The notes under the pieces were generated by a model. It did no database searches and was not told where the DNA came from. It saw only the letters and a list, made by a program, of their open reading frames with translations. Position numbers and translations under genes: made by a program. A DNA stretch of 64,000 nt from Candidatus Kerfeldbacteria bacterium (GTDB lineage: Bacteria > Patescibacteriota > Patescibacteriia > UBA9570 > XYC2-FULL-38-9), in the NCBI GenBank assembly GCA_016182555.1, contig JACPGJ010000008.1:220272-284271 (forward strand), written 5' to 3'. Positions 1 through 64,000 of this stretch are shown here, one piece after another (within the stretch, counting starts at the first letter, position 1; each line of letters starts with the position of its first letter).

Positions 1-1526
1 AGGCTAGCTTCTTTTTCATTATCGTATAGAATAGGCGCCGTTTGATCTAAGCCCAATTTTTCTAGCACTCTCATCCAAGGATAAGCATGACCTAAATTCA
101 TTTCATACGAACGAGACACTTCATCTTTTACAGTATCTCTATAAGCCGGACGTGCGTGAAAAAGCAATGCATTATTATATGGAGGTCGAAGATTGCTGAT
201 ACTTTTCACCCGTCTATCAATATCATACCATGAATGATTTGACCAACTACCTACTGGAGCATAGCTCTGCGTTGCTACATAACTTGGATGAACATCAAAT
301 AGTTGTCTCGGTTGCTCGCAGTTACTTTGAATGCCTGTTGCTCCATTTATTTCCATGGCATATACTACTGCCCCAGCATTGACTGCTTGAATATCAGAGG
401 AAAAATTCATACCCTCGGGCATCCAGGAATTTATTACAACATCTACTTTTGATGCTCTTTGCTTTAAGACATCATCAATTTCTTGATTAACTTTGTCAAT
501 GAATTGTTGATGCTGCTGTTTAAATATTTCTTGTATAGGAGATGCTTCAATGAATCCAGCAGCTTTATACGTTTTTTCCATTGCTTTTTTCTTTGCGATA
601 GTAAACAAATCAGTAAATTCCCGTAAATTATCTACTACTTCATCTGAAAGTTGAATATGAAAATTCTCTTCTATTATTCTTCTGCATTGTTGTACAAATT
701 CCTGAGGATTTTCTCCAATCACCTCAGACTGAGTGAGCGACCATTGGACAGCTTTACTGAGATGGCCCAAATCTTTCCATTGCGCTTTACCTATAGATAA
801 TAATGTAGCACGCTTTTCTAGCAACGGCAGCATCTCCGTATCCTCTGCATACTGCTGTTGCAAAAAGTCTAAGGTTGTTGCGCATGTGTAAGACAAAGCT
901 GCTTCATCTTTATATATTCTATTAAAACTATCTAACTGTTTCTTATCTGGATCAACAATATGATAATTCACATTGAACCCATTTTCTCGTGCCATATCAA
1001 CAATGAGTTTACCTAGTGCTCCTGATGCACCACCTACATCAATAATTTCAATTGGGTCAGTAGATTTTTTCTCACCCACCCGAATACGTTCTTGATGAAT
1101 ACCAGTTGCTATTGCCAAAATACGTGCGATATCCTCATTGGTAGGCACCCAAAAAATAACCCTGTTTTCAAAAATTTGATATGGGTCTCCACTTTCCAGC
1201 CAATTTTTTGGATCATTTTCGAATTCAGCATAGGAAAGAATCTCATGAGTTGGATCAATCCCGCTCAGAAAAATATTTCTCAATGCCCGTTCAACATCAA
1301 AGCGTAATGTTTCATAATAACGATCAAAAGTATCATCTGTGTGTTCTAACTGTTCTAAGGCAATAATTTTATCATATAGCTGCTCTATACTTGGTAGCAG
1401 ATGTCTGAATCTGGTTTCATTAGTTGTTAGTACATCCAGAGCACTCCGACCAGTTGTTTCAAGCTCCGTAAGCAGAAGTTTTTTGAACTCGGGTGTTCTT
1501 GATTTTGATAATTTAAATTCCGACAT
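1..1526 (-). CDS. class I SAM-dependent methyltransferase domain protein; 3' end runs off the window
   Basis: My translation of the minus strand from the ATG at 1524-1526 stays open to position 1 (>500 aa). It contains a motif I SAM-binding loop IDVGGASGALG followed by an acidic residue; no DPPY/NPPY seen, so substrate unknown. Confidence 0.5.
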   Translation of the reverse strand, partial: MSEFKLSKSRTPEFKKLLLTELETTGRSALDVLTTNETRFRHLLPSIEQLYDKIIALEQLEHTDDTFDRYYETLRFDVERALRNIFLSGIDPTHEILSYAEFENDPKNWLESGDPYQIFENRVIFWVPTNEDIARILAIATGIHQERIRVGEKKSTDPIEIIDVGGASGALGKLIVDMARENGFNVNYHIVDPDKKQLDSFNRIYKDEAALSYTCATTLDFLQQQYAEDTEMLPLLEKRATLLSIGKAQWKDLGHLSKAVQWSLTQSEVIGENPQEFVQQCRRIIEENFHIQLSDEVVDNLREFTDLFTIAKKKAMEKTYKAAGFIEASPIQEIFKQQHQQFIDKVNQEIDDVLKQRASKVDVVINSWMPEGMNFSSDIQAVNAGAVVYAMEINGATGIQSNCEQPRQLFDVHPSYVATQSYAPVGSWSNHSWYDIDRRVKSISNLRPPYNNALLFHARPAYRDTVKDEVSRSYEMNLGHAYPWMRVLEKLGLDQTAPILYDNEKEAS

Positions 1527-1900
1527 TTTGATAGGCTGTTTTGCGAATACTATTAGTGAGAAGATGAATAAATTAATCTAGAATTTTTTTTATTCTACCA
1601 TAAAATCTCATAACTACAAAAGCATATAAACAGAAGGATACAGTAAATAACTAGCCTTGGAGGTCACGATTTTTCTGTTTGTACTACTTGGCAGGCATGG
1701 CAGGACGGCTTTCGAACTTTTGATTGGAAGAAAGCTGTGCCACTGCCTGAATTGGTTATAAAGAATGTAACAGAACTTTGTGCGTTTGTTTAGTAAACTA
1801 AACTAGTTGTTAAAAAATGAGGAGGAAAGGGCTGAGGTGAGGCGCAAACAGGAAGACCGAAGTCGTCTGCTGCACCTCACCCCCTTGCTGATGCTGATGA

Positions 1901-2158
1901 TCAGTTCTCCGTCGCAGCCTTGACCCGCAACGGGAAGATACCAACAGCCAGATAGACCAGCGTCGAACTGACGATTCCGATATCAAGGATGTAGGCCAGA
2001 ATCTGGGTCATGGTTGGTGAAATAACCCACCCCATCTTGAGAATAATCCTCTCGATCATGGTGGCCACGAGCTCGAACATTGGGAAAGTTATAATAACCC
2101 CCACGATAATGGCCACCACGAGACCAACGATAATCAGTACACGAGACTTGCTTGGCAT
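1901..2158 (-). CDS. small hydrophobic membrane protein (2 predicted TM helices)
   Basis: Track ORF 1901..2236 trimmed to the internal ATG (MPSKSRVLIIVGLVVAIIVGVIITF...). Hydrophobic profile only, no homology recognised. Confidence 0.3.
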   Translation of the reverse strand: MPSKSRVLIIVGLVVAIIVGVIITFPMFELVATMIERIILKMGWVISPTMTQILAYILDIGIVSSTLVYLAVGIFPLRVKAATEN

Positions 2159-2367
2159 CAGAACCTCCAGTGAGAAATGTCGCACTCGAGAATCGAGTCG
2201 ACCAAATAGTAAATCATAACCAAGCAGAAAAATCAAGGTTCACCTCAAATAATGGTTCTTCAGGAAAAGTTATGGGTAAAGGTTTAATTTTCCGCAGTGG
2301 AATAAGATTGCGATTCGGTAATTTTGGAAATTCATATCTAAATGTCTGAAAAATTTGGAGTCACTTT

Positions 2368-3537
2368 TTATCGATTTCCTTTTGCTCGATTGTGTGTTTT
2401 GCAGAGCATCTGGCAATTCTTGACCGAAGTAGCACCACCTTTACTCCAAGCTGCTACATGATCAGCGTCCATATCGCCTAAACTCCAAATCTTTTCCTTG
2501 TTGGCATCGTGTCTAAGAGCACAAAGGGGGCAGTTCGATTCTTTTTTCTTTTCGGCTTTTGTTGTTTGTATTTTGTATACTGATTTTTTTGTTGCTTCAT
2601 CAAAAACTCTAACATTCAGCAATTTCGTATCAGCAGAACCTCCTAAGATAAATTCAAAAATACCTTTGCGATTTTTAACATATGGATCGCCATACAGTTT
2701 TTGAACTTCTTCCGAAACCTTTTTTGGATTGTACGATTTTTTATGGTAAGCCTCATACAGTCGCCCCCACTCAAGTCCGCACATCTCGCTTTCTACGTCG
2801 GTAAATACGCTAGAAACCCAATCAATCACACTGTTGAAATATTTTTTCAATTCGGCAATATTTTTATCAAAACGATGACTACTCATGTAGTCTCCGATAT
2901 TACCTTTACTTACCCAATCGAGCGCACATTCCAGAAAATCCTGTCGATTTGCGCTACCTGATACATATGCACTCCATTTCTGAATGTTGGCGTTTTGGCT
3001 ATTGCTAAATTCTTCTTTTCCGAGTGTTACAAATGGCCCAGAATAGACGGCATTTAGTAACTCCTGATTATTGAGCGGGACACCGGCAATATTGATCGTT
3101 TTAAACCACTCTTTTATCTGGCTTTCTGTTCCTTCACATTCATAAATAAGTAATTTTGTTTCCAAAATCTTGGCTTTTTTATCCTTTGCCATCCCACTAA
3201 AATATTGTTCCATACCGTTTTCGTCTTTGATAGCAAATTTGTCAGTCACAAACCGCCCCACACTGGTGATACGCTGTTGCCCATCCAAAACTTCCAGCTT
3301 GTTTTCAGAAACCACATTAAAATAAATCAAACCTATTGGGTAACCTTTTAGTATCGATTCTATAACAGCAATTTCTCTTTTTCCACCATCGGAGGCATAG
3401 ATGTAGTTACGCTGATACTCCGGCTGAATAGTGAGCGAGCCCGCCAAACCGAACAACCCTTTACCTTCCAGTTCATTATAGACAAATCCTTCGCAAATAT
3501 CTTTGACGGTGATATCGGTTTTTAAAGTTGTTTTCAT
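2368..3537 (-). CDS. DUF262 (ParB-like NTPase/nuclease, DGQQR motif) fused to a C-terminal HNH nuclease; GmrSD-like type IV restriction architecture
   Basis: N-terminal [12 protein letters not shown] (ParB/Srx DGQQR). C-terminal [10 protein letters not shown]...[15 protein letters not shown] (HNH His-Me finger). Track start at 3558 is TTG; the ATG at 3535-3537 (MKTTLK...) is used here. Confidence 0.7.
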
Positions 3538-3567
3538 CTTATTATTTTTTAAAATCAAAATTAATGA

Positions 3568-4626
3568 CTAATTTTTATCTTTTATTTTTTTCTCTACCTT
3601 TTTTTCTAATTGCGCAAAACGATCGAAATCACTTTCAAATAATTGATCTTGCACAATACGATACCTCTCGAATTCTGTCTCAGCAAACTCCTTGGCAAGT
3701 TCGTGTGCAACTTTGCCCGCATCAGAAAGAATCTCTCGATCTGTCATCCGAATAAATCGATCAAGCCGCTCAGCCCAATCTGCCATCGTCATTGGAATGT
3801 GGCGCGTTGCCATATCTTCCGCAATATCCAGATATGCAGAAACCATACGTTCAAGAGAAAAAAGTTCTTTTTCTGTCAAATAGTTTTTTGCCACAAAAAC
3901 ATCAAATTTTTGAATCTTTCCGTGCGGGGAATCTTTCCAGCTCGTCAATCCCATGTGATCTTTTTCAGCGCTTGCTCGCGACATAATCACTTCAGCTGCT
4001 GTTTGCCCATGAATCGCCCAGTGTAGTTTATTTTGCACGGTTGCAAAAAATTTTTTGGTCGTTTCTGCAGTTTTGTCGTAATCAATGGCCGTTGCATAAA
4101 TATCCGTGATCTTTTGATAGAATTTTCTCTCTGATAATCGAATTTCTCGTATACGAGAGAGTAACTCTTCGAAAAATTGCTTGGTAAGAATGGTTCCGCC
4201 ATTTTTCAAACGTTCATCGTCCATGACAAAACCCTTGATCGTAAACTCTTTGACAATATCGCGCGCCCATTTCCGAAACTGCACGGCTCGCTCGTTCTCT
4301 ATTTTAAAACCAACTGATATAACGACTTGCAAACTGTAGTGGTCTACATTGTATTTTTTACCATCCGTAGCAGTTATTAAGTATTTCTTAATAACTGAAC
4401 TGTCGACTTCGCCATCTTCCATAAGCTTTTTAAGATGCTGATTTACTGCCGATACGGACACACCATAGAGCTCTGCAATTAATTTCTGTGTAAGCCATAA
4501 GTTTTCATCTTCATAACGCAGTTCAACCGCTGTTTCTTGTTTACCGATTGCGGAAACATAAGTCAAATACTCCGCAGCCGATGAACGAATCGTAATGCCT
4601 CTCGTCTTTTTCTTTATTTTTATCAT
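3568..4626 (-). CDS. RhuM family (virulence-protein RhuM / Fic-associated DNA-binding domain) protein
   Basis: N-terminal ENLWLTQKLIAELYGVSVSAVNQHLKKL and the overall RhuM pattern; paralogous to the N-terminal half of 11588..12595. ATG at 4624-4626 checked. Confidence 0.6.
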   Translation of the reverse strand: MIKIKKKTRGITIRSSAAEYLTYVSAIGKQETAVELRYEDENLWLTQKLIAELYGVSVSAVNQHLKKLMEDGEVDSSVIKKYLITATDGKKYNVDHYSLQVVISVGFKIENERAVQFRKWARDIVKEFTIKGFVMDDERLKNGGTILTKQFFEELLSRIREIRLSERKFYQKITDIYATAIDYDKTAETTKKFFATVQNKLHWAIHGQTAAEVIMSRASAEKDHMGLTSWKDSPHGKIQKFDVFVAKNYLTEKELFSLERMVSAYLDIAEDMATRHIPMTMADWAERLDRFIRMTDREILSDAGKVAHELAKEFAETEFERYRIVQDQLFESDFDRFAQLEKKVEKKIKDKN

Positions 4627-4776
4627 ATTATTCTATAGTTGATTAATCACAAGCCATGCCGTCTCACCCTCAATACGCACCTAAATCCGCGGTGCCCCGT
4701 CCGAGCCTTCATAGATAATCATCCCGCCGGAATTATTATTTGTCATAGTATTTTGATCTTGTTTACTCATAATTTT

Positions 4777-5937
4777 TTACTTGTCGCAAATATATTTGAC
4801 AGTAATGTTGGTGTTTAAACATGATTTTAAATAATTCATCAAACAATGTCTTACAATATTTTCAAACCAATACGTGTAAGGTAATTTTTGAGAAGGAGGA
4901 AATTTACGATTATCAATCATCATTCCTAAAGACGGATCGGTATCCCACTTACCAGCGCCATGCATAAACTGACTAAGATACATAGGCTCACCAGAATGCA
5001 AATAACCTGATCGGCTATTATAAATTGTAGCCAAAACATCTGGTAAATTTTTCCTTGTAATCTTTACATGTTTAGCTTTCCAATTTCCACCCCTCAAACA
5101 ACCCTTTGAAAAATCGGTAATAAATCTGATAAATTTCTGCTTTGATTTTTCAATCAGAATTTTATCTTGTTTGTTCACCTTCAATATCTCTTTCAATTGT
5201 TTTTCCTGCTTCTTTGACAGCTTTTTTGATGTTCCAAATAAATTTGAAAACTTTTCGCCATCAAGCGGATTATCCTGCTTGTTCAGTTTATAACCTTGCG
5301 ACAAGGTTTCAATTGCTGAAACTAAACGAATAAATACCATTTCGCTATCCATGCCAACCTCTTTAAGCGATCGTGCATAGTGATAGCAAGCTAGGATAAA
5401 GCTTTGATGTTTTTGGTTATTTAACTCCCGTATCGTATTCAAAAAATCAGATAATCCTTTTGCAAAATTTCTTCCGCCTTCACTAAAAATCCTGGGGTGT
5501 ACACCTTTTACTGTCTTTTTATACAAAAACTCCTGTTCCATTTTTATTTTCAAACCATGATTCGTCAATTCGCCATGATATGTTGCAACGATGTAAAATC
5601 TGCATTGAAAATAAAGAGAAAATATGGCGAGTAATTCGCCAATTATGCCATCTTTAAAATAGTAGCCCCTCTTATCTGCTTTATCATTGTAGCCGCCTTC
5701 ATACTTAGGATATTGAACACGTAACAGGTAGTGATAGAGGCCATTCTTGTCTTGCTCTAAGGAAAAACCACCGCAAATTAATTTTTTATTTTCATAATCA
5801 AGTACGCCAGGTATATAACACTCACTCGCGAACTCATATTCATAATAATACGTTTCATCACTGGATTCAGGTAATTTTTCCACATTTCTAATCCACGCCA
5901 TTCGATTGTCATTATGTTTATTTAATTCATTTGCCAT
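4777..5937 (-). CDS. hypothetical protein; candidate restriction endonuclease partner of the adjacent MTase
   Basis: 386 aa, no recognisable motif. Ends 22 nt upstream of the start of... i.e. immediately downstream (same strand) of the EcoRI-family MTase, the classic R-M gene arrangement. ATG verified at 5935-5937. Confidence 0.35.
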   Translation of the reverse strand: MANELNKHNDNRMAWIRNVEKLPESSDETYYYEYEFASECYIPGVLDYENKKLICGGFSLEQDKNGLYHYLLRVQYPKYEGGYNDKADKRGYYFKDGIIGELLAIFSLYFQCRFYIVATYHGELTNHGLKIKMEQEFLYKKTVKGVHPRIFSEGGRNFAKGLSDFLNTIRELNNQKHQSFILACYHYARSLKEVGMDSEMVFIRLVSAIETLSQGYKLNKQDNPLDGEKFSNLFGTSKKLSKKQEKQLKEILKVNKQDKILIEKSKQKFIRFITDFSKGCLRGGNWKAKHVKITRKNLPDVLATIYNSRSGYLHSGEPMYLSQFMHGAGKWDTDPSLGMMIDNRKFPPSQKLPYTYWFENIVRHCLMNYLKSCLNTNITVKYICDK

Positions 5938-5958
5938 AAAATTTTTATCTCCAAAAAG

Positions 5959-7083
5959 TTATTTTTTCTTGTGTTTGATAAAAATTCGTTTGTACTGCTT
6001 TTTACCGTTTACATATGGCTCATTATGTTTTTTGAAATGTGGTAATTTGTATTTTTCATCAACTGCACCATTATCACTTGCTCCAAGAACTTCAAACTGA
6101 TCAGGGTTATATTTATCTAAAAAAGTAATCGGCACACCCATTACACCTTTGTAATCACTTGGTATTGAATCAGTAAAAGGCACTTCTATGGCATCATAAT
6201 TGTCATAATGATCGTACGACTCTTTGCCCTTTATTTCTTTGTGTTTGCTATATTTCAAATTCTCCCCCATGGTCATAAGTGGCAATGGTTGATGACGACG
6301 TCCGTGGTCAAGATTAGTAAGCCATAAACAACTATTAGTGGCAACAATTCTATCGCCATTTTCATCTATTCTAGCTTCTGTTCCATACAAATCGTAGGAT
6401 TTAGGTACAATAAATCCAGAAATCCATCTTCCCATTCCATTACCAAGCCATATTTCATTATTTTTAATTTTTTGAAATACTTCTTTATAAGTTATGCAAT
6501 TAATATTTCCAATAATTAAAAACTTTTTGTTGTAATCAAAAAGTTGCTTCACATACTCACGAAACAGACTGAACGGTGGGTTTGTTACAACAACGTCGGA
6601 TTGTTTAAGTAGATCTACACATTCATCGCTACGAAAATCGCCGTCACCCTCTAGGGGCGTCCACTCGTTATGTTTGTTTGCCTTTAACTGCTTGGCAACA
6701 TCCTTCAAGTTGAACTCACCATCGCCATCGATGTCGCCCACTTCGTTGATAATAAATTTGTTGGCATTTATCTTCGGACGCCCTTTTGATTTTATGAGAG
6801 TTTTATCATCACCAAACAACCCTAGTTGCGTGTTGGCTACGGGCGAGGGTTTGTAGCTGGTGGTGATAAGCTGTTTTAATCCAAGCTTGTTGAAATTGAG
6901 CACGAAATAGCGAAAAAAATTGCTCTCAAACGGATCGTCGCAGTTGCAATACACTACCTTGCCACGGAATACATCGGCGTTGTATTCCAAATACGCTTCA
7001 ATCTCTTTTTGAATATCAATATATTGAGTATAAAACTCATCATTCTTTGCTCGTTTTGCATTTGTAAGGTTATTGTTTGCCAT
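5959..7083 (-). CDS. N6-adenine DNA methyltransferase, EcoRI-methylase family
   Basis: N-terminal KNDEFYTQYIDI (DEFYT signature of the EcoRI_methylase family) and VVTNPPF (motif IV NPPF). ATG at 7081-7083. Confidence 0.75.
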   Translation of the reverse strand: MANNNLTNAKRAKNDEFYTQYIDIQKEIEAYLEYNADVFRGKVVYCNCDDPFESNFFRYFVLNFNKLGLKQLITTSYKPSPVANTQLGLFGDDKTLIKSKGRPKINANKFIINEVGDIDGDGEFNLKDVAKQLKANKHNEWTPLEGDGDFRSDECVDLLKQSDVVVTNPPFSLFREYVKQLFDYNKKFLIIGNINCITYKEVFQKIKNNEIWLGNGMGRWISGFIVPKSYDLYGTEARIDENGDRIVATNSCLWLTNLDHGRRHQPLPLMTMGENLKYSKHKEIKGKESYDHYDNYDAIEVPFTDSIPSDYKGVMGVPITFLDKYNPDQFEVLGASDNGAVDEKYKLPHFKKHNEPYVNGKKQYKRIFIKHKKK

Positions 7084-7087
7084 TTTT

Positions 7088-7234
7088 TTATTTCACTAAT
7101 TCATCAACAGAAACACTCAATGCTTTAGCAATCTTTTCTATAGTTGTTAGCGTTGGATTTTTCTTTGCACTCTCAATATTGCTAATATAAACTCGATCAA
7201 GGCCTATATCTCTGCAGATATCACTTTGGAACAT
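7088..7234 (-). pseudogene. 5'-truncated XRE-family HTH (R-M controller/C-protein-like) remnant
   Basis: Only helices 2-3 and the C-terminal part of an XRE HTH remain (ICRDIGLDRVYISNIESAKKNPTLTTIEKIAKALSVSVDELVK). The upstream in-frame sequence is the tRNA-Trp gene, so the N-terminus cannot be coding. Confidence 0.45.
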
Positions 7235-7245
7235 GTACTGAAATG

Positions 7246-7316
7246 CAGGGGTGGTCGGAATCGAACCGACAGTATTCGCTCTGGAGGCGAGTGGTTTGCC
7301 ACTAACCGACACCCCT
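7246..7316 (-). tRNA. trnW: tRNA-Trp (anticodon CCA)
   Basis: Cloverleaf folded by hand from the minus strand: acceptor AGGGGTG/CACCCCT, D arm GGTT/AACC, anticodon loop CUCCAGA, T arm GTCGG-TTCGATT-CCGAC. No encoded CCA. Confidence 0.8.
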
Positions 7317-7360
7317 ATACGACTAAAGTAAAAATAGTATAGCGCCGTTTCCTCTATCGT

Positions 7361-7804
7361 TCAAGCCTGGGGAAGTTGCATCAAGCTCTGTAAATCTTTC
7401 ACGGTTTTTTGTACTGCTGCATCGTCTAGTGTCACCAACTGCTGAGCCACACTTTGGGCAACGCCTGCGGTTTTCATATCACCCGGGCGGCGCGGCAAAA
7501 TATGAATTTCTAAGTGATCTTTTTGTGCTTGCTCTGGTGTGCCATCATTCATCAACATGGTAAAACCGAAGGCTTGGGTTAACCGCATGGCCCAAAAAGT
7601 CACCTTCTTCAATAAATACCCGAACTCTTCAATATCATCTGGCGTGAAACTATAAAAATGCGGATCGTGCCGCTTTGGAATGACAATCACATGCCCGTCA
7701 CCAAATGTTTCGCGTGCAACAATGACTCGAAACAATTTTGTTTCATAAAATTGCTCTGGTGGCGGTGGAGCATCGAAACAGTAGCGACAAGCATTCTGAT
7801 TCAT
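7361..7804 (-). CDS. HIT family hydrolase (histidine triad)
   Basis: DHLEIHILPRR histidine-triad motif near the C-terminus of a 147-aa protein. Confidence 0.75.
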   Translation of the reverse strand: MNQNACRYCFDAPPPPEQFYETKLFRVIVARETFGDGHVIVIPKRHDPHFYSFTPDDIEEFGYLLKKVTFWAMRLTQAFGFTMLMNDGTPEQAQKDHLEIHILPRRPGDMKTAGVAQSVAQQLVTLDDAAVQKTVKDLQSLMQLPQA

Positions 7805-7813
7805 TGCTGTATA

Positions 7814-7963
7814 TTATTTTGTTTCTTTGTGGAGCGTATGTTTCTTGCAATACTTGCAGTACTTGTTTTTCTCTAAACGGGGAAGCCGTTTCTTTTTGAA
7901 ATCGTAGTACGTGCGTTGCTTACACACCGTGCATTCCAGTTTAATCAAATTTTCTTGTGACAT
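7814..7963 (-). CDS. rpmG: 50S ribosomal protein L33
   Basis: 49 aa, not in the ORF track (<60 aa): [49 protein letters not shown], with two CxxC zinc-ribbon pairs, a typical L33. Confidence 0.85.
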
Positions 7964-7991
7964 ATCTCTTATTAGTTAATACTCTCTTGTG

Positions 7992-8063
7992 AGCCGAAGA
8001 GAGGACTCGAACCCCCAACCAACGGTTTACAAAACCGCTGCTCTACCATTGAGCTACTTCGGC
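7992..8063 (-). tRNA. tRNA-Thr (anticodon UGU)
   Basis: Acceptor GCCGAAG/CTTCGGC, D arm GCTC-AATGGTA-GAGC, anticodon stem GCGGT/ACCGT with loop UUUGUAA, T loop TTCGAGT. Confidence 0.8.
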
Positions 8064-8096
8064 AGGCGCGGTATGCACCTTGGACAAAAAGTCCGG

Positions 8097-8180
8097 TGGG
8101 CCGGGAGGGATTTGAACCCCCGAAGGCGCAAGTCCATCTGGTCTACAGCCAGATCCATTTGACCACTTTGGTACCGACCC
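8097..8180 (-). tRNA. tRNA-Tyr (anticodon GUA), long-variable-arm type
   Basis: Acceptor GGGTCGG/CCGGCCC, anticodon stem TCTGG/CCAGA with loop CUGUAGA, 15-nt variable arm, T loop TTCAAAT, discriminator A then CC. Confidence 0.8.
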
Positions 8181-8272
8181 AAATAGCACACTAACGGCGC
8201 ATGCATAAACACAGCGGGTGTTGTTCACACCTTTTTGTGCATGACTTACTATAGAATATTTACGGAAAATGG

Positions 8273-8821
8273 TCAATAGCGCAATAATCGCTTAAATTGC
8301 TCCAACGTATTGGCCTGTTTCATACGAAATATTTCTAGAGCCAAGGAGCGACCAGCAAACTGCGCGCTTGTTGCAATATCAATAAATTCATCAAAGGAAA
8401 CTGCGCGTGTACTTATTTTCTCGCCGGGGTCTAATTGCGGTTCACCGGTTTGCTGGCAACCACTGGCAATATAGATAGAAATTTTCCAATCAATTTTATC
8501 GTTTGGTTCAAATACTTTCCAAAGATCCCACTGTTGTGCGGTGATGCCTGCTTCTTCTGCGAGTTCGCGTTGCCCGGTTTGCAAATCTGTCTCCCCTATT
8601 TCTTGTCGGCCGCCGAACAACGTATAGCAGGGTGCTTGCATTGGCTGCTCTTGCTGCGCAATCAAAATTTTTCCGTTCCTTACCGGAATCACTTCGACCG
8701 TATTCATCCGTTTAGCCGCTTCAAAGGTCGCTGTTGTCCCATCAAACAATTCTTGTTCCCACTGATATATATCAAAAATAATTCCGGAAAATACTTTTTT
8801 GGCGTGCGGCGGAATGTGCAT
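8273..8821 (-). CDS. NUDIX hydrolase
   Basis: Nudix box GGRQEIGETDLQTGQRELAEEAGI (GX5EX7REUXEEXGU). Confidence 0.8.
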   Translation of the reverse strand: MHIPPHAKKVFSGIIFDIYQWEQELFDGTTATFEAAKRMNTVEVIPVRNGKILIAQQEQPMQAPCYTLFGGRQEIGETDLQTGQRELAEEAGITAQQWDLWKVFEPNDKIDWKISIYIASGCQQTGEPQLDPGEKISTRAVSFDEFIDIATSAQFAGRSLALEIFRMKQANTLEQFKRLLRY

Positions 8822-8969
8822 AGGTATAATATTACTTGCGAACTTTTACGCGATACACCAGTTTCAACCATGACCATACATCAGCTGTGAATAGCCTGCC
8901 ATATAGAGAAGTATAGCATACATGTAGTATACTATGCAGAGCTATCCAACAGGATTTTCTTAATAGTAT

Positions 8970-9320
8970 ATGATTTTTACAAAAAATTCACGAAAACAAT
9001 TTTTGAAACAGAAAGAAACGGCGCGAGCGCTCGTCCATGAACGCTTACAGTATTTTAATTCCTTATATCAATTCACGTTTCACCGCGTAAGTATTCGAAA
9101 CCAACGGAGCCGCTGGGGCAGCTGTTCGCAAGCAGGCAATTTAAATTTCAATTATCGTATTATTTTTTTACCCGGCGATTTAGTGGACTATATTATTGTG
9201 CATGAACTGTGCCACTTAAAAGAGATGAATCATTCTGCCCGGTTTTGGCACCTGGTTGCACAAACCATTCCCGATTACGCCGCACGACGACGATATTTAA
9301 AAAAAATTCGTATACGGTGA
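8970..9320 (+). CDS. YgjP-like / M48-family metal-dependent hydrolase (DUF45), short form
   Basis: HELCHLKEMNHSARFW (HExxH plus the downstream NHS..FW) typical of the YgjP/DUF45 family; may be N-terminally truncated relative to 230-aa homologues. Confidence 0.55.
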   Translation: MIFTKNSRKQFLKQKETARALVHERLQYFNSLYQFTFHRVSIRNQRSRWGSCSQAGNLNFNYRIIFLPGDLVDYIIVHELCHLKEMNHSARFWHLVAQTIPDYAARRRYLKKIRIR

Positions 9321-9665
9321 TTAACGATCACGACGTGCGAGAATACCAAATTCAAGAAAATATTTCTGCAATTCTTCAAATGAAATATGATGAATATTCT
9401 CTCCATAAAAAAGATCGCACAAAATTTCACGTGTACGACAAATTTCTTTTAGTGTTCCCGTGTTGCGCCAACGAGGATCACCGATACTCAAATCAATCAA
9501 TTCTAGCGCACGGTCAAATGCATTCTGCCACTGTTGTGTTTTTCCACGCTTGTGCCAGGATATTGTTCGTTCTACTTCGCTACCGATATTTCCCAATTGT
9601 TCAGCAACCGTGAACGTATACCACCGATCGGCAGCCAATGTTGAATGTAATGCCGGAATATTCAT
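9321..9665 (-). CDS. hypothetical protein (possible HEPN-like: Rx4H motif ERTISWH)
   Basis: 114 aa; start overlaps the stop of the upstream gene by 4 nt (ATGA). Single Rx4H motif only, weak. Confidence 0.3.
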   Translation of the reverse strand: MNIPALHSTLAADRWYTFTVAEQLGNIGSEVERTISWHKRGKTQQWQNAFDRALELIDLSIGDPRWRNTGTLKEICRTREILCDLFYGENIHHISFEELQKYFLEFGILARRDR

Positions 9666-10012
9666 ATAATTAAACGATTCACAATGGTAACAATTTTTTC
9701 TTGAATCGTTTTGTCTTCTACACTACGAGAGCGGTTGTCTTGTCGAGGTCGAATATTAATCATCGAATCAAATTCAATCCATTCTGAACGCGGCAAATCA
9801 GGATAGATATTGATTCCCCAAAGGTTCTCTTGCATTGATCCTTGATCAATCAGAACTTTTTCTTCGTCTGCATGCAAATCCCCACCCAGCGCCATAATTT
9901 CTTGTTCAATATCAACAACAGCCTTCACCATATCACCAAAACGCTGCAGTGCTAATTCTTGTACCACTGAAGTATTTATTGGTTCACGGACAATTAAAAT
10001 ATCACTCATCAT
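9662..10012 (-). CDS. hypothetical protein, translationally coupled to 9321..9665
   Basis: 116-aa ORF, no motif recognised; 4-nt overlap with the downstream gene indicates a two-gene operon. Confidence 0.3.
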   Translation of the reverse strand: MMSDILIVREPINTSVVQELALQRFGDMVKAVVDIEQEIMALGGDLHADEEKVLIDQGSMQENLWGINIYPDLPRSEWIEFDSMINIRPRQDNRSRSVEDKTIQEKIVTIVNRLII

Positions 10013-10108
10013 ATATCGGTATACTATAGGAGGAAATGATCTGTGTCAAAAATTTTATATGCTGCCGTCGAATAGTTTATTGTGAGAAAAATATTTAATA
10101 TTTTTAGT

Positions 10109-10723
10109 TTAATTAAAGCTATATTCTTTCATTTTTTGTTGAAATTGGTTGAAATTTGAATAAAATTCTGCATGAATACCAAATTCACGGGCAACATCAA
10201 CATTTTGTTGTGTATCATCCCATAGGAGTAGCTCTTCTTTAGTACACGGCTGTAACTGCTGCAGTACGCGGGCAAAAAATTCGGGAGATCCTTTTGTATA
10301 CCCAATATCCGAACTAGAAAATACCCCATCAAACAACTGGTTAAATTGGAGCATCTCTCGCAAGTAGGTTGTTCGATGCTGTTCTTGATTAGTCGCCACA
10401 AAACAGCGGACCCCTTGGCTACGAAGCTGTGCGACAACATCAATCACACGACTGTCGATTGCATTCTCTGACCGAAACCAATAATCACAAAATTCATCCA
10501 CACTTCCCTGCCACTTCCATTGCACAAGATATGGCTGCAGCTCTTTTTTCAAGTCCGCTTTTCCCACGATACAATCGAGCAAGTGTTCAGTAAAAAATGG
10601 TGCGGTCTCTTCTTCAGTTAAATGAAAATCCTGATGCAAGTAATACGAAAATCGTTTGCCAGTAATGACAACGCCATCGCAATCAAATAGCACAACACGA
10701 ACGGTATGGTGATCATTCATCAT
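10109..10723 (-). CDS. HAD-superfamily hydrolase
   Basis: Motif I VVLFDCDGVV (DxDGT/V) at the N-terminus, 204 aa. Confidence 0.7.
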   Translation of the reverse strand: MMNDHHTVRVVLFDCDGVVITGKRFSYYLHQDFHLTEEETAPFFTEHLLDCIVGKADLKKELQPYLVQWKWQGSVDEFCDYWFRSENAIDSRVIDVVAQLRSQGVRCFVATNQEQHRTTYLREMLQFNQLFDGVFSSSDIGYTKGSPEFFARVLQQLQPCTKEELLLWDDTQQNVDVAREFGIHAEFYSNFNQFQQKMKEYSFN

Positions 10724-11020
10724 ATATATTTCAGCCTATACCATTTCCAAGAAAAATGCTACCGTATGGTCATATTAAAAAAATCCCGTATGACCTACGA
10801 TTATTTTATTGCTTCGCGGTACAGAAACAAAGAAACAGTCTTGGAACTGGCACACAAAATTCGTGGTGAATGTATTTTGATCGGAGAACAGCAAGAAACT
10901 GAAAGCCTATATCTCATTTTTGATGAATCATACTCGACCATTGATGAGTTTATTCACCGCATAAAATAAAATTATATTTTGCGCTGCAAATATTTTTTCG
11001 TTTTGCGTATAGCAAATTTT

Positions 11021-11542
11021 CTAATAGAGCATAACATTCGCCACCGAAAATAGATCGCTATATGTGGTCATCAGAAAAACAATTCCTGCAACACCAGCAA
11101 TAAATAATAACTGGTCAACTACTCCATTCACTGGCGTGGTCAACCACTTCGGCAGTAAACGAATCCGTTTCCGCCAGGGAAAGAAATATTCGACGCCAGG
11201 TTTATTGAAACCATCGATGATTGGATGGCTCGCATAACCAAGAATCATCACCATCGGCAGAGCTGGATGATACGAACTCAAAAATAACTGAGTAAGAATA
11301 GCGATGATACTGATAGCGAGGAATGAATGAAAAAATCCGCGATGATGAAAAACCCCACGAAAAACTCCGAGTGCTCCACTGCCCATATAATGAATTTTTG
11401 CTGATGTTGCATCGATGTCTGGAAGTAAGGCTGCCAATGCACCAATAGCGAGCAACACGGGCACTTCATTGCCCAGTGGATACACTAATGCTGCCACCCA
11501 TACGGCATTCGCTCCAACAACGGCATGTGTTTTCCCACTCAT
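11021..11542 (-). CDS. membrane-bound metal-dependent hydrolase, YdjM/DUF457 family
   Basis: MSGKTHAVVG...LPDIDATSAKIHYMG...SHPIIDGF pattern and multiple TM segments. Confidence 0.55.
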   Translation of the reverse strand: MSGKTHAVVGANAVWVAALVYPLGNEVPVLLAIGALAALLPDIDATSAKIHYMGSGALGVFRGVFHHRGFFHSFLAISIIAILTQLFLSSYHPALPMVMILGYASHPIIDGFNKPGVEYFFPWRKRIRLLPKWLTTPVNGVVDQLLFIAGVAGIVFLMTTYSDLFSVANVMLY

Positions 11543-11587
11543 AGGTAAAATATTATAGTGAAAAAAGGATCAAAATAGAATATATCA

Positions 11588-12595
11588 TTACCGAGCAATG
11601 AAATTCATAATAAGTGCGACCATGGTTTCTTTTTGTTGGGGTTTGCTTTGCGCGATCAACAATGCGAGTGCAACGAGTGCATTGTTGTTAAATTTTCGTT
11701 CACCAATTTTGTTGAATAATAATTTATTCCGTTCAAGAAAAAGAATAAATAGAAACGAACCAATGCGTTTATTGCCGTCAGTGAATGGATGGTCTTTAAT
11801 AATAAAATACAACAGGTGCGCCGCTTTTGCCTCAATGCTTGAATATAACTCTTTACCGCCAAATGTTTGATAGATGTTTCCCAAAATGGCATGTAACATT
11901 TCATTCCGTTCACGACCAAAAATTTCTGTGGCTTCTTTTTTGCGCATTAAACTTAATTTCAGCTCGTGTATTGCTACTTGAGCAATGTCGGAGGTCAATC
12001 GATAGGCTAACTTGTGTTTTTTCACCGGTGCAGGAATGTTTTCATCATCATACTGCTGCAACCATATCCACGTATCAGCGTACTGGGTAATAATTTCCAG
12101 CAAACCTTCAGATTCAGAACGGCTCAACTGTTGTGCATGCATGGTTTGTTTTATCAACGTTAGCGCATTTTCTAAATCGCGAAGAGGTGCTTGGGGTAGG
12201 CGGTGCTTATTGACCGTGAAACCTTTCACTAAATGGTCACGCAAAACACGCGTCGCCCAAATACGAAATTGTGTACCTTCTTTGGAATTTACTCTATAGC
12301 CTATAGAAAGAATCATATCGAGATTATAGAACTCAATTTCACGTTCTATTTCACGATTCCCCTCTTTTTGAACTGTTGCAAAATTTGCAACAGTTGAAGC
12401 TTTATCTAACTCAAGAGATGCATAGATGTTTCGTATATGTCTCGAAATACCAGACTTATCCACAGCAAAGAGTTGTGACAATTGGTTTAATGTTAACCAT
12501 ACTGTCTCATTGAGAATCTTAACTTCAACTGAGAGTTTCCCAGTCTTAGACTGGTAAATCATAATTTCGCCCGTGTTTTTTGGCATACGTTTCAT
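11588..12595 (-). CDS. RhuM-like N-terminal domain fused to a Fic/Doc domain (HPFTDGNKRIGSF)
   Basis: N-terminus IMIYQSKTGKLSVEVKILNETVWLTLNQLSQLF (RhuM). C-terminal HPFTDGNKRIG, the Doc-type variant of the Fic motif HxFx(D/E)GNxR. Track start at 12631 is TTG; the ATG at 12593-12595 is used. Confidence 0.65.
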   Translation of the reverse strand: MKRMPKNTGEIMIYQSKTGKLSVEVKILNETVWLTLNQLSQLFAVDKSGISRHIRNIYASLELDKASTVANFATVQKEGNREIEREIEFYNLDMILSIGYRVNSKEGTQFRIWATRVLRDHLVKGFTVNKHRLPQAPLRDLENALTLIKQTMHAQQLSRSESEGLLEIITQYADTWIWLQQYDDENIPAPVKKHKLAYRLTSDIAQVAIHELKLSLMRKKEATEIFGRERNEMLHAILGNIYQTFGGKELYSSIEAKAAHLLYFIIKDHPFTDGNKRIGSFLFILFLERNKLLFNKIGERKFNNNALVALALLIAQSKPQQKETMVALIMNFIAR

Positions 12596-12639
12596 GTGAG
12601 TTATATTATACACAACTGAATATTCAGGCAAATAGAAAA

Positions 12640-12660
12640 CGCCCGGTTTGGGGACGTCTT
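12640..12660 (-). terminator. weak rho-independent terminator after the zinc-ribbon gene
   Basis: On the minus strand: CGTCC-CCAAACC-GGGCG followed by TTTTCTATTT. Confidence 0.3.
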
Positions 12661-12697
12661 CTAGAAGTATAGCACAATTCGTGGTAGAGGCAACGGT

Positions 12698-13024
12698 TTA
12701 TGCCGCGTCTTTCCAGCGTTTCAGTTCGTGCATGTTTTTAGTGAACTTACGAGCCAGGAAACCTGGAATATGCATCTCCTTCATTTTCCCTTCCACTTTC
12801 GTTTTCATCTCTTCAAAAGTGATAGTCGGCTCAGTAAATTGACCGTTTTGATAACAACGGCTGCAATATTCGCTACTTTTCGTACCGTCGGCATTGGTAC
12901 CACCGCCTTGTTCATCTTTGGAAAGCGGCATGCCACAACTTTGGCAAAACGGCCCTTTTGGTTGAAACATAGGATAACAATAATGATTATAGCTGTAGCC
13001 TAGCAAACCTGTGCTGAAACGCAA
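12698..13024 (-). CDS. putative zinc-ribbon domain protein (paralog of 25659..25928)
   Basis: CQSCGMPL...CSRCYQNGQFTEPTITFEEM...KRWK aligns with CQSCAMPM...CTHCYQKGAFTQPNISMEQM...KRWK in the other copy. Start is probably at the internal MFQPKG (about 12970). Confidence 0.45.
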   Translation of the reverse strand: MRFSTGLLGYSYNHYCYPMFQPKGPFCQSCGMPLSKDEQGGGTNADGTKSSEYCSRCYQNGQFTEPTITFEEMKTKVEGKMKEMHIPGFLARKFTKNMHELKRWKDAA

Positions 13025-13052
13025 CTATCGAACGCGCGCTGTCCTGCAATTT

Positions 13053-15425
13053 CTATTTCTTTACCTTCACACTCAGCGCATCTGATTGTGCAGAAACGTA
13101 TTCGTTTGTATCATCATTTTTTGGTGACCATTTTGCGACAAACTTCACTTTCTTTTGTGCTGGCTTTATTTTTACGGTAATCGTTGCTACTCCTTTCGCA
13201 TTGGTCTTACCATGCCCCACACCTGTTAATGTATCTCCAATCTTACGAAACAAATTCACGCGTTGCTGCGACAATTTTTTATTCGTCACCGCATCTTTCA
13301 ATGTGGTTTTTACTTGCACTGTTGTTTTCTTTGCTGATTGTGCTCCTCGATGTTGTGTTCCAACGCGAGCGGCTTTATTTACTTTTTTCAACGTGAGCGA
13401 GGCTTTCGATTTCAAATCAAACAAACCACGTGATGTTCCGGCAATCGTGCCATCAAAGAACAATGTATAGAATGTTTCATCCTGCAAACCAGTATACAAT
13501 GTGCCCCATGTTTCTCCGCCATCACTCGATTTCAATAATACTCCTTGGCTGTAATAATTCGTGGCACCCAGATACAACGTATTTGGTTCAGTCGAAGCCT
13601 GAACAGTGAGACTGTGGTATTCTCGCAAACGATCCAAACCTTCAGTAATTTTTGTCCAAGTCTCGCCTGCATCCGTTGATTTATAGAAACCGAAATTCGT
13701 TGTGTCATTATTCCCATATTCAATACTGGCAATGGCATAGACGGTAGAATCATCATCTGGATCAACAGCCACCTTCACCACTTCTTCCTCTGGTGAATTA
13801 TCTACATGCGTCCATTCACTATCGCTGTATTTATAGATACCTGTTTTATACGATGTTCCCCCTTCAGCGCCGACACCAACATAGATATCTCCATTAGATG
13901 CTTGTGCAATGGTTTGTGCGGCTGGGCCGTCTAATAGCTCCATATCTTCCCATGTCGCACCCAGATCTGTTGATTTGAATACATATCCTGTTTTTGGCAC
14001 ATTCGGATCATTGCTCATCACTGCCGCATACAAGGTATTTTCATCACTCACATCTTGAATAATTTCATTGACCACATAGTCGGTAGTGATCAAGTCAGAA
14101 ATGAGATTTTCAGACCACGTATCGCCACCATCTGTGGTACGGACAATCGCGCCAATTTCACCAGCCACCACAATATTCCCATCATCGGGTTTCACCCAAA
14201 TGGCTCCTCCTGGTTCTTGAATCACAAATGACCAGGTTGGGTTTTCGGAAGTGAAATTTTCGGTTTTCACAATACCGTTATACGCCGCACCCCACATAAT
14301 ATTTTTGTCTGTGGCTTGGCTGATATCCGTAATGGTTACCCCCAAAATACCTTGGTTCATATCCGCCCACGTTTCTCCACGGTCAATACTCTTACTTAAG
14401 CCCGGTATACCATCCACATACAACACATCCACATCTGTCGGGTCAATGGTAATATTGTGTCCACCCAGCGCGGTATTCGATTCATCTTGGCCAAGAGCTT
14501 CCCACGTTGCGCCACCATCGTTGGAATATTGTTCACTAAAATATAAGCGGCCTTCTTGATCAAACACACAGGTTTGCGACATGACTGCTGTTTCTACCCA
14601 GGTATCGCCACCATCAGCGCTGTAATACCCGTTCGCATTATACCCACCGCTAAGAGCAATATTATTCGCATCTGTCGGATTCACACACACGCGTGGACCA
14701 GCGGAATTATCTTGGATAGTCGGAATAGTCAATTCACTCCATGTTGCCGCGCTATCTGTTGAACGATACACACGGGTAACATAGTCAGAATCAAAACCGA
14801 GTGCATAGAATTCGCCGTCTGTTGGCGAACTCTCCAGCCACCAAATCGTCACTCCATCTGCCACCATGACGGTGTCAAAATTGTCTCCTTCATCGCTGCT
14901 CACTAATACTGCACCGGCAGTGCTATTACTTGATGTGATGAGCACACCTTGTGCATATAACAGAGCGGTTCCAAAATCTTCTGAAATACGAGTGAATGTA
15001 ACGCCATTGTCTTCGCTACGATATAACCCACCATTAAATGCTGTAAATACATTGCCATTATCTTGGTTCACTTCTACGGCAACACCGCCGCCATAATCAA
15101 CACCCTCTATTCCTTCCCAGGTGTCACCACCATCATTCGAGCGATAAAAACCATTCGGTGAATCTTTTGCCACGGTATACACATAGCCACTCGTCGAATC
15201 AATCGCCACATCCCACAAGTCACCGCCGTAGGGACCCAATGGTTGTACATCAGCGGTTTCCGTATTATCCGCTACTGGTACCTCACCGCCATCACCATCA
15301 CCGCCGCTAAAATCACCATTATCACCTTCCTCGGCGCGTACAGTGTAGGCATACGCACAAAGCACAATAGCTACGCTTGCAAAAATAATGCTAAACGCAC
15401 GCTTGTTGAATACGTGTTCCTCCAT
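13053..15425 (-). CDS. secreted BNR/Asp-box repeat protein with Lys-rich C-terminal tail
   Basis: N-terminal signal-like hydrophobic segment; at least 9 SxDxGxTW Asp-box repeats (SNDGGDTW, SADGGDTW, SNDGGATW, TTDGGDTW, STDLGATW, STDAGETW, SSDGGETW...); C-terminal ~130 aa is K-rich. Confidence 0.65.
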   Translation of the reverse strand: MEEHVFNKRAFSIIFASVAIVLCAYAYTVRAEEGDNGDFSGGDGDGGEVPVADNTETADVQPLGPYGGDLWDVAIDSTSGYVYTVAKDSPNGFYRSNDGGDTWEGIEGVDYGGGVAVEVNQDNGNVFTAFNGGLYRSEDNGVTFTRISEDFGTALLYAQGVLITSSNSTAGAVLVSSDEGDNFDTVMVADGVTIWWLESSPTDGEFYALGFDSDYVTRVYRSTDSAATWSELTIPTIQDNSAGPRVCVNPTDANNIALSGGYNANGYYSADGGDTWVETAVMSQTCVFDQEGRLYFSEQYSNDGGATWEALGQDESNTALGGHNITIDPTDVDVLYVDGIPGLSKSIDRGETWADMNQGILGVTITDISQATDKNIMWGAAYNGIVKTENFTSENPTWSFVIQEPGGAIWVKPDDGNIVVAGEIGAIVRTTDGGDTWSENLISDLITTDYVVNEIIQDVSDENTLYAAVMSNDPNVPKTGYVFKSTDLGATWEDMELLDGPAAQTIAQASNGDIYVGVGAEGGTSYKTGIYKYSDSEWTHVDNSPEEEVVKVAVDPDDDSTVYAIASIEYGNNDTTNFGFYKSTDAGETWTKITEGLDRLREYHSLTVQASTEPNTLYLGATNYYSQGVLLKSSDGGETWGTLYTGLQDETFYTLFFDGTIAGTSRGLFDLKSKASLTLKKVNKAARVGTQHRGAQSAKKTTVQVKTTLKDAVTNKKLSQQRVNLFRKIGDTLTGVGHGKTNAKGVATITVKIKPAQKKVKFVAKWSPKNDDTNEYVSAQSDALSVKVKK

Positions 15426-15501
15426 AAAAATGACATAATAATAAACTACAGTAATTATATCACTGCTGTTTTTATTCTGCTAGTATCAACTGTTTCATGC
15501 A

Positions 15502-15675
15502 TCAGGCTACGCGATTTGGGCAACCGGTTTTGTGACAAACCACTTCGTGCAACGGTGTTGGTTCAAATGTGTTCACTTCATGACACGCTTTACACTTTAC
15601 TTCAATTTGTCCTTCGATAAGCATGCCTTTAAACAACAATTTACCATCATTTTTACAACGATATTCTTTAATCAT
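15502..15675 (-). CDS. Com-like zinc-finger protein (phage Mu Com translational-regulator family), 57 aa
   Basis: Not in the ORF track: MIKEYRCKNDGKLLFKGMLIEGQIEVKCKACHEVNTFEPTPLHEVVCHKTGCPNRVA. It matches the Com pattern RCxNCxKLLFK...IEIxCxRC apart from one missing Cys. Confidence 0.4.
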   Translation of the reverse strand: MIKEYRCKNDGKLLFKGMLIEGQIEVKCKACHEVNTFEPTPLHEVVCHKTGCPNRVA

Positions 15676-15819
15676 GGATCTATTGTAGCATACTCAAATA
15701 CCAGATTCGACAACTATCAATCCACACATTAGTAAATCATTATTAAGGGATTTGAAATACTGTTTGTTCGTTTTGTTCAAATATGCACCAGATGAATTTC
15801 AATAATATTTGTTTGAATG

Positions 15820-16392
15820 TTATTTGAGTATGGAGTATTTTTTTACCAAGCCTGTCTGTTCCCAATATTTACCCAAGCCAAGGTAGTCACCTACCGGAAT
15901 ACGGGTGAAAATGAGAAAGAGAAAAAGATAAATAATATGCTCATCCAAGAACGGATTTGTTTCTGTTGGTAGAAGCGCTGACCACATCAGCAACATCAGC
16001 AAAGCACCGCTATATCCCGCAATTTTCACTCCAATACCAAGAATGAGTGCAAGGCCAATACCCAGCAACCCAAGCATGAATAACCAAGCAACAATGTCAC
16101 TATTGGCCATAGAATGATACATACTCGCAAATGGACCGGTAGCCGCTTTGCCGAGGAAACCAGCAGTTGGCGAAACGCCATCTAACCATGATTTGTCCGA
16201 TTTGGTGGAAAACCCAAGACCAAAAACTTTATCAATAAACGCCCAGAAAAAGAGAAAACCCATGAGAATGCGTAAGATACCGAAAAGCCATTGCCCGCGA
16301 TACCCCTTACTTTGTGATGTACTCTGATTCATACGTGTATACATAAATAAATAATTAAAAATCCGTTTGCGACGAGCTTCTGAGAGCTTCAT
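15820..16392 (-). CDS. DoxX-like integral membrane protein
   Basis: WLFGILRILMGFLFFWAFIDKVFG and several TM helices; assignment by pattern only. Confidence 0.4.
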   Translation of the reverse strand: MKLSEARRKRIFNYLFMYTRMNQSTSQSKGYRGQWLFGILRILMGFLFFWAFIDKVFGLGFSTKSDKSWLDGVSPTAGFLGKAATGPFASMYHSMANSDIVAWLFMLGLLGIGLALILGIGVKIAGYSGALLMLLMWSALLPTETNPFLDEHIIYLFLFLIFTRIPVGDYLGLGKYWEQTGLVKKYSILK

Positions 16393-16593
16393 TACTTCAT
16401 ACTATACACCAAGGGGCATGTTGAGGCAATATTATTAATCATGTTATTCATCATGTCCCTGAATGCAGTGCTGATCGAAACATTGGACTTTTCTCTGAAG
16501 ATGTGACACACTAATCTGGTAAAATAGTATGGATTGAAGTATCGTCGAACTTCAGAAAATTCTAGATTGCATCTTTATAAGTAACGTTATTGT

Positions 16594-16842
16594 ATGACAG
16601 ATTCAGCAAAAGTTCTGACCGGAAAAATCAAAACGCTCGCTGACCGAGGTTTCGGTTTCATTAGCGTAGAAGGTCAAGAAAAAGAAGTGTTCTTTCACTC
16701 TTCTTCGCTCGTTGGCGTGAAATTTGAAGAGCTTTCTCAAGGTGATTTCGTTTCATTCGAAATCGAACAGTCAGATAAAGGTCCTCGTGCGATCAACGTA
16801 CAAAGAGTTGAGCAAGAAGAAGGAATGGTAGCAGCGGCATAG
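16594..16842 (+). CDS. cspA: cold-shock protein (CspA family) with acidic C-terminal extension
   Basis: GKIKTLADRGFGFISVEGQEKEVFFH (RNP1-like GFGFI). Confidence 0.85.
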   Translation: MTDSAKVLTGKIKTLADRGFGFISVEGQEKEVFFHSSSLVGVKFEELSQGDFVSFEIEQSDKGPRAINVQRVEQEEGMVAAA

Positions 16843-16869
16843 CTCGCAAAAATGCTGTGCTCTAAAAAA

Positions 16870-16893
16870 CTCCGTAGAACTACGGGGTTTTTT
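16870..16893 (+). terminator. rho-independent terminator of cspA (A-run upstream, so possibly bidirectional)
   Basis: CTCCGTAG-AA-CTACGGGG hairpin followed by TTTTTTG. Confidence 0.6.
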
Positions 16894-16952
16894 GTTTACC
16901 TGTGTGGCATGCCTCCTCGTAAAAAATAACTGAAAATGCTACTATAGGCCCT

Positions 16953-17450
16953 ATGCGATTACCAAATAGAAAACCAGGAAAATACACCTTTGCGAAATTT
17001 GATCCCGTAATGACGGCAGAAAAATTTGCGGCACTCCAAAAAAAACTGGAAAGAATACAAGCACAACTTCCGCAAGCGATTAAAGAAACACAGAAGTATG
17101 CCGAGAACGGTGATTTTTCAGAAAATGCTGAATACCAAATCGCGAAAAGCCGTTTGCGTGGGCTGAACCGCGCCATAGACGAACTGCAAAAACAAATACA
17201 TCATGCACAAATTATTGAACCTGCTGCGAGTACAGCGACTGTGCAAATCGGACATACCGTGACTATTACAGCAGATGGGCGCAAACACACGTTTCAAATA
17301 CTCGGTTCCACAGAAACGAATCCAAAAGCCGGCGTTATTTCGTATACCTCTCCGTTAGGTTCGGCGCTTATGGGACACGCTGTTGGTGAAATCACACGTG
17401 TGCAGATTGGCGACCGACAAGTGGAGTATACCATTTTGAGTATAACATAA
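16953..17450 (+). CDS. greA: transcription elongation factor GreA
   Basis: GDFSENAEYQIAK (GreA signature GD(L/F)SENAEY) and conserved C-terminal domain; the true start may be the internal MTAEKF. Confidence 0.8.
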   Translation: MRLPNRKPGKYTFAKFDPVMTAEKFAALQKKLERIQAQLPQAIKETQKYAENGDFSENAEYQIAKSRLRGLNRAIDELQKQIHHAQIIEPAASTATVQIGHTVTITADGRKHTFQILGSTETNPKAGVISYTSPLGSALMGHAVGEITRVQIGDRQVEYTILSIT

Positions 17451-17622
17451 TTGGACATAGCTTTATTTTGACTGTATTCTATACTTATAACTACAGTAAA
17501 AAAGTTATGCTAAAAAATATAGAGGAAGAAGCTCTCCATTGGGTAACCGATTCATCGGATAGAAACAGTAGAGCAAAAAATTCATGGCTGCTTGGCTATT
17601 TTAACTTGCTAATAATATCCGT

Positions 17623-17904
17623 ATGAAAATAGAATTAAAAAAATTTGGTGAAATGCTTATTTCAAGACCAGCCGGACGTGAAGCATTTTTAGCTTTGTCT
17701 GCATATCAAACTCGCGGTTTGACCAAAGATGAAGTTATTGAAATTGATTTTGCTGGGGTTAAAGTACTCACTCCTTCTTGGGCAGATGAAGTACTTCCAA
17801 AGTTAGTAGAACAATTTCCTAATATCATACTACTCAACACCTCTAATTCATCTGTTGAAGCAACACTAAAAACCTTGCGTGAATATTCTGCCTTTCCTTT
17901 ATAG
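17623..17904 (+). CDS. STAS-like domain protein (DUF4325)
   Basis: EIDFAGVKVLTPSWADEVL resembles the DUF4325/SiaB-like STAS pattern. Confidence 0.45.
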   Translation: MKIELKKFGEMLISRPAGREAFLALSAYQTRGLTKDEVIEIDFAGVKVLTPSWADEVLPKLVEQFPNIILLNTSNSSVEATLKTLREYSAFPL

Positions 17905-17937
17905 TACTTCAGTATTAAAGGTTTATCTCTCGCAAAC

Positions 17938-18336
17938 TTACTTTGCGTTTGGGTCGGTTTGGTGAAGACCAAAGGTGTTGCCTTCGGTGTCCAGGAAATA
18001 ACCTTGCCACGCCATTCCGGGCAGCGCAAATTTCGGCATGGCAACTTTGCCACCAGCGGCTTCAATTTTTTTAGCGATTTCATCAAAATTTTCTACTTGC
18101 ACAGTACACACAAATGCGTTTGTGCCACATTCCATCGGCGGGGTGTTTGCTGGGCGCTTCAATAACCCACCATTAATACCTGGTTCCGTACTGTCTTTCT
18201 CTGCGGTCATCACCATCCAATATTCCATTGTTGGCGAATCCCATTTTTCAATGTTCCAGCCAAACGCGGCGCGGTAAAATTTTGCTGCGCGCTCTACATC
18301 GTCTGCTTGAATTTCGAAGTGAGTGATTCTGTTCAT
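17938..18336 (-). CDS. VOC/glyoxalase-family protein
   Basis: MNRITHFEIQADDVERAAKFYRAAFGW... typical glyoxalase/bleomycin-resistance fold N-terminus. Confidence 0.6.
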   Translation of the reverse strand: MNRITHFEIQADDVERAAKFYRAAFGWNIEKWDSPTMEYWMVMTAEKDSTEPGINGGLLKRPANTPPMECGTNAFVCTVQVENFDEIAKKIEAAGGKVAMPKFALPGMAWQGYFLDTEGNTFGLHQTDPNAK

Positions 18337-18433
18337 AAGTGTTTTCGTTAATTATTTTTGATAGACAAATTCATGTTATACTTATAGAGATTAAATGTAA
18401 AGAAACTTCAATTGTATTGTGCAGAGTTATATT

Positions 18434-18658
18434 TCACTGTTTAATGCATAATATACCAACAGCTGCGGTCGTTTTTTTCCATTCATTCCAGAACTCTTCT
18501 CCAAAGCGCGCCATTCCCTCTTCTGCAATTTTGAGATCATATTTCCACTCTATTGTGGTAAAACCGGCTTCTCTGAGCGCTTGAGTATATGTCTCTTCAT
18601 CCCAATGTTTCACTATTATGCTGAGAACGCAAATGAACTGGTTATATGGTTTAAACCA
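18434..18658 (-). pseudogene. start-less C-terminal remnant of a class I SAM methyltransferase
   Basis: Stop-to-stop frame encoding ...WDEETYTQALREAGFTTIEWKYDLKIAEEGMARFGEEFW... with no start codon; it overlaps the 3' end of the kinase gene in another frame. Confidence 0.3.
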
Positions 18659-19179
18659 CTACGATGGATAATATTCCTTACAGATTCTTCGAGTGACCAC
18701 TCTTCGGGAATAATGCTCTCTTGTGTACAGTGAAGCAAGTCATTTTTTTTATACCATTGCCGCATCTCTTGCTCACCAAAACTATCTTTATTTGGTTTTG
18801 TCGCATGCCGTTTGAGTGTTGCTTCCAACGATATATCAAAATAAAAAAAGAAATTATTGTGTGGATGGATGGCTAATAATTCTTGAAACATCGGTTCATA
18901 TCGACCGCAATCAAAAATACCTTCCATAATAACATGGTAAGAATGGTTCAAACAATACAGAACAACGTCTTTTATCAATGCAATATTTTTTCCATTCGGA
19001 ATATCTTTTTCTTTCAACACCGTTCTGCGAAAATAATCTTGTTCAATGACTGCCATGGGCACAGCGGGTGTTTCTGCATCGCGAATGGCGTGAGCAACAG
19101 ATGTTTTTCCAGAACCCGATGGTCCGCGAAGAACAATCAGTTTTGTTGTTTCGACAATATTGTTAAATGTATGTTCCAT
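18616..19179 (-). CDS. P-loop NTPase/small kinase (AAA_33 / zeta-toxin-like fold)
   Basis: Walker A LIVLRGPSGSGKTSVAHAI near the N-terminus. Track start at 19185 is TTG; ATG at 19177-19179 used. Confidence 0.5.
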   Translation of the reverse strand: MEHTFNNIVETTKLIVLRGPSGSGKTSVAHAIRDAETPAVPMAVIEQDYFRRTVLKEKDIPNGKNIALIKDVVLYCLNHSYHVIMEGIFDCGRYEPMFQELLAIHPHNNFFFYFDISLEATLKRHATKPNKDSFGEQEMRQWYKKNDLLHCTQESIIPEEWSLEESVRNIIHRSGLNHITSSFAFSA

Positions 19180-19224
19180 TTCCAACTATGAATTCTTCTA
19201 TGTTCGTGCAATCATTATACACCA

Positions 19225-20250
19225 CTACTCTTTTAAACGATAAAACGTCGACCGCCCTTGACCATGTCGCTCAATAAGACCGCTTGCAACTAAATACCGC
19301 CAATCGAGAGAACGAGTTGACTTGGCTCGGTTCATTAACTCTGCATAGATTTTATCATTCATAGAACCATATTCACGTAAATAATCAAGAATAACACGAT
19401 GATGTTTTTTTAATCCAGATGCTGGTGCTTGAACAGATTTTTCTAATTCGTTTTTTACACGCAATAATTCATCAATAATGCCATCGGTAAAATATTCCAA
19501 CCACGGTGTAAAATCTACTTGCAAATCATAATAATTTCCACGCTCGCCAACAGTGGAAAAATATTTCGTTACATTGGCATTGTAATATTGTTCAAAACTA
19601 AACAGATGAAAAGTGTCTAACCCTAAACCGGCTAACAACAACTTTGTTGCTAAGCGAACCGTACGACCATTGCCATCCATGAACGGGTGAATTAACACAA
19701 ATTGTTTGTGAAAAATTCCCGCAAGTAATAACGCATCTATGCTGCCCTGTTGTTTTTGAATAAATTCTAACAAGTCGGACAATAAAGCTGGAACATCTTC
19801 GTGATCTGGTGGCCAAAAAATAGTTTGTCGTAATTTAGGGTCATTGACAAACACCGGAGCCAACCGCAATGACCCTATGGTTTTTTTTGATAACAGCCCA
19901 GTAGTCACCAACTTATGAATCGCCAAAATAGTTTTCATGTTGAGTGTGTTGTTGCCAGCATCAATGCGTTTTTTTAAATCCAACAATGCGGCATTATAAT
20001 TCAACACTTCACGTTCTGAATCGCGAATATGTGCCGGAGACTGTTTCAACAAACGCTTCACGTCAGTTAATGGTAGCGGATTACCTTCAATACTGGTCGA
20101 CGCATGAGATGAAACTTCGCGCGCAACACGCTCCATTTCAAATAGCACTACTTGCGGGAAACGGCGTTCATTGAGACTAGTCACAATTTGACCAATGTAC
20201 TTCACATTAGCTAATATTTTATTGGTGATTGTGTATTTTGGTTCAAACAT
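19225..20250 (-). CDS. Fic family protein (AMPylation-type Fic motif) with C-terminal winged-helix region
   Basis: HPFMDGNGRTVRLATKLLL matches HPFx(D/E)GNGR. Confidence 0.8.
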   Translation of the reverse strand: MFEPKYTITNKILANVKYIGQIVTSLNERRFPQVVLFEMERVAREVSSHASTSIEGNPLPLTDVKRLLKQSPAHIRDSEREVLNYNAALLDLKKRIDAGNNTLNMKTILAIHKLVTTGLLSKKTIGSLRLAPVFVNDPKLRQTIFWPPDHEDVPALLSDLLEFIQKQQGSIDALLLAGIFHKQFVLIHPFMDGNGRTVRLATKLLLAGLGLDTFHLFSFEQYYNANVTKYFSTVGERGNYYDLQVDFTPWLEYFTDGIIDELLRVKNELEKSVQAPASGLKKHHRVILDYLREYGSMNDKIYAELMNRAKSTRSLDWRYLVASGLIERHGQGRSTFYRLKE

Positions 20251-20263
20251 ACATATATAGAAT

Positions 20264-20296
20264 ATAGACGTATTTTAGACGATAATTAGACGATTG
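20264..20296 (-). promoter_or_regulatory. three direct repeats TAGACG(A/T) phased at 11 bp upstream of the Fic gene 19225..20250
   Basis: ataTAGACGtatt ttTAGACGataa ttTAGACGattg at 20265, 20276 and 20287, i.e. one helical turn apart. Confidence 0.4.
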
Positions 20297-20331
20297 TCAA
20301 GCACCCTAGCGGTCTTGGCGATCTTAAAATT

Positions 20332-20847
20332 TCATTTATTAAGCAATAGATCACTATACGAGTGTGTTATGAGCTGGTCATCTTGAATCTCGAATAATTT
20401 CATATACATTTCACATTGCTCGCGCAGTTTTTCTTCACTCATCTCCTCTGTGTCATCGATCGCTTCTATTTCAATAAAATATCCCAGCTCTTTCACGTTG
20501 TCGATATGAAATTTTACATTATTGATAAAATAAATTTCACGTTGTTTATCGACTACAACCAATGTCTCGAGCGCTGCGAGCAAAATAGTTTTTAGCGACG
20601 ATTCCGGTTTCGTATCATACAACATAATTTCTGCTTTTTTTGGACCAGCACTATTCTCCCGTTCATAAAAAATAAGATGATTTTCAATAGTTCCCTCTCG
20701 TAATTTTAACCGTCCATGCGGAACCACGAAATAGGTATCGATTTGATGATCCACACCGCGAAAATCTGCCTGCTGCGAACGAAGAATTTCGCGAATGCGC
20801 TGCTGATCATTGCACCGCGCTTTCATTTCAATATTCAAACAATGCAT
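20332..20847 (-). CDS. CYTH-domain protein / class IV adenylate cyclase (CyaB-like)
   Basis: N-terminal NIEMKARC (ExExK) and C-terminal REIYFINNVKFHIDNVKELGYFIEIEA align with the CyaB/YpAC-IV pattern [27 protein letters not shown]. Confidence 0.65.
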   Translation of the reverse strand: MHCLNIEMKARCNDQQRIREILRSQQADFRGVDHQIDTYFVVPHGRLKLREGTIENHLIFYERENSAGPKKAEIMLYDTKPESSLKTILLAALETLVVVDKQREIYFINNVKFHIDNVKELGYFIEIEAIDDTEEMSEEKLREQCEMYMKLFEIQDDQLITHSYSDLLLNK

Positions 20848-20894
20848 ACCTATTCCATAATTTTTTTATGCATACAATCATTATTACAAAGTAA

Positions 20895-21782
20895 TTATTT
20901 TTTCTTATCCATCACACCAATCTTCCAGACGCCTTTTTCCAAAAATGCTTCAATGGTTTGACGGTTGGCTTTATTGATGACATTTGAATGTGACAACTGA
21001 TTTTGTTTTGCATATTCCCGCAGTGTGATTATTTTTGCTCCTTCCAAATAGGCTAATCTTTTGTAATAACTATTCGTCAGTGCTTTACCGACGATGCCTT
21101 CCATGATGGTCGTTGTGCCGTTGCGGTCAAATTCTCGAAACGCTTCGTAATACATCTGCCGGTTAATAAAAGTAATATTGATCGGAACAAACCCTTCGCG
21201 TATCAGCAAATAATTATTCATCACTCTGCCAATACGACCATTGCCGTCAATAAATGGATGCGTATATTCAAACATCAGATGCAATTTGGCAATACGCGTA
21301 ATAATATGGTCATGACTACTCGCATAGTATTCTGCAAACATCGTTTCTAACCGCTCAATAATTTCTTGCGGCGCTGGAGCAATGTGGCTACCAACACGAA
21401 CATATTCATTCTCGCGTCGAAACCTGCCAGCAATATCATCACGAATGTTGGCAATCAACATCTTGTGCAATGACAAAATTATTTCCAGGTTCAACTCCTG
21501 TTGTTTTGCTTTGGTATTAATGTAGTTCACCACTCGCGCCAGATTCTTTGCTTCAAAAATTTCTCGCTCACTGACAAAACGATCCAAATCAATTTGGAGC
21601 AATATTTTTTCGGTTTCTTCAAGGCTCAACGTACTATTTTCAATAGCGTTGGAATTATACACTTGTTCAGCGACTTCCGCTTCATTGATCAGCTGAATAA
21701 GCGCATCTTTACCTACTGCAGCTTTATAGTAGCGTTTGCGTAGAGACGGTAATGCTTGAAAAACATAAATTTGGCGCGGCAT
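20895..21782 (-). CDS. Fic family protein
   Basis: HPFIDGNGRIGRVMNNYLL Fic motif. Confidence 0.8.
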   Translation of the reverse strand: MPRQIYVFQALPSLRKRYYKAAVGKDALIQLINEAEVAEQVYNSNAIENSTLSLEETEKILLQIDLDRFVSEREIFEAKNLARVVNYINTKAKQQELNLEIILSLHKMLIANIRDDIAGRFRRENEYVRVGSHIAPAPQEIIERLETMFAEYYASSHDHIITRIAKLHLMFEYTHPFIDGNGRIGRVMNNYLLIREGFVPINITFINRQMYYEAFREFDRNGTTTIMEGIVGKALTNSYYKRLAYLEGAKIITLREYAKQNQLSHSNVINKANRQTIEAFLEKGVWKIGVMDKKK

Positions 21783-21790
21783 ATACTTGA

Positions 21791-21833
21791 ATTATACACT
21801 TTTTCACGATTATGTCAACTATAATCGTGAAAA
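21791..21833 (-). promoter_or_regulatory. consensus sigma70 promoter (TTGACA-16-TATAAT) embedded in a perfect 13-bp inverted repeat, 8 nt upstream of the Fic ATG; third half-site at 21852..21864
   Basis: Minus-strand reading: TTTTCACGATTAT-agTTGACa-ATAATCGTGAAAA-agtg-TATAAT-tcaagtat-ATG. The -35 box lies in the spacer and right arm of the palindrome. Implies a leaderless or near-leaderless transcript. Confidence 0.55.
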
Positions 21834-21968
21834 TGGCATTAAAAATTCAATTTTTCACGATTATTTTCCCTCAGCTGCCTTCTGTAAAGCCGCAACATCA
21901 ATCTTTTTCACCACCACTTGTGCGAAAAAAATCTTCCTACTTTAGACAATATTCCAGATAAACTATTT

Positions 21969-23021
21969 CTACTCTACTTGTGACATGACATCCTGCACTA
22001 CCTGAATGACTAATTCAGGTTGATCCAAATGAATATCATGATTACTCTTTTCAGCAATCACTTGTTTGCTATTCGTTGAAAGTTTGAGCAGATCCTTTTG
22101 TGTCTTGGCTAAATACTCATCAACTTCTTTAGCTGTTGGCCCAGCAGTCTCTGCAAATGTGGCTTGTGCTGAGAGTACTACAATAGGGATATTCCCTAAA
22201 TTGGTAATAGAATTGAGCTCTTGCCAGACTTCATCATCTTTTGTGGATAATTCATCCCCTTCTGCTTTCATGACATTAAAGTAAGCTGGCCGAGCAATAC
22301 TGGCTAAATAGGGTTCATGGTATTCTTCAGGAAGTTTCTGTACAAAATCTGGAATCACTTTATCTCCACCGATCTTTCCTAGAATCGGTAGAATATTAAA
22401 AGTCGCTAATGTCTTCATGACATAATATTGTTGCCACTGTGCATTCTCTAAATCTTCAAGTGGTTTGAATGTATCAGCAGATACTGCAGCAGAATCAACT
22501 AACACTAATCCCGCCACATCCTGTGGGTAATATTTTGCAAAGATACGTGCATACATACCTCCCCCCGAATGCCCAACTAAGATATAGGGTCCTGTAATAC
22601 CCGCCACTTCTAGCATTTGCTTCTCTTCATCAACAATATTTTTACCTGTTCTGGGAGTTGTAGCAGGTTCACTCCAACCATAGCCTGAGCGATCAAAACT
22701 ACACACTCGTGTTGTTTTTGATAATTCAGGCTGCACTAACGACCAATCTAATGAGCTTCTACCGTTACCAGCATCTAAAATGATCGTTGGAGCGTCTGGT
22801 TGTACTACACCAGTACAGTATATGTGCATTTTGTGTCCGTCCACATTCACTAATTGCCCAGGTGCGGGAAAGTTGGTTGCAAAATTCTTGCTTGTTTGTA
22901 CTTGAATAATATAGCCAAGTACTAATAACACTACGATTAGAACAATAATTCCTAATAGCATAAATAATCCCATTTTTAACCACTTGCGTGGTGATTTATT
23001 ATGAGTATCTTTTGTATTCAT
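21969..23021 (-). CDS. alpha/beta-fold hydrolase with N-terminal membrane anchor
   Basis: Nucleophile elbow LVGHSGGGMYARIF (GxSxG); start moved to the internal MNTKDT to avoid a 37-nt overlap with padR. Confidence 0.65.
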   Translation of the reverse strand: MNTKDTHNKSPRKWLKMGLFMLLGIIVLIVVLLVLGYIIQVQTSKNFATNFPAPGQLVNVDGHKMHIYCTGVVQPDAPTIILDAGNGRSSLDWSLVQPELSKTTRVCSFDRSGYGWSEPATTPRTGKNIVDEEKQMLEVAGITGPYILVGHSGGGMYARIFAKYYPQDVAGLVLVDSAAVSADTFKPLEDLENAQWQQYYVMKTLATFNILPILGKIGGDKVIPDFVQKLPEEYHEPYLASIARPAYFNVMKAEGDELSTKDDEVWQELNSITNLGNIPIVVLSAQATFAETAGPTAKEVDEYLAKTQKDLLKLSTNSKQVIAEKSNHDIHLDQPELVIQVVQDVMSQVE

Positions 23022-23032
23022 AAAATATTGGG

Positions 23033-23572
23033 TTAAATAGATTGTAGTTTTTTTAAAGCTTGCTTGCACCAGGTCATTTCAGCTCCAGTAGCAAGTATTC
23101 CAAATTGTACGGTGAGTAAATTATATGGTTTTTTTGGATTATATTGTGGGTGTTGTAGAATTATTTTTTCAATTTGTTTTAATATACCATGCAACTGTTG
23201 CGTTTGCTCCATATACGCTGCAATATGTTTGATACTTACTTCCGTAGGAATACTGCTCGCAAAGAAAACTTTTAGTAATAATTCATTGCGTATCTTTGGT
23301 AAAGTAATTGGTGTTTGTAACCATTGTTTTAAAATTTTTCGCCCTTTTGCAGTAATAGAATATATTTGCCGTTGTCGGCCAGATTTTTGCACTGTTTTAC
23401 TAACTAATCCAACTTTTTCTAACTGTGCGAGTGTAGGATAGATTTGGCCATAACTTTCTGACCAAAAGTAACCAACGGTCTTCTGAATATTATTTTTCAA
23501 ATCATAGCCTGACTGCGGGTGAATATTTAATAGCCCTAATAAGACATACTGGGTTTTATTCTCTTTTTTCAT
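23033..23572 (-). CDS. PadR-family transcriptional regulator
   Basis: YVLLGLLNIHPQSGYDLKNNI...GQIYPTLAQLEKVGLV. Confidence 0.7.
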   Translation of the reverse strand: MKKENKTQYVLLGLLNIHPQSGYDLKNNIQKTVGYFWSESYGQIYPTLAQLEKVGLVSKTVQKSGRQRQIYSITAKGRKILKQWLQTPITLPKIRNELLLKVFFASSIPTEVSIKHIAAYMEQTQQLHGILKQIEKIILQHPQYNPKKPYNLLTVQFGILATGAEMTWCKQALKKLQSI

Positions 23573-23612
23573 ATATCTAGAAGATATATCATATTAGAGA
23601 ATTTGTCAAGAT

Positions 23613-24593
23613 CTAAATTTTTGAAAGAAATGTAATTGCTCTTTTCTCTTTGTCTGCAAGCTCTTGTAAGATGTCTCCAGCCTGATTTAGATACTGTTGC
23701 TCAGTAGTTTCTCCTGCTTTCTTGATAAGTTTTGCTACTCCTGTCCATTGCGGAGCAATTTCACAAAACAATTCAAAGCCTTTTTGTAAATTTTCACTCT
23801 TGATAAGAGAGCTTGATTCATCCAAAAAATCACGGTATAAATTTCTAAATAGCGCTCCACCTGTACCGCCACGTTCCATCAGTAATGCTGTCAATGCAAA
23901 ATCTGCTTCTATATTCTTGCTGCGCTTAAACCATTGTAGTATTTCTTTACTGAACTTCTGGATACCTTTATACCCGATATTTGTAATCGGAGGATTCAAA
24001 TAATCTTTGGCATTTGCTTTAATCGATTTGACAATTACCTTATCTAAGGCTGGTAATGCACCTGTTTGTTCAATGGTATACGATAAATTTTTTGATGCCA
24101 TTGGACCTTTTTCTTTACGTGCCAAAGCAAGATGTTCAAGGGTTGTTTTCACTGTACTTCCTTGCTGTATGGTGTCTACTAAATACGCATAGGTGTCATC
24201 ATAACCGTACATGGCTACATAATGACCAGCAAAATGCACTTTGCTCGTAAAATAATCTAAATGATAACAATCAAGTTTTAAGCCAACGGGTTTTCCTTCA
24301 TCCAGAATCTTTTGTATATTTTCCCATGCTTTCTTCGGAGAAGATGTCTCTTGCACATGAAATTTTAAGCCAAGATTTTTTGTTAGGTTTTGTGTTAATG
24401 CATCGGGTTTCACCCGACCTCCAATAAACGGAAAATCCATAATCTTCATATCCCAATAGATAAACCCCAAACCCTCACCTAACCCAAATAACATTGGTTC
24501 AGACAACTCAACCCCAATAAATTTGAGTAAGCTCCCTGTTGCTGTTGTTTCACAATGCTGTCCCTTAAATGGTTTGAATTGCTTAATAACCAT
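23613..24593 (-). CDS. BtrH-N-like (papain-like) domain protein with DUF4872-like C-terminus
   Basis: FKGQHCETTATGSLLKFIGVELSEPMLFGLGEGLGFIYW fits the BtrH_N pattern. Confidence 0.5.
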   Translation of the reverse strand: MVIKQFKPFKGQHCETTATGSLLKFIGVELSEPMLFGLGEGLGFIYWDMKIMDFPFIGGRVKPDALTQNLTKNLGLKFHVQETSSPKKAWENIQKILDEGKPVGLKLDCYHLDYFTSKVHFAGHYVAMYGYDDTYAYLVDTIQQGSTVKTTLEHLALARKEKGPMASKNLSYTIEQTGALPALDKVIVKSIKANAKDYLNPPITNIGYKGIQKFSKEILQWFKRSKNIEADFALTALLMERGGTGGALFRNLYRDFLDESSSLIKSENLQKGFELFCEIAPQWTGVAKLIKKAGETTEQQYLNQAGDILQELADKEKRAITFLSKI

Positions 24594-24614
24594 ATATATT
24601 TAAAATTTCTAAAT

Positions 24615-25241
24615 CTATTCAATCGATTTGTAAAATTCTCTTACTGCTCTTTTGACAACACCCTTCGTGCTGCGCTCATACTTCTGTACAAGTTTCTGAA
24701 GGCGCTCTGTTAAAGATTGGTCTTGCCGAATTGCATAAATAAACCCCTGAATTACTTTGGCTGCTTGTTTCTCTTTCCATTCATCCAGAATAACCTGGAG
24801 TGCATCTACTGCTTCTCTTGCAGCTTTTTTTCCTGTGTTTGCATAATTGGCAATCGTCCACGTAGCATAGTCTCGTACAATAGTACTATCATCAAGTATG
24901 GCAATACCTTTTAATTTTGGGAAAATTCCACGAATGATAGTCGGTACTTCCTCAACAATAAATGATAACGTATGGATTATTTCCCAGCGTACTTTTGTTT
25001 TTTTATGATCGAGTAATGGTAACAGCTGTTTTATGTAGGGTTTAACCAACTTGGGATTTTGTTCAGCAACAAACGTTAATACTTCAGCACAATCAGCAAT
25101 AAGGTTATCATTATCTTCTTTCAGTCCTTGAATAATATCTTTTAATAAAATTGGTTTTTGAAGACACTTGCTTGCAACCGCACGATTTGCATCTTCTGTT
25201 CGCTCTCCACGTTGTGATGATAATTCTGTAATAATTGACAT
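24615..25241 (-). CDS. HEAT-like repeat protein (possibly DNA-alkylation-repair-like)
   Basis: All-alpha repeat architecture; weak resemblance only. Confidence 0.3.
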   Translation of the reverse strand: MSIITELSSQRGERTEDANRAVASKCLQKPILLKDIIQGLKEDNDNLIADCAEVLTFVAEQNPKLVKPYIKQLLPLLDHKKTKVRWEIIHTLSFIVEEVPTIIRGIFPKLKGIAILDDSTIVRDYATWTIANYANTGKKAAREAVDALQVILDEWKEKQAAKVIQGFIYAIRQDQSLTERLQKLVQKYERSTKGVVKRAVREFYKSIE

Positions 25242-25250
25242 ACTCTGATG

Positions 25251-25643
25251 CTATTTTTGATTCTGTTGAGAATTCTCAAGTGCCATACCAAAACCAATGC
25301 TAAATATGGGGATCATGAGATACCGTAAACCAATTTGAGCAATATAATCTCCAAATGACATGTGTGACATAGGTATCAGCAGTAACACATCTAAAACAAG
25401 ATTCATGCCTAACCACAATACACCAATACGCATGCCTTCCTTCAAGTAATTTTTATGCACATTCTTAAAATAGCGCACTAGTAAAAATGACCCCACCAAT
25501 GATGCAACAACAATCATGATAGATTTGAACAGATGCAGATCAATACGAATCTCACCTTGTGGTGTATAAAAGGCAAAAGCCAGTATAAATGGAATTAACC
25601 ATGTTAATACTCCAAAACCAAGTACTTTTTTTATTGATGTCAT
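25251..25643 (-). CDS. integral membrane protein, function unknown
   Basis: 130 aa, four hydrophobic segments. Confidence 0.4.
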   Translation of the reverse strand: MTSIKKVLGFGVLTWLIPFILAFAFYTPQGEIRIDLHLFKSIMIVVASLVGSFLLVRYFKNVHKNYLKEGMRIGVLWLGMNLVLDVLLLIPMSHMSFGDYIAQIGLRYLMIPIFSIGFGMALENSQQNQK

Positions 25644-25658
25644 AATAGTAATGATATA

Positions 25659-25928
25659 TTATTTTTTCCAACGTTTTAATGTTGGTATTACAGGTTCTAT
25701 TTGTGCTTTGGCTTCTTCTTCGCTCATTCCATATTGAACCATAATGCCAATACACCCGTTGATCATTTGTTCCATTGATATATTCGGTTGAGTAAATGCT
25801 CCTTTTTGATAACAATGCGTGCAGAATTCATAATTTTGCGATTCATCTTGATTCGTGCCATAATCAGCAAATTTTTCCATTGGCATGGCACAACTTTGGC
25901 AAATATCTTTGTATTTTTGTTCGTCCAT
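25659..25928 (-). CDS. putative zinc-ribbon domain protein (paralog of 12698..13024)
   Basis: CQSCAMPM...CTHCYQKGAFTQPNISMEQM...LKRWKK; 11 nt downstream of the AbrB/MazE-like gene. Confidence 0.5.
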   Translation of the reverse strand: MDEQKYKDICQSCAMPMEKFADYGTNQDESQNYEFCTHCYQKGAFTQPNISMEQMINGCIGIMVQYGMSEEEAKAQIEPVIPTLKRWKK

Positions 25929-25939
25929 AATAGTATTAT

Positions 25940-26158
25940 TTAATTACTAAATTTGTTAAATGTTTGATCCAGGGCTTTCTTCTGAATAAGGTTAATGCCA
26001 TCTTCACCTCTACGCAGTACAATAAGTAACCGATCGCCTGTTTTGATATGTAATTTCTTACGAATACCTGCTGGAATAGATACCTGCCCTTTGCTGGATA
26101 CGGTAATCCACTCCATAAATTGATTGTGCTTTTCTGGTTGTTTTTTCTTCTGTGTCAT
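25940..26158 (-). CDS. AbrB/MazE/SpoVT-type DNA-binding (swapped-hairpin) protein
   Basis: VSSKGQVSIPAGIRKKLHIKTGDRLLIV. Confidence 0.6.
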   Translation of the reverse strand: MTQKKKQPEKHNQFMEWITVSSKGQVSIPAGIRKKLHIKTGDRLLIVLRRGEDGINLIQKKALDQTFNKFSN

Positions 26159-26370
26159 AAGCGTAAATGGAATTAACTATTCTGTAAAATTGGTAAGATT
26201 TTCCTTACTCAAGGATAACAAATAAAGTGGTTTTTGGCCACTCTATTACGATATTCATGAGCTTAAAAATTCATCTTTCTAGTTCCACCATTGTACCTCT
26301 TCTAATTTGTGTTTTTTATGGAAAATAAAATAGACTATAATTCTGAATTATCTTATTTATAGAATTAATT

Positions 26371-27036
26371 CTACTTACGATTACTTTTTCTCAAGCGATC
26401 CATCATTCTGTTAGTTCTTTCGTTTGCCGCAGTTCCTTGTTGTCTTCGATATTCTTGTTCTGCTTCATATCTTGCACCACCTGGAGACCAAGCTTCAAAT
26501 TCTTCTTGGTCCTTTCGTAAGTATTCTTTCCGATCGTCTATCGTTCTTTTCAAAACCTCGCGTAATGGAAGTAGTTCTGAATCTTCTGTTGGGATGGTTT
26601 CGGCTTCTAAACCAGGCTTTAATTGTTGCTCAATATCTTGTAACAAGACAATGATATATTGTAACCCTTTAGTCTGTTCTTTTGCTTGTTGTTCTGCAAA
26701 GTTTTGCCCTGTAATTTCTTTGCTTCCTATGACTTCTGCTAGTCTAAGCGCGGAGTTTTGCTCAATTAATGGTTGAATTTTATCAAATAAGAGTCCTATT
26801 TTCTCGTAAAATTCTTGTGGATAAGTACCAGCTGTTTGATACGTTTCCTGCTCAATAACAAGTGTATGTAGCTCCTGATAAAAACCATTAAGTCTAGTTA
26901 ACAGACTAGCTTCGTGATAACTTAATGACGCAGTATCTATTTCGTATTGTTTCGGTTCAATAGTCATAGCAATATAATTACATTCATTAAAAATGTATAT
27001 CAAAACTGAACAATTGTAAATATCAATATATACCAC
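26371..27036 (-). CDS. hypothetical protein
   Basis: ORF only; the start is probably the internal MTIEPKQ (about 26967). Confidence 0.35.
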   Translation of the reverse strand: MVYIDIYNCSVLIYIFNECNYIAMTIEPKQYEIDTASLSYHEASLLTRLNGFYQELHTLVIEQETYQTAGTYPQEFYEKIGLLFDKIQPLIEQNSALRLAEVIGSKEITGQNFAEQQAKEQTKGLQYIIVLLQDIEQQLKPGLEAETIPTEDSELLPLREVLKRTIDDRKEYLRKDQEEFEAWSPGGARYEAEQEYRRQQGTAANERTNRMMDRLRKSNRK

Positions 27037-27071
27037 GAAGCGTCAAAGAAGATAGTCGTTACTTTTTAAAT

Positions 27072-27341
27072 TCAGTCCTTCCAGTTCCACCATTTCAGTT
27101 TTTCTGGGTCATGTTTTTTATGTGAAGCAAAATATACTGCACATCGAAACACATAAAGCATACACCGATCAATATGTTGACCTTGCTGATTGCATAACTG
27201 CTCATACAATCCTTCAGGGTTTTTACCTTTTAATTCAGTGACTGATCGAAAACCTAAATTCCACAAATCTTCGGCAATGCTCTTTCCTACTCCTGGGATG
27301 GTTTGAAATTGCTTTAAGATTGCTTGTTTATTAGATGGCAT
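27072..27341 (-). CDS. helix-hairpin-helix 'pathogenicity locus' (Cdd1-like) domain protein
   Basis: FQTIPGVGKSIAEDLWNLGFRSVTELKGKNPEGLYEQLC...CMLYVFRCAVYFA. Confidence 0.55.
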   Translation of the reverse strand: MPSNKQAILKQFQTIPGVGKSIAEDLWNLGFRSVTELKGKNPEGLYEQLCNQQGQHIDRCMLYVFRCAVYFASHKKHDPEKLKWWNWKD

Positions 27342-27343
27342 AG

Positions 27344-27730
27344 TTAATCCTGAGCAAAATAAAGCACATAACCGTTAACATCTTTGATAGAAAATTCTCG
27401 TGCGCCATAGAAGGTTTTGTGTAATTCTTGAATGATAGTGATTTTCTCTTGCTGAATTTTCTTGTAAAGAGTATCAATATCATCTACATGAATATACAGG
27501 GAGAATGATCCACCAATTGGCTGTTGAGCAAAATTTGGAACTTCTTCCACAAAACTCGCTCTTTGCTGCAACATAATAGTGACCCCGTCATTTTGTAGCA
27601 TTGCCCACACAGGGTGTTTCTCATCTGGAACGGTCATAGTAACAGTAAAATCTAAAATGCTTGTATAAAATTCAATGGTTTTGTGCATGTCTTCTACCAT
27701 CAAATTTGGTGAAAGCGAAGCTGTTTTCAT
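27344..27730 (-). CDS. VOC/glyoxalase/bleomycin-resistance family protein
   Basis: 128 aa, typical paired beta-alpha-beta-beta-beta module pattern. Confidence 0.55.
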   Translation of the reverse strand: MKTASLSPNLMVEDMHKTIEFYTSILDFTVTMTVPDEKHPVWAMLQNDGVTIMLQQRASFVEEVPNFAQQPIGGSFSLYIHVDDIDTLYKKIQQEKITIIQELHKTFYGAREFSIKDVNGYVLYFAQD

Positions 27731-27811
27731 AGATAACTAAATTGGTTAGTTATTTAGTAGCCTTATTCTAACTGCTTACAACACGAACGTATTGTAAATA
27801 TCGGACATACA

Positions 27812-28633
27812 TCAGATACCGATAAAATCAGCGAACTCTTGAGGAGTCTTGTTGCAAATCACTTTTAAATCATTGATTAAATGCGGTTGGTCATAATATC
27901 CATAACGTAAGGCTTGGCGTATAGATGATCCTTTTTTAGTGTTCAATACATCTTGCAATAAGTATTGAAATCGAATGGTGCGTGCAAATGTTTTTGGACT
28001 AATACCAATAGAGATTTCAAATAACCGACGGAGCTGACGATCCGTTACGTGATGTTTCTGTGCAAAGTCGGTAACACTTATTCTACCTTGTTGAGATATA
28101 ATATCTTCAATAATAGAATCAATTTGCACATTTGAATCAGCTGAAAACATTATAAAATTATTGAGGCATCCTTCTACAATCTGTATCCTTTGAGCAAATG
28201 ATTGCGTTGCAGCTAATTGTTGATTCCATGTTTTTGCTTCAGGGAAAATACGATATACATCAATGTCTTGTTGAGCGAAAATTTTCATGGGAGTACAAAA
28301 CAGAGGGTATAATTTTCCAGGCCAAAATCGTACACCAAAAAAATGTGATGTTTTAGTGAGTTTAACTGTTGATACGACCGACATTGTTCCACTGATCCAA
28401 GATGTAACAGGCCTCTCATTCTGTAAACTAAATACAATATCCGCACAACCATCAGGTAAAATAGGTAATGAAGTTGATTTAGTAATTTTTTTATTCACTG
28501 ATAACTCCCAAAAACATTCTACAAACTCTGAGAGTATGCCTGCTGGTTTATATTTATGGTATACAACATTTGGCGCAAGTGCATTGCTCAGCACCTGAAT
28601 AGGATTATAGTTATTGAAAACACTATTTTTCAT
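27812..28633 (-). CDS. AraC-family transcriptional regulator
   Basis: C-terminal HTH DRQLRRLFEISIGISPKTFARTIRFQYLLQDVL. Confidence 0.7.
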   Translation of the reverse strand: MKNSVFNNYNPIQVLSNALAPNVVYHKYKPAGILSEFVECFWELSVNKKITKSTSLPILPDGCADIVFSLQNERPVTSWISGTMSVVSTVKLTKTSHFFGVRFWPGKLYPLFCTPMKIFAQQDIDVYRIFPEAKTWNQQLAATQSFAQRIQIVEGCLNNFIMFSADSNVQIDSIIEDIISQQGRISVTDFAQKHHVTDRQLRRLFEISIGISPKTFARTIRFQYLLQDVLNTKKGSSIRQALRYGYYDQPHLINDLKVICNKTPQEFADFIGI

Positions 28634-28677
28634 ACAGCTCAGTTTATCTTACAAATCCCAGGAGGCAAGAAGTTAGG

Positions 28678-29019
28678 CTATAATTTAGAATCATCAATAA
28701 TACCTTTCCCTTTCAGTTTCGCTCTAATTCTATTTTTAGCTCTTCTCATTACTAAAAATCCAGCAATGAATGCAACTGCATAGGAAATCAATAATCCAAA
28801 CAAAAGATGTAAAAACGTTACTGCCTCATGCGGTCTTGCAATTGCATTCACGACAACCTGCAATAGACTAGCCATCACAAAAAATGTCATTCCAGCAAAA
28901 CCTCCAATCATTTTTGGTAACTGTGGAATAATTTCATTTATTCGTTCCAAGACAAGCGATTTATCAAATTTCTGAAAATCTTTTAAATCGTCTATATCAT
29001 CGAGCTTTTCTTTTGGCAT
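28678..29019 (-). CDS. small membrane protein, function unknown
   Basis: 113 aa, two hydrophobic helices. Confidence 0.35.
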   Translation of the reverse strand: MPKEKLDDIDDLKDFQKFDKSLVLERINEIIPQLPKMIGGFAGMTFFVMASLLQVVVNAIARPHEAVTFLHLLFGLLISYAVAFIAGFLVMRRAKNRIRAKLKGKGIIDDSKL

Positions 29020-29036
29020 AATGTTGAAGTTAATTA

Positions 29037-29591
29037 CTATAAAATTAATTTCATTATAGACCGTTCTACATCTTTTTCAATGTTGAGTGAAGGATTGGTA
29101 TGTAATAACTTCATACTCTCTGAAATAATTCCATGAATATGACTAATAATAACATCAAGTGACTGTTTCTCGAATTCCTTTTGTTTCATTCCGTCCTCAA
29201 TAATTTTTCGTAACAGTTGATCATACGCCTCCTGGAAAGCCAATTCTGCAATATCATATTTATATTTGAACTCAAATGCATCATTCCCTTTTTTGATCCA
29301 TCGTTTTGTTTCTTTGAAAATAATGGTAATAAATTGATTGAGTTTTTCCTTGTTTGTTGAAAATTTTTCTAACTGCTTTTCCATTTTTTTACTCAACATT
29401 TGCGCAACACCACTGACAATATAATAAAAGACTTTTTCTTTACTGTTGAAATACTGATAAATGGTTTTCTTACTCATATTGAGCGCCTTTGCCACATCAT
29501 CAACAGATGTTTTTTTATATCCAAAATGCTCAAAATGTTTTTGAAATTGTTTAGCTATGATATCCTGTTTTGTGTCTTTCATAAGAGTCAT
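29037..29591 (-). CDS. TetR/AcrR-family transcriptional regulator
   Basis: N-terminal HTH TSVDDVAKALNMSKKTIYQYFNSKEKVFYYIV. Confidence 0.75.
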   Translation of the reverse strand: MTLMKDTKQDIIAKQFQKHFEHFGYKKTSVDDVAKALNMSKKTIYQYFNSKEKVFYYIVSGVAQMLSKKMEKQLEKFSTNKEKLNQFITIIFKETKRWIKKGNDAFEFKYKYDIAELAFQEAYDQLLRKIIEDGMKQKEFEKQSLDVIISHIHGIISESMKLLHTNPSLNIEKDVERSIMKLIL

Positions 29592-29601
29592 AATGTATCT
29601 A

Positions 29602-30291
29602 TTATTGGGGTAAGCTCTGTTGCCATTGCTTAGTCTGCTTCCAATTCGTCAGCAATTTTATGAAAAGATAGATAATCACTGGTACCAGGATCAAATTTTC
29701 ATAAATCCCTGCGCTGAGTTGTGCTAGAGGTGAAGTGTTCGCCAATAAAAGTAATAATACCAACCAACGATTTGATTTGGGCATTGCTGTTACAAGCAGC
29801 ACGGCACAGAAAATTAGTGTTGGATAAATCGTTAAACCAATGATGGCAGTATTGGGAAATTGTAATCCCCAAGGCAAATAATAAAGCGGATATAATAACG
29901 AGATAACAATAAATACACCAGCTATGATTTTATCTACTAAATGAATAGGCAAGGTAAAAGTAATCCTATTTTTAGTTAATATATCACGTAACAATACACC
30001 CGCCACGAATAATAATATGGCTACCCAAAATCCTTCTACTATCACAGCTGGAATGGCTCCCTCAAGTTTTCCAATTAAACTCATATGATCTCTAATTACC
30101 ACCAGTGTTAGCCACATAATACTTACCCAGCTTAATGCAACAACCATCCAAATTTTAAGTGGTTTAGGTTGTTGCTTCGGCCCATAGGCATAGTATAAAC
30201 AGATCAAAGCACTAATAAAAAATAGAATTCCTACCCACCACCATTGTTGGTTATAGAGGCTGGTCAGAAGATAATAAGCGGTTTTATCCAT
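29602..30291 (-). CDS. polytopic membrane protein, function unknown
   Basis: 229 aa, about 6 TM helices; 10 nt upstream of tetR-like gene, a likely regulated partner. Confidence 0.4.
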   Translation of the reverse strand: MDKTAYYLLTSLYNQQWWWVGILFFISALICLYYAYGPKQQPKPLKIWMVVALSWVSIMWLTLVVIRDHMSLIGKLEGAIPAVIVEGFWVAILLFVAGVLLRDILTKNRITFTLPIHLVDKIIAGVFIVISLLYPLYYLPWGLQFPNTAIIGLTIYPTLIFCAVLLVTAMPKSNRWLVLLLLLANTSPLAQLSAGIYENLILVPVIIYLFIKLLTNWKQTKQWQQSLPQ

Positions 30292-30427
30292 AACTATTAT
30301 TGGTTAATTACTAATGGAAACTAAATACTAAAATAGTTTACCATAACCTCAGCAATAGTCAAGTACATTATACACATGTCTTTATGAAGCCCAAACGTAA
30401 TAAGCAAATCTGACTTATGTAGATTAT

Positions 30428-31021
30428 TTACTCAAGTAGTAAATCAGTTTTTTTGTATCTTCTATCCTCTGGTAAAGACCGTTTGATTTTCCAATACTTA
30501 ATTGCATCCTTAAGTGCCTTATCTGGATTATCCTGCAAAAAATCACGAATATACCGATTATACTCAAACTGTGGAGCGATCTCTTTTTTCTCTGCCGTAT
30601 CTTTCTTCAACTCATGCAAACGTTTCCATTCGAGTATCGCATCTTGCAACGTTTTACCCACATTCACTTTCATCCAATTCATAAATTGAACATTAAACGC
30701 AAAGTGTTTGCCAATTTGCTTTGTAAAGAAAGTTCGTACATTTTCTGTATTCTTGTAGCTGTCCGTAATTTCTGTTGCTAAATTCAATGTTTCTTTATTC
30801 CAATCAAATTTTGAAACTGTCTTTTTTGATACCTTTTTTATTGAAGTAACCTTGCCAGTGCGTAAAAATGCTTCTATCCTATCTGCAATCTCACGTTTCC
30901 CTCCTTGTGTATTGATTCCATGCTCTTTGCAAAATTGCACCAATTCCTCTTTTAGCCAATAAAAAGATTGAAAATCCTCTAGTGAAATATGTTTAGTTAA
31001 TAGTGGCCGTGATGTATTCAT
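30428..31021 (-). CDS. SAP-domain-containing hypothetical protein
   Basis: LEDFQSFYWLKEELVQFCKEHGINTQGGKREIADRIEAFL resembles a SAP motif. Confidence 0.35.
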   Translation of the reverse strand: MNTSRPLLTKHISLEDFQSFYWLKEELVQFCKEHGINTQGGKREIADRIEAFLRTGKVTSIKKVSKKTVSKFDWNKETLNLATEITDSYKNTENVRTFFTKQIGKHFAFNVQFMNWMKVNVGKTLQDAILEWKRLHELKKDTAEKKEIAPQFEYNRYIRDFLQDNPDKALKDAIKYWKIKRSLPEDRRYKKTDLLLE

Positions 31022-31030
31022 GTCCTGATA

Positions 31031-31768
31031 CTACACCTTTGTTACTAACGTATTCCAGAATTGATACAGCGGTGCTAATAGCTGAAAATGTTTCGCTAAC
31101 TCTGTAACTAACTGCTTTGAGAATAGCGTTTGATCGATTGTTGTATTGCGTACCAAATAGATGTTTTTGCGTTGATACCATGATTGAATTTCCGCAGGGA
31201 GATTTGGATTCAATACCTTTTTATATTGCTCGCCTTCGAGAGTAAATATGTTCTGCTTTGGATAAAATTGTATCGCTTTGATAAATTCTTTTGTCTTCTT
31301 TTCCATCAATTCACGCAACCGTGCCATTGTGTCTGGAGAAGCGCTGTAAAAACCCATACCATACCGATATGATTCAGGCGACAATTCAAAAAAATATGCA
31401 GGAGCATCTTTCCATTCCTTAGTGGGACGTTTGAATGTAATCCACATCGCAGTTTTGTAGGGTGATTTATCTTTTGAAAATCGAGTGTCACGATGAATGC
31501 GAGAAATTGTTCGATTCACTGCTGGCGTTACTTCAAAATACGAGTCAATCATGAGCATATCATTGCTCAAATCCTGTACCAACGCTTGTAGTGGTTCTAA
31601 AACAAACTGCTGATAATCCTCTCGATGTGCTTCAAACCATGTTTTATTGTTATGGGATTGGAGATCACCTAAAAATTGAATTGTCTGTTCTGAAAATCTC
31701 TGAAATGTTTTTTGTTGATTGTTTTGCATACAGGTATTATAACGGATACGCTGAGTATTGATCTGCAA
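31031..31768 (-). CDS. DUF2461 (TIGR02453) family protein
   Basis: FSEQTIQFLGDLQSHNNKTWFEAHREDY matches the family's N-terminal signature. Confidence 0.6.
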   Translation of the reverse strand: MQINTQRIRYNTCMQNNQQKTFQRFSEQTIQFLGDLQSHNNKTWFEAHREDYQQFVLEPLQALVQDLSNDMLMIDSYFEVTPAVNRTISRIHRDTRFSKDKSPYKTAMWITFKRPTKEWKDAPAYFFELSPESYRYGMGFYSASPDTMARLRELMEKKTKEFIKAIQFYPKQNIFTLEGEQYKKVLNPNLPAEIQSWYQRKNIYLVRNTTIDQTLFSKQLVTELAKHFQLLAPLYQFWNTLVTKV

Positions 31769-32147
31769 CTATCCACCATTTACCATCCTCTTTTACTACA
31801 GCAAACATATCTCGTCCTTGCATCGTAATAGTGCGTCCGTGCATCTCAAATGACATATCAAAATAGTATGTAACTACTGCAAACTGGTTATTTCCATATA
31901 CTTCAATTTTGGGATCAAGTTCTTTGAAATAATGAATTTTTGCAGATCGTGTAAATCCAGTCCAGGCAGCAACACAGGCTGCTCTCCCTTCATGTCGTTC
32001 TCTATCGGTTGCACTGATAGCAACCATCCGCTCATGAAAATAATTATTCAACTGTTCAGGGGTATTATCTATTGTCCATGCCTTATTCATGGCTTGAATA
32101 GTCTGCCAAATTTCTTGTTGGATTGGATTCATAAAAATGTTGCTCAA
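31737..32147 (-). CDS. NTF2-like/SnoaL-like (DUF4440-type) protein
   Basis: Size and pattern only. Confidence 0.4.
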   Translation of the reverse strand: MSNIFMNPIQQEIWQTIQAMNKAWTIDNTPEQLNNYFHERMVAISATDRERHEGRAACVAAWTGFTRSAKIHYFKELDPKIEVYGNNQFAVVTYYFDMSFEMHGRTITMQGRDMFAVVKEDGKWWIVADQYSAYPL

Positions 32148-32230
32148 TAACTTTTATCTAAACTATATGATTCTTCTATTCTTTTGATTTACCTTGCTCT
32201 AACTTTTTTGTGAGTTAATCAAAATCCGAC

Positions 32231-32440
32231 TCATAATCCTTCAAATGATTCTATCAATCTAAATAAATTTCCATTAGTAAATTCTCGATACACCGGCACA
32301 ACCACAGCTAACTTCATTTCTGGCAATGGTGGTTCTTCAACATATGTTTCTCTTTTTCTTTCACGTCGTTCATCAAGATATCTTTTTTCGGAATCTCTCA
32401 AATCTCTTCTCTTGTCTCTTCTTTTAATTAATTCTACCAT
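32231..32440 (-). CDS. small highly basic/acidic charged protein, unknown
   Basis: 69 aa, RDKRRDLRDSEKRYLDERRERKRE. Confidence 0.25.
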   Translation of the reverse strand: MVELIKRRDKRRDLRDSEKRYLDERRERKRETYVEEPPLPEMKLAVVVPVYREFTNGNLFRLIESFEGL

Positions 32441-32688
32441 AATAACATCTTATAAAATAATTATGAATTTTATAGCATATAATTATCAAAAAAACAATCC
32501 TCTTTTCGTACTCCGTATACTATAGCTATAATTAACCAATTATCTTACTAAACCAAATGAGAATCACTGTCTAAAAATGGGGTACTTGCCACCCTTAAAA
32601 GCAATCTGATATTCACAGAATTGCTCGTAAAGATTTTGGATGTGCATATATGTTCGCGTTACTGCGAAAGTGATATGCTCAAGTTTGT

Positions 32689-32959
32689 TGGAGCCGTTGT
32701 GCGGGATCGAACCGCAGACCTCATCCTTCGTTTACACCTCACTTTATTGAAACACGTATGTGAGGACTAGACTGTATCTTTCCGCCAGAGGCGGACTCCT
32801 TGTCAGTCGTTCGGGCGAATACATTTCTGTATCGCCACGGTCTTGACCATGTGTCTGGTTATTAACCGTAATTCGGAGTTCATCTTGCATGTTGCCATAC
32901 AAGCGGGCAGACTTTTACAAGCCACCATGGATGTGCTCTACCAACTGAGCTACAACGGC
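32689..32959 (-). tRNA. tRNA-Thr (anticodon GGU) interrupted by a 195-nt intron after U36; CCA encoded
   Basis: Exon 1 GCCGTTGTAGCTCAGTTGGTAGAGCACATCCATGGT (32959..32924); exon 2 AAGGATGAGGTCTGCGGTTCGATCCCGCACAACGGCTCCA (32728..32689). Acceptor GCCGTTG/CAACGGC, D arm GCTC/GAGC, anticodon stem CATCC/GGATG. Spliced loop AUGGUAA. Confidence 0.7.
32729..32923 (-). ncRNA. putative group I intron (self-splicing, no ORF) in the tRNA-Thr anticodon loop
   Basis: Hand-folded elements in canonical order: P1 GGU|GG with CUGCC, with a U.G pair at the splice site. P2 CUUGUAUG-GCAA-CAUGCAAG. P3 ACUCC/GGAGU. P4 ACGGU/ACCGU. P5 ACCA-GACACA-UGGU. P6 GGCGAUACA-GAAA-UGUAUUCGCC. P7 GACUG/CAGUC. P8 CCGCC-UCUG-GGCGG. 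S-element-like AAGAUACAGUC. P9 CCUCAC...GUGAGG. The intron ends in G. Confidence 0.55.
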
Positions 32960-33032
32960 AAATGTGCGCAGAGAAAATTGACACAAAAGAACAGATGCAC
33001 AATATACTGGCGTAAAAATACGCCAGCGTATT

Positions 33033-33824
33033 CTACATCTCTTTCACCAATTTTTCAAATTCGGTAATTTTTTGGTTTTCGGGGTTGGCTTCTTTCAATT
33101 GACGCAACGTCGTACGCGCCAATATGCGATCTTTCATTTCAATAGCAAGCGCCAACAATGAATCTAAATTACGCGGGTTATTCGGCGCCAGCTTCACGCA
33201 CACCTTAAAATACGCCAACGCTTTTTTTTGTAATCCTTGCGACTGATACACTGTTCCTAAATCATAGTAAATACGATCTTCTTTTGGGCGCAACTTACGC
33301 GCAAACTCTAACGTTTCAATAGCGTGGTCATATTCTTTTTTCTGCGAATATAATTCCCCTAAATATTCGTACGCTTCCACTTCTTTTGGGTTCAGGCGAA
33401 TAATATCTAAAAACAGGTGCTCGGCCTCCGCCAACTTTCCTTCTTTATATAATGCGACAGCCGATTCCATAATGCTGGCAATTTTTTGGCGTGTCTTTTC
33501 TTTCTCTTCTTGCGTGGCTGGCGTGGGCATCGCGTGTCGGTATTTCCGCTCCAATTCCACAATTTTTTCATACCAACGAGAAAAATGTTTCACCACCGCA
33601 TCTTTTGCCGGGGAAATTCCTTTTGCGGCAGCATTTCGAGCGTCTTTCGCTTTTCGTTGTAAGCGTTCTTCAATTAACTGATATTTTTTTGAACGCTGCT
33701 TTGCTTTTGGCATGGCATCTAAATCAAGCAAACGCAATTTGTTCCAATACTTCACCACCAAACCAACCATACAGAACAACGCCGCAACGCCGATACCGAT
33801 AATAACCCAATCAATCCATGTCAT
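33033..33824 (-). CDS. membrane-anchored tetratricopeptide-repeat protein
   Basis: N-terminal TM helix and TPR-like repeats (AYEYLGELYSQKKEYDHAIETLEFARKLRPKED...). Confidence 0.6.
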   Translation of the reverse strand: MTWIDWVIIGIGVAALFCMVGLVVKYWNKLRLLDLDAMPKAKQRSKKYQLIEERLQRKAKDARNAAAKGISPAKDAVVKHFSRWYEKIVELERKYRHAMPTPATQEEKEKTRQKIASIMESAVALYKEGKLAEAEHLFLDIIRLNPKEVEAYEYLGELYSQKKEYDHAIETLEFARKLRPKEDRIYYDLGTVYQSQGLQKKALAYFKVCVKLAPNNPRNLDSLLALAIEMKDRILARTTLRQLKEANPENQKITEFEKLVKEM

Positions 33825-33833
33825 AAGAAAAAA

Positions 33834-34676
33834 TTATGATTTTTTTGAACAACACCCTTTATCTGCTGAACAGCCATTACAACCAACTTTATCGCAACCA
33901 AGCGGCACGTCTTCACGGGTACCATCAGCTTTTTTCAGTGTCACCACATGGGTCAAAATATTTCGCGAAATCACTTCGCACGTACCATGAGTTTTCGTAT
34001 TCATAAATGTCCCAACTTCCGGCATGCGTGCGCCACACATGCGATACCCTTCGGATTCATAAGCCAAGCAACATTTTAACCGGCCACACAACCCAGACAA
34101 CCGATCACTGCCGCGGTGTTCCAACTGCTGCAAGGGAACCAGGTCAGCGCTCACATTTCCTAAATCTTTTAACCAAGTCGAACAGCAGGTTTCACGACCA
34201 CACGGACCAATGCCACCCATCTCCGCAACCACATCACGCGAACCGATTTGTTGTAAACGAATTTGTTTTTGAAACTGCGCAGACAACAACCGTACTAATT
34301 CACGAAAATCGACGCGCGTACTAGAAGTAAACGCAAAAACTAAACGAGAATCATCAAACGAAAACGACACATCAATAACTTTCATTGGTAAATCTAATTG
34401 CCGTGCATGTTGGCGTGCGTGTTGCAACACATCTGCTTTACTCTCAGCTTGGCGCTTCATTTTTTCAAAATCCGCCATACTCGGCAAGCGTTTTACCGGT
34501 TGCAGCGCCGTGTCCAACTCATGCGGGGCCACTTCACCAAACCCAATCACCTTTCCCACATCTTGGCCAAGGCTGGTATCCACAATCACCCGGTCACCCA
34601 ACTTCAAATCAAACCCAGCCGGATCAAAAAAATATGATCGATCCCAGGTATGAAATTGAACTTCAGCAACTCTCAT
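33834..34676 (-). CDS. ricT: PSP1-domain protein RicT/YaaT homologue with extra C-terminal Cys cluster
   Basis: YFFDPAGFDLKLGDRVIVDT aligns with the YaaT N-terminus; CGRETCC...CGRLKCCLAYESEGY signature; track ORF (to 34754) overlaps tsf, so start moved to MRVAEV (approximate). Confidence 0.65.
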   Translation of the reverse strand: MRVAEVQFHTWDRSYFFDPAGFDLKLGDRVIVDTSLGQDVGKVIGFGEVAPHELDTALQPVKRLPSMADFEKMKRQAESKADVLQHARQHARQLDLPMKVIDVSFSFDDSRLVFAFTSSTRVDFRELVRLLSAQFQKQIRLQQIGSRDVVAEMGGIGPCGRETCCSTWLKDLGNVSADLVPLQQLEHRGSDRLSGLCGRLKCCLAYESEGYRMCGARMPEVGTFMNTKTHGTCEVISRNILTHVVTLKKADGTREDVPLGCDKVGCNGCSADKGCCSKKS

Positions 34677-35268
34677 TTGATTCATGGTCATCCAGGCTAA
34701 ATCGCGCGAAGCGTCGAATTTGGATATTTTCTCCCATTTTCCCGATCGCTTCATTTAACAAATCCTGAATCGTTTGGTCTTCGTTCTTGAAAAATCGTTG
34801 ATTCAACAAGCACTGTTCTTCAAAAAATTTATTCAATTTGCCTTCAATAATTTTTTCTTTCACGTTTTCTGGCTTGTTCCCCTCAATTTGTGCAGCATAA
34901 ATTTCACGTTCCTTTGCTTGTACTTCAGGAGTCACCTCTTCCGGTTTCAAATAGCGTGGGTTCATGGAAGCCACTTGCATGGCTAAATCTTTTGCGAGTG
35001 TTTGAAAATCTTCGGTGCGTGCCACAAAATCGGTTTCACAATTCAATTCCAATAACACACCAATTTTATTCATGTGAATATACGACGTGACCACGCCTTC
35101 AGACGCTTCACGGCCTGCTTTTTTCAATGCGACTGCTTCTCCACGTTTGCGCAAAATTTCAAGAGCTTTATCATAATCACCGCTGGTTTCATCTAATGCT
35201 TTTTTGACATCCAAGATGCCAGCGCCGCTTTGTGAACGTAATTTTTGTATGAGTTCTGTCGTAATCAT
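34663..35268 (-). CDS. tsf: translation elongation factor Ts
   Basis: LRSQSGAGILDVKKALDETSGDYDKALEILRKRG. Confidence 0.85.
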   Translation of the reverse strand: MITTELIQKLRSQSGAGILDVKKALDETSGDYDKALEILRKRGEAVALKKAGREASEGVVTSYIHMNKIGVLLELNCETDFVARTEDFQTLAKDLAMQVASMNPRYLKPEEVTPEVQAKEREIYAAQIEGNKPENVKEKIIEGKLNKFFEEQCLLNQRFFKNEDQTIQDLLNEAIGKMGENIQIRRFARFSLDDHESNESC

Positions 35269-35281
35269 AATAAATGGTTAT

Positions 35282-36016
35282 TTATACTGATGGAGTAACT
35301 GCTGGGGCTGCAGGAACAGTTGCAACAACCGGGTTCTGTTTTCCATCCAATACCGCACCAGCAAGAGCTTTCACGAGCAGTTCAATGGATTTCACTGCAT
35401 CGTCATTGCCAGGGATAGGATAATCGACCTGTTTTGGATCCACATTTGAATCGCAAATCGCAATAATAGGCAAGTTCAACTGTTTCGCTTCACGCAATGC
35501 TGTTTTTTCTTCTTGCAAATCAACAATAAAGACCACGTCTGGCAGTTTCATTAAATTCTCAACACCACCAACGATGCTATCTAACCGTTCAATTTCGCGG
35601 TCAAATTCCAATTGTTCTTTCTTCGTATATTTTTTCAAGTCGCCGCTTTCACGGTCGGCTTTTAATTTCGTCAGTTTACGTGCAACAGTGGAAACGTGTT
35701 TAAAGTTTGTAAGCATTCCACCCAACCATCGGTTCGTGATATATGGCATGCCGCATTCTTTCGCGTATTTTTCAATAACCGCTGAAGCTTGATTTTTTGT
35801 ACCGACAAAAAGGATCGTTTTCCCGTTTGCGGCCAAATCTTGCACCACTTGCAGTGTTTCTTTCAACTTCTGTTCCGTGGCTTCCAAGTTAATAATGTGG
35901 ACGTTCTTTTTCGTAGTGAAAATGTATGGCCCCATGTTTGGGTGCCATTTGCTGCTACGGTGCCCAAAATGAACGCCAGCTTTGAGCATCTCCAGCATTG
36001 TTGGAGTTTTTGACAT
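35282..36016 (-). CDS. rpsB: 30S ribosomal protein S2
   Basis: MLEMLKAGVHFGHRSSKWHPNMGPYIF... Confidence 0.9.
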   Translation of the reverse strand: MSKTPTMLEMLKAGVHFGHRSSKWHPNMGPYIFTTKKNVHIINLEATEQKLKETLQVVQDLAANGKTILFVGTKNQASAVIEKYAKECGMPYITNRWLGGMLTNFKHVSTVARKLTKLKADRESGDLKKYTKKEQLEFDREIERLDSIVGGVENLMKLPDVVFIVDLQEEKTALREAKQLNLPIIAICDSNVDPKQVDYPIPGNDDAVKSIELLVKALAGAVLDGKQNPVVATVPAAPAVTPSV

Positions 36017-36200
36017 AAATTCCTTTTAGATTACGACACATGCCACAGTACACGACCTGCAAATGCAGGCAGGAATGCATTGTTCTCGCATGTATCTACT
36101 TAATTAAATACGTAACGTAGAGTATACCAACTATCAAAAAAAATGCAAGTTTAACTCATCCATCTCAGGCTCATTCCTTGATTGGACAATACTGTTTATC

Positions 36201-36228
36201 TAAAACCACCAGCTCTATGGCTGGTGGT
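36201..36228 (-). terminator. rho-independent terminator downstream of the acidic-repeat protein gene
   Basis: CCACCAGC-CATAGA-GCTGGTGG then TTTTA on the minus strand. Confidence 0.6.
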
Positions 36229-36257
36229 CGATAATTTGTATCGTTGTACTTGTCGAA

Positions 36258-37796
36258 TTAAAATGGTTGATCGTTGTCAGTTGGTTTTGATGAATCAGCT
36301 TGCGAACATTCTTCAAACGCACGACAAGTAGTACGGTAAAAACTCCAAGAAATATCCGTAGCGATGCTTGTATAACCATTCAAACCGGCCTCATCATACG
36401 AAGAATCACTAAACGAGTTTACCATGGTCGAATGACTCGTATCAGTATAATAGGCACAGTAAGTTGAATCACCAGCATAATTATCTGATTCTGACTGTGT
36501 GCACCCTTCTTCACTTCCACCACCAATATAGCCACCTTCAACAAACACTGCAGAAGCTTCATTCCCGTTAGAAACTGTGACAGATGTATTGCAATAATCT
36601 GGATCGTCGTCATTGACACAGCCACTTATACCAATGGTGTATTCTCCGGTAGATGCATCAAAAGTACCACCAGAAACCATATATGTACCATCCAAAACAA
36701 CCGGCATACTTTCTTCCGATGTCCCAGTTATTTTATAGGACTGACTGTCGTCTCTGGAGTTAGTATAGTTTTCTTCGTATCTTGATTTAGCATGGCCCCA
36801 TGTTTGAATGAAACCACCCACCTCACCATTTAAAATCACCTCATCCAAACGAGCCTCTACTAAGGAACTGGTGGTGGTATCTGTAACAGTATCATTCAAT
36901 CCACCATCATACACATAACCTCTACGATAATTCATAAACCCATACCACACACGAGCTTCAACATTTGTTGCATTATCCGCGTCTTCTGAATCGTCAGTAC
37001 CGTCATTATCGTAATCGTATGGTTGAGGATCATCACTATCGGGCGAACCATCGCCATCATCGTCTATATCGGTATTATCGTTTTCCCCATCGTTATCATG
37101 ATCATACTCTTGTCCCGGATCAAATGCATCTGCATATCCATCATTGTCATCATCGGTATCACCCATGTTATCGCCACTTCCACAATCAGCGTATGTATCA
37201 TTATCATGGTTATAGATATGTTTAAATTTCTCTTCTTTCATATCCGAAATACCGTCATCATCATCGTCATCATCTAGATTATCTGCTGTTCCATCATTAT
37301 CATGATCTTTCAGCATGGTATCGCTATCATCGGCAAGACAGTCTTTATCATCGTCGGTATCATCTTCATTTTTTTCATCGTCATTGTCATGATTTTTTTT
37401 GTATTTTTTCTGTTCAACAACATCTAAAATATTATCGCTATCAGCATCTTTTTCATCGCCTAAGACACGGTTTTCAACGGCATCTTCCGTACCATCGTTA
37501 TCCGTATCAAACAAATATTTTTTCTTTTCATCATCATCAAGCAAATCATCATTATCGTCATCATCATCTTTTTTATCTTTAATTTCATCATTGTCATGGT
37601 CGAAAGTAAAAATATCTTTTTCCACTTTATCTGGATACCCATCATTATCATCATCGATATCCTTTTTATCAGCAATACCATCTTGGTCATGATCATTCGT
37701 TGATTTAGCCTGTGTAATTTGTAAAGAGTTTACTAAGAAAAACACCCCAGTTAATAGAGTGATAGCTAAAAAGCTAGCTGATATTTTTTTGACCAT
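36258..37796 (-). CDS. secreted poly-acidic protein with thrombospondin-type-3-like Ca-binding repeats (DxDxDG) and a Cys-containing C-terminal domain
   Basis: Signal-like MVKKISASFLAITLLTGVFFLVNS; many DHDNDG/DTDNDG/DDDNDG repeats; very D-rich. Start moved to the internal ATG. Confidence 0.55.
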   Translation of the reverse strand: MVKKISASFLAITLLTGVFFLVNSLQITQAKSTNDHDQDGIADKKDIDDDNDGYPDKVEKDIFTFDHDNDEIKDKKDDDDDNDDLLDDDEKKKYLFDTDNDGTEDAVENRVLGDEKDADSDNILDVVEQKKYKKNHDNDDEKNEDDTDDDKDCLADDSDTMLKDHDNDGTADNLDDDDDDDGISDMKEEKFKHIYNHDNDTYADCGSGDNMGDTDDDNDGYADAFDPGQEYDHDNDGENDNTDIDDDGDGSPDSDDPQPYDYDNDGTDDSEDADNATNVEARVWYGFMNYRRGYVYDGGLNDTVTDTTTSSLVEARLDEVILNGEVGGFIQTWGHAKSRYEENYTNSRDDSQSYKITGTSEESMPVVLDGTYMVSGGTFDASTGEYTIGISGCVNDDDPDYCNTSVTVSNGNEASAVFVEGGYIGGGSEEGCTQSESDNYAGDSTYCAYYTDTSHSTMVNSFSDSSYDEAGLNGYTSIATDISWSFYRTTCRAFEECSQADSSKPTDNDQPF

Positions 37797-37895
37797 ACGT
37801 AGATTATAGGTAATAATTATTGAATAACTCAGATGAACCAATGGCTGACAATAATAACAATATAGACTATTTTCCAAAATTTGTCAAGATTCAAG

Positions 37896-37955
37896 TCGAA
37901 AGTGTTAGGGAAAGTGTTAGGGAAAGTTGACACCCCTACAAGCCCATGCTATAGT
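37896..37955 (+). promoter_or_regulatory. rpmE promoter (TTGACA-17-TATAGT) preceded by 2.5 tandem copies of GTGTTAGGGAAA
   Basis: gaaaGTGTTAGGGAAAGTGTTAGGGAAAGTTGACAcccctacaagcccatgcTATAGT; the L31 ATG is at 37984. Confidence 0.5.
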
Positions 37956-37983
37956 AGCAGTCGCTTATTTAAATTATGTTGTT

Positions 37984-38325
37984 ATGAAACAGAATATCCA
38001 CCCGACCAATTACACCGCAACCGTTACTTGCGCCTGCGGAAACACGTTTGCCACCGTCTCGACAAAAGAGGCTATTACTACGGAAATTTGTTCGAATTGT
38101 CATCCATTTTTTACTGGAAAACAAAAATTGGTGGATACGGCTCACCGTGTAGAAAAATACGAAGAAAAAAAGAAAAAACAAGTCGAAATGAGTGCTGGCC
38201 GCAAACATACATCGAAAAAAGCGAAACAAGAAGCACGCAAAAGCAAAAAAGGCGAATTAACGAAAACCGTGAAAGCCGATGCCAAGGCTGCATTGAAAGC
38301 CGCAAAATCTGCCCTGTCTTCTTAA
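37984..38325 (+). CDS. rpmE: 50S ribosomal protein L31 with ~45-aa Lys/Ala-rich C-terminal extension
   Basis: [48 protein letters not shown]...; the track ORF starts upstream inside the promoter. Confidence 0.85.
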
Positions 38326-38380
38326 CGGCGCAAAAGAACAGAATCGGGTCTCCTACCCGATTTTTTCTTAGATAAAAACT

Positions 38381-39448
38381 ATGGACACATCCCTATTTCA
38401 AAAAATCAAAGAACGGTACGCCGAATTAGAACAATTGCTGCAGTTACCAGAGGTGGTTGCGGATGCTTCGCGTTTAAAAAAAATATCGATTGAGTATACG
38501 GAATACAAAGAGAAAGCAGATGCGATTACACAGTATGAATCCATTCTCAAAGCCATAGATGAAGCACGAACGACCGTAGAAACAGATACCGATGAAGAGA
38601 TGCTCATGCTAGCGCGCGAAGAATTGGTGCGGCTGGAAACAGAACGAGATGCCGCGTGGCGCGGGTTACAACGATTATTTATTCCCAAAGACCCAAACGA
38701 TGGGAAGAATATGATTATTGAAATGCGCGCCGGAGCAGGTGGTGATGAATCTGCATTGTTTGCGTCTGAATTATTTCGAGCGTATGCACGATATGCAGAA
38801 ACGAAAGGGTGGCATATTGATGTCGTTTCAGAAAGTCAAAATGAAATTGGGGGCTATAAGGAAATTATTTTTGAAGTGATGGGTGCGGGTGCCTATGCTG
38901 CATTTAAATATGAAATGGGCGTGCACCGTGTACAACGTGTGCCGGAAACCGAAAAAGCTGGACGTGTGCATACATCGACGGTGACTGTTGCGGTGATGCC
39001 AGAAGCAGAAGAGGTTGATTTAGAAATTGCACCAAACGATTTGCGTATTGATGTGTTTCGTTCGGGTGGCCATGGTGGCCAGAGTGTGAACACTACGGAT
39101 TCGGCCGTGCGCATTACTCACTTACCCACCGGAATGATTGTGACGTGCCAAGATGAAAAATCGCAACATAAAAATAAAGCGAAAGCGATGAAAGTGCTGC
39201 GTTCACGACTGCTCGCACAGATGCGAGAAGAAGAGATGAAAAAACAAAGTGACGCGCGAAAATCACAAATTGGTACCGGTGATCGTTCAGAAAAAATTCG
39301 CACCTATAATTTTCCACAAGACCGCATTACCGACCATCGCATTAAGCAAAGCTGGGGCAATATTGCGGGAAAGATGGAAGGAGATTTCGGAGAAATTATT
39401 GCAGCGTTACGGGAGGCGGATGAGGTGCGCCAGTTAGAACAATTGTAA
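38381..39448 (+). CDS. prfA: peptide chain release factor 1
   Basis: GGQ motif [24 protein letters not shown]; RF1-type tripeptide-anticodon region [16 protein letters not shown] (PxT). Confidence 0.9.
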
Positions 39449-40290
39449 TGAATATAAAACAACACATCGCCATTGCAAGTCAAAAATTGAACGCAAGCTC
39501 CACCACTCCTTTACTAGATACAGAAATGTTGATGGGGCATGTGCTAGAAAAAACAAAAGCCTATCTGTTGGCGCATGGAGATATAGAAGTTTCAACAGAT
39601 GAGACTGAACGTTTTTTCGCGTTAGTAGAAGAACGCGCGACAGGAAAACCGATGGCCTATATTATTGGCCACAAAGAATTTTATGGGCGTGAATTTTTTG
39701 TGGATTCCCGCGTATTGATTCCGCGGCCAGAAACGGAAATGATTATTGATGAAGTGTTGGAACGATATGACGCAACAGCGGCACTACGCATTCTGGATCT
39801 TGGTACCGGTTCTGGATGTATTGGCATTACACTCAAAAAAGAGATACCTAGCTCAGCGGTAGTTGCAACAGATGTTTCTGCTGATGCATTAACAGTCGCA
39901 CGCAAAAATGCTAAACACTGGAATGCGGATATCGATTTTCGATTGGGTGACTTATTTGAAGCACTCCATAATACGGATGGTTTCGAAATGATTATTTCAA
40001 ACCCGCCGTATGTAGATACCAAAACTCAACCGAGTATTCTACAAACACAATCATTATCATTTGAACCATCAATCGCACTGAGTCCAACAAACAATGATTC
40101 ATTTTTCATTATTCATCACATACTTCTCGAAGCACGAAAGTGGTTACAACCAACCGGTTTGCTACTACTGGAAATTGGGTATAACCACGGCATGCGAGCA
40201 CAAGAAACCGCACGACATTATTTTCCAAACAAAAAAATAACTGTAAAAAAAGACCTCGCTGGGCACGACCGTTTATTGATTGTTGAATAG
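39448..40290 (+). CDS. prmC: release-factor glutamine N5-methyltransferase PrmC/HemK
   Basis: ILDLGTGSGCIGI (motif I) and IISNPPYV (NPPY); start overlaps the prfA stop (TAATG). Confidence 0.85.
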   Translation: MNIKQHIAIASQKLNASSTTPLLDTEMLMGHVLEKTKAYLLAHGDIEVSTDETERFFALVEERATGKPMAYIIGHKEFYGREFFVDSRVLIPRPETEMIIDEVLERYDATAALRILDLGTGSGCIGITLKKEIPSSAVVATDVSADALTVARKNAKHWNADIDFRLGDLFEALHNTDGFEMIISNPPYVDTKTQPSILQTQSLSFEPSIALSPTNNDSFFIIHHILLEARKWLQPTGLLLLEIGYNHGMRAQETARHYFPNKKITVKKDLAGHDRLLIVE

Positions 40291-40378
40291 ATCGTCTATA
40301 AAAACTTGCAAATAATAAAAATACCGCTACAATAGCTCAACTGTTGTGGGGGATTTTTCTTCAGAAAGGATCCAAAAA

Positions 40379-40717
40379 ATGGAAAATATGGATGGATTGT
40401 GGCTGCTGGCACTGGCGCTTGGAGCGCTTTGCCTGCGAAGGTTAGTACAAGAAATTGCGGCCTATCCGCGGCCGCCATTCCTGCTTTGGCTTGTTGGGCT
40501 GCTGACAGCGGTCAGCATACCTCTCACGTTCATTGGGCTTCCGGGTTCGGCTGGAGGCCTCTGGGCGGTGTGGCTTCTGCGGACCGCCGCTTGCCTCTAT
40601 TTTCTTCGCCACCTTCTCTACCCGCTAGAGGTAGCGCGAGAGTGGTTGCAGCAGGAAGAGGCGTCAACGCCGCCGGAAACCGAAAATTCCGGAGGCGACA
40701 AGCCACCGCCGCCATAA
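40379..40717 (+). CDS. small 3-TM membrane protein encoded in a ~60% GC islet
   Basis: MENMDGLWLLALALGALCL...PPFLLWLVGLLTAVSIPLTFIGL...LWAVWLLRTAACLYFL. Several overlapping ORFs in other frames are by-products of the high GC. Confidence 0.35.
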   Translation: MENMDGLWLLALALGALCLRRLVQEIAAYPRPPFLLWLVGLLTAVSIPLTFIGLPGSAGGLWAVWLLRTAACLYFLRHLLYPLEVAREWLQQEEASTPPETENSGGDKPPPP

Positions 40718-40733
40718 TTTCCAAAGCAATATA

Positions 40734-40778
40734 GGCCATGACCGCGAGACGAGGTGCGGGACATGGCCTGATTTTTTT
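40734..40778 (+). terminator. hairpin plus T-run terminator closing the prfA-prmC-ORF unit
   Basis: GGCCATG-(21 nt)-CATGGCC then TGATTTTTTT. Confidence 0.5.
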
Positions 40779-40811
40779 CTGAATCTTTTATTCTACAGGC
40801 CTACTGCACAA

Positions 40812-43439
40812 TTATTTTTTCGTATTCAACACAATCTTTCCCTTCTTCACATCTACAACCACGCGTGAACCTTCTCGGCTCTTTCCAGAAACAATTTGTA
40901 ACGCCAGTGGATCAAGAATATCCGTTTGAATCACCCGTTTGAGCGGCCGGGCACCATAGACCAAATCATATCCCTTCTCCGCAACATATTCTTTCGCCGC
41001 ATCAGAAAATTCCAACTGAATCTTTTTTTCCAACAATCGCTTCACCACTCGATCAAGCTGAATATTCACAATCTGTTCAATATTTTTCTTACTCAGCGCA
41101 TGGAAAATAATAATCTCATCTACGCGGTTCAGAAACTCTGGTTTGAAACTGTCTTGTAATAACCGCATCACATCTGTTCGCATATCTTCTTCCATCGCCT
41201 CCGCTTTTTTTTCAGATTCCGCTCGGAACCCCATACTTCCATGACGCTGGGCATATTCCTGAATCCGTTGACTGCCAATATTCGACGTCATGATAATAAT
41301 GGTATTCTTGAAATTAATTTTACGGCCTTTGGCATCGGTAATGCGCCCATCATCTAACACTTGCAACAAAATGTTAAACACATCAGGGTGCGCTTTTTCA
41401 ATTTCATCAAAGAGCACGACACTATATGGTCTTCGACGAATAGCTTCCGTGAGTTGACCCGATTCTTCATATCCCACATACCCAGGCGGCGAACCAATAA
41501 TTTTAGAAATCGAATGCGGTTCCATATATTCCGACATATCCACGCGCACAATCGCCTCGGAGTCGTTGAACATAAAATCGGCCAACGCCTTTGCCAGCTC
41601 TGTTTTCCCAACTCCCGTCGGACCCATAAAAATAAAAGAACCGATCGGTCGTTTTTCTTCCCCAACACCCGCACGAGAGCGACGAATCGCATTCGCAATC
41701 GCACGAATAGCCTCAGCTTGACCAACAACACGTTTGTCTAATTCCTCTTCCATTTTTTCCAACTTCTGCCCTTCTGATTCCAACATTTTATTCACCGGAA
41801 TACCAGTCCAACGCGAAACAACACCAGCAATATCTTCATCTGTCACTTCTTCTTTCAAAATGCGCTGCTTCTTTTGCATCTGCTGCAACTTGCGTTGTAA
41901 ATCATCCACGGTTTTTTCGCATTCTGGAATTTTGCCATAGCGAATTTCGGCCACGGTTCGCAAATCACCTTCACGCTCTTTAATATCAGCTTCCCCACGT
42001 AAACGATCAATCTCCTCTTTTTTAATATGAATTTCAGAAAGAATATCGCGTTCATTTTTCCACTGCAATTCTAACTGTTGCGAAGAATCACGAATTTCGG
42101 ATAACTCTTTCTCAATCTTACTAATCTCTTCTTTATTTTCATCCGCATCTTTGCGCAAAGCTTCCCGTTCCACTTCTAACTGCATAATGCGGCGCTTCAT
42201 TTTATCCAATTCTTCTGGCATTGAATCAATTTGCATGCGCAGAGCGGAAGCCGCTTCGTCAATCAAGTCAATCGCTTTATCTGGCAAAAACCGATCCGCG
42301 ATATACCGGTGCGACAATTCAGCCGCGGTAATAATCGCTTGGTCGGTGATGCGCACGCCATGGTGCACTTCATATTTTTCTTTAATGCCACGCAAAATCG
42401 CAATCGTACTTTCTACCGATGGTTCACCCACAAAAATGGGCTGGAACCTGCGCTCCAGGGCTGCATCTTTTTCAATATATTTTTGATATTCTTTCAACGT
42501 GGTTGCGCCAATCGCGTGGAGTTTTCCACGAGCCAACGCCGGTTTTAATAAATTCGCCGCATCCACTGTGCCTTCCGCGCCACCCGCACCCACAATCGTA
42601 TGCAATTCGTCAATAAATAAAATAACGCGACCAGCCTGCTCATCAATTTCTTTCAGTACCGCTTTCATTCGTTCTTCAAATTCACCACGAAACTTAGTTC
42701 CCGCAAGCAACAAACCAATATCCAGCGAAACGACTTCTTTATTTTTAAGCGAATCAGGCACATCGCCAGCGACAATCCGTTGTGCTAACCCTTCAACAAT
42801 AGCCGTTTTCCCCGTGCCCGGCTCGCCAATCAGCACAGGGTTATTTTTGGTTCGACGCGAAAGCACTTGCATCGCACGGCGAATTTCGTCATCCCGACCA
42901 ATCACTGGGTCGAGTTTTTCTTCTCGAGCCAGTTTCGTCAAATTCATGGTATATTTTTCCAGCGCCTGATATTTTGTTTCCGGTTCTGGTGAGGTCACCC
43001 GGTGAGTACCACGCAATTCTTTCACCACCGCCAGTACACCTTTATAATCGAGTCCAAATTTTTTCAGTAAATGCTGCGCATCAGATTTCACCTGCAGCAG
43101 CGCCAGCAAAAAATGTTCTGTCGACATATACTCATCTTCCAACTTTTGTGATTCTTTCGATGCCTGCATCAACACTCCATTCATCTCTTGACTCACAAAA
43201 ATTTGACCCGGCTCGCCAATGGTTGGAATAGTACTCAAACGACGTAACAACTCTTCCGTCAGTTCCGGAATGGGAACATTTAATCGATTCAGTACGGGCA
43301 CGACAATCGTATTTTCTTGTTCAATCAATGCTTGCAATACATGTAATGGCACAATTTGTTGCTGGCCAAGGTTAAGGGCAATACTATGCGCATGTTGCAA
43401 CGCTTCCTGCGCTTTTCTGGTGAGTTTATTTAAATCCAT
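40812..43439 (-). CDS. clpB: ATP-dependent chaperone ClpB
   Basis: 875 aa with two AAA+ modules ([16 protein letters not shown]) and a long coiled-coil middle domain. Confidence 0.9.
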
Positions 43440-43522
43440 AATATAAAAATTAGTATTCTATTGTACTCTTACACTATCGAAAAACCGAGCAAAAATCAAG
43501 CGACGACTCCTGAATAGTATTT

Positions 43523-44476
43523 TTAGAACTTTCGCACTGGGCAGGGTTCAGTATAATTTTTTTCGTATCTATCGCAGAATTGTTCAATCGTGAAATGGTG
43601 TTCTTGGCTGCCGTAGTGTTCAATCGCATACGCCGCAGCCACAGAACCGAAGCGACCCATCTGTTCAAGTGTCGCACCAATCGCAATACCTTTTAATACT
43701 CCGGCACGATAGGCATCACCGGCGCTGGTGGTGTCTACAATCGCGTCACTTGATACCCGCGGAATATGAATAGTTTGGTCTCGGGTTTGAATACGCGAAC
43801 CATCTCCCCCGAGCGTAGTGATAAGCGTTTCTGTCCACTGTAAAATTTCCAATTCACTTATACGGAATCGCCTCTTTACGGTTTCTAACTCATATTCGTT
43901 AATCGTAAGCATTGTTGCGCCTTCAACAAGCCGACGAAAATCGGATTTTGCATAGCGCGCAATCGTTTGGCCAGGATCAAAAATATATCGAATGCGTTCT
44001 CGCATGCATTGGTGGGCGTATGCAATCGTTTCATTGTTGTTGTCACGCGGTGACAAAATCATGATCGTTTGCGCAGGGTTGAAATCAGCGGTACTAAATG
44101 GGACATTGCGATGAAGCGCACCCGGATAAAAAAATGCTACTTGGTAATGTTCGTCGTCGTTGACCACCGTGAATGTCGATGTTTGTGCATCTGGATAGAC
44201 TTCAATATATTCTGTTGAAATACCAAGTCGCTGGAGATGCTGAAGATATTGTTGCCCATCGCCACCAATCGCGGATAAAATAATCGGTTGTTCACCAAGC
44301 ATTTTTAACGTATACGCAATGGCTCCCCCGCCGCCGCCAAACCGAATCTTTGTATCATCGATGAGAAGTGAGAGATTTAATTTGTGCAACTGATCAACCA
44401 AAAATGCATCTTGAAAGCGCCCAGGATAGTGCATAATCCGATCAAAATCGAGTGTACCGTGAACAAGAATATTCAT
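43523..44476 (-). CDS. PfkB-family carbohydrate kinase (ribokinase-like)
   Basis: N-terminal GG motif, C-terminal DTTSAGDAYRAG (PfkB signature 2); track start is GTG at 44518, ATG at 44474-44476 used; overlaps the upstream gene stop by 4 nt. Confidence 0.7.
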   Translation of the reverse strand: MNILVHGTLDFDRIMHYPGRFQDAFLVDQLHKLNLSLLIDDTKIRFGGGGGAIAYTLKMLGEQPIILSAIGGDGQQYLQHLQRLGISTEYIEVYPDAQTSTFTVVNDDEHYQVAFFYPGALHRNVPFSTADFNPAQTIMILSPRDNNNETIAYAHQCMRERIRYIFDPGQTIARYAKSDFRRLVEGATMLTINEYELETVKRRFRISELEILQWTETLITTLGGDGSRIQTRDQTIHIPRVSSDAIVDTTSAGDAYRAGVLKGIAIGATLEQMGRFGSVAAAYAIEHYGSQEHHFTIEQFCDRYEKNYTEPCPVRKF

Positions 44477-45177
44477 ATCGCAACGATTTTCAGCAATTCT
44501 TGCACTTGTGTTTCCCACTGTGGCGCAGGATCAAAAAGATTTGTAAGCTGTTGCACTAATTCAAGTAATTTTTTAGTTTGCGATTGTAAATCGTGTCTGA
44601 TTACCGTTTCGTTTTTTGTTTTTTGGAGTTCTTTTCTGAGATTGCTACATTTATGCAATTGAGTCTGAACCTGTTTTTTTATCGCTATATTCTGTTGTTG
44701 GTTTACATCTTGTTGCATGTTCTGCAAAATCATTTCCAAGAAAAATATCTGGTCACTCACTTCGTTTTTCCAGTCGTCATCTTTGGTGATAACCTCTATT
44801 TTTTCCTCTGGTTCTTTTTTTGAAGAGATTAAGAGTGCTGTATAGGGCTGTATACTGCTACGCAACTCACCCGCGACGAGAGAAGCTGCGTCTGAAGAAG
44901 AGGCTTGAAGTATTTGTTCTATTTTTTGAAGCAGCGGTAAAAGCTCTTCTCTTCTTTGTTCAGAATATGTTCTATAATCGTTTGATACAGATTGAATGGG
45001 GATGACCACTTCATCTTGAAATTGATCGTAAGTGTACCCATAATTGTCTGGGGAACTGCGTGCATTTCTCATAATCCATACGCGTATATGAAACAACAGC
45101 ATACCTATCTCATACAGGCGCGTATCGTGCTCCCGGTCATGATGAACAATTTTTCTTTCTAATCGAATTTCAGACAT
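44473..45177 (-). CDS. hypothetical coiled-coil protein
   Basis: 234 aa, Q/E/K-rich C-terminal half; coupled to pfkB. Confidence 0.35.
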   Translation of the reverse strand: MSEIRLERKIVHHDREHDTRLYEIGMLLFHIRVWIMRNARSSPDNYGYTYDQFQDEVVIPIQSVSNDYRTYSEQRREELLPLLQKIEQILQASSSDAASLVAGELRSSIQPYTALLISSKKEPEEKIEVITKDDDWKNEVSDQIFFLEMILQNMQQDVNQQQNIAIKKQVQTQLHKCSNLRKELQKTKNETVIRHDLQSQTKKLLELVQQLTNLFDPAPQWETQVQELLKIVAI

Positions 45178-45194
45178 AGGAAGGCATCTTATTT

Positions 45195-46964
45195 TTAAAT
45201 TATTTCAGCATTATAACACTCTTTGCAATAGATTATTTCTTTGCGGTCTGGTGCGTATGCGGTTTGAAATGTTCGTGAACACAGCGTATCAGCGTGATCA
45301 TGTGTTGCCGTATTGGTGTACACTCCATTTTCGGATTGACTGCCTGCACACTGACACGTTTGTTTCCACAGTTTGCGTGGATCACGATGACTTAATCGTT
45401 TTTGAAAACGACAATCTGCACAGCGCCGAGGGATTGGAATAGTGTGCTTCTGATAAAATGCAAATTCCGGCTGAGTGATTTTGAAATTCTTCTGGCAATC
45501 GATACAGGCAAAAACGTGCTTTGTTACATCTGCGGAAACATCACTAATAGTATCTGGCATATCACTCCACTGAATTGTTTCTTTTCTATATGTTCCCGGC
45601 AAATCTTTTTTCCAACGCAATCCTTCCGCCTCCACTTCTGTTTTTGTTTTTGGATACCATTGTTGAACCGTTGATTCATTATATGCATACGGCGATAAAT
45701 GCATAGGGAAAAATTCTCCCCACTCACCTGTTTGTTTCATGTGGGCAATCAATTTTTCTTTCAGCATCGCGAATTCTTCGGGAGTATATTCTTTATTCAA
45801 AATCGCATACTTTTTTTTCCGCAAACCCGCACATCCAAACAAATTTTCTGTACTATGACAACTATCCACATATTGTGAATCACGTAAGTCACGACAAGCA
45901 TGTGCAAAAGCAATATTATATAATCGAGCGCCATTTTGTATCTCGTAGAGTAATTCACAATTCATACCGACTTGATCACAATCCATAGAATCTACTATTC
46001 CACCAGAATCAGATATATATGCGCAATTATTTGCATCAATCGTGTCAAAACTTTTTCGTACATTATTACAATGCTGTAAATAATTTCCTGAAATATTTTC
46101 ACTCGTACGAATAGATATTTCGTGTCGAGGAATTTGTTCTGTATATTCCCAAAATTCTTTTTGTAGTTTTTCTATCGTTTGTGTATCACTAAAATTGAAT
46201 AACTGGAGTTTTTGAAAATACTCTTCTTTTGTGTACTGCACATTCCGTATACAATATTCAGCATTTTTCAAATTTACACACTGAAAACAATTTGAAGAAT
46301 TATGACAATTATAGAGGAATAAAGAATCGGTAATATGCGTGCTGTTATAAATAAATCGCGAGTTATAACAATGTGTAATATCTTGAGAATCGTAACATAA
46401 TTGTGAATTCAATGTAAAAGAACAATCAATACAATCATTTGAGGCGCTTGTCCAATACGTATAATATAACCGTTGGCTCGAGAAACTAAAAATAGCGAGA
46501 TAAGAATCGACGATATTCTCCACTTCATTACAAAACTCACTATTTTCTGATTTCAAATTTACTAAAGAAATACGTGGAACAGCGAGCAATAATTCTTGGA
46601 ACTGCTCAAAAAATGGACGACTGAAATCAATAGCGCGTGCGAATGTGGCTGCATCCCATTTGTCGCTCCACCAACACGTTGGACAGTAAATGGTGTAGGG
46701 TGAATCTGCGGAGTAGGTGGAAATAATTTGTTTGTTACACAAATCGCAGGTTCGTGAATATAATACGCGTTCATTGCGCCACGCAAATCGACGCCTATTT
46801 CGGCAATCCGCGCACCACGTCGGCGCGGGCACTTGAATCTTTTCATAAAACACAAAATCTTCGGGTTCAACCGTAAATTCCTGTGCACAATTTTGGCACT
46901 GCCGTTGTTCGGCTTGTTGATTCGACATACCTGAACAGTATATCAGCCTCTCGCTTGAAAGCAA
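45195..46964 (-). CDS. Cys-rich hypothetical protein with duplicated zinc-ribbon-like terminal modules
   Basis: N-terminal CQNCAQEFTVEPEDFVFYEKIQVPAPTWCADCRNRRRFAWR and C-terminal CIDCQKNFKITQPEFAFYQKHTIPIPRRCADCRFQKRLSHR are clear internal repeats; the central region has Cys pairs every 20-30 aa. Confidence 0.4.
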   Translation of the reverse strand: MLSSERLIYCSGMSNQQAEQRQCQNCAQEFTVEPEDFVFYEKIQVPAPTWCADCRNRRRFAWRNERVLYSRTCDLCNKQIISTYSADSPYTIYCPTCWWSDKWDAATFARAIDFSRPFFEQFQELLLAVPRISLVNLKSENSEFCNEVENIVDSYLAIFSFSSQRLYYTYWTSASNDCIDCSFTLNSQLCYDSQDITHCYNSRFIYNSTHITDSLFLYNCHNSSNCFQCVNLKNAEYCIRNVQYTKEEYFQKLQLFNFSDTQTIEKLQKEFWEYTEQIPRHEISIRTSENISGNYLQHCNNVRKSFDTIDANNCAYISDSGGIVDSMDCDQVGMNCELLYEIQNGARLYNIAFAHACRDLRDSQYVDSCHSTENLFGCAGLRKKKYAILNKEYTPEEFAMLKEKLIAHMKQTGEWGEFFPMHLSPYAYNESTVQQWYPKTKTEVEAEGLRWKKDLPGTYRKETIQWSDMPDTISDVSADVTKHVFACIDCQKNFKITQPEFAFYQKHTIPIPRRCADCRFQKRLSHRDPRKLWKQTCQCAGSQSENGVYTNTATHDHADTLCSRTFQTAYAPDRKEIIYCKECYNAEII

Positions 46965-46966
46965 AT

Positions 46967-47311
46967 CTACAAATAATGAAATTCTACGTTTTCTTCTGAA
47001 AGAATAACCACGACTTTTTTCTGTAATCTTTTAAGAAGAACCAGAGTATTCAAAAGTAGCAACAAATATTTCAGCGTATTTTTAGGTCGTTGATTATAAA
47101 AACGTAAAAGAATTATAGACGATTGTATTTGCTGTAAAAAATCTTTATCGTGAGTGATAATGATGAAATTTTTTCGCCCAGCGTATACAACTAATTCTTT
47201 ATCTGTTTTTCCATACCACCCTTCTTCTTTAACATCAATAATTTCATGTCCAGCTTCACGCAAACCGAGTACAACTGAACGAGCAACATTTTCATCTGTG
47301 AGAAAATGCAT
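46967..47311 (-). CDS. DUF5615 (PIN-like) toxin-type protein
   Basis: MHFLTDENVARSVV...FIIITHDKDF. Confidence 0.6.
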   Translation of the reverse strand: MHFLTDENVARSVVLGLREAGHEIIDVKEEGWYGKTDKELVVYAGRKNFIIITHDKDFLQQIQSSIILLRFYNQRPKNTLKYLLLLLNTLVLLKRLQKKVVVILSEENVEFHYL

Positions 47312-47313
47312 AT

Positions 47314-47613
47314 TTATCGCGCATGAACCACGCTCAACTTCAGTGGTATAATTTCTTCACGCGAAACAGCATGCTTTGCAAATGCAAGAGCAGCTTCTAG
47401 ATCAGCTTTTTTGATGTGATCGTATTCTGCAATAATTTCATTAAACGACATTCCGGAACGCATCAATTCCAAAATAAACTCCACTGAAATACGAGTCCCT
47501 TTAATCAGTGGTTTTCCTCCTAATACATCAGGGTTGCTGACAATACGTTTTGAAAATGTATTCATATTTTTCCTTTCTATATACAATATACGATAAAGTA
47601 CCGCCTCTGTCAA
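47314..47613 (-). CDS. DUF433 antitoxin-type protein
   Basis: GGKPLIKGTRISVEFILELM; 2-nt gap to the DUF5615 gene, the known DUF433/DUF5615 pairing. Start likely at the internal MNTFSK. Confidence 0.6.
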   Translation of the reverse strand: MTEAVLYRILYIERKNMNTFSKRIVSNPDVLGGKPLIKGTRISVEFILELMRSGMSFNEIIAEYDHIKKADLEAALAFAKHAVSREEIIPLKLSVVHAR

Positions 47614-47638
47614 CTTTTATCCACAAATTCTACAAATT

Positions 47639-49891
47639 CTAGACCAACGGCGCTTCAAATGTCTGATCTGCGGTATCATCCGCTACTGGAGGCGGAACGA
47701 CGGAAGCAGTAGGGACGGATTCGGCTGGAACCGCGGATTTCACCACGGGTTGTGCCGCTGACTTCGTAGCAGGCTTTGGGGCGGGACCGGCGATCTCCGC
47801 TTCCACGTCACCTAGCGGCGTGGCATATTTTCGGCGACTTGCGGCAATACACTGCTCCGCAATACCACTCTTGAAATCTGGGTCAGCGACATCTGCACTC
47901 ATGGCACTAAACGCTGGTGTCACCACACCATCAATCGAAATCTTCAAATACATTTCGCGAACACCCAAATTCATAATATCATAGGCTGAAAAACGTGGCG
48001 CAAATTCGTTGGCCACATATTGCGCGTCTTCGGCACCTAAACGAAAGGTAATCATGGAACCGACATTACCAAACACCGTTTCACGCGTTGCCGGCAACAA
48101 TTGTCCCAAATACTGATGCGACACCGTTAAATTCAAGCGATATTTACGCGCTTCAGACAAAATATTATCAAACGTCTTCGTAGCGAAATTTTGAAACTCA
48201 TCGACGTACAAGTAAAAATCTTTACGCTCGTCTGCGGAAACCAATGCCCGCGCCATAATATGCTGTTCAATTTTCGTAATAATTAACGAACCAAGCAATG
48301 CCGAATTTTCTTCTCCCAACTTCCCCTTAGATAATTCCACCAACAAAATACGTTGGTTATTCATAATGTCATCAAAATCCACTTTGTTCATTTGCTGGGC
48401 CACAATATTGCGCACCATTTCGTTCGACAAAAATTGACCCAGCTTGTTCACTAACGGAACAATCGCTTCATTATCAAATTTTTCTGACCAACTGGAAAAT
48501 TCATTTGCCCAGAATTTTTTCACCACATGATCTTGAATTTCCGCAATCACTGCTTGGCGGTAAGATCGATCAGTCAACATTTGCTGCATGCCCATGATCG
48601 TCGCTTTATGATAATCGAGCAACGCGAGAATGGTAAAACGAAATACATGTTCGATTTTCGGTGACCAATCTGCACCAAAAAATTTCTTAAAAATTTCAAT
48701 CATTCCCTGCGCCACTTGCTGTTTTAAATCGCGCGAAACATTCGCAATCGGGTTAAAGGCAATCGGAAATTCTAAATCTGATGGGCTGAAATAGACCACA
48801 TCTTCGGTGCGCTCTTTCGGCACATGGTACAACAGCGCTTGAATCAAGTCGCCATGAGGATCAATCACACACACCCCTTTGCCAGCCACGATATCATTGA
48901 TAATTAACTTTTCCAACAATTTACTTTTGCCAACACCACTCTTCCCAACAATATATAAATGGCGACGACGGTCGACACGCTTAATACCAAATTCCACAGC
49001 CGTACCACGAAAATTGGTAACACCAAAACGCGACAGCTCCGCAGGCGAAGTATTTTTTAACGTCGGTAAATTCATCGGCGGTTCAGCTTTGCGCGAATAG
49101 ACCCAATTGACGCCACGAATTTTTGAAACCGGGTCCGGTGCGTGAAATAGCAACGCTAACTCTTCGGTATTGACCATTCCACTCGAACGCTGCGCATGGG
49201 AAAAGTAATCATTCACCAACGTTTGGGTATCAGGAAATACATTCACCCGTAAATATTTTTGTTCCGTAGCGAGTGGGCTAAACACATGCTGCAACGTGGA
49301 TGTCGTGATTTCCGGATCTTCAGATCCATCCGTAAAATACAACATTCTCACCGTCGCTTGGAAATGTGGCTTTTCATCTTCCCGTACTTCTTTCTCCACA
49401 ATACTGTACATACTTCCCTCTTCTGCGACCATCGATTCATCAATCGGGCTCAAAATGAGTTGATAAAAAATAGCATCGTGCGAAGAAACCTGCGCAAAGG
49501 TGTTGAACAACACGTTCAGCGGATCTTCAGAAAATGTTTCGGCAGAACGCAAATGCACCGCTTCACTACCAACCAAACGCACCTTTAAACCTACAGCTTG
49601 CGGTGGCACATTCGCGATATCAATATACTGATCCACTTCCTGAATGTGGGTATCTGGAAAAAGTGCAAATAAAAATGCCATCACGGCATTCACTAATGGT
49701 CGTGGGCAAATGATATAAAAATTGATCGCTCCATGAATTTGCACAATTTCCACCGAAATACTAGCAGTGTTAGCGACCAATAAATGAAAAATATTATAAA
49801 ACAACAATTCGAATTGTTTGATACGAGCGAGTGGCGGCTTTCCGGAATCTTCGAACGGAAACCGCAAATGCAACATGGTGGCATTATTCAT
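47639..49891 (-). CDS. TrwB/TraD/VirD4-like (type IV coupling protein family) P-loop ATPase with ~300-aa N-terminal domain and Pro-rich C-terminal tail
   Basis: GKSGVGKSKLLEKLIINDIVAGKGVCVIDPHGD (Walker A, then (R/K)G..V(I/V)DPxGD as in TrwB); Walker B YLYVDEFQNF; no N-terminal TM segments. Confidence 0.55.
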   Translation of the reverse strand: MNNATMLHLRFPFEDSGKPPLARIKQFELLFYNIFHLLVANTASISVEIVQIHGAINFYIICPRPLVNAVMAFLFALFPDTHIQEVDQYIDIANVPPQAVGLKVRLVGSEAVHLRSAETFSEDPLNVLFNTFAQVSSHDAIFYQLILSPIDESMVAEEGSMYSIVEKEVREDEKPHFQATVRMLYFTDGSEDPEITTSTLQHVFSPLATEQKYLRVNVFPDTQTLVNDYFSHAQRSSGMVNTEELALLFHAPDPVSKIRGVNWVYSRKAEPPMNLPTLKNTSPAELSRFGVTNFRGTAVEFGIKRVDRRRHLYIVGKSGVGKSKLLEKLIINDIVAGKGVCVIDPHGDLIQALLYHVPKERTEDVVYFSPSDLEFPIAFNPIANVSRDLKQQVAQGMIEIFKKFFGADWSPKIEHVFRFTILALLDYHKATIMGMQQMLTDRSYRQAVIAEIQDHVVKKFWANEFSSWSEKFDNEAIVPLVNKLGQFLSNEMVRNIVAQQMNKVDFDDIMNNQRILLVELSKGKLGEENSALLGSLIITKIEQHIMARALVSADERKDFYLYVDEFQNFATKTFDNILSEARKYRLNLTVSHQYLGQLLPATRETVFGNVGSMITFRLGAEDAQYVANEFAPRFSAYDIMNLGVREMYLKISIDGVVTPAFSAMSADVADPDFKSGIAEQCIAASRRKYATPLGDVEAEIAGPAPKPATKSAAQPVVKSAVPAESVPTASVVPPPVADDTADQTFEAPLV

Positions 49892-49893
49892 AA

Positions 49894-52074
49894 CTATAGG
49901 TCTAATGGTGCTGCTGTTGATTGAGAAGAATGTTGCAAAGACGATGAGCTGCCTCCAGCACCAGCTGGTTGTTGGCCGCCACCTCCACCACCACTTTTCT
50001 TACGACGCCTTCGACGACGCTTCGCACTCGCACTCGTTTGTCCTGAAGCCGGCGATTGGCTTTGACCTGAACGTTGTGTTTGCGGCTGGGGTTGACGTTG
50101 GGGCGGACGAGAGAGTGGCGGTTGATCTTGACCTTGAGGAATATGGGCTGCTTGTGGCCGAACTTGCGTTGGCTTTGCTGGAGATTGTGGTGCAGATTGT
50201 TGTGGAAGCATCTGCGGCAAGACAACACGTTGCGGTTGGTTCCCGCTGGGTGTCGCCGATTGTGGTGACTGAGATGCGGAACGTACTGGCTGAGGTTGAA
50301 TTTGAACCTGTCGTGGCGCTTGTGGCTGTGGTCGCGGTGAAGGTTGCGGTTGGACTTGCGCACGATGTTGTACTGGTTGAGGCTGACGTTGGGCTGGTCG
50401 CGGCGACTGCGATTGAGGTTGACGCGATTGTTGTGGTTTGCGATCCAATTTCTGGGGCATGGATTTCTGTGGTGAAGGTGTAGGAGCGAGAACTACTGCT
50501 GGTGATGACGAAGGAAACCCGGATAAAAAATTAATTTCTCTATCTCGAAGTTCATCAATGTCATTTTGTGGCCGTGCTATCGTTGCTGCTTTCGGTGCTT
50601 TCGGTGGTGGAGGCGGTGCCGCTAGGCCCTTTTTTTTATTCAATTGTTCTGTTTCCGCTGCTCCTTCATTCTTTTCTTGCTGTTTTTCATCTTCTGTTTT
50701 TGTGTTCGTCATGGGCTCATCCACAGTATCGGCTTCATCAATGTCAACGTTAATATCAGACCACTTCATAATATTTTCTTCTACCGCGGCACGATTTTTT
50801 GCATATCGCTCACGCGACAACTGAATGACTTTTTCTTTATTTCCCGTTTCTCCCGTCAGCGGCGGTAAGGTGCTCGCAGAAAATGGGCTGGAAGAAACAC
50901 CATCAATCATCAAACGCAAATAAATATGATGTGCGGGTAGTGTTACTAAATCTTCTTGCATAAATGTTGGCTGGAATTCCTTTTCTAATTCCTCCGCATC
51001 CGCTGCACCCACACGAAACGCAATTAACGTACCCACATTACCAAATACGGCTGGAGCCACTACCTCGTTGAGCTGTTCAATATATTGGTGAGCCAAAATT
51101 AAATCCAGCCGATATTTTCGCGCCTCAGATAAAATGCCCGCAAAGGATTCGGTTGCAAAATTTTGAAACTCATCGACGTACAAATAAAAATCGCGCCGTT
51201 CTTTTTCCGGAATATTCACACGGCTCATAGCAGCCAGTTGCATTTTGGTAATCATCATCGCCCCAAGCAGCGCCGAATTTTCTTCACCAATGCGACCTTT
51301 GGCTAAATTCATCAGTAAAATTTTCCCAGAATCCATCAATTCACGCATATCAATTGTACTGCGGGTTTGACCGACAATATTGCGAATCAACTGCGAAGAC
51401 AAAAATTGTCCCACTTTATTCTGAATCGGCGCAATCGCTTCATTGCGAAATTTTTCCGAATAGTTATTGTATTCGTTCACCCAAAATGAACGCACGACCG
51501 GGTCGGTAATTTTTTTCAATATTTTTTTTCGATACCGTGTATCCACCAACATGCGTGTCACCCCCAGCAAGGTGGACCCGGGGTTTTCTAACAACGCCAA
51601 AATCGTGTTAATCAAAATATATTCCAAGCGGGGGCCCCACGAATCGGCCCAAATCTTTTTAAATACACCCACTAACCCATTCGATACCAGATTTTTATAT
51701 TCCGGGCTAACACTTTCCAAAATATTAAACGCAATGGGATAATCCAAATCTGCTGGGTTAAAATAGACCACATCATTAATACGGTTGTTCGGAACAAAGT
51801 TCACCACTTTTTCTACTAAGTCTCCGTGCGGGTCAACGACTGCCAAACCACGACCTTCGCGAATGTCTTGAATAATCATATTTTCCAACAACGTCGATTT
51901 GCCCATACCGGTTTTCCCAATCATGTACATGTGGCGCCGACGATCATCTTCCTTAATACCAAAACTACGGAACTCATTCCGAAAATTTGTTTGCGCAAAT
52001 ACCACTGGCTTATCCTGGTGTGGTGGAATCGATGCCGGGGCGGGTTGATCGTTTGGTGGCAATGGTTTATCCAT
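49894..52074 (-). CDS. paralogous TrwB/TraD-like P-loop ATPase with ~280-aa Pro/Gln-rich low-complexity C-terminal tail
   Basis: GKTGMGKSTLLENMIIQDIREGRGLAVVDPHGD, YLYVDEFQNF; 2 nt from the upstream paralog. Tail PQPQ.../RRRRRRKKSGGGGGG. Confidence 0.55.
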   Translation of the reverse strand: MDKPLPPNDQPAPASIPPHQDKPVVFAQTNFRNEFRSFGIKEDDRRRHMYMIGKTGMGKSTLLENMIIQDIREGRGLAVVDPHGDLVEKVVNFVPNNRINDVVYFNPADLDYPIAFNILESVSPEYKNLVSNGLVGVFKKIWADSWGPRLEYILINTILALLENPGSTLLGVTRMLVDTRYRKKILKKITDPVVRSFWVNEYNNYSEKFRNEAIAPIQNKVGQFLSSQLIRNIVGQTRSTIDMRELMDSGKILLMNLAKGRIGEENSALLGAMMITKMQLAAMSRVNIPEKERRDFYLYVDEFQNFATESFAGILSEARKYRLDLILAHQYIEQLNEVVAPAVFGNVGTLIAFRVGAADAEELEKEFQPTFMQEDLVTLPAHHIYLRLMIDGVSSSPFSASTLPPLTGETGNKEKVIQLSRERYAKNRAAVEENIMKWSDINVDIDEADTVDEPMTNTKTEDEKQQEKNEGAAETEQLNKKKGLAAPPPPPKAPKAATIARPQNDIDELRDREINFLSGFPSSSPAVVLAPTPSPQKSMPQKLDRKPQQSRQPQSQSPRPAQRQPQPVQHRAQVQPQPSPRPQPQAPRQVQIQPQPVRSASQSPQSATPSGNQPQRVVLPQMLPQQSAPQSPAKPTQVRPQAAHIPQGQDQPPLSRPPQRQPQPQTQRSGQSQSPASGQTSASAKRRRRRRKKSGGGGGGQQPAGAGGSSSSLQHSSQSTAAPLDL

Positions 52075-52098
52075 AGAAACAATGAGTTGAGCAAGAAA

Positions 52099-53754
52099 TT
52101 AGGCGAAGGGTAAATTGGCAGGTGGTTGTCCTTTCTGGTTTGGATCACTGCTTTGTTGCGTGGGTGTCGGTATATTCGTGGGCCCAGGCACTGGTTGGGT
52201 CGGAGTGGAACCACCACTTGGCGATGGCGACAAACGCTTAATAGGACGGACATTTGGTGGTAGCCCAGCCATAGAACGAGTAAGGTCCACTTGCGGTGTT
52301 GCTGTACCACCAGAAGGAGGCGGGGGTGGCGGTGGCACAATACTGCGTTGTGGCAAACCCGAAGGCGGTACTGGAATTTGCTGCCCAGAACTAGCAGAAT
52401 CTGGGCTAGATGCTGGTTCAACCATTTGCTCAGCAGAGGGCTGCAATACTGTTGACGGTATATCGAATGGTAAACGTGCTGGGGGTTCGGATTTTTTTGA
52501 TACCGTTTTGGTTACCAGCGGTGCCTTCACTGTCATTACTGGGAAATGGAAGATACTCGCAATTTCGACATTCGATAGGACTTGCTGCAATTCCCCTTCC
52601 CAGTTAGATCGTCCTTTATATGAATTAAAAATTCTATTTTTTCTCACGTTCTGTTGCCACGTTGGGAAAATATATGCTGGCAAGTTCGTACGAGTACGAC
52701 GACCGTACACTAACGCATTTAAGTCCGTGGTATTAAATTGTTTGATAGAACCCTGAATGGCCGCAGCAACACGTGGTGGGCTAAAAATTTCTTTGGGTGC
52801 AATATAAATGAAGCGAAATTTACATTGAAACGGGATACGGGCAATCTTTTTCTGAATCTCAACAATAACCTGCTGTTCACCGGTGGTTAAATTCAAATAA
52901 TTTCCTAAACTATCTGGTACAGGTGGTGGTGGTGGCGTAATTCCGGTAGCGGAAAAGAGGGCATTATGGATCCCCTCGAGTAACACCAATGGCGCATCTA
53001 ATATTTTATCCACCGTGTTTCGCGTACTCCCTTTTTTCCTACCAATCAATTTTTCGAATTCTGCCACTCCCTTATCACGCCACGAAAATGCTTGTGGGGT
53101 AATAACAAATTGCAACCATACCTGCTCACCCGGACGCAAGCGGCTCATAATTTCCAAAATAGCCGCCATCGGGTCTGCAAATATTCCTGTTAATGGATGT
53201 TCAAAATACTCGTATGTTTTTATTGGATACACATCAGATTTAGCGAGCACGAATTCTACCCCAAACAGATCAAATTTTGGATCAGGGTACTTCTGTGGCG
53301 CATTCGGTACATAGTCCTCGACCTCCACAATTTCTGCATCTGGATACTGTGCAAAAATCGCTCCCTTCACTAAGTCGACATTATAGGTATCGCAACGAAT
53401 AAAATATTGAATATACCCATCAATACTCACCAATTCCAAAGAAAAAGTATCCAAAAACATTCCTTGCCACCATTTCTGCTTAAACGTAAACGGAATAAAC
53501 ACGCCATGCATATTCGCAATAATCTGCTCTACCGCTTTCATACTCTGTTCATTCAACTTGGGCACATCAATAGCGAGTAACACCTGTTTTTTACTTTTTG
53601 CATACATTCCCCATATCCAAAAAAACCACGTATCTTTCACCATGAAATAAAACACAGGCAAGAAAGCGATCCAGCCGCCGGCACGAAATAATTGGATGAG
53701 TCCTTGAAATGGATTATGTGCATCTCCAAGGAGTTGTTGAACAATGCTCTCCAT
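52099..53754 (-). CDS. membrane protein with Pro-rich C-terminal region, unknown function (linked to the ATPase pair)
   Basis: N-terminal TM helix GGWIAFLPVFYFMVKDTWFFWIWGMYA; PPPPPPPSGG and P/S/T-rich tail. Track start is TTG at 53766; ATG at 53754 used. Confidence 0.4.
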   Translation of the reverse strand: MESIVQQLLGDAHNPFQGLIQLFRAGGWIAFLPVFYFMVKDTWFFWIWGMYAKSKKQVLLAIDVPKLNEQSMKAVEQIIANMHGVFIPFTFKQKWWQGMFLDTFSLELVSIDGYIQYFIRCDTYNVDLVKGAIFAQYPDAEIVEVEDYVPNAPQKYPDPKFDLFGVEFVLAKSDVYPIKTYEYFEHPLTGIFADPMAAILEIMSRLRPGEQVWLQFVITPQAFSWRDKGVAEFEKLIGRKKGSTRNTVDKILDAPLVLLEGIHNALFSATGITPPPPPVPDSLGNYLNLTTGEQQVIVEIQKKIARIPFQCKFRFIYIAPKEIFSPPRVAAAIQGSIKQFNTTDLNALVYGRRTRTNLPAYIFPTWQQNVRKNRIFNSYKGRSNWEGELQQVLSNVEIASIFHFPVMTVKAPLVTKTVSKKSEPPARLPFDIPSTVLQPSAEQMVEPASSPDSASSGQQIPVPPSGLPQRSIVPPPPPPPSGGTATPQVDLTRSMAGLPPNVRPIKRLSPSPSGGSTPTQPVPGPTNIPTPTQQSSDPNQKGQPPANLPFA

Positions 53755-53784
53755 GAACGATTTCAATTTTTATTTGTATCTCTA

Positions 53785-54918
53785 TTATGCACCAGAAATG
53801 GCAGTTGGAACAGGGGGTTCTGCCAATGTATATTTCCCGTCATTGGTCTTCCGAAATATATGTTTATCTGTTAACGCTAAATGAATCGTATTTTTCTTCA
53901 CAATACGTTGTTGTAATACGCGCTCAACAATTTCGCTGCGCTGCAACGGCGTACCGGCTTTTTTCAATATTGCCACAATGACGTTCGATACCACCCCATC
54001 AGTAAAGCCCCATTCACGTAATGCGTAAATGCCACGCCCCACAAGCACATATTCAGGGTTGAGGATGAGTTCGTTATGCACCGTGGGCGGATACGCTTGT
54101 TTTTTAAAAATTTTAGTAATGCGACGAGCAATTTCTTCAAAATGCATTGGTTTCCCCTCTTTCTTCAGCACCAAATACACGCGGTCATTCATACGCTTTG
54201 GTAAAATGAGCCCCCATTCGGTTAAACCATATTCATCAAACGGATTTTTTGAAATTTTTGCAGAAATATCGATATAGGCAAGTACCGCGTCTTCTGTCAG
54301 CTTCTGCTGATTCGCGATATAAAATGGCTTTTGCACAAATGCTTCAAACAACTCATCAAATATCTTCGGCGTGCCAATTTCACGAATCACCGCTTCTAAC
54401 GCAGCAATACTCTGATCGACAAATTCCATCGATGCTAAAACCAACTTCCATCCTGGCAAATATTTTTTCGATTTTGGAATTGGTGTGAGCTTATCATTCA
54501 ACAATTCGTTCAAAATAAAAGCAATACTCTGCCGATTCTGTGACGTATCATCATTGGCAGCCAGCAGGACATCAAACATCATTTCACGAGTCATGACACC
54601 CCCGTGTTGGTTTAATAACGAAATGACTAAATGTTCCACAGGCTTAATCACTTCAGCAAATGCCGGAGACGCTTTCATTTTGGCAATGGACTGGCTTTCA
54701 ATCTGCCGTATGCGTTCCCGAGTAACATGATACAAGGAACCAATTGTTTCTAATGTCTCCTTACCTTGTTCTGTTAAACCATAACGACGCCGCAGAACAT
54801 CTGCTTCTTTAGATGACAACGTTTTTAAGAGAGTAGTAAGTATTTCTAATGGATGAAATAACTGTTTTTCCTGGTCTTCTTTACTGGAGAGTACGCGATC
54901 AAGTATTGAATCTGCCAT
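53785..54918 (-). CDS. protein with N-terminal sigma-70 region-4-like HTH and a ~280-aa uncharacterised C-terminal domain
   Basis: LSSKEADVLRRRYGLTEQGKETLETIGSLYHVTRERIRQIESQSIAKMK matches sigma70 region 4.2; no region 2 present. Confidence 0.5.
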   Translation of the reverse strand: MADSILDRVLSSKEDQEKQLFHPLEILTTLLKTLSSKEADVLRRRYGLTEQGKETLETIGSLYHVTRERIRQIESQSIAKMKASPAFAEVIKPVEHLVISLLNQHGGVMTREMMFDVLLAANDDTSQNRQSIAFILNELLNDKLTPIPKSKKYLPGWKLVLASMEFVDQSIAALEAVIREIGTPKIFDELFEAFVQKPFYIANQQKLTEDAVLAYIDISAKISKNPFDEYGLTEWGLILPKRMNDRVYLVLKKEGKPMHFEEIARRITKIFKKQAYPPTVHNELILNPEYVLVGRGIYALREWGFTDGVVSNVIVAILKKAGTPLQRSEIVERVLQQRIVKKNTIHLALTDKHIFRKTNDGKYTLAEPPVPTAISGA

Positions 54919-55015
54919 AGACTTCTAAATGTTTAGTATAGTGAATATACCATATCCTTGCTCTGGAGTCAAATTTGTCGTTTAGTCAAAATGAGAGTAT
55001 ACTAAAATAAATTGA

Positions 55016-55480
55016 ATGACTATTCTCGCTTATATGGCAACAGATCCACTCGATCTTCCACTAGAAAACGATCAATATTCTTCAACATCCAACGGAAATA
55101 TGGAAAAAATGGATGAAGGGAATGCAGATCAAAATACAGAAGGGATTGATTTTGAAAAAACCACGCATCAAGTACAGCTCGCTATTCAATATGTGAACGA
55201 AACACGGGCAGATTTTGAGCAAGCTGGGCCGCAACCATGGGTTAATCAACTGATAGATATACTCAACACCGCACTCAAGAGTATCCATGAATTAGAAATG
55301 GTGCATGTGGATGACCTGGTCGACTGGACTGATGAATTTGGTGATACCCATCAAATCATGGTGCGTTTGGTTGACGAAGAAGGCTTTGACCGCGTGATGA
55401 ATACGTATACGTCTGCAGAGAAACAATTTGAAGAGTATTTCAACAAACACTTGAAAATGATTGGCGAGGAGACAGCCTAA
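55016..55480 (+). CDS. acidic hypothetical protein
   Basis: 154-aa ORF divergent from the sigma-r4-like gene. Confidence 0.3.
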   Translation: MTILAYMATDPLDLPLENDQYSSTSNGNMEKMDEGNADQNTEGIDFEKTTHQVQLAIQYVNETRADFEQAGPQPWVNQLIDILNTALKSIHELEMVHVDDLVDWTDEFGDTHQIMVRLVDEEGFDRVMNTYTSAEKQFEEYFNKHLKMIGEETA

Positions 55481-55497
55481 CGCCACCGATGAAACAA

Positions 55498-56391
55498 TTA
55501 TTTTTTGAGTATTTTTTGGCCAACGAGCAATAACGGACTGGCAATAAATATAGAAGAATAGGTACCGAAAATAATACCAATCAAGAGGGTGAAGACAAAA
55601 TGGTGAATGGATTCGCCACCAAACAAATACAGAACCAGTAATACCAAGAGGGTTGCCAGCGAAGTATTCAGGGAACGCGCTAAGGTGGTATTAATACTGC
55701 TGTTTATAATTTCACGAAATGTTTTTGTGGCGCGGTCTTTCAACCCTTCACGAATACGGTCATAGACGACAATTGTATCATGCACAGAAAAGCCAAGAAT
55801 GGTCAGAAGTGCAGTGACGAAGAGTGAATCTATTTGGACATCAAAAAAGTGACCCAACAGAGAAAAAACTCCTAGAACAAGCAAAATATCATGTGCTAGC
55901 GCGATAATGGCGGATAGCCCAAATACCCAAGAGGGAACGGGCCCTTGCGACACTTTTCGGAATGCATAAGAGATATAGGCGACAATGGCCAAAAGCACAA
56001 GCAATAGGGCGGTGACAGCCTTATGTTTGAGTTCAGCGCCAAGGGTAGGGCCAATCGTGGAAAAACTCTGCTCCGTTACTCCTTTATCCGTAAACAATTG
56101 CAATATCTGTTCGCGTTGGTCGTTATTAATATATGGCAATTTAATCAGTAAATCGGTATCGCCAGCTGTTTGTATGCGTTCATCAGTAATATTGACTGTA
56201 GATAATGCCGCGCTCATCTCATCTATACTTGGGCGGGAGGCGGTGTCAGGAAAATGCAGCTGAATGGAACTACCTCCGGTAAAATCGATACCTAATTTCA
56301 ACCCCCATACTGCCAAAAAAACAACACTCACGAGTGCAGAGACAAAGGAGATCGTCGCCCAATATTTTGAGGTATCAATAATTCTATACAT
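55498..56391 (-). CDS. secF: protein translocase subunit SecF
   Basis: Six-TM SecF pattern (GLDFTGGSSIQLHF..., ...IVVYDRIRE...). Confidence 0.85.
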   Translation of the reverse strand: MYRIIDTSKYWATISFVSALVSVVFLAVWGLKLGIDFTGGSSIQLHFPDTASRPSIDEMSAALSTVNITDERIQTAGDTDLLIKLPYINNDQREQILQLFTDKGVTEQSFSTIGPTLGAELKHKAVTALLLVLLAIVAYISYAFRKVSQGPVPSWVFGLSAIIALAHDILLVLGVFSLLGHFFDVQIDSLFVTALLTILGFSVHDTIVVYDRIREGLKDRATKTFREIINSSINTTLARSLNTSLATLLVLLVLYLFGGESIHHFVFTLLIGIIFGTYSSIFIASPLLLVGQKILKK

Positions 56392-56395
56392 AAAT

Positions 56396-58102
56396 TTATT
56401 TATCGTGTTGTTTCATCTTGCGTACGCCAAACCAAGCCACATTGTTAATACGGAACAGACCAAGCAGATTGCGAGTGATGGTGATGGCAGAGAACATACT
56501 GACCACAATACCAATCGCCAGTGTAATAGCAAAACCGCGAATGAGTGAAGACCCAAACCAGTACAAAATGAGACAAGTAATCAACGATGACGCATTTGAA
56601 TCGCGAATAGATGTCCACGCACGCTTGAATCCATCATGAATACTTTGGCTTACCGGTTTGCCACTGCGCAATTCTTCTTTCATGCGTTCAAAAATGAGTA
56701 CGTTCGCATCCACCGCCATACCGATAGAGAGAATAAAACCCGCAATACCCGCAAGCGTAAGGGTTACTGGCCAGAGTTTAAAAATAGCGAGCACGAGTAA
56801 TGAATAGATACAGAGGGCAATAACCGCCATAAACCCGGGCAAGCGATAATACACGGTCATGAAAATAGACAAGAGGAATAGCCCAAGGACGCCCGCGAAT
56901 AAACTGCGTTCAATAGATTCTTGACCAAGGGTAGGACCAATATTTTGCTGGCTAATTAAGGTAATGGGTACCGGCAGTGCGCCAGCATTCAGGCGTTGCG
57001 CTAACTGCTTAGCTTCTTCTAAGGTGAAGCTACCAGAAATAACCGCTTCTCCCGTATTAATCTCTTGCTGCACAACTGGTGCACTAATAATTTTATTATC
57101 TAAATAGATCGCCACTGTTTTCCCCACATTGTCACGGGTAATTTGAGCAAACAAATCTTTTCCCTCGTCATTAAACTTTAAGCTGACTGTTGGTAAGCCC
57201 GTGTTGGGTTCAAAGGTGACATCAGCACGATCAAGTTGTTCACCAGTGAGAGCAGTGTCAACATAATTTGGGCCGTTTTGCGCGGGTGTTTCTGGAATTT
57301 TACGCAATAGAATATGGTGTGCCGTCGCTTTTGCATTCACCGCTTCTTGCGCTGGCTGGTCCCCTTCTGCGGGTTTGGCTGGTACCGCATCTGTGCGGCT
57401 ATCGACACGAATAATATGATAACCAAAATCCGTTTCCACAATTTCTGGGTAAATTTTACCAACCTCTGCCTTAGTAAATACCACATCATCAAATGGCGGA
57501 ACTGTATCGCCCTGCTCAAATTCATCTAACACACCGCCTTTATCTTTTGAACCGGGGTCTTGCGAATTTTCGCGAGCGATTGCTTCAAAATCGGCACCTT
57601 CCGCTTGGGCCTGTACTAACAAACTTTCTGCTGTTTGCTTGGTCTCTTCATTTTTCTTGCGAATTTGTTCTTTTTGTTCGTCGGTATATTCTGGCGGTGG
57701 ACCTTCCGTTTTAAATGCCAAAGTCGGTGTTTCGCCAATGCGGGCAATCGCTTGAGAAATATCGGTTACGCCAGGCAATTCTACCAGCACACGCCAAGAT
57801 TCATTAGAACGAGTGGTTTGAATAGTCGGCTCACTCACACCAAAAGCATTGATTCGGTTTTCAATCACATCACGAACACCATCAAGTGCACCTTGCTGGT
57901 CAGCGACATCAATGTTCGAAACATCAGCGTCATATAATAAAGAAACACCACCTTGCAAATCAAGACCGAGTTGCACTTTGAGTTCACGCTGAATGTTACC
58001 AATATGTAGATTTGGACCTTTTGGATAATCCACAACGCCTGCCAAAACAGTTAACGCCAAAATACCCAATAACCCTAACCGAATTTTTGTCCGCATTTTC
58101 AT
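56396..58102 (-). CDS. secD: protein translocase subunit SecD with a parvulin-type PPIase domain inserted in the periplasmic P1 head
   Basis: SecD core (LGLDLQGGVSLLY, VIENRINAFGVSEPTIQ, IYLDNKIISAPVVQQEI, C-terminal TM bundle). An insert AESLLVQAQAEGADFEAIARENSQDPGSKDKGGVLDEFEQGDTVPPFDDVVFTKAEVGKIYPEIVETDFGYHIIRV aligns almost residue by residue with E. coli PpiC. Confidence 0.8.
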   Translation of the reverse strand: MKMRTKIRLGLLGILALTVLAGVVDYPKGPNLHIGNIQRELKVQLGLDLQGGVSLLYDADVSNIDVADQQGALDGVRDVIENRINAFGVSEPTIQTTRSNESWRVLVELPGVTDISQAIARIGETPTLAFKTEGPPPEYTDEQKEQIRKKNEETKQTAESLLVQAQAEGADFEAIARENSQDPGSKDKGGVLDEFEQGDTVPPFDDVVFTKAEVGKIYPEIVETDFGYHIIRVDSRTDAVPAKPAEGDQPAQEAVNAKATAHHILLRKIPETPAQNGPNYVDTALTGEQLDRADVTFEPNTGLPTVSLKFNDEGKDLFAQITRDNVGKTVAIYLDNKIISAPVVQQEINTGEAVISGSFTLEEAKQLAQRLNAGALPVPITLISQQNIGPTLGQESIERSLFAGVLGLFLLSIFMTVYYRLPGFMAVIALCIYSLLVLAIFKLWPVTLTLAGIAGFILSIGMAVDANVLIFERMKEELRSGKPVSQSIHDGFKRAWTSIRDSNASSLITCLILYWFGSSLIRGFAITLAIGIVVSMFSAITITRNLLGLFRINNVAWFGVRKMKQHDK

Positions 58103-58294
58103 ACCGGATCAGTATAAACAAAAGGTCATTCTTTGACAAGGGACACCGTCGAAAAAAACTGAATCTCTCCGCGTTGTTCACTGGATGGTGAATGAATCGT
58201 CTATTTTGGCTAGTTTCAGCTGTATTATGAGACTGTGGGAAAATACGGTTAAAGACCCTTGAAAAAATAGTCAAAATATGATAGTTATACTGTA

Positions 58295-61200
58295 ATGCAA
58301 ATCTCTATTTTCTCCCTCATTATGTATCATTCCTGGTTAAGAAAAATCATTCTTGGCCTCAGCTTCATGGGCATGCTTTTTCTTTGTTCCGCTTCTTCAA
58401 CATTTGCCGCTACTTGGACAGTGAATTCTCCTGAAGATTCCAGTGACGGCAGCTGCACAATGCCCTATACCAACGTCAGCAACGATTGTACATTACGTGA
58501 AGCTGTGGCTGCAGCGAACGCCACGAGTGATGCTGATACGATTACCTTCAGTATCGATAGTTCATTTACATCGAATGCTTCATATTATGCGGATGGACAA
58601 TATACCATTACCCTTGCTTCTGCTGTCACAACTATTTCTGGTCCGACGACCATATCTGCCGCAAGCAGTTGGGATAGTACACACGATCGACCAGGAATTC
58701 GTTTATATAGCAGCAGTACGTCATTTAACGCCCTCACGTTTGGGAGTGGCGCAACGAACAGCCGTGTCTCGGCTCTTGAGTTGGCAGGATTCAATACCGC
58801 GATCACCGCAAGCGGAACAGGAATGACTATTGGAACGAATTGCGATGGAGTGGATGATTCCGCTGAACGAAATATTTTACATAGTGGCATTGTTGGCATT
58901 GCAGCCAACAGTGCGCAATTTCATATTACCGGAAATATCATTGGATTAGATGACGATGGCGACACCTATCGCGGATATAGCAAACAAAGTATCAATATCA
59001 CCGGTGCGGCAACCGATAACGGTATCATTGGTTTTCATGAAGGCAGTACCGGTAGTTGTTCAGCAGCGACACAACGCAACATCATTGCCGGGAGTACAGG
59101 TTCATTCGCAACAATTGCTGTCACTGGAACGGGAACCGCGAAACTTGCTGGCGATACCGCCCTTGGACCAGACCATATCAGTATTGCGGGAAATTATATT
59201 GGAGTCGATGTGACCGGAACCAAAAATCGCAGCGGAAAACAAAATAGCGGAACAGGAAGTGGCAGTGGGGTGGTTGTTTCAAACAACGCCACACTGAATT
59301 GGATCGGCACAGACGGAGATGGGCTTGATGATGAGCAAGAGCAAAATGTGATCGTATCCGCCAGTGTTGGTGTGAGTTTAAACAACGGCAATAATCGTGC
59401 AGCAGGAAATTATATCGGCGTGAATGCAATCGGAAACACAACCATGGGAAATACCATGTTGGTCGGCATTATTTTACGTGGCGTGAGTAGTATTGCTGGT
59501 TGGTGTGACACGAGTATTCATGCGGCACTCTGTTTTGATGGTGGATCCGAGACAAACCAACGAAATGTGGTGGGTGGGGCAACTTTAGAAGGCATACGAT
59601 TTGGTGTCGATGCCGATTCTTCTCTTATCTATGGAAATTATATTGGCGTAGGCGCCGATGGCACGAGCGATATTGGCAATACTACCGTTGGTGCTTTTGT
59701 GCATCGTGCATCCAAAAATAATCGTATTGGTGGTACGGGCTCACGCGCAAATGTGATAAAATTTAACGGCATCGGCATACAACTCAATGGCAGTTACACC
59801 GGCACGCCAACAACACGAGCGTCGCAGACACCGATGACGAACATTACCATTGCGGAAAATACCGTGACTAATAATGATACGATTGGCATTCAAGCCTATT
59901 GGACAGAAAATTATGACACGACGGTGGGCGTTGACAGTATTACGATCAATAATAACACCGTAGAAGATAATGGGACGATTGGTATTGATGTATGGGGATC
60001 TTCACCGACCATTGATGGGAATACGATTCGCGATAATGGCAGCTACGGCATGTCTATTCACCCTGCCTTCATTGCGTACAATACTTATACTGAAGCGGTG
60101 GAAAGTTATTCACCGGCAGACGCGGCTACGAATCTTGGTGCGTTTCCGATCGTTACGAATAATACGCTTGCCAGAAATGGCGCGGAGGCCATCTATCAAC
60201 TCGATGCATCAGCAGAAAATAGCAACACGTTGTATAGAGATAACACCTTTGGGGATACCAATGGTTTTTCCGCGATTGCACAAACATGGTATGGCGCATT
60301 GGAAATTCTTGATCGCGATGGAAACCCGATTCCAACGGCGACATGGACAAGTACCACAGGTATACTGACTCCCGAAGATACCGCTTTGCTCGATACAGCG
60401 CGGGAAACGAGCGCGGCAAATGATGTGAATGGAAGTGACATGGTTTTTGGTCCAAGCGGAATAAGCTACACAGATGTACGCACCTGGTTGGTGATGACTG
60501 CCTATACAGTCAGCGGTGACGGAACACAAACTGATTTTAATACTTATACTGTTCGCAGTGACGGAACGTATGCTGCCGGTGCAGCACATGCAACGACATA
60601 TACATTTGACGGACTCGATAATGAAACCGCGTATGCTGATGTGCTTCCCAATGGCATACAAACCGATGGAGTCTATCGATTTCAAATTGCCAAAGTGCGC
60701 GCGTCCACAATTCCTGAAACACCAATGAATAACACACCCAACGATGGGTCTATTGACCTGCCGCCAGCCAGCGTCACACTCCAAACTTCCATATTTAACG
60801 ATGCGGAAGAAACACATCAATCTTCAATTTGGCAAATTTTTTCTACGGTGGAAGCGTGTGATACAAATGGAACTGCAGATATATTCGATATCACTTCTTC
60901 TAGTGCGTTAACGAATCTCACGCTATCTGCTGATGTGCTCACGGAAGAAACAACGTATTTCTGGCATGTCGCATATATCAATTCCTACGACAACGTCAGC
61001 AATTTTTCTCCCTGTACATCGTTGACGACACTTCGTACAACACCAGCATTATCTTCCGCTATCCCTGATCAACAATGGAATGAGGACGAACAGTTGAATA
61101 ATGCGGTTGATTTAGATGATTATTTTACGGATGCTGAAGGAGAAACACTAACCTATACTGCAGTGGTGACCGACATGGAACACATGAATGTACGCATTGA

Positions 61201-62938
61201 TACGGAAACACATATCGTTTCCTTTACTGCCACGGAACATTGGTTTGGTACTGGTAGTGTTATCTTTACAGCGTGCGATACCGACGGTCAATGCGAATCA
61301 TCTAACAACATACAGCTTACAGTCAATACCGTGAATGATATTCCTGGAGCACCGATGGGTGGCTTTTTGCCAACCAACGAAACAACGGTGACCACATTCA
61401 CTCCAACACTTTCTTGGAATGATGGATCGGATATTGAAGATACTGGAGCGAACTTACAATATGAAATTCACATCAGTACACAACCGAATCCACAGACAGA
61501 TACATCCAGTAGCGTGTTGTTTAGCGCACTCGGTGCATCGACAATCACGTTGAGTGAAAAATTGTTAAACAACACAACGTATTATTATGCTGTACGAACG
61601 ATTGATTCCAATGGTGCGGTTTCGGATTGGTCGTTGATCGGTTCATTTGTGACTAACGTGGTGACTGTACCGACAATCACCCTTTCAAAAACCATTGAAG
61701 TGATTGATAGTGATAGCGGAGAAATGTATACGATTGCCAGAATCTATGACCTCACACCACCGTGTCGATTGATCACTGCGACAATGACTACCAATGACGT
61801 ACATCCGGGTGATACTTTGCGTTTTACGCTACAATTTAATAATATCGGAAATATACTCGCAACCTCCGCAGTCATCACAGACAATATACCTGCCGATACA
61901 GATTTTGTTATAGGGTCAAGCACACGCACAGAAAATGGAATATCCACTGCGTTTAATGATGCTACAACTGTGGATGGCACAAGTCTTTCTTTTGCTGTCG
62001 GTGCTGTTGCCGCAGGAACTAGCCAAAGTATTTCATACGATGTTGCGTTGAGGAATCCACTGGCGAATACGAGCATCGATTCTGCAGCCGCCCTATTCAC
62101 CGCAACAGAGATTGATGATGGATCTCAGGTGGTTTCCAATACAACGAGTGTACCCGTAACGTCCGGTACTGTCCGTCTACAAGTAAAAACCAGCGCTGGA
62201 GTGGGTATGCAAAATACCACACTGCGGTTATATATCGATAACGTGAATGTAGACAATGAAATTCTCACGACAGCTACTGATGCCGATGGAGTCGCCATCG
62301 TGAATGGATTACGTGCCGGTACTTACTGGGTGGAAGCGCTAGTAGATAAAACACGCTATACCATTCCAGAGCCGCAGTTGATTATATTGACGTATAACGC
62401 CACAACAACGAGCACATTGACGATTGCTGATGAACAAAAAAAAAGCGAATCTGATGACGTCGTTGAAGATACAAAACCCGATAACACAGATGACTCTACG
62501 TCAAATGCTGATGAACAGGAAGAAAATGATACGCCCAAAGATACCTCTGATGAAAATGAAACCACAGAACCAGATGATGGAGAAGCATCGGTAGATGAAG
62601 CTGATGATACGACCAATGACCAAGCCGTTGAACAAGCGGTGATACCTGAACAAATAAATAGTGCAACCACACATAATTATTATATCACGGACAAAGCGTA
62701 TCTTGGGGCAAACAACACTGAAACAACAACGGAAACCACCGTCTCTGCGCCAACCAGTGGACAAATCATTGACGAAACGAATGCAACAACCAAACAATCA
62801 CCGATCACCAATGAAGAAGTGACTGGTTCAAATAGTCAACCAAAAAAACGACGAGTGGCAATCGTGCTCATTATCATGACCAGTGCGTTACTCCTATTGC
62901 TCAATCGCAAAAAATTATTCAAACATGGGGATCGTTGA
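58295..62938 (+). CDS. giant (1547 aa) secreted surface protein: signal peptide, parallel beta-helix repeats, Ig/FN3-like and DUF11-like domains, acidic stalk, C-terminal TM anchor
   Basis: Repeated NNT(V/I)xxNxxxGI beta-helix motifs (ITINNNTVEDNGTIGIDVWGSSPTIDGNTIRDNGSYGMSI). D/E/T-rich segment near the end. C-terminal VAIVLIIMTSALLLLLNRKK. Confidence 0.6.
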   Translation: MQISIFSLIMYHSWLRKIILGLSFMGMLFLCSASSTFAATWTVNSPEDSSDGSCTMPYTNVSNDCTLREAVAAANATSDADTITFSIDSSFTSNASYYADGQYTITLASAVTTISGPTTISAASSWDSTHDRPGIRLYSSSTSFNALTFGSGATNSRVSALELAGFNTAITASGTGMTIGTNCDGVDDSAERNILHSGIVGIAANSAQFHITGNIIGLDDDGDTYRGYSKQSINITGAATDNGIIGFHEGSTGSCSAATQRNIIAGSTGSFATIAVTGTGTAKLAGDTALGPDHISIAGNYIGVDVTGTKNRSGKQNSGTGSGSGVVVSNNATLNWIGTDGDGLDDEQEQNVIVSASVGVSLNNGNNRAAGNYIGVNAIGNTTMGNTMLVGIILRGVSSIAGWCDTSIHAALCFDGGSETNQRNVVGGATLEGIRFGVDADSSLIYGNYIGVGADGTSDIGNTTVGAFVHRASKNNRIGGTGSRANVIKFNGIGIQLNGSYTGTPTTRASQTPMTNITIAENTVTNNDTIGIQAYWTENYDTTVGVDSITINNNTVEDNGTIGIDVWGSSPTIDGNTIRDNGSYGMSIHPAFIAYNTYTEAVESYSPADAATNLGAFPIVTNNTLARNGAEAIYQLDASAENSNTLYRDNTFGDTNGFSAIAQTWYGALEILDRDGNPIPTATWTSTTGILTPEDTALLDTARETSAANDVNGSDMVFGPSGISYTDVRTWLVMTAYTVSGDGTQTDFNTYTVRSDGTYAAGAAHATTYTFDGLDNETAYADVLPNGIQTDGVYRFQIAKVRASTIPETPMNNTPNDGSIDLPPASVTLQTSIFNDAEETHQSSIWQIFSTVEACDTNGTADIFDITSSSALTNLTLSADVLTEETTYFWHVAYINSYDNVSNFSPCTSLTTLRTTPALSSAIPDQQWNEDEQLNNAVDLDDYFTDAEGETLTYTAVVTDMEHMNVRIDTETHIVSFTATEHWFGTGSVIFTACDTDGQCESSNNIQLTVNTVNDIPGAPMGGFLPTNETTVTTFTPTLSWNDGSDIEDTGANLQYEIHISTQPNPQTDTSSSVLFSALGASTITLSEKLLNNTTYYYAVRTIDSNGAVSDWSLIGSFVTNVVTVPTITLSKTIEVIDSDSGEMYTIARIYDLTPPCRLITATMTTNDVHPGDTLRFTLQFNNIGNILATSAVITDNIPADTDFVIGSSTRTENGISTAFNDATTVDGTSLSFAVGAVAAGTSQSISYDVALRNPLANTSIDSAAALFTATEIDDGSQVVSNTTSVPVTSGTVRLQVKTSAGVGMQNTTLRLYIDNVNVDNEILTTATDADGVAIVNGLRAGTYWVEALVDKTRYTIPEPQLIILTYNATTTSTLTIADEQKKSESDDVVEDTKPDNTDDSTSNADEQEENDTPKDTSDENETTEPDDGEASVDEADDTTNDQAVEQAVIPEQINSATTHNYYITDKAYLGANNTETTTETTVSAPTSGQIIDETNATTKQSPITNEEVTGSNSQPKKRRVAIVLIIMTSALLLLLNRKKLFKHGDR

Positions 62939-62949
62939 GTTCATTTCGC

Positions 62950-63957
62950 TCAACGAAAAAATTTATCAGCTTTATCTTGTATTTCTCTCTTTAATCTCCC
63001 CGCAGCTTGATCTTTAGCATCCACTTGATCTGGTGTGAGTGGACGTCTTCCTTGTACATTTTTTCCTGTTTCTTCGCGCACTCTATTCAGTGTTGCCAAA
63101 AATTCTTGTCTCTCTTCTGAAGAATCGTGGTTCATATAATAACTGACATGCTCTAAAAAATCTATTTGAGCTGGCGTCAATTTCGTATCAAGAAATTTAC
63201 GCATGTCCAGTTGGAGGGCTGGGTCTGATACTGCTTGAGTAGGATCTAAAATAGGCGCGTCTTCCTTGTATATATTGTCCATTTGAGACCGCCCACCCTG
63301 TTTTGTTAACCAAATCGTTACGTGCGCATATAATCGTTTCATGACTTCGGCCAATACTTTATCTGGTACAACGTTATCTGTTGTTTGTTCTGCCTGAAGA
63401 GCAGCAATATCTGACTGAGACATCATACTCGGATAATGTATTGCGTCCGGGGTATATAACCGTTGCCAAAATGATTGTGCGATATCTTCAACATCTTCTG
63501 TGGGAATATAGCCTAATTCATTGAATAATCTTTTTTCAATGTATGTATAAAAATATCCTTGCAATCGCATCACATGCCCGGTTGATTGTTTTAACGTTGT
63601 ACGCTGTTCTTGATTAAATATTGCTCTTTTATGAGATGCAGAGTGTTCCGCACCTTGGTGTTGCACTGTTTCTGAGAGCATAGATTGCAATTGCGTTTCA
63701 GGTGGTATCACACACACTGCTGGGTATATGTGAATAAGATTGAATAAATTAGGTGCGTATTTTTTTAACCACTCATGATTAAAGAGTTCTGTTGTTTGTT
63801 GATCTTGCCAAGTTTGAAAAGCTAAAATGATACCCTCTTGCCATATTTGTTTAATTTCTGCTACATCGCGTTCAGATTCCTGTTGACGAGCCAGCTCCTG
63901 AGCATACTGCTTCATCGCTTCATCTAATAAACCTTGATGTTCTAATTGCTTTATCAA
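62950..63957 (-). CDS. hypothetical protein
   Basis: 335-aa ORF; the track start is TTG, and the true start may be the in-frame ATG (about 63915). Confidence 0.3.
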   Translation of the reverse strand: MIKQLEHQGLLDEAMKQYAQELARQQESERDVAEIKQIWQEGIILAFQTWQDQQTTELFNHEWLKKYAPNLFNLIHIYPAVCVIPPETQLQSMLSETVQHQGAEHSASHKRAIFNQEQRTTLKQSTGHVMRLQGYFYTYIEKRLFNELGYIPTEDVEDIAQSFWQRLYTPDAIHYPSMMSQSDIAALQAEQTTDNVVPDKVLAEVMKRLYAHVTIWLTKQGGRSQMDNIYKEDAPILDPTQAVSDPALQLDMRKFLDTKLTPAQIDFLEHVSYYMNHDSSEERQEFLATLNRVREETGKNVQGRRPLTPDQVDAKDQAAGRLKREIQDKADKFFR

Positions 63958-64000
63958 TAGTGCGTACTTTGGAGTTGTTTGTATCCAGTTGAAAAAAGAT

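Follow-up and report, generated by a model that had tools for sequence, protein, structure and literature searches.

The genes considered in this study, from a Candidatus Kerfeldbacteria bacterium (Patescibacteria), are best read as two non-canonical type IV coupling protein (T4CP) modules that are conserved across the Patescibacteria and that probably serve a type IV secretion system (T4SS) of that phylum encoded elsewhere in the genome. I put the probability of this reading at about one half. The genes lie within a stretch of 64,000 nt (GCA_016182555.1 JACPGJ010000008.1:220272-284271), referred to here as the window.

That orphan T4CP homologues occur in Patescibacteria is already known, having been reported in 2025. 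The available text of Quinonero-Coronel et al. (2025; PMC12102498) gives 5,713 VirD4-like homologues in 2,918 of 3,035 Patescibacteria genomes, or about two per genome, only 148 of them near virB4; VirB4 itself is given for 2,417 genomes, about 500 fewer. The orphan homologues are the same genes as ATPase-A and ATPase-B below. Its authors raise the possibility that the orphans have been exapted, and the same text mentions neither DUF87 nor DUF8128 and does not take up which genes surround the orphan T4CPs.

Gene content of the locus

Features of the locus are collected in Table 1. The four open reading frames first noted, at 47639-54918, have the coordinates originally given, including the gap of 2 nt between the two ATPase genes. 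Their order must be turned around, however: all four genes are on the minus strand, so that the order of transcription is SIG, TM-DUF8128, ATPase-A, ATPase-B, with SIG first rather than last. The promoter-like site upstream of SIG is only suggestive, since such sites in the region are not more frequent than in shuffled sequence.

Table 1. Features of the locus, with coordinates counted from the first nucleotide of the window.
Feature	Position	Strand	Remarks
Promoter-like site TTGACT-17-TATATT with TG	54944..54972	-	consensus scan; upstream of SIG, in divergent intergenic DNA of 97 bp
SIG	53785..54918	-	377 aa; first gene of cluster; Sigma70_r4 + HARE-HTH
TM-DUF8128	52099..53766	-	555 aa; single-pass membrane protein; DUF8128
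ATPase-A (clade A)	49894..52074	-	726 aa; TrwB_AAD_bind
ATPase-A core	aa 21-440	-	T4CP-type
ATPase-A Walker A GKTGMGKS	51895-51918	-
ATPase-A Walker B	51157-51186	-
ATPase-A disordered Pro/Gln/Ser tail	49897-50754 (aa 441-726)	-	286 aa; from composition
ATPase-A polybasic/Gly run in tail	49975-50022	-
ATPase-B (clade B)	47639..49891	-	750 aa; T4SS-DNA_transf, DUF87
ATPase-B soluble DUF8128-like N-domain	49037-49891 (aa 1-285)	-
ATPase-B EPPMNLP linker motif	49064-49084	-
ATPase-B T4CP-type core	47792-49036	-
ATPase-B Walker A GKSGVGKS	48923-48946	-
ATPase-B Walker B	48185-48214	-
ATPase-B FEAPLV, end of short acidic tail	47642-47659	-
DUF433 antitoxin-like and DUF5615/PIN-like toxin-like genes	46967..47613	-	Pfam
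CYS	45195..46964	-	577-589 aa; outside the region of the original prediction

The two genes that follow ATPase-B match DUF433 (4.5e-23), DUF5615 (5.5e-18) and PIN_10 (6.7e-10) in Pfam, have a promoter-like site of their own (47613..47585) and are missing at the equivalent position of related loci. They are probably an inserted toxin-antitoxin pair and no part of the module. Their presence within the cluster, the existence of homologues in phages and weak PADLOC matches of the ATPases (mad8 1e-15, HerA 1e-8) might be taken to indicate an anti-phage defence system of the HerA/DUF87 or MADS mad8 type, or the remnant of a mobile element. This is very improbable. Conservation within the family is far stronger than any of the PADLOC matches, and a nuclease, Sir2 or methylase partner is missing. 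Moreover, the genes occur almost universally in the phylum, in synteny with housekeeping genes, and their GC content does not set them apart from the window.

Coupling-protein cores and the DUF8128 domain

By sequence, both ATPase cores are of the coupling-protein (TrwB/VirD4) type, in a non-canonical form. The profile searches proposed with the original prediction place both above curated Pfam cut-offs: ATPase-A matches TrwB_AAD_bind (44.6 bits, cut-off 20.5; E 1.2e-11), with TrwB itself (1e9r, E 1.1e-6) as its best sequence match in PDB, and ATPase-B matches T4SS-DNA_transf (30.4 bits against a cut-off of 20.1) and DUF87 (33.7 bits against 23.2). Both have the RecA-like nucleotide-binding domain of the VirD4/FtsK/HerA type and, as first noted, its Walker A motif, the VVDPHGD or VIDPHGD signature and YLYVDEFQNF. 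The signature conforms to the T4CP motif G-(K/R)-G-x-x-V-(I/V)-D-P-x-G-D of VirD4, TrwB, TraD and PcfC (IVDPNGD in TrwB), and the proteins share with T4CPs the Walker A/B nucleotide-binding core and may share the all-alpha insertion as well. Only TrwB and DotL are found as nearest solved relatives by sequence. When the family profile is aligned by hhalign to R388 TrwB, the probability is 91% (E 1e-6) over 256 columns from Walker A to Walker B, unbroken across TrwB residues 117-394, a span that includes the all-alpha region; against R388 VirB4 (TrwK) it is 7%, and the P-loop alone is aligned. The ATPases score far below every NCBIfam equivalog cut-off (e.g., 47 bits against 250).

Other families of the superfamily were considered and rejected. 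No match to AAA_10 or CagE_TrbE_VirB was found, and the VirB4 model TIGR00929 gives E 1.5e-4 (20 bits, cut-off 643). FtsK_SpoIIIE gives nothing beyond a sub-threshold match to the P-loop of a homologue. Matches to DUF87 (24.7-33.7 bits, cut-off 23.2) and to the HerA model of PADLOC are weak, and no nuclease gene is adjacent. There is thus no firm placement with FtsK, or with HerA and a partner nuclease, either of which the original prediction had named as telling against it. FtsK/SpoIIIE, which belongs to this superfamily and is a hexameric DNA pump tethered to the membrane, resembles ATPase-A in its long disordered segment rich in Pro and Gln, but the ATPases lack its alpha and gamma domains, the disordered segment here is C-terminal instead of a linker, and a bona fide FtsK coexists with them in Southlakia.

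One departure from classical T4CPs concerns the membrane domain. As originally noted, an N-terminal transmembrane anchor is missing: no anchor-like hydrophobic segment was found in either ATPase. In place of two helices in the same chain, clade A (the lineage of ATPase-A) has one helix supplied by DUF8128, either fused or as a separate single-pass protein, and clade B (that of ATPase-B) has none. Here the single-pass anchor is provided in trans by the neighboring DUF8128 protein; in Saccharibacteria the DUF8128 gene is fused to that of the ATPase.

TM-DUF8128 is identical (100%) to database protein P0241, for which, as for most homologues of ATPase-B, precomputed matches to PF26449 (DUF8128) exist; the local copy of Pfam, whose models do not include PF26449, gave no match. 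The NCBI annotation probably begins instead at the ATG at 53754, for a length of 551 aa. The protein consists of a hydrophobic helix (aa ~30-56), retained in homologues, the DUF8128 domain (aa ~60-435) and a disordered tail (aa 436-555) with 26% Pro that contains PPPPPPP and ends in PPANLPFA, in agreement with the Pro-rich membrane protein first described. Its AlphaFold2 model has pLDDT >90 over aa 57-400, a long N-terminal helix (15-54) and a tail below 50.

The predicted fold of DUF8128 resembles the N-terminal domain of VirB4. When the model was compared with PDB by Foldseek, the top 11 matches were all TrwK/VirB4 (E 7e-5 to 5e-3). The similarity between DUF8128 and VirB4 is at the level of fold only, with TM-scores of 0.27-0.31 and nothing found in profile comparisons. 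The arrangement is also that of VirB4 (TrwK, TraC, PrgJ), in which an alpha/beta domain of about 350-400 aa precedes a C-terminal ATPase, and the fact that the two parts may be separate or fused, preceded by a membrane helix, recalls TrsD+TrsE and VirB3-VirB4. Unlike VirB4, however, the core aligns with TrwB and not with TrwK, and the N-domains have no sequence similarity.

ATPase-B carries a related domain of 285 aa at its N-terminus, which had been overlooked. It is homologous to the 555-aa TM-DUF8128 (BLASTP 6e-9; profile E 8e-32) and matches the DUF8128 family with a profile E of 8e-20.

Two lineages and their partners

The cores of ATPase-A and ATPase-B are 48% identical over 412 aa (E 6e-143). 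Judged from comparison of their sequences, they represent two phylum-wide orthologous lineages, ancient sister copies that did not arise by local duplication. In 83 Patescibacteria loci, sorted into clades by a neighbor-joining tree, the SIG family is directly upstream in 32 of 61 clade-A loci as against 1 of 22 in clade B, and CYS is nearby in 17 of 23 clade-B loci as against 3 of 65 in clade A. Among fused proteins, an N-terminal hydrophobic segment is present in 22 of 33 from clade A and 1 of 16 from clade B. Clade A is accordingly tethered to the membrane via DUF8128 and has a long disordered tail, and clade B is soluble. The "tandem paralogues" of the original prediction are therefore two clades whose partner genes differ and which in this genome happen to lie side by side.

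The tail of ATPase-A is 17% Gln, 16% Pro and 11% Ser and includes KRRRRRRKKSGGGGGG. Both the Pro/Gln-rich tail and its Arg/Lys/Gly run had been described, but attributed to the second paralogue; the bearer is the one upstream in the direction of transcription. Of 62 clade-A tails, 19 have a polybasic run. The Pro/Gln composition is confined to this genome, the orthologous tails being rich in Lys, Glu, Pro and Ser, and a condensate role is therefore without comparative support; nothing was found in favor of the condensate-forming module that had been suggested. Clade-B proteins instead end in a conserved acidic F-x-x-P-Φ-Φ peptide, and 19 of 24 have the C-terminal motif x-P-[LIVM]-[LIVM]. A disordered C-terminal tail finishing in a short motif is found also in TraD of the F plasmid, whose acidic tail binds TraM.

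SIG was first described as having sigma region 4 as its only recognizable part. Region 4 is there (Sigma70_r4, E 1.3e-11, Pfam match aa 30-82, domain aa 25-93; closest in PDB to region 4 of primary sigma factors, E 3e-12), but so are winged-helix/HARE-HTH domains at aa ~242-340 (HARE-HTH, E 1.2e-8; PF05066, 35.6 bits against a cut-off of 25.9), with a match to TIGR04567 (E 2e-8, 34 bits) under its cut-off of 42. Region 2 was not found, and every NCBIfam sigma match is to region 4 alone, far below cut-off. SIG thus lacks the combination of regions 2 and 4 that is characteristic of sigma-70 family sigma factors and could not act alone as one; nor is it an ortholog of RNA polymerase delta, since the acidic tail of delta is absent.

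It is conceivable that SIG is a general RNA-polymerase-associated factor controlled by TM-DUF8128 and ATPase-A, the membrane motor sequestering, releasing or remodeling it upon contact with the host, and that the linkage is regulatory, like that of sigma and anti-sigma factors, rather than mechanistic. A region 4 like that of primary sigma factors, the part that contacts the beta-flap and the -35 element, together with a HARE-HTH as in delta would suit such a role, as would the lack of stand-alone activity and a gene order, SIG and then membrane protein, that mimics sigma/anti-sigma operons. Furthermore, the SIG ortholog of Southlakia (SEML1_0294), in which Sigma70_r4 and HARE-HTH are both present, is essential by Tn-seq, and the adjoining clade-A ATPase (SEML1_0293) is dispensable. 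I nevertheless consider this quite unlikely: no coupling-protein ATPase is known to me to act on a transcription factor, about half of the evaluable clade-A units have no SIG upstream, and clade B and CYS are left unexplained. A gene for a small DNA-binding protein directly upstream of a coupling protein is familiar from trwA-trwB of R388.

CYS probably starts at the ATG at 46928. At either end is a pair of Cys4 zinc ribbons; the protein also has a beta-helix at its center and a region of helices, and its Cys positions are invariant. The AlphaFold2 model (pLDDT 82, pTM 0.83) finds only weak left-handed beta-helix matches in PDB. There are 3,749 homologues at E up to 0.001, and those with a named source are all from Patescibacteria or unclassified bacteria. 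Paralogues adjoin clade-B ATPases in arrays of 1-9 copies. CYS has no recognizable secretion signal, and to be translocated it would need to be unfolded at its four zinc sites; both points count against the T4SS reading.

Association with type IV secretion

Full-length homologues with the DUF8128-plus-ATPase architecture are encoded by two phages of Bacillus. The gene for gp156 of phage G (profile E 2e-79) is separated by 16 nt from the VirB4-like gene that precedes it (NCBIfam CD1110, 3e-51) and is near genes for VirB6-like (TrbL_4) and VirB2-like pilin proteins. In phage JL, gp150 (phrog_5156; profile E 1e-42) precedes a Replic_Relax relaxase-like gene, with a single base between them. Neither SIG nor CYS was seen beside these two genes. 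That the phage homologues belong to conjugation-like gene sets favors a connection with type IV secretion over a wholly separate machine. The non-canonical translocation module originally proposed is upheld insofar as the ATPases are T4CP-like and have no two-helix membrane domain, but the phage homologues draw it closer to type IV secretion than was supposed.

In the Patescibacteria loci compared here such linkage is not seen. Pfam (about 45 ORFs) and HMM scans (all ORFs) found no VirB4-, relaxase- or pilin-like gene in the window, as had been stated, and within 10 kb of the 83 loci there is no VirB4 or VirB6 homologue (by jackhmmer) and no relaxase-like homologue. The absence of VirB4 and VirB6 from both the window and the 83 loci counts against the T4SS link, as do the greater number of genomes with T4CP homologues than with VirB4 and the fact that DUF8128 is like VirB4 in fold only.

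Unlike known T4CPs, the ATPases of Patescibacteria are chromosomal, near-universal and divided into two lineages with non-conjugative partners. They could be exapted nucleic-acid motors independent of type IV secretion, with RNA as their substrate or else DNA, whether chromosomal or entering the cell, clade A at the membrane and clade B in the cytoplasm, with SIG and CYS as nucleic-acid-binding specificity factors. I regard this as possible but doubtful. It would account for genes that are set in core housekeeping neighborhoods (SecDF, ClpB, RF1, NrdDG, topoisomerase I) and are commoner than VirB4 but in the 83 loci never adjacent to it, for partners of DNA-binding type (sigma region 4 with winged helices; basic Cys4 zinc ribbons) and for the recurrent polybasic run, and exaptation is what the available text of PMC12102498 raises. 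It would account also for a clade-A ortholog that is non-essential in Southlakia, where the T4SS is essential. Yet the role of DNA motor is already filled in Southlakia by a canonical FtsK, itself essential; genes for nucleases, recombinases or competence are not among the conserved neighbors in the related loci; DUF8128 resembles the domain that docks VirB4 to the secretion platform; and the closest homologues outside the Patescibacteria lie within VirB2/VirB6/VirB4/relaxase-like gene sets.

The reading preferred here, two T4CP modules serving a T4SS encoded elsewhere in the genome, might work as follows. Each ATPase, with its TrwB/VirD4-type core, intact Walker A and B motifs and predicted all-alpha insertion, would probably form a hexamer, by analogy with TrwB, and DUF8128, in place of the two-helix membrane domain, may dock the motor on the inner-membrane platform of the T4SS. 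SIG, TM-DUF8128 and ATPase-A would make up the first module, tethered by a single helix. Its long, disordered and often polybasic tail may recruit cargo or nucleic acid, and the putatively co-transcribed SIG may act as a DNA-binding adaptor, in the manner of TrwA with TrwB and of TraM with TraD, or else as a regulator of the module. The second, soluble module would consist of the DUF8128-ATPase-B protein and one or more CYS proteins, the F-x-x-P-Φ-Φ peptide perhaps binding the basic zinc-ribbon ends of CYS, as client or adaptor.

The T4SS cluster of Southlakia is essential and has no recognizable coupling protein (PMC10633639). The dispensability of SEML1_0293, as against the essential T4SS and SIG ortholog, means that a simple chain from SIG to ATPase to T4SS is not the whole story. 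A bolder proposal, which I consider unlikely, is that clade B and the CYS arrays form a dedicated client-loading branch of the essential T4SS, and that the CYS proteins are carried by it into the host cells of the epibionts, as the first such family of cargo or effectors to be identified, being recognized through the acidic F-x-x-P-Φ-Φ tail of a soluble coupling protein with a VirB4-like N-domain.

The T4SS of Patescibacteria is the first shown to be essential for the growth of its owner, and its cargo has been described as "completely unknown" (PMC11665869). The partner proteins and architecture described here may hint at what the motors load into this machine. The conserved partner of each lineage is a concrete candidate for cargo or adaptor, SIG being essential and CYS a large family, in arrays and so far restricted to Patescibacteria, and since Saccharibacteria are already open to genetics, such hypotheses can be put directly to experiment. 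The replacement of the classical membrane domain by one like the N-domain of VirB4 bears on the divergence of the VirB4 and VirD4 ATPases. If the modules should prove independent of the T4SS, they would represent a new, phylum-wide use of a conjugation motor.

Organization of the locus and its surroundings

The four genes of the locus, part of a Candidatus Kerfeldbacteria (Patescibacteria/CPR) chromosome, all lie on the minus strand (Table) and are therefore transcribed in the order SIG (a protein with sigma region 4 and HARE-HTH domains), TM-DUF8128 (a single-pass membrane protein), ATPase-A and ATPase-B, with intergenic gaps of 18, 24 and 2 nt. The features that the original prediction had read from the DNA are all present: the ATPase motifs and the near contact of the two ATPase genes, the tail rich in Pro and Gln that holds an Arg/Lys/Gly run, and the Pro-rich tail on the membrane protein. 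A consensus scan places a promoter-like site directly upstream of SIG, in a scan for promoters and terminators whose site numbers did not exceed those in shuffled sequence.

The locus extends beyond the region originally described, since a gene for a Cys-rich protein (CYS) follows ATPase-B, after an inserted pair of toxin-antitoxin type. A strong promoter-like site (TTGACA-17-TATATT) at the DUF433 gene of this pair suggests that the annotated TTG start of that ORF is too far upstream. Two further proteins flank the module genes, one acidic and one rich in Gln and Lys. They have no Pfam match and no homologue across 83 related loci, and for the latter reason I leave them out of the module.

Beyond these, the flanks are housekeeping genes: those for SecD/SecF and ClpB, and also RF1, PrmC, ribosomal protein S2 and EF-Ts. 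The position of SecD/SecF directly upstream of module 1 (SIG, TM-DUF8128 and ATPase-A) recurs in two related loci and may reflect simple shared ancestry. The genes might also be read as a defence system or mobile element, to which PADLOC matches to mad8 and HerA could point, but those matches are weak and the genes are part of the core genome, making this reading unlikely.

Elsewhere in the window, the left part has the look of an island of defence and addiction genes, in which an EcoRI-type adenine methylase adjoins an ORF that is possibly its cognate endonuclease. Also encoded there are a RhuM-family protein, a protein combining GmrSD-N with HNH, and three Fic/DOC proteins, of which one is fused to a fragment of RhuM. 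On the other side of the locus lies a gene for what is probably a cell-surface protein of 1547 aa. In locus L002, the equivalent place between SecDF and the SIG gene is occupied by a DUF11-type protein (PF01345, CLIPPER) and a sortase.

Table. Features of the window (unless a related locus, L, is named) with their coordinates.
Feature	Location	Strand	Remarks
SIG	54918..53785	minus	377 aa
TM-DUF8128	53766..52099	minus	555 aa
ATPase-A	52074..49894	minus	726 aa
ATPase-B	49891..47639	minus	750 aa
DUF433 + DUF5615/PIN-like pair	46967..47613	minus	between ATPase-B and CYS
Promoter-like site	47613..47585		at DUF433 gene
CYS	45195..46964	minus	window copy
Gln/Lys-rich protein	44473..45177	minus	234 aa, probably coiled-coil; downstream of CYS
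Acidic protein	55016..55480	plus	154 aa; divergent from SIG
(E)PPxxLP motifs	52468..52488; 49064..49084	minus	after DUF8128 in TM-DUF8128 and ATPase-B
PPANLPFA	52102..52125	minus	C-terminus of TM-DUF8128
SecD/SecF	58102..55498	minus	also L002 1..1980, L049 6634..9617
ClpB	43439..40812
Putative island	2368..7083 minus; 11588..12631, 19225..21782 minus		left part of window
EcoRI-type methylase	5959..7083	minus	adjoins 386-aa ORF
386-aa ORF	4777..5937	minus	no Pfam match
1547-aa protein	58295..62938	plus	right-handed beta-helix, Rha78A-like Ig, DUF11 domains
88-aa zinc-ribbon protein	L001 9637..9903; L007 4945..5211		Peregrinibacteria
Extra ATPase + 177-aa ORF	L055 9419..11275; L060 9292..11263		ATPase ~435 aa
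L085	NC_023719 85555-99117		Bacillus phage G, lytic
L086	NC_028982 94212-107240		Bacillus phage JL, lytic

The ATPase cores and the DUF8128 domain

Both ATPases score above the Pfam cut-offs for coupling-protein families, ATPase-A with TrwB_AAD_bind (44.6 bits, cut-off 20.5) and ATPase-B with T4SS-DNA_transf (30.4 bits, cut-off 20.1) and also with DUF87. All NCBIfam matches fall below threshold, the best being to VirD4-like CD1115 and TraD models, and among solved structures only the coupling proteins TrwB and DotL are related by sequence. A family profile built from 21 sequences matches TrwB, the coupling protein of plasmid R388, at 91% probability, with 256 aligned columns that start at Walker A, cross the all-alpha region and reach Walker B, whereas the same profile matches the VirB4 of that plasmid (TrwK) at 7%, over the P-loop only. 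These results argue that the motor, judged by sequence, is of the coupling-protein type, as originally predicted, and not a VirB4, FtsK or HerA. A role as FtsK replacement is ruled out, since Southlakia already has an essential canonical FtsK (SEML1_0096; Tn-seq, PMC10633639). In two related loci a third paralogue, highly divergent and lacking tail and N-domain, and a 177-aa ORF separate the TM-DUF8128 gene from that of the clade-A ATPase.

ATPase-B begins with a domain (residues 1–285) homologous to the soluble part of TM-DUF8128 (BLASTP 6e-9; family profile E 8e-32), identified by precomputed annotation as Pfam PF26449 (DUF8128). A conserved hydrophobic helix stands at the N-terminus of TM-DUF8128 and its homologues. 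A profile search of representative proteins puts the family at 3,306 clusters, with only close members among the matches listed. The AlphaFold2 model of DUF8128 is confident (pLDDT >90 over residues 57–400), and the top 11 Foldseek matches to it in PDB are R388 TrwK/VirB4 throughout (E 7e-5 to 5e-3; about 430–450 aligned columns). TM-scores are low (0.27–0.31); even true phage homologues reach just 0.39–0.41, since disorder takes up a quarter of the query. Neither a PDB profile search nor hhalign against TrwK or the VirB4-like gp155 of phage G gave a link at the level of sequence, so it is the fold search that backs the resemblance of the modelled domain to the VirB4 N-domain, which is likely though not proven.

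Both TM-DUF8128 and ATPase-B have a short motif, (E)PPxxLP, directly after their DUF8128 domain. TM-DUF8128 carries a further copy at its very C-terminal end, past some 110 disordered residues, and this terminal copy is kept in the family consensus as GxPPxNLP. A peptide of this type could dock on the ATPase core.

Two clades and their partners

The 83 Patescibacteria loci (80 from one-genome-per-species contigs and three from exact-protein look-ups) had their ORFs searched with the domains of the window. The tree of ATPase cores splits into two clades, both of them phylum-wide lineages, with ATPase-A in clade A and ATPase-B in clade B. The two window cores are paralogous as had been proposed (48% identity across 412 aa), but the tree and the partner associations rule out a local tandem duplication.

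Clade A is preceded by a TM-DUF8128 gene in Kerfeld-, Falkow-, Buchanan- and Doudnabacteria and others, and is fused to DUF8128 in Saccharibacteria (proteins of 830–1030 aa); among the fused proteins, 22 of 33 carry a hydrophobic segment at the N-terminus. The disordered tail (76–345 aa) differs in composition by lineage, and 19 of 62 tails, from both Kerfeldbacteria and Saccharibacteria, contain at least six Lys/Arg within eight residues. The condensate role suggested earlier thus finds no comparative support, because disorder is conserved and Pro/Gln composition is not. The earlier interpretation is borne out in part, for the coupling-like and non-canonical nature of the ATPases.

Clade B consists mostly of fused proteins of 745–768 aa, 15 of 16 without a membrane segment, and in 19 of 24 an acidic stretch precedes a C-terminal F-x-x-P-[LIVM]-[LIVM]. 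Partners differ as well. SIG lies directly upstream of clade A in 32 of 61 evaluable cases, as against 1 of 22 for clade B, while CYS (about 570 aa, in 1–9 tandem copies) occurs within 3 kb of clade B in 17 of 23 cases and near clade A in 3 of 65. Looser searches added no SIG or DUF8128 in loci missing them. The complete order of the module genes in the window is found again in L002, and clusters of A, B and CYS recur in four more loci (L015, L019, L040, L081), so module 1 and module 2 (the DUF8128-ATPase-B fusion with CYS) may cooperate.

Region 4 of SIG is of the primary-sigma type (PDB matches, 3e-12), and the protein also has HARE-HTH/winged-helix domains. It lacks region 2 and is therefore not a sigma factor. 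It is also possible that SIG and the membrane motor are linked through regulation. The CYS family comprises at least 3,749 proteins, named hypothetical or zinc-ribbon; those with a named source all come from Patescibacteria or unclassified bacteria. CYS has four invariant Cys4 sites, two per end, within basic sequence. A confident model (pLDDT 82) predicts a beta-helix and a helical region flanked by zinc ribbons at the two ends, for which PDB offers just weak matches to left-handed beta-helices (E about 0.02) and no functional lead. In Peregrinibacteria the protein is split: a zinc-ribbon-only protein is encoded immediately upstream of the clade-B ATPase and the beta-helix parts (about 320 aa) by separate genes, a hint that the zinc ribbon is what matters for the ATPase.

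Phage homologues and a possible relation to type IV secretion

The PHROG family phrog_5156 matches both ATPases (1e-63) and, in its N-terminal part, the DUF8128 protein. Its bearers include two phages with conjugation-like gene sets. Phage G encodes a homologue over the full length, gp156 (825 aa; profile E 2e-79), which begins 16 nt after the VirB4-like gp155 (CD1110 family, 3e-51; also AAA_10), near the VirB6-like gp153 (TrbL_4) and the VirB2/T4SS pilin-like gp150. The phage JL homologue, gp150 (profile E 1e-42), has a gene for an actin-like partition protein before it and, after one base, a Replic_Relax relaxase-like gene behind it. The deposited label of these phage proteins, "MsbA-like lipid A export", looks wrong. 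In its only contexts outside Patescibacteria, these phages, the DUF8128-ATPase architecture takes the coupling-protein position in a conjugation-like set with pilins, the same unusual combination that has been described (PMC12857230) for the secretion system of Patescibacteria.

The window ATPase genes are of a kind already known, the orphan coupling-protein homologues of Patescibacteria. The study of Quinonero-Coronel et al. 2025 (PMC12102498) reports 5,713 VirD4-like homologues in 2,918 of 3,035 genomes, just 148 of them near virB4, with VirB4 in 2,417 genomes, and considers exaptation possible. In the portion of the literature searched, no description turned up of the architecture, of the split into two clades, of the partner families or of the phage relatives, and no paper came up for "DUF8128" in a search of full texts.

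The analysis shows the family of the core, the arrangement with DUF8128, and two clades that each have their own partners; the best-supported reading is that the locus encodes two non-canonical coupling-protein modules. Their coupling to type IV secretion I infer from homology, from the gene contexts in phages, from the VirB4-like fold and from the lack of a coupling protein in Patescibacteria clusters: the essential Southlakia secretion cluster has no recognisable one (Wang et al. 2023, PMC10633639). The main evidence against such coupling is the lack of linkage to virB4 (no relaxase-, pilin-, VirB4- or VirB6-like genes were found near the Patescibacteria loci) and a distribution of the ATPases wider than that of VirB4. 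Furthermore, the clade-A ortholog is dispensable although the secretion system is essential. In the Tn-seq tables of Wang et al., SEML1_0294 (349 aa, Sigma70_r4 and HARE-HTH), the SIG ortholog, is essential, as is SEML1_0142 (1019 aa, a TraM-recognition-domain ATPase), while the clade-A type SEML1_0293 (921 aa, TrwB_AAD_bind at 402–719), immediately downstream of SEML1_0294, is non-essential. For these reasons a nucleic-acid motor working independently of type IV secretion stays a serious rival. With two coupling-protein modules as the preferred reading, the locus offers specific candidates, open to testing, for what passes through the hands of the essential secretion system of Patescibacteria.

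What the first reader, a model, noticed from the sequence alone, without database searches (positions are those of the whole stretch)
56396..58102. SecD with an embedded, apparently circularly permuted parvulin PPIase domain
In the periplasmic P1 head region SecD contains a segment that aligns nearly residue-for-residue with E. coli PpiC (GADFEAIA..., GGVLDEFEQGDTVPPFDDVVF, FGYHIIRV). The parvulin N-terminal strand motif (A-HHILLRK, cf. PpiC ALHILVK) appears immediately after the domain instead of before it. That suggests a permutation or a partial second repeat. A foldase physically built into the SecDF translocon motor would couple chaperoning to export. I am not aware this architecture is described.
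Basis: seen in the sequence. Interest (0 to 1): 0.55.

Follow-up and report, generated by a model that had tools for sequence, protein, structure and literature searches.

The report
SecD with built-in permuted prolyl isomerase
The protein-export helper SecD of this tiny uncultured (Patescibacteria) bacterium carries a protein-folding enzyme domain (a parvulin prolyl isomerase) inserted into its outward-facing arm in a re-ordered ("circularly permuted") form, and this design is conserved across many related lineages but apparently undescribed.

Summary
ORF 56396-58102(-) is a genuine SecD (TIGR01129 410 bits; secF follows 4 nt downstream). A parvulin domain (Pfam Rotamase_3, E=5e-25) lies between the P1 base and the P1 head.

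The permutation is real:
- Every HMM and PDB alignment starts after parvulin strand beta1.
- A conserved "A-x-A-S/H-H-I-L" strand follows a linker of variable length.
- Pasted in front of the core, that strand is the best of ~400 15-mers in 59 of 62 family members (median +7.6 bits).
- A domain-only AlphaFold model (pLDDT 95) places it as a strand and matches PrsA/Pin parvulins (rmsd 1.7-2.5 A).

It is not a mis-assembly. All 120 listed homologues (55-75% identical, many assemblies, contigs up to 1.18 Mb) share the architecture, as do Buchanan-, Komeili- and Moranbacteria.

A sister clade (Uhrbacteria, Magasanikbacteria) has a second, canonical parvulin nested in the linker. There the His position of the beta1-less core covaries with the trailing strand (MI 1.33 bits; 0/5000 shuffles).

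Catalytic and pocket residues are conserved. The most likely function is a PrsA-like foldase fixed to the translocon's pulling arm; this is inferred, not shown. I found no paper describing the fusion or a permuted parvulin. Verdict: new variant of known kinds.

The parts
56396..58102 (-). secD gene, 568 aa (public gene calls start 2 codons later, 566 aa)
   Evidence: ORF. TIGR01129 410 bits against cut-off 244. Foldseek of the full model hits SecDF 5xan/5yhf/3aqp, E about 1e-23 to 1e-21. Identical protein P0001 found in an independent assembly.
58028..58096 (-). N-terminal transmembrane helix TM1 (residues 3-25), which places the following P1 region outside the cytoplasm
   Evidence: Helix H3-25 in the AF2 model. 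Aligns with the N-terminus of T. thermophilus SecDF.
57707..57880 (-). P1 base, N-terminal part (SecD_1st, residues 75-132), ending in strand 128-134 '..TLAFKTE'
   Evidence: PF21760, E 1.8e-16. phmmer aligns residues 39-136 with TtSecDF 29-123.
57389..57682 (-). Parvulin core in the order alpha1-alpha2-alpha3-beta2-alpha4-beta3-beta4 (residues 141-238), lacking beta1. Contains D182, L192, T200, F204 and H229.
   Evidence: Rotamase_3 E 5.4e-25 and Rotamase E 1.8e-19, both starting after beta1. PDB parvulin hits. AF2 pLDDT 91-98. Foldseek: 6xd8 rmsd 1.7 A over 78 columns, 2rqs 2.5 A over 79. Residue conservation. Translation checked.
57332..57388 (-). Variable linker joining the old C-terminus (beta4) to the relocated beta1 (residues 239-257, 'AVPAKPAEGDQPAQEAVNA'). 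A second complete parvulin is nested at this position in the sister clade.
   Evidence: Length ranges from 1 to 60 residues between the same alignment columns across 62 homologues, and the sequence is acidic and low-complexity. Nested unit b in the double form. Translation checked.
57302..57331 (-). Relocated parvulin strand beta1 ('KATAHHILLR', residues 258-267), carrying H263, the equivalent of Pin1 H59
   Evidence: A261, H263, I264 and L265 are at least 90% conserved. Same motif as canonical beta1 '(R/K)ASHILI' in 67 ordinary parvulins. Best of ~400 15-mers in 59 of 62 proteins. Strand with pLDDT about 94-96 in both models. Translation checked.
56969..57268 (-). P1 head subdomain (residues 279-378)
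   Evidence: PF22599, E 4.3e-32, residues 282-378. phmmer aligns residues 284 onward with TtSecDF 159 onward.
56462..56962 (-). SecD transmembrane bundle TM2-TM6 (residues 381-547), including the invariant Asp D465 in 'GMAVDANVLIFER'
   Evidence: PF02355. D465 is invariant in 62 sequences and aligns with 'gaavDgnvlsfer' of TtSecDF.
55498..56391 (-). secF gene, 297 aa, starting 4 nt after the secD stop (same operon)
   Evidence: TIGR00966, 283 bits against cut-off 160. PF02355, E 3.6e-58. Same order in independent contigs.

Best explanation
This is the SecD subunit of the SecDF translocon motor of a Patescibacteria (CPR; Kerfeldbacteria-like) bacterium, and a PrsA/PpiC-type parvulin domain has been inserted into its extracytoplasmic P1 domain at the junction between the base and the mobile head. 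The domain is circularly permuted. The chain leaves the P1 base, enters the parvulin at helix alpha1, runs through to strand beta4, returns through a variable linker to a strand homologous to canonical beta1, and then exits into the P1 head. In ordinary parvulins beta1 leads directly into alpha1, so in this arrangement the entry and exit points should lie side by side and the domain should sit as a compact side-module on the hinge (this geometry is inferred from the canonical topology, not measured). The catalytic and pocket residues are kept: H263 on the relocated strand, H229, D182, L192 and F204, with Met (Thr in this protein) at position 200. The most likely function, which is inferred, is a peptidyl-prolyl isomerase and peptide-binding site held at the exit of the Sec channel, on the arm that captures and pulls emerging polypeptides. 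That would combine in one polypeptide the jobs done separately by SecDF plus lipoprotein PrsA in Firmicutes, PpiD in E. coli, or the PrsA-like dome proteins in Mycoplasma. Shown here: domain identities, insertion site, permutation, conservation and taxonomic recurrence. Inferred: catalytic activity, action on translocating substrates, and an origin from tandem parvulin repeats.
For: SecD identity and operon.
Parvulin identity: Rotamase_3 E 5e-25; PrsA 3e-14, PpiC 5e-10; Foldseek against PrsA fragment 6xd8: rmsd 1.7 A, 78 columns, TM 0.72 on target; CsPin 2rqs: 2.5 A, 79 columns.
Permutation:
(i) All profile and PDB alignments begin after beta1.
(ii) The conserved motif AxASHIL follows a linker of variable length and is identical to the N-terminal beta1 motif of 67 canonical parvulins.
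(iii) In-silico de-permutation extends the Pfam match from profile position ~28-34 to 16-17 in 4 of 4 proteins.
(iv) With a custom canonical HMM, the true segment is the single best of ~400 15-mers in 59 of 62 proteins, with median gain +7.55 bits against -0.5 for controls, and the HMM start moves from 15.5 to 2.
(v) The AF2 domain-only model has pLDDT 95 and pTM 0.85, with a 10-residue strand at that segment and no other sheet available to join.
(vi) Independent covariation in the two-parvulin sister clade: the His position of the beta1-less core's last strand covaries with the trailing strand, with MI 1.33 bits against a shuffle mean of 0.48 (0/5000), offset controls of 0.14-0.86, and Fisher p 9e-15.
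Active-site conservation.
Not an artefact.
Extracytoplasmic location: TM1 at residues 3-25 followed by P1.
Functional precedent for PPIase-SecDF association: M. pneumoniae dome complex (10.1101/2025.04.25.650208; 10.1101/2024.09.05.611430) and PpiD-YfgM-SecYEG (PMC9643414).
Against: No biochemical data exist for this domain; parvulin domains can keep their fold yet be catalytically inactive (stated for PpiD and SurA from general knowledge). The window protein has Thr where 48 of 62 relatives have the pocket Met. One Buchananbacteria homologue has Glu instead of the beta1 His. I could not access model coordinates, so the pairing of the relocated strand with beta4 and beta2 is inferred from DSSP, sequence homology and covariation rather than measured directly. 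The inter-domain geometry of the full model is uncertain (pTM 0.50). The covariation test is not corrected for phylogeny, although the neighbouring-column controls partly address this. A CPR survey reports PrsA annotations in all CPR classes (PMC9166423), so the fused domain need not replace a separate PrsA.
Confidence: 0.72

Rival explanations
1. The architecture is as described, but the inserted parvulin is not a working isomerase. It would act as a non-catalytic substrate-binding (chaperone) module, or as a structural brace that tunes the swing of the P1 head, as the non-catalytic parvulin domains of other envelope chaperones are thought to do.
For: In the two-parvulin sister clade the permuted unit a has clearly lost its pocket residues: the Met equivalent is P/A/E, Phe is often Leu, and His is often Asn/Ser. 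This shows the permuted scaffold is retained without catalysis there. The window protein has Thr at the pocket Met position, and L001 has Glu for the beta1 His. PMC9643414 treats PpiD as a translocon-associated chaperone. That the parvulin domains of PpiD and SurA P1 are catalytically inactive is general knowledge, not tested here.
Against: In the single form, to which the window protein belongs, the His pair, Asp, Leu and Phe are 89-98% conserved, which is much tighter than in the decayed unit a of the double form. In the double form a fully intact unit b is always present (115-118 of 118 for the His pair, Met, Phe and Leu). This suggests selection keeps one active pocket per SecD.
Confidence: 0.2
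2. There is no circular permutation. The parvulin simply lacks beta1, and the 'HHILL' strand belongs to SecD's own P1 head or linker and resembles beta1 by chance.
For: The Pfam P1-head match starts at profile position 18, so some N-terminal head elements are not accounted for. The Pfam score gain on de-permutation is small, at 1.6-3.9 bits.
Against: The segment is the best of ~400 15-mers in 59 of 62 proteins. The motif is identical to canonical beta1. SecDF structures align only from residue 277-284 onward, downstream of the strand. The domain-only model, which excludes the SecD head, still builds it as a confident strand. Covariation with the beta4 His position is seen in the sister clade.
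Confidence: 0.04
3. The trailing strand is only a non-functional relic of a lost second parvulin repeat and plays no structural role.
For: Tandem-parvulin proteins are common, and they naturally contain 'core-linker-beta1 of the next copy', which the permuted profile matches across copy boundaries. A double form exists.
Against: A relic would decay, but A261, H263, I264 and L265 are at least 90% conserved while the adjacent linker is hypervariable. A beta1-less parvulin would lack the central strand that carries one of the two active-site His residues. The models and the covariation place the strand in the sheet.
Confidence: 0.03
4. It is an assembly or gene-calling artefact that joins secD to a ppiC-like gene.
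For: None found.
Against: It is a single uninterrupted ORF. All 120 listed homologues at 55-75% identity carry both domain sets, from NCBI, JGI, ENA and Logan sources, on contigs up to 1.18 Mb. Six further CPR genomes show the same layout. An identical locus appears in an independent assembly. SecD sequence lies on both sides of the insert.
Confidence: 0.01

Closest known systems
PrsA foldase lipoprotein of Firmicutes (e.g. B. subtilis, B. anthracis PrsA; PDB 6vj6, 6vj4, 6xd8, 1zk6)
   Same: Closest parvulin by sequence and fold (6vj6 E 3e-14; 6xd8 rmsd 1.7 A). Asp at the Pin1-C113 position in an 'S-x-D-P-G-S' loop. Extracytoplasmic and membrane-tethered, and acts (PrsA) or would act (here) on proteins emerging from Sec in a monoderm-type envelope.
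   Different: PrsA is a separate lipoprotein whose parvulin is inserted, in canonical order, into an N/C chaperone domain. Here there is no N/C domain and no lipobox, the tether is SecD itself, and the strand order is permuted. The NCBIfam PrsA models score 44-49 bits against cut-offs of 343-361, so it is not a PrsA family member.
Mycoplasma pneumoniae Sec 'dome' translocation-folding complex (SecDF plus PrsA-like Mdp444/436/489)
   Same: A parvulin PPIase is held physically on SecDF at the trans side of the translocon, and substrate density contacts the PPIC domain (10.1101/2025.04.25.650208; 10.1101/2024.09.05.611430). It is likewise a genome-reduced bacterium without an outer membrane.
   Different: The association there is non-covalent, between separate large lipoproteins and SecDF, forming a chamber. 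Here a single ~125-residue domain is fused into the SecD P1 domain.
PpiD-YfgM bound to SecYEG in E. coli
   Same: A parvulin-containing, membrane-anchored chaperone stationed at the periplasmic exit of the Sec channel (PMC9643414).
   Different: It is a separate protein anchored by its own TM helix. Its parvulin is in canonical order and is regarded as catalytically inactive (general knowledge). It contacts SecY rather than being part of SecD.
Canonical SecDF (T. thermophilus 3aqp/5yhf, D. radiodurans 5xan)
   Same: Same TM bundle with the conserved Asp, the same P1 base and head, and an adjacent SecF.
   Different: TtSecDF has ~35 residues (124-158) where this protein has ~147 (137-283). E. 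coli SecD has its own unrelated expansion of ~190 residues at the same site. The site is therefore a known variable spot, but a parvulin there is not a described feature.
Tandem-parvulin chaperones (SurA and multi-parvulin proteins such as P0121, P0123)
   Same: They provide the linear order 'core-linker-beta1' across copy boundaries, which is a plausible raw material for permutation by duplication and truncation.
   Different: Each of their domains is complete in canonical order, and they are soluble or separately anchored rather than embedded in a transporter.

Membership tests
SecD (TIGR01129 / Pfam SecD_1st + SecDF_P1_head + SecD_SecF_C) | Family HMM score above the curated cut-off | tested here: met
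   TIGR01129 410.1 bits against cut-off 244.4. PF21760 59.8, PF22599 110.8 and PF02355 67.2 bits are all above their gathering scores.
SecD (TIGR01129 / Pfam SecD_1st + SecDF_P1_head + SecD_SecF_C) | N-terminal TM helix, large extracytoplasmic P1 domain and a C-terminal 5-TM bundle with the fold of SecDF | tested here: met
   AF2 secondary structure. Foldseek top hits are SecDF 5xan, 5xap, 5yhf and 3aqp, E 1.8e-23 to 6.9e-21.
SecD (TIGR01129 / Pfam SecD_1st + SecDF_P1_head + SecD_SecF_C) | Conserved intramembrane Asp of the proton path, and a partner SecF | tested here: met
   D465 is invariant in 62 sequences and aligns to the 'avDgnvl' motif of TtSecDF. secF lies 4 nt downstream, TIGR00966 283 bits. 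Which Tt residue number this Asp corresponds to comes from my memory of the literature and was not checked.
SecD (TIGR01129 / Pfam SecD_1st + SecDF_P1_head + SecD_SecF_C) | PMF-driven enhancement of protein export | not testable with these tools
   Needs genetics or biochemistry.
Parvulin PPIase domain (Pfam PF00639 Rotamase / PF13616 Rotamase_3) | Family HMM score above the gathering score | tested here: met
   PF13616 88.6 bits against 22.5, and PF00639 70.9 against 21.7.
Parvulin PPIase domain (Pfam PF00639 Rotamase / PF13616 Rotamase_3) | Parvulin fold (four-stranded antiparallel sheet packed by helices) | tested here: met
   Domain model pLDDT 95. Foldseek: 6xd8_A rmsd 1.7 A with TM(target) 0.72; 2rqs rmsd 2.5 A with TM 0.64; 6vj4 rmsd 2.7 A.
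Parvulin PPIase domain (Pfam PF00639 Rotamase / PF13616 Rotamase_3) | Canonical linear order beta1-alpha1-alpha2-alpha3-beta2-alpha4-beta3-beta4 | tested here: not met
   beta1 is absent in front of the domain (profile matches start at 9/97 and 28/116) and is present after beta4. It is a circular permutant of the fold rather than a canonical member.
   H263 59/62, D182 55/62, L192 60/62, Met at position 200 in 48/62 (Thr in the window protein), F204 60/62, H229 61/62.
Parvulin PPIase domain (Pfam PF00639 Rotamase / PF13616 Rotamase_3) | Peptidyl-prolyl cis/trans isomerase activity | not testable with these tools
   Needs an enzyme assay.
PrsA foldase (NCBIfam PRK03002 / PRK03095 / PRK02998) | Whole-protein score above the equivalog cut-off; lipoprotein with an N/C chaperone domain flanking the parvulin | tested here: not met
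   44-53 bits against cut-offs of 343-361, matching only the parvulin part of the profiles. The flanks are SecD, not a PrsA N/C domain.
PpiC / Par10 (NCBIfam NF011969) | Score above the equivalog cut-off; stand-alone ~93-aa protein | tested here: not met
   49.7-53.2 bits against cut-off 127, with profile positions 17-91 only.
Circular permutant (general criteria) | The element missing at one end is present, and homologous, at the other end, joined through a new linker between the old termini | tested here: met
   The linker varies from 1 to 60 residues between the same alignment columns.
Circular permutant (general criteria) | The relocated element occupies the same place in the 3D fold | tested here: inconclusive
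   Supported by the confident strand in the domain-only model and by covariation with the beta4 His position in the sister clade.

The most novel reading that the evidence does not exclude
A large part of the Patescibacteria (at least Kerfeld-, Buchanan-, Komeili-, Moran-, Uhr- and Magasanikbacteria) has hard-wired an active prolyl isomerase onto the moving P1 arm of SecDF, using a previously unrecognised circularly permuted parvulin fold. In some clades this fold hosts a second, canonical parvulin nested inside it (SecD P1 > permuted parvulin > canonical parvulin). If the PPIase acts on chains while SecDF pulls them, this would be the first covalently coupled translocation-folding machine of the Sec pathway. 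It would also be a natural minimal model for how translocon-associated foldases (PrsA, PpiD, the Mycoplasma dome) work.
Probability: 0.45. Interest if true: 0.72.

Novelty: new variant of a known kind. Interest (0 to 1): 0.58.

Why it matters
How proteins leaving the Sec channel are handed to folding catalysts is an active question (PpiD-YfgM in E. coli, PrsA in Firmicutes, the recently imaged SecDF-PrsA-like dome in Mycoplasma). Here evolution has made the link covalent, and has kept it across many lineages of genome-reduced bacteria. That argues that placing a PPIase next to the SecDF arm is functionally important. It also gives a simple construct in which the coupling can be tested, because there is one polypeptide and point mutants separate pulling from isomerisation. 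For protein evolution it is a clean natural example of circular permutation combined with domain insertion, with a nested two-domain relative that may record how it arose. I found no report of a permuted parvulin. For annotation, these proteins are currently labelled only 'SecD', and Pfam reports a truncated Rotamase match. KEGG-style 'PrsA present' calls in CPR genomes may also need re-examination.

Tried and rejected
1. Census by scanning GTDB genomes with the insert alignment. It was useful only for six CPR loci and as a source of canonical parvulins, and is not a census.

2. Census with the exhaustive representative search. The ranking was dominated by proteins with 2-7 parvulin repeats whose scores add up, and the family itself collapses into few 50%-identity clusters. 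The counts (58,513 at E<=1e-3; 806 at E<=1e-30) therefore do not measure the family. The search did reveal the double form (P0168).

3. Foldseek of the full model shows only SecDF and RND hits. A separate domain model was needed to see the parvulin.

4. Model coordinates are not exposed to scripts, so I could not measure strand pairing, His-His distance, or the position of the parvulin relative to the P1 head.

5. I suspected that NCBIfam NF009585 (SecDF, 993 positions) already models the insert, because it aligned over nearly equal lengths. Rejected: the insert alone does not hit it.

6. The first attempt at the covariation table used a wrong column and was redone.

7. Eight literature searches, covering 'SecD'+'parvulin', 'SecD'+'PPIase'+'Patescibacteria', 'circular permutation'+'parvulin', 'SecDF'+'PpiC'+'domain architecture', 'circularly permuted'+'PPIase', 'candidate phyla radiation'+'PrsA', 'SecD'+'rotamase' and 'SecDF'+'peptidyl-prolyl isomerase domain', found no description of the fusion or of a permuted parvulin. 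The 'giant genes' preprint that mentions both SecD and rotamase is unrelated.

8. I looked for a second parvulin in the 64-kb window and found none. This says little about the whole genome.
Full report
**Observation**

It is followed 4 nt downstream by a 297-aa ORF (55498..56391). Pfam assigns SecD_1st (residues 75-132), Rotamase_3 (146-236, E 5.4e-25), Rotamase (145-234, E 1.8e-19), SecDF_P1_head (282-378, E 4.3e-32) and SecD_SecF_C (381-547). NCBIfam calls it SecD (TIGR01129, 410 bits against a cut-off of 244) and calls the downstream gene SecF (TIGR00966, 283 against 160).

**It is a real, conserved architecture**

The 120 best homologues among 5.8 billion clustered proteins (55-75% identical) all carry both the Rotamase and the SecD Pfam domains. 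They come from NCBI, JGI, ENA and Logan assemblies, on contigs up to 1.18 Mb. Where named, they are plain 'protein translocase subunit SecD' of Patescibacteria or Candidatus Kerfeldbacteria. The identical protein, with the same neighbours, is found in an independent Logan assembly of run SRR12113422.

**Where the insert sits**

- The AlphaFold model of the whole protein (pLDDT 84, pTM 0.50) has an N-terminal TM helix (residues 3-25), the P1 region, and a helical bundle from residue 394. Foldseek matches it to the SecDF crystal structures 5xan, 5xap, 5yhf and 3aqp (E 1.8e-23 to 6.9e-21).
- phmmer aligns residues 39-136 with T. thermophilus SecDF 29-123, and residues 284-548 with TtSecDF 159-423. 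About 147 residues here therefore replace about 35 residues of TtSecDF at the junction between P1 base and P1 head.
- E. coli SecD aligns from its residue 325 onward, so it has its own unrelated expansion at the same place. The site is a variable hot spot.
- The intramembrane Asp (D465, 'GMAVDANVLIFER') is invariant, so nothing suggests a defective SecD.
- Because TM1 precedes P1, the insert is extracytoplasmic.

**The parvulin is circularly permuted**

Six lines of evidence support this.

1. Every profile or PDB alignment begins after strand beta1: Rotamase from profile position 9 of 97, Rotamase_3 from 28 of 116, PpiC from residue 17, and the PrsA fragment from residue 15.
2. In a 62-sequence alignment the core ends in 'FGYHIIKV'. 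It is followed by an acidic, low-complexity linker of 1-60 residues (measured between the same alignment columns), and then by a conserved 'A-x-A-S-H-I-L' in which A261, H263, I264 and L265 are at least 90% conserved. This is the same motif that opens 67 canonical parvulins collected from many phyla, '(R/K)ASHILI'.
3. Moving the segment to the front in silico extends the Pfam Rotamase_3 match back to profile position 16-17 in 4 of 4 proteins, with gains of 1.6-3.9 bits.
4. I ran a control test with a canonical-parvulin HMM built here. Among all ~400 15-mers of each SecD pasted in front of its core, the true post-linker segment is the single best in 59 of 62 proteins. The median gain is +7.55 bits, against -0.5 for controls, and only 188 of 25,393 controls reach the true score. 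HMM coverage moves from position 15.5 to position 2.
5. An AlphaFold model of the insert alone (residues 133-278) is very confident (pLDDT 95, pTM 0.85). Its order is alpha1, alpha2, short alpha3, beta2, alpha4, beta3/beta4, linker, then a 10-residue strand at the relocated segment. That construct contains no other sheet for the strand to join. Foldseek matches the model to the PrsA parvulin 6xd8 (rmsd 1.7 A over 78 columns, TM 0.72 on the target), archaeal Pin 2rqs (2.5 A over 79) and PrsA 6vj4 (2.7 A over 91). Sequential alignments that cover ~78 of 94-97 target residues are what one expects if one strand is out of order.
6. Independent covariation comes from a sister clade, described next.

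I could not obtain coordinates, so a direct non-sequential superposition is still missing.

**A nested two-parvulin relative**

The exhaustive representative search did not give a census, but it turned up P0168, a SecD with two parvulin units. Its 120 best homologues are SecDs of 649-775 aa with Rotamase and SecD domains. Named sources include Uhrbacteria, Magasanikbacteria and the Patescibacteria group, plus a few oddly labelled bins. One lies on an 886-kb chromosome-level record, again followed by secF.

- In 118 of 119 sequences the first unit is beta1-less and weak (HMM from position 13-19; 26-63 bits in the rows inspected). The second unit is a complete canonical parvulin (HMM 1-3 to ~100; 90-116 bits).
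- After unit b, directly before the P1 head, there is a conserved trailing strand 'E-Y-x-V-S-(R/H)-I-L-I-K'.
- The residue at the 'His position' of unit a's last strand covaries with the 'His position' of this trailing strand (N-R 28, H-H 23, S-R 18, A-A 5, and others).
- MI is 1.33 bits against 0.48 +/- 0.056 in 5000 shuffles, none of which reach it. Neighbouring-column controls give 0.14-0.86. The His/non-His table is 23/3/8/84, Fisher p 9e-15.
- The middle beta1 and unit b's beta4 are His in 118 of 118.

So unit a is completed by the trailing strand, which is the same permuted topology as in the window protein, and a canonical parvulin is nested in its beta4-to-beta1 connection. The window protein's 19-residue linker (nt 57332-57388) occupies that position.

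In the double form the pocket of unit a has decayed, while unit b keeps the His pair, Met, Phe and Leu in 115-118 of 118. In the single form the permuted domain itself keeps them.

**Active site**

| Residue here | Pin1 equivalent | Conservation |
|---|---|---|
| H263 (relocated strand) | H59 | 59/62 |
| D182 | C113 (Asp in PrsA/Par14-type parvulins) | 55/62 |
| L192 | L122 | 60/62 |
| position 200 | M130 | Met in 48/62; Thr in this protein |
| F204 | F134 | 60/62 |
| H229 | H157 | 61/62 |

The pattern is that of non-phospho-specific, PrsA/Par10-type parvulins.

**Mechanism (inferred)**

In canonical parvulins beta1 runs straight into alpha1. In the permuted form those two points become the domain's exit and entry, so the module should hang from the P1 hinge by two adjacent connections. 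This leaves base and head contiguous, which is a geometry well suited to domain insertion. The geometry is deduced from the canonical topology and was not measured.

SecDF is thought to use the proton-motive force to swing the P1 head, capturing and releasing the emerging chain (general knowledge from the SecDF structural literature, summarised in 10.1101/2025.04.25.650208). A prolyl isomerase and peptide-binding pocket on that arm would meet substrates as they leave SecYEG.

This is the job done by separate proteins elsewhere: lipoprotein PrsA in Firmicutes, PpiD-YfgM at SecYEG in E. coli (PMC9643414), and the PrsA-like Mdp444 dome bound to SecDF in Mycoplasma pneumoniae, where substrate density contacts the PPIC domain (10.1101/2025.04.25.650208; 10.1101/2024.09.05.611430). 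I rate the architecture and permutation at about 0.9, and the specific functional reading (active PPIase acting on translocating chains) at about 0.5-0.6. The main rival is a non-catalytic chaperone or brace role.

**Origin (speculative)**

Proteins with 2-7 tandem parvulins are common, and the permuted profile matches them across copy boundaries (core of copy n plus beta1 of copy n+1). Permutation by duplication and truncation of a tandem array is therefore plausible. Whether the single form lost unit b or the double form gained it cannot be decided here. The single-type core HMM scores unit b higher than unit a (73 against 55.5 bits), but that may only reflect unit a's decay.

**Comparison with known families and novelty**

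The protein is a member of SecD, with all testable features met. Its insert is a parvulin by sequence, fold and active-site residues, but it fails the canonical strand order, so I describe it as a circular permutant of the fold. It is not a PrsA or PpiC family member, since its scores are far below the curated cut-offs. No curated NCBIfam SecD/SecDF model covers the insert.

Public databases already hold hundreds of these sequences with precomputed Rotamase and SecD hits, so the domain co-occurrence is visible to anyone who looks. However, eight full-text searches found no paper describing the fusion, and none mentioning a circularly permuted parvulin. A CPR ecogenomics paper lists SecD and PrsA separately as present in CPR (PMC9166423).

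I classify it as a new variant of known kinds. Interest is moderate to high, 0.58. It is not a new kind of system, but it is a conserved, testable, covalent translocon-foldase coupling with an unusual nested and permuted fold history.

Noticed in passing
Proteins P0168, P0271-P0386 (e.g. L082 4001-6058, record OZ246416.1): A sister clade of Patescibacteria SecDs (649-775 aa; Uhrbacteria, Magasanikbacteria and others) carries two parvulin units. A decayed beta1-less unit a is completed by a trailing strand, and a fully conserved canonical unit b is nested in between. The His positions of unit a and the trailing strand covary (MI 1.33 bits, 0/5000 shuffles).
   Followed up: yes
L001 1922-3760 (Candidatus Buchananbacteria, CAIPBY010000021.1): This SecD homologue has 'VDVSEILLAT' as the relocated strand, with Glu in place of the otherwise conserved beta1 His, while its beta4 keeps 'FGYHII'. 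This may be a lineage with an altered or inactive site.
   Followed up: no
One search hits P0324, P0333, P0345, P0319: A few double-form SecD-parvulin proteins are labelled by their sources as Bipolaricaulota, Binatia, Eisenbacteria or Gracilibacteria. These are either mis-binned Patescibacteria contigs or a sign that the architecture reaches beyond the Parcubacteria-type lineages.
   Followed up: no
window 58295-62938 (+): A 1547-aa ORF lies divergent from secD. It has a signal-like N-terminus, a right-handed beta-helix region, an Ig-like Rha78A_N domain and DUF11, an acidic Thr/Asp/Glu-rich stalk and a C-terminal hydrophobic anchor. It looks like a giant surface protein typical of CPR genomes and is probably a Sec substrate.
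   Followed up: partly
window 52099-53766 (-) and composition bins 50000-50499, 52000-52499: A 555-aa ORF with no Pfam hit in my scan (the public record lists a weak DUF8128 hit) has a long Pro/Ser/Gly-rich C-terminal tail. Local GC (0.52-0.56) and GC skew (+0.28 to +0.32) spike in these bins, probably from CCN-rich coding on the minus strand.
   Followed up: partly
window 53785-54918 (-): A 377-aa protein combines a Sigma70 region 4 at its N-terminus with a HARE-HTH domain. This is not a standard sigma factor layout.
   Followed up: no
Proteins P0121, P0123, P0125: These proteins carry 3-5 or more tandem parvulin domains (up to 7 matched stretches), some separated by Pro/Thr-rich linkers. They are possible donors for permutation by duplication, and they show that a permuted-domain profile matches across copy boundaries.
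   Followed up: partly
window 58097-58102: The ORF's first ATG gives 'MKMRTK...' (568 aa), whereas the public gene call for the identical protein starts at the second Met (566 aa). The true start is undetermined.
   Followed up: no
window 7245-8180 (-): A cluster of three tRNA genes (Trp-CCA, Thr-TGT, Tyr-GTA).
   Followed up: no
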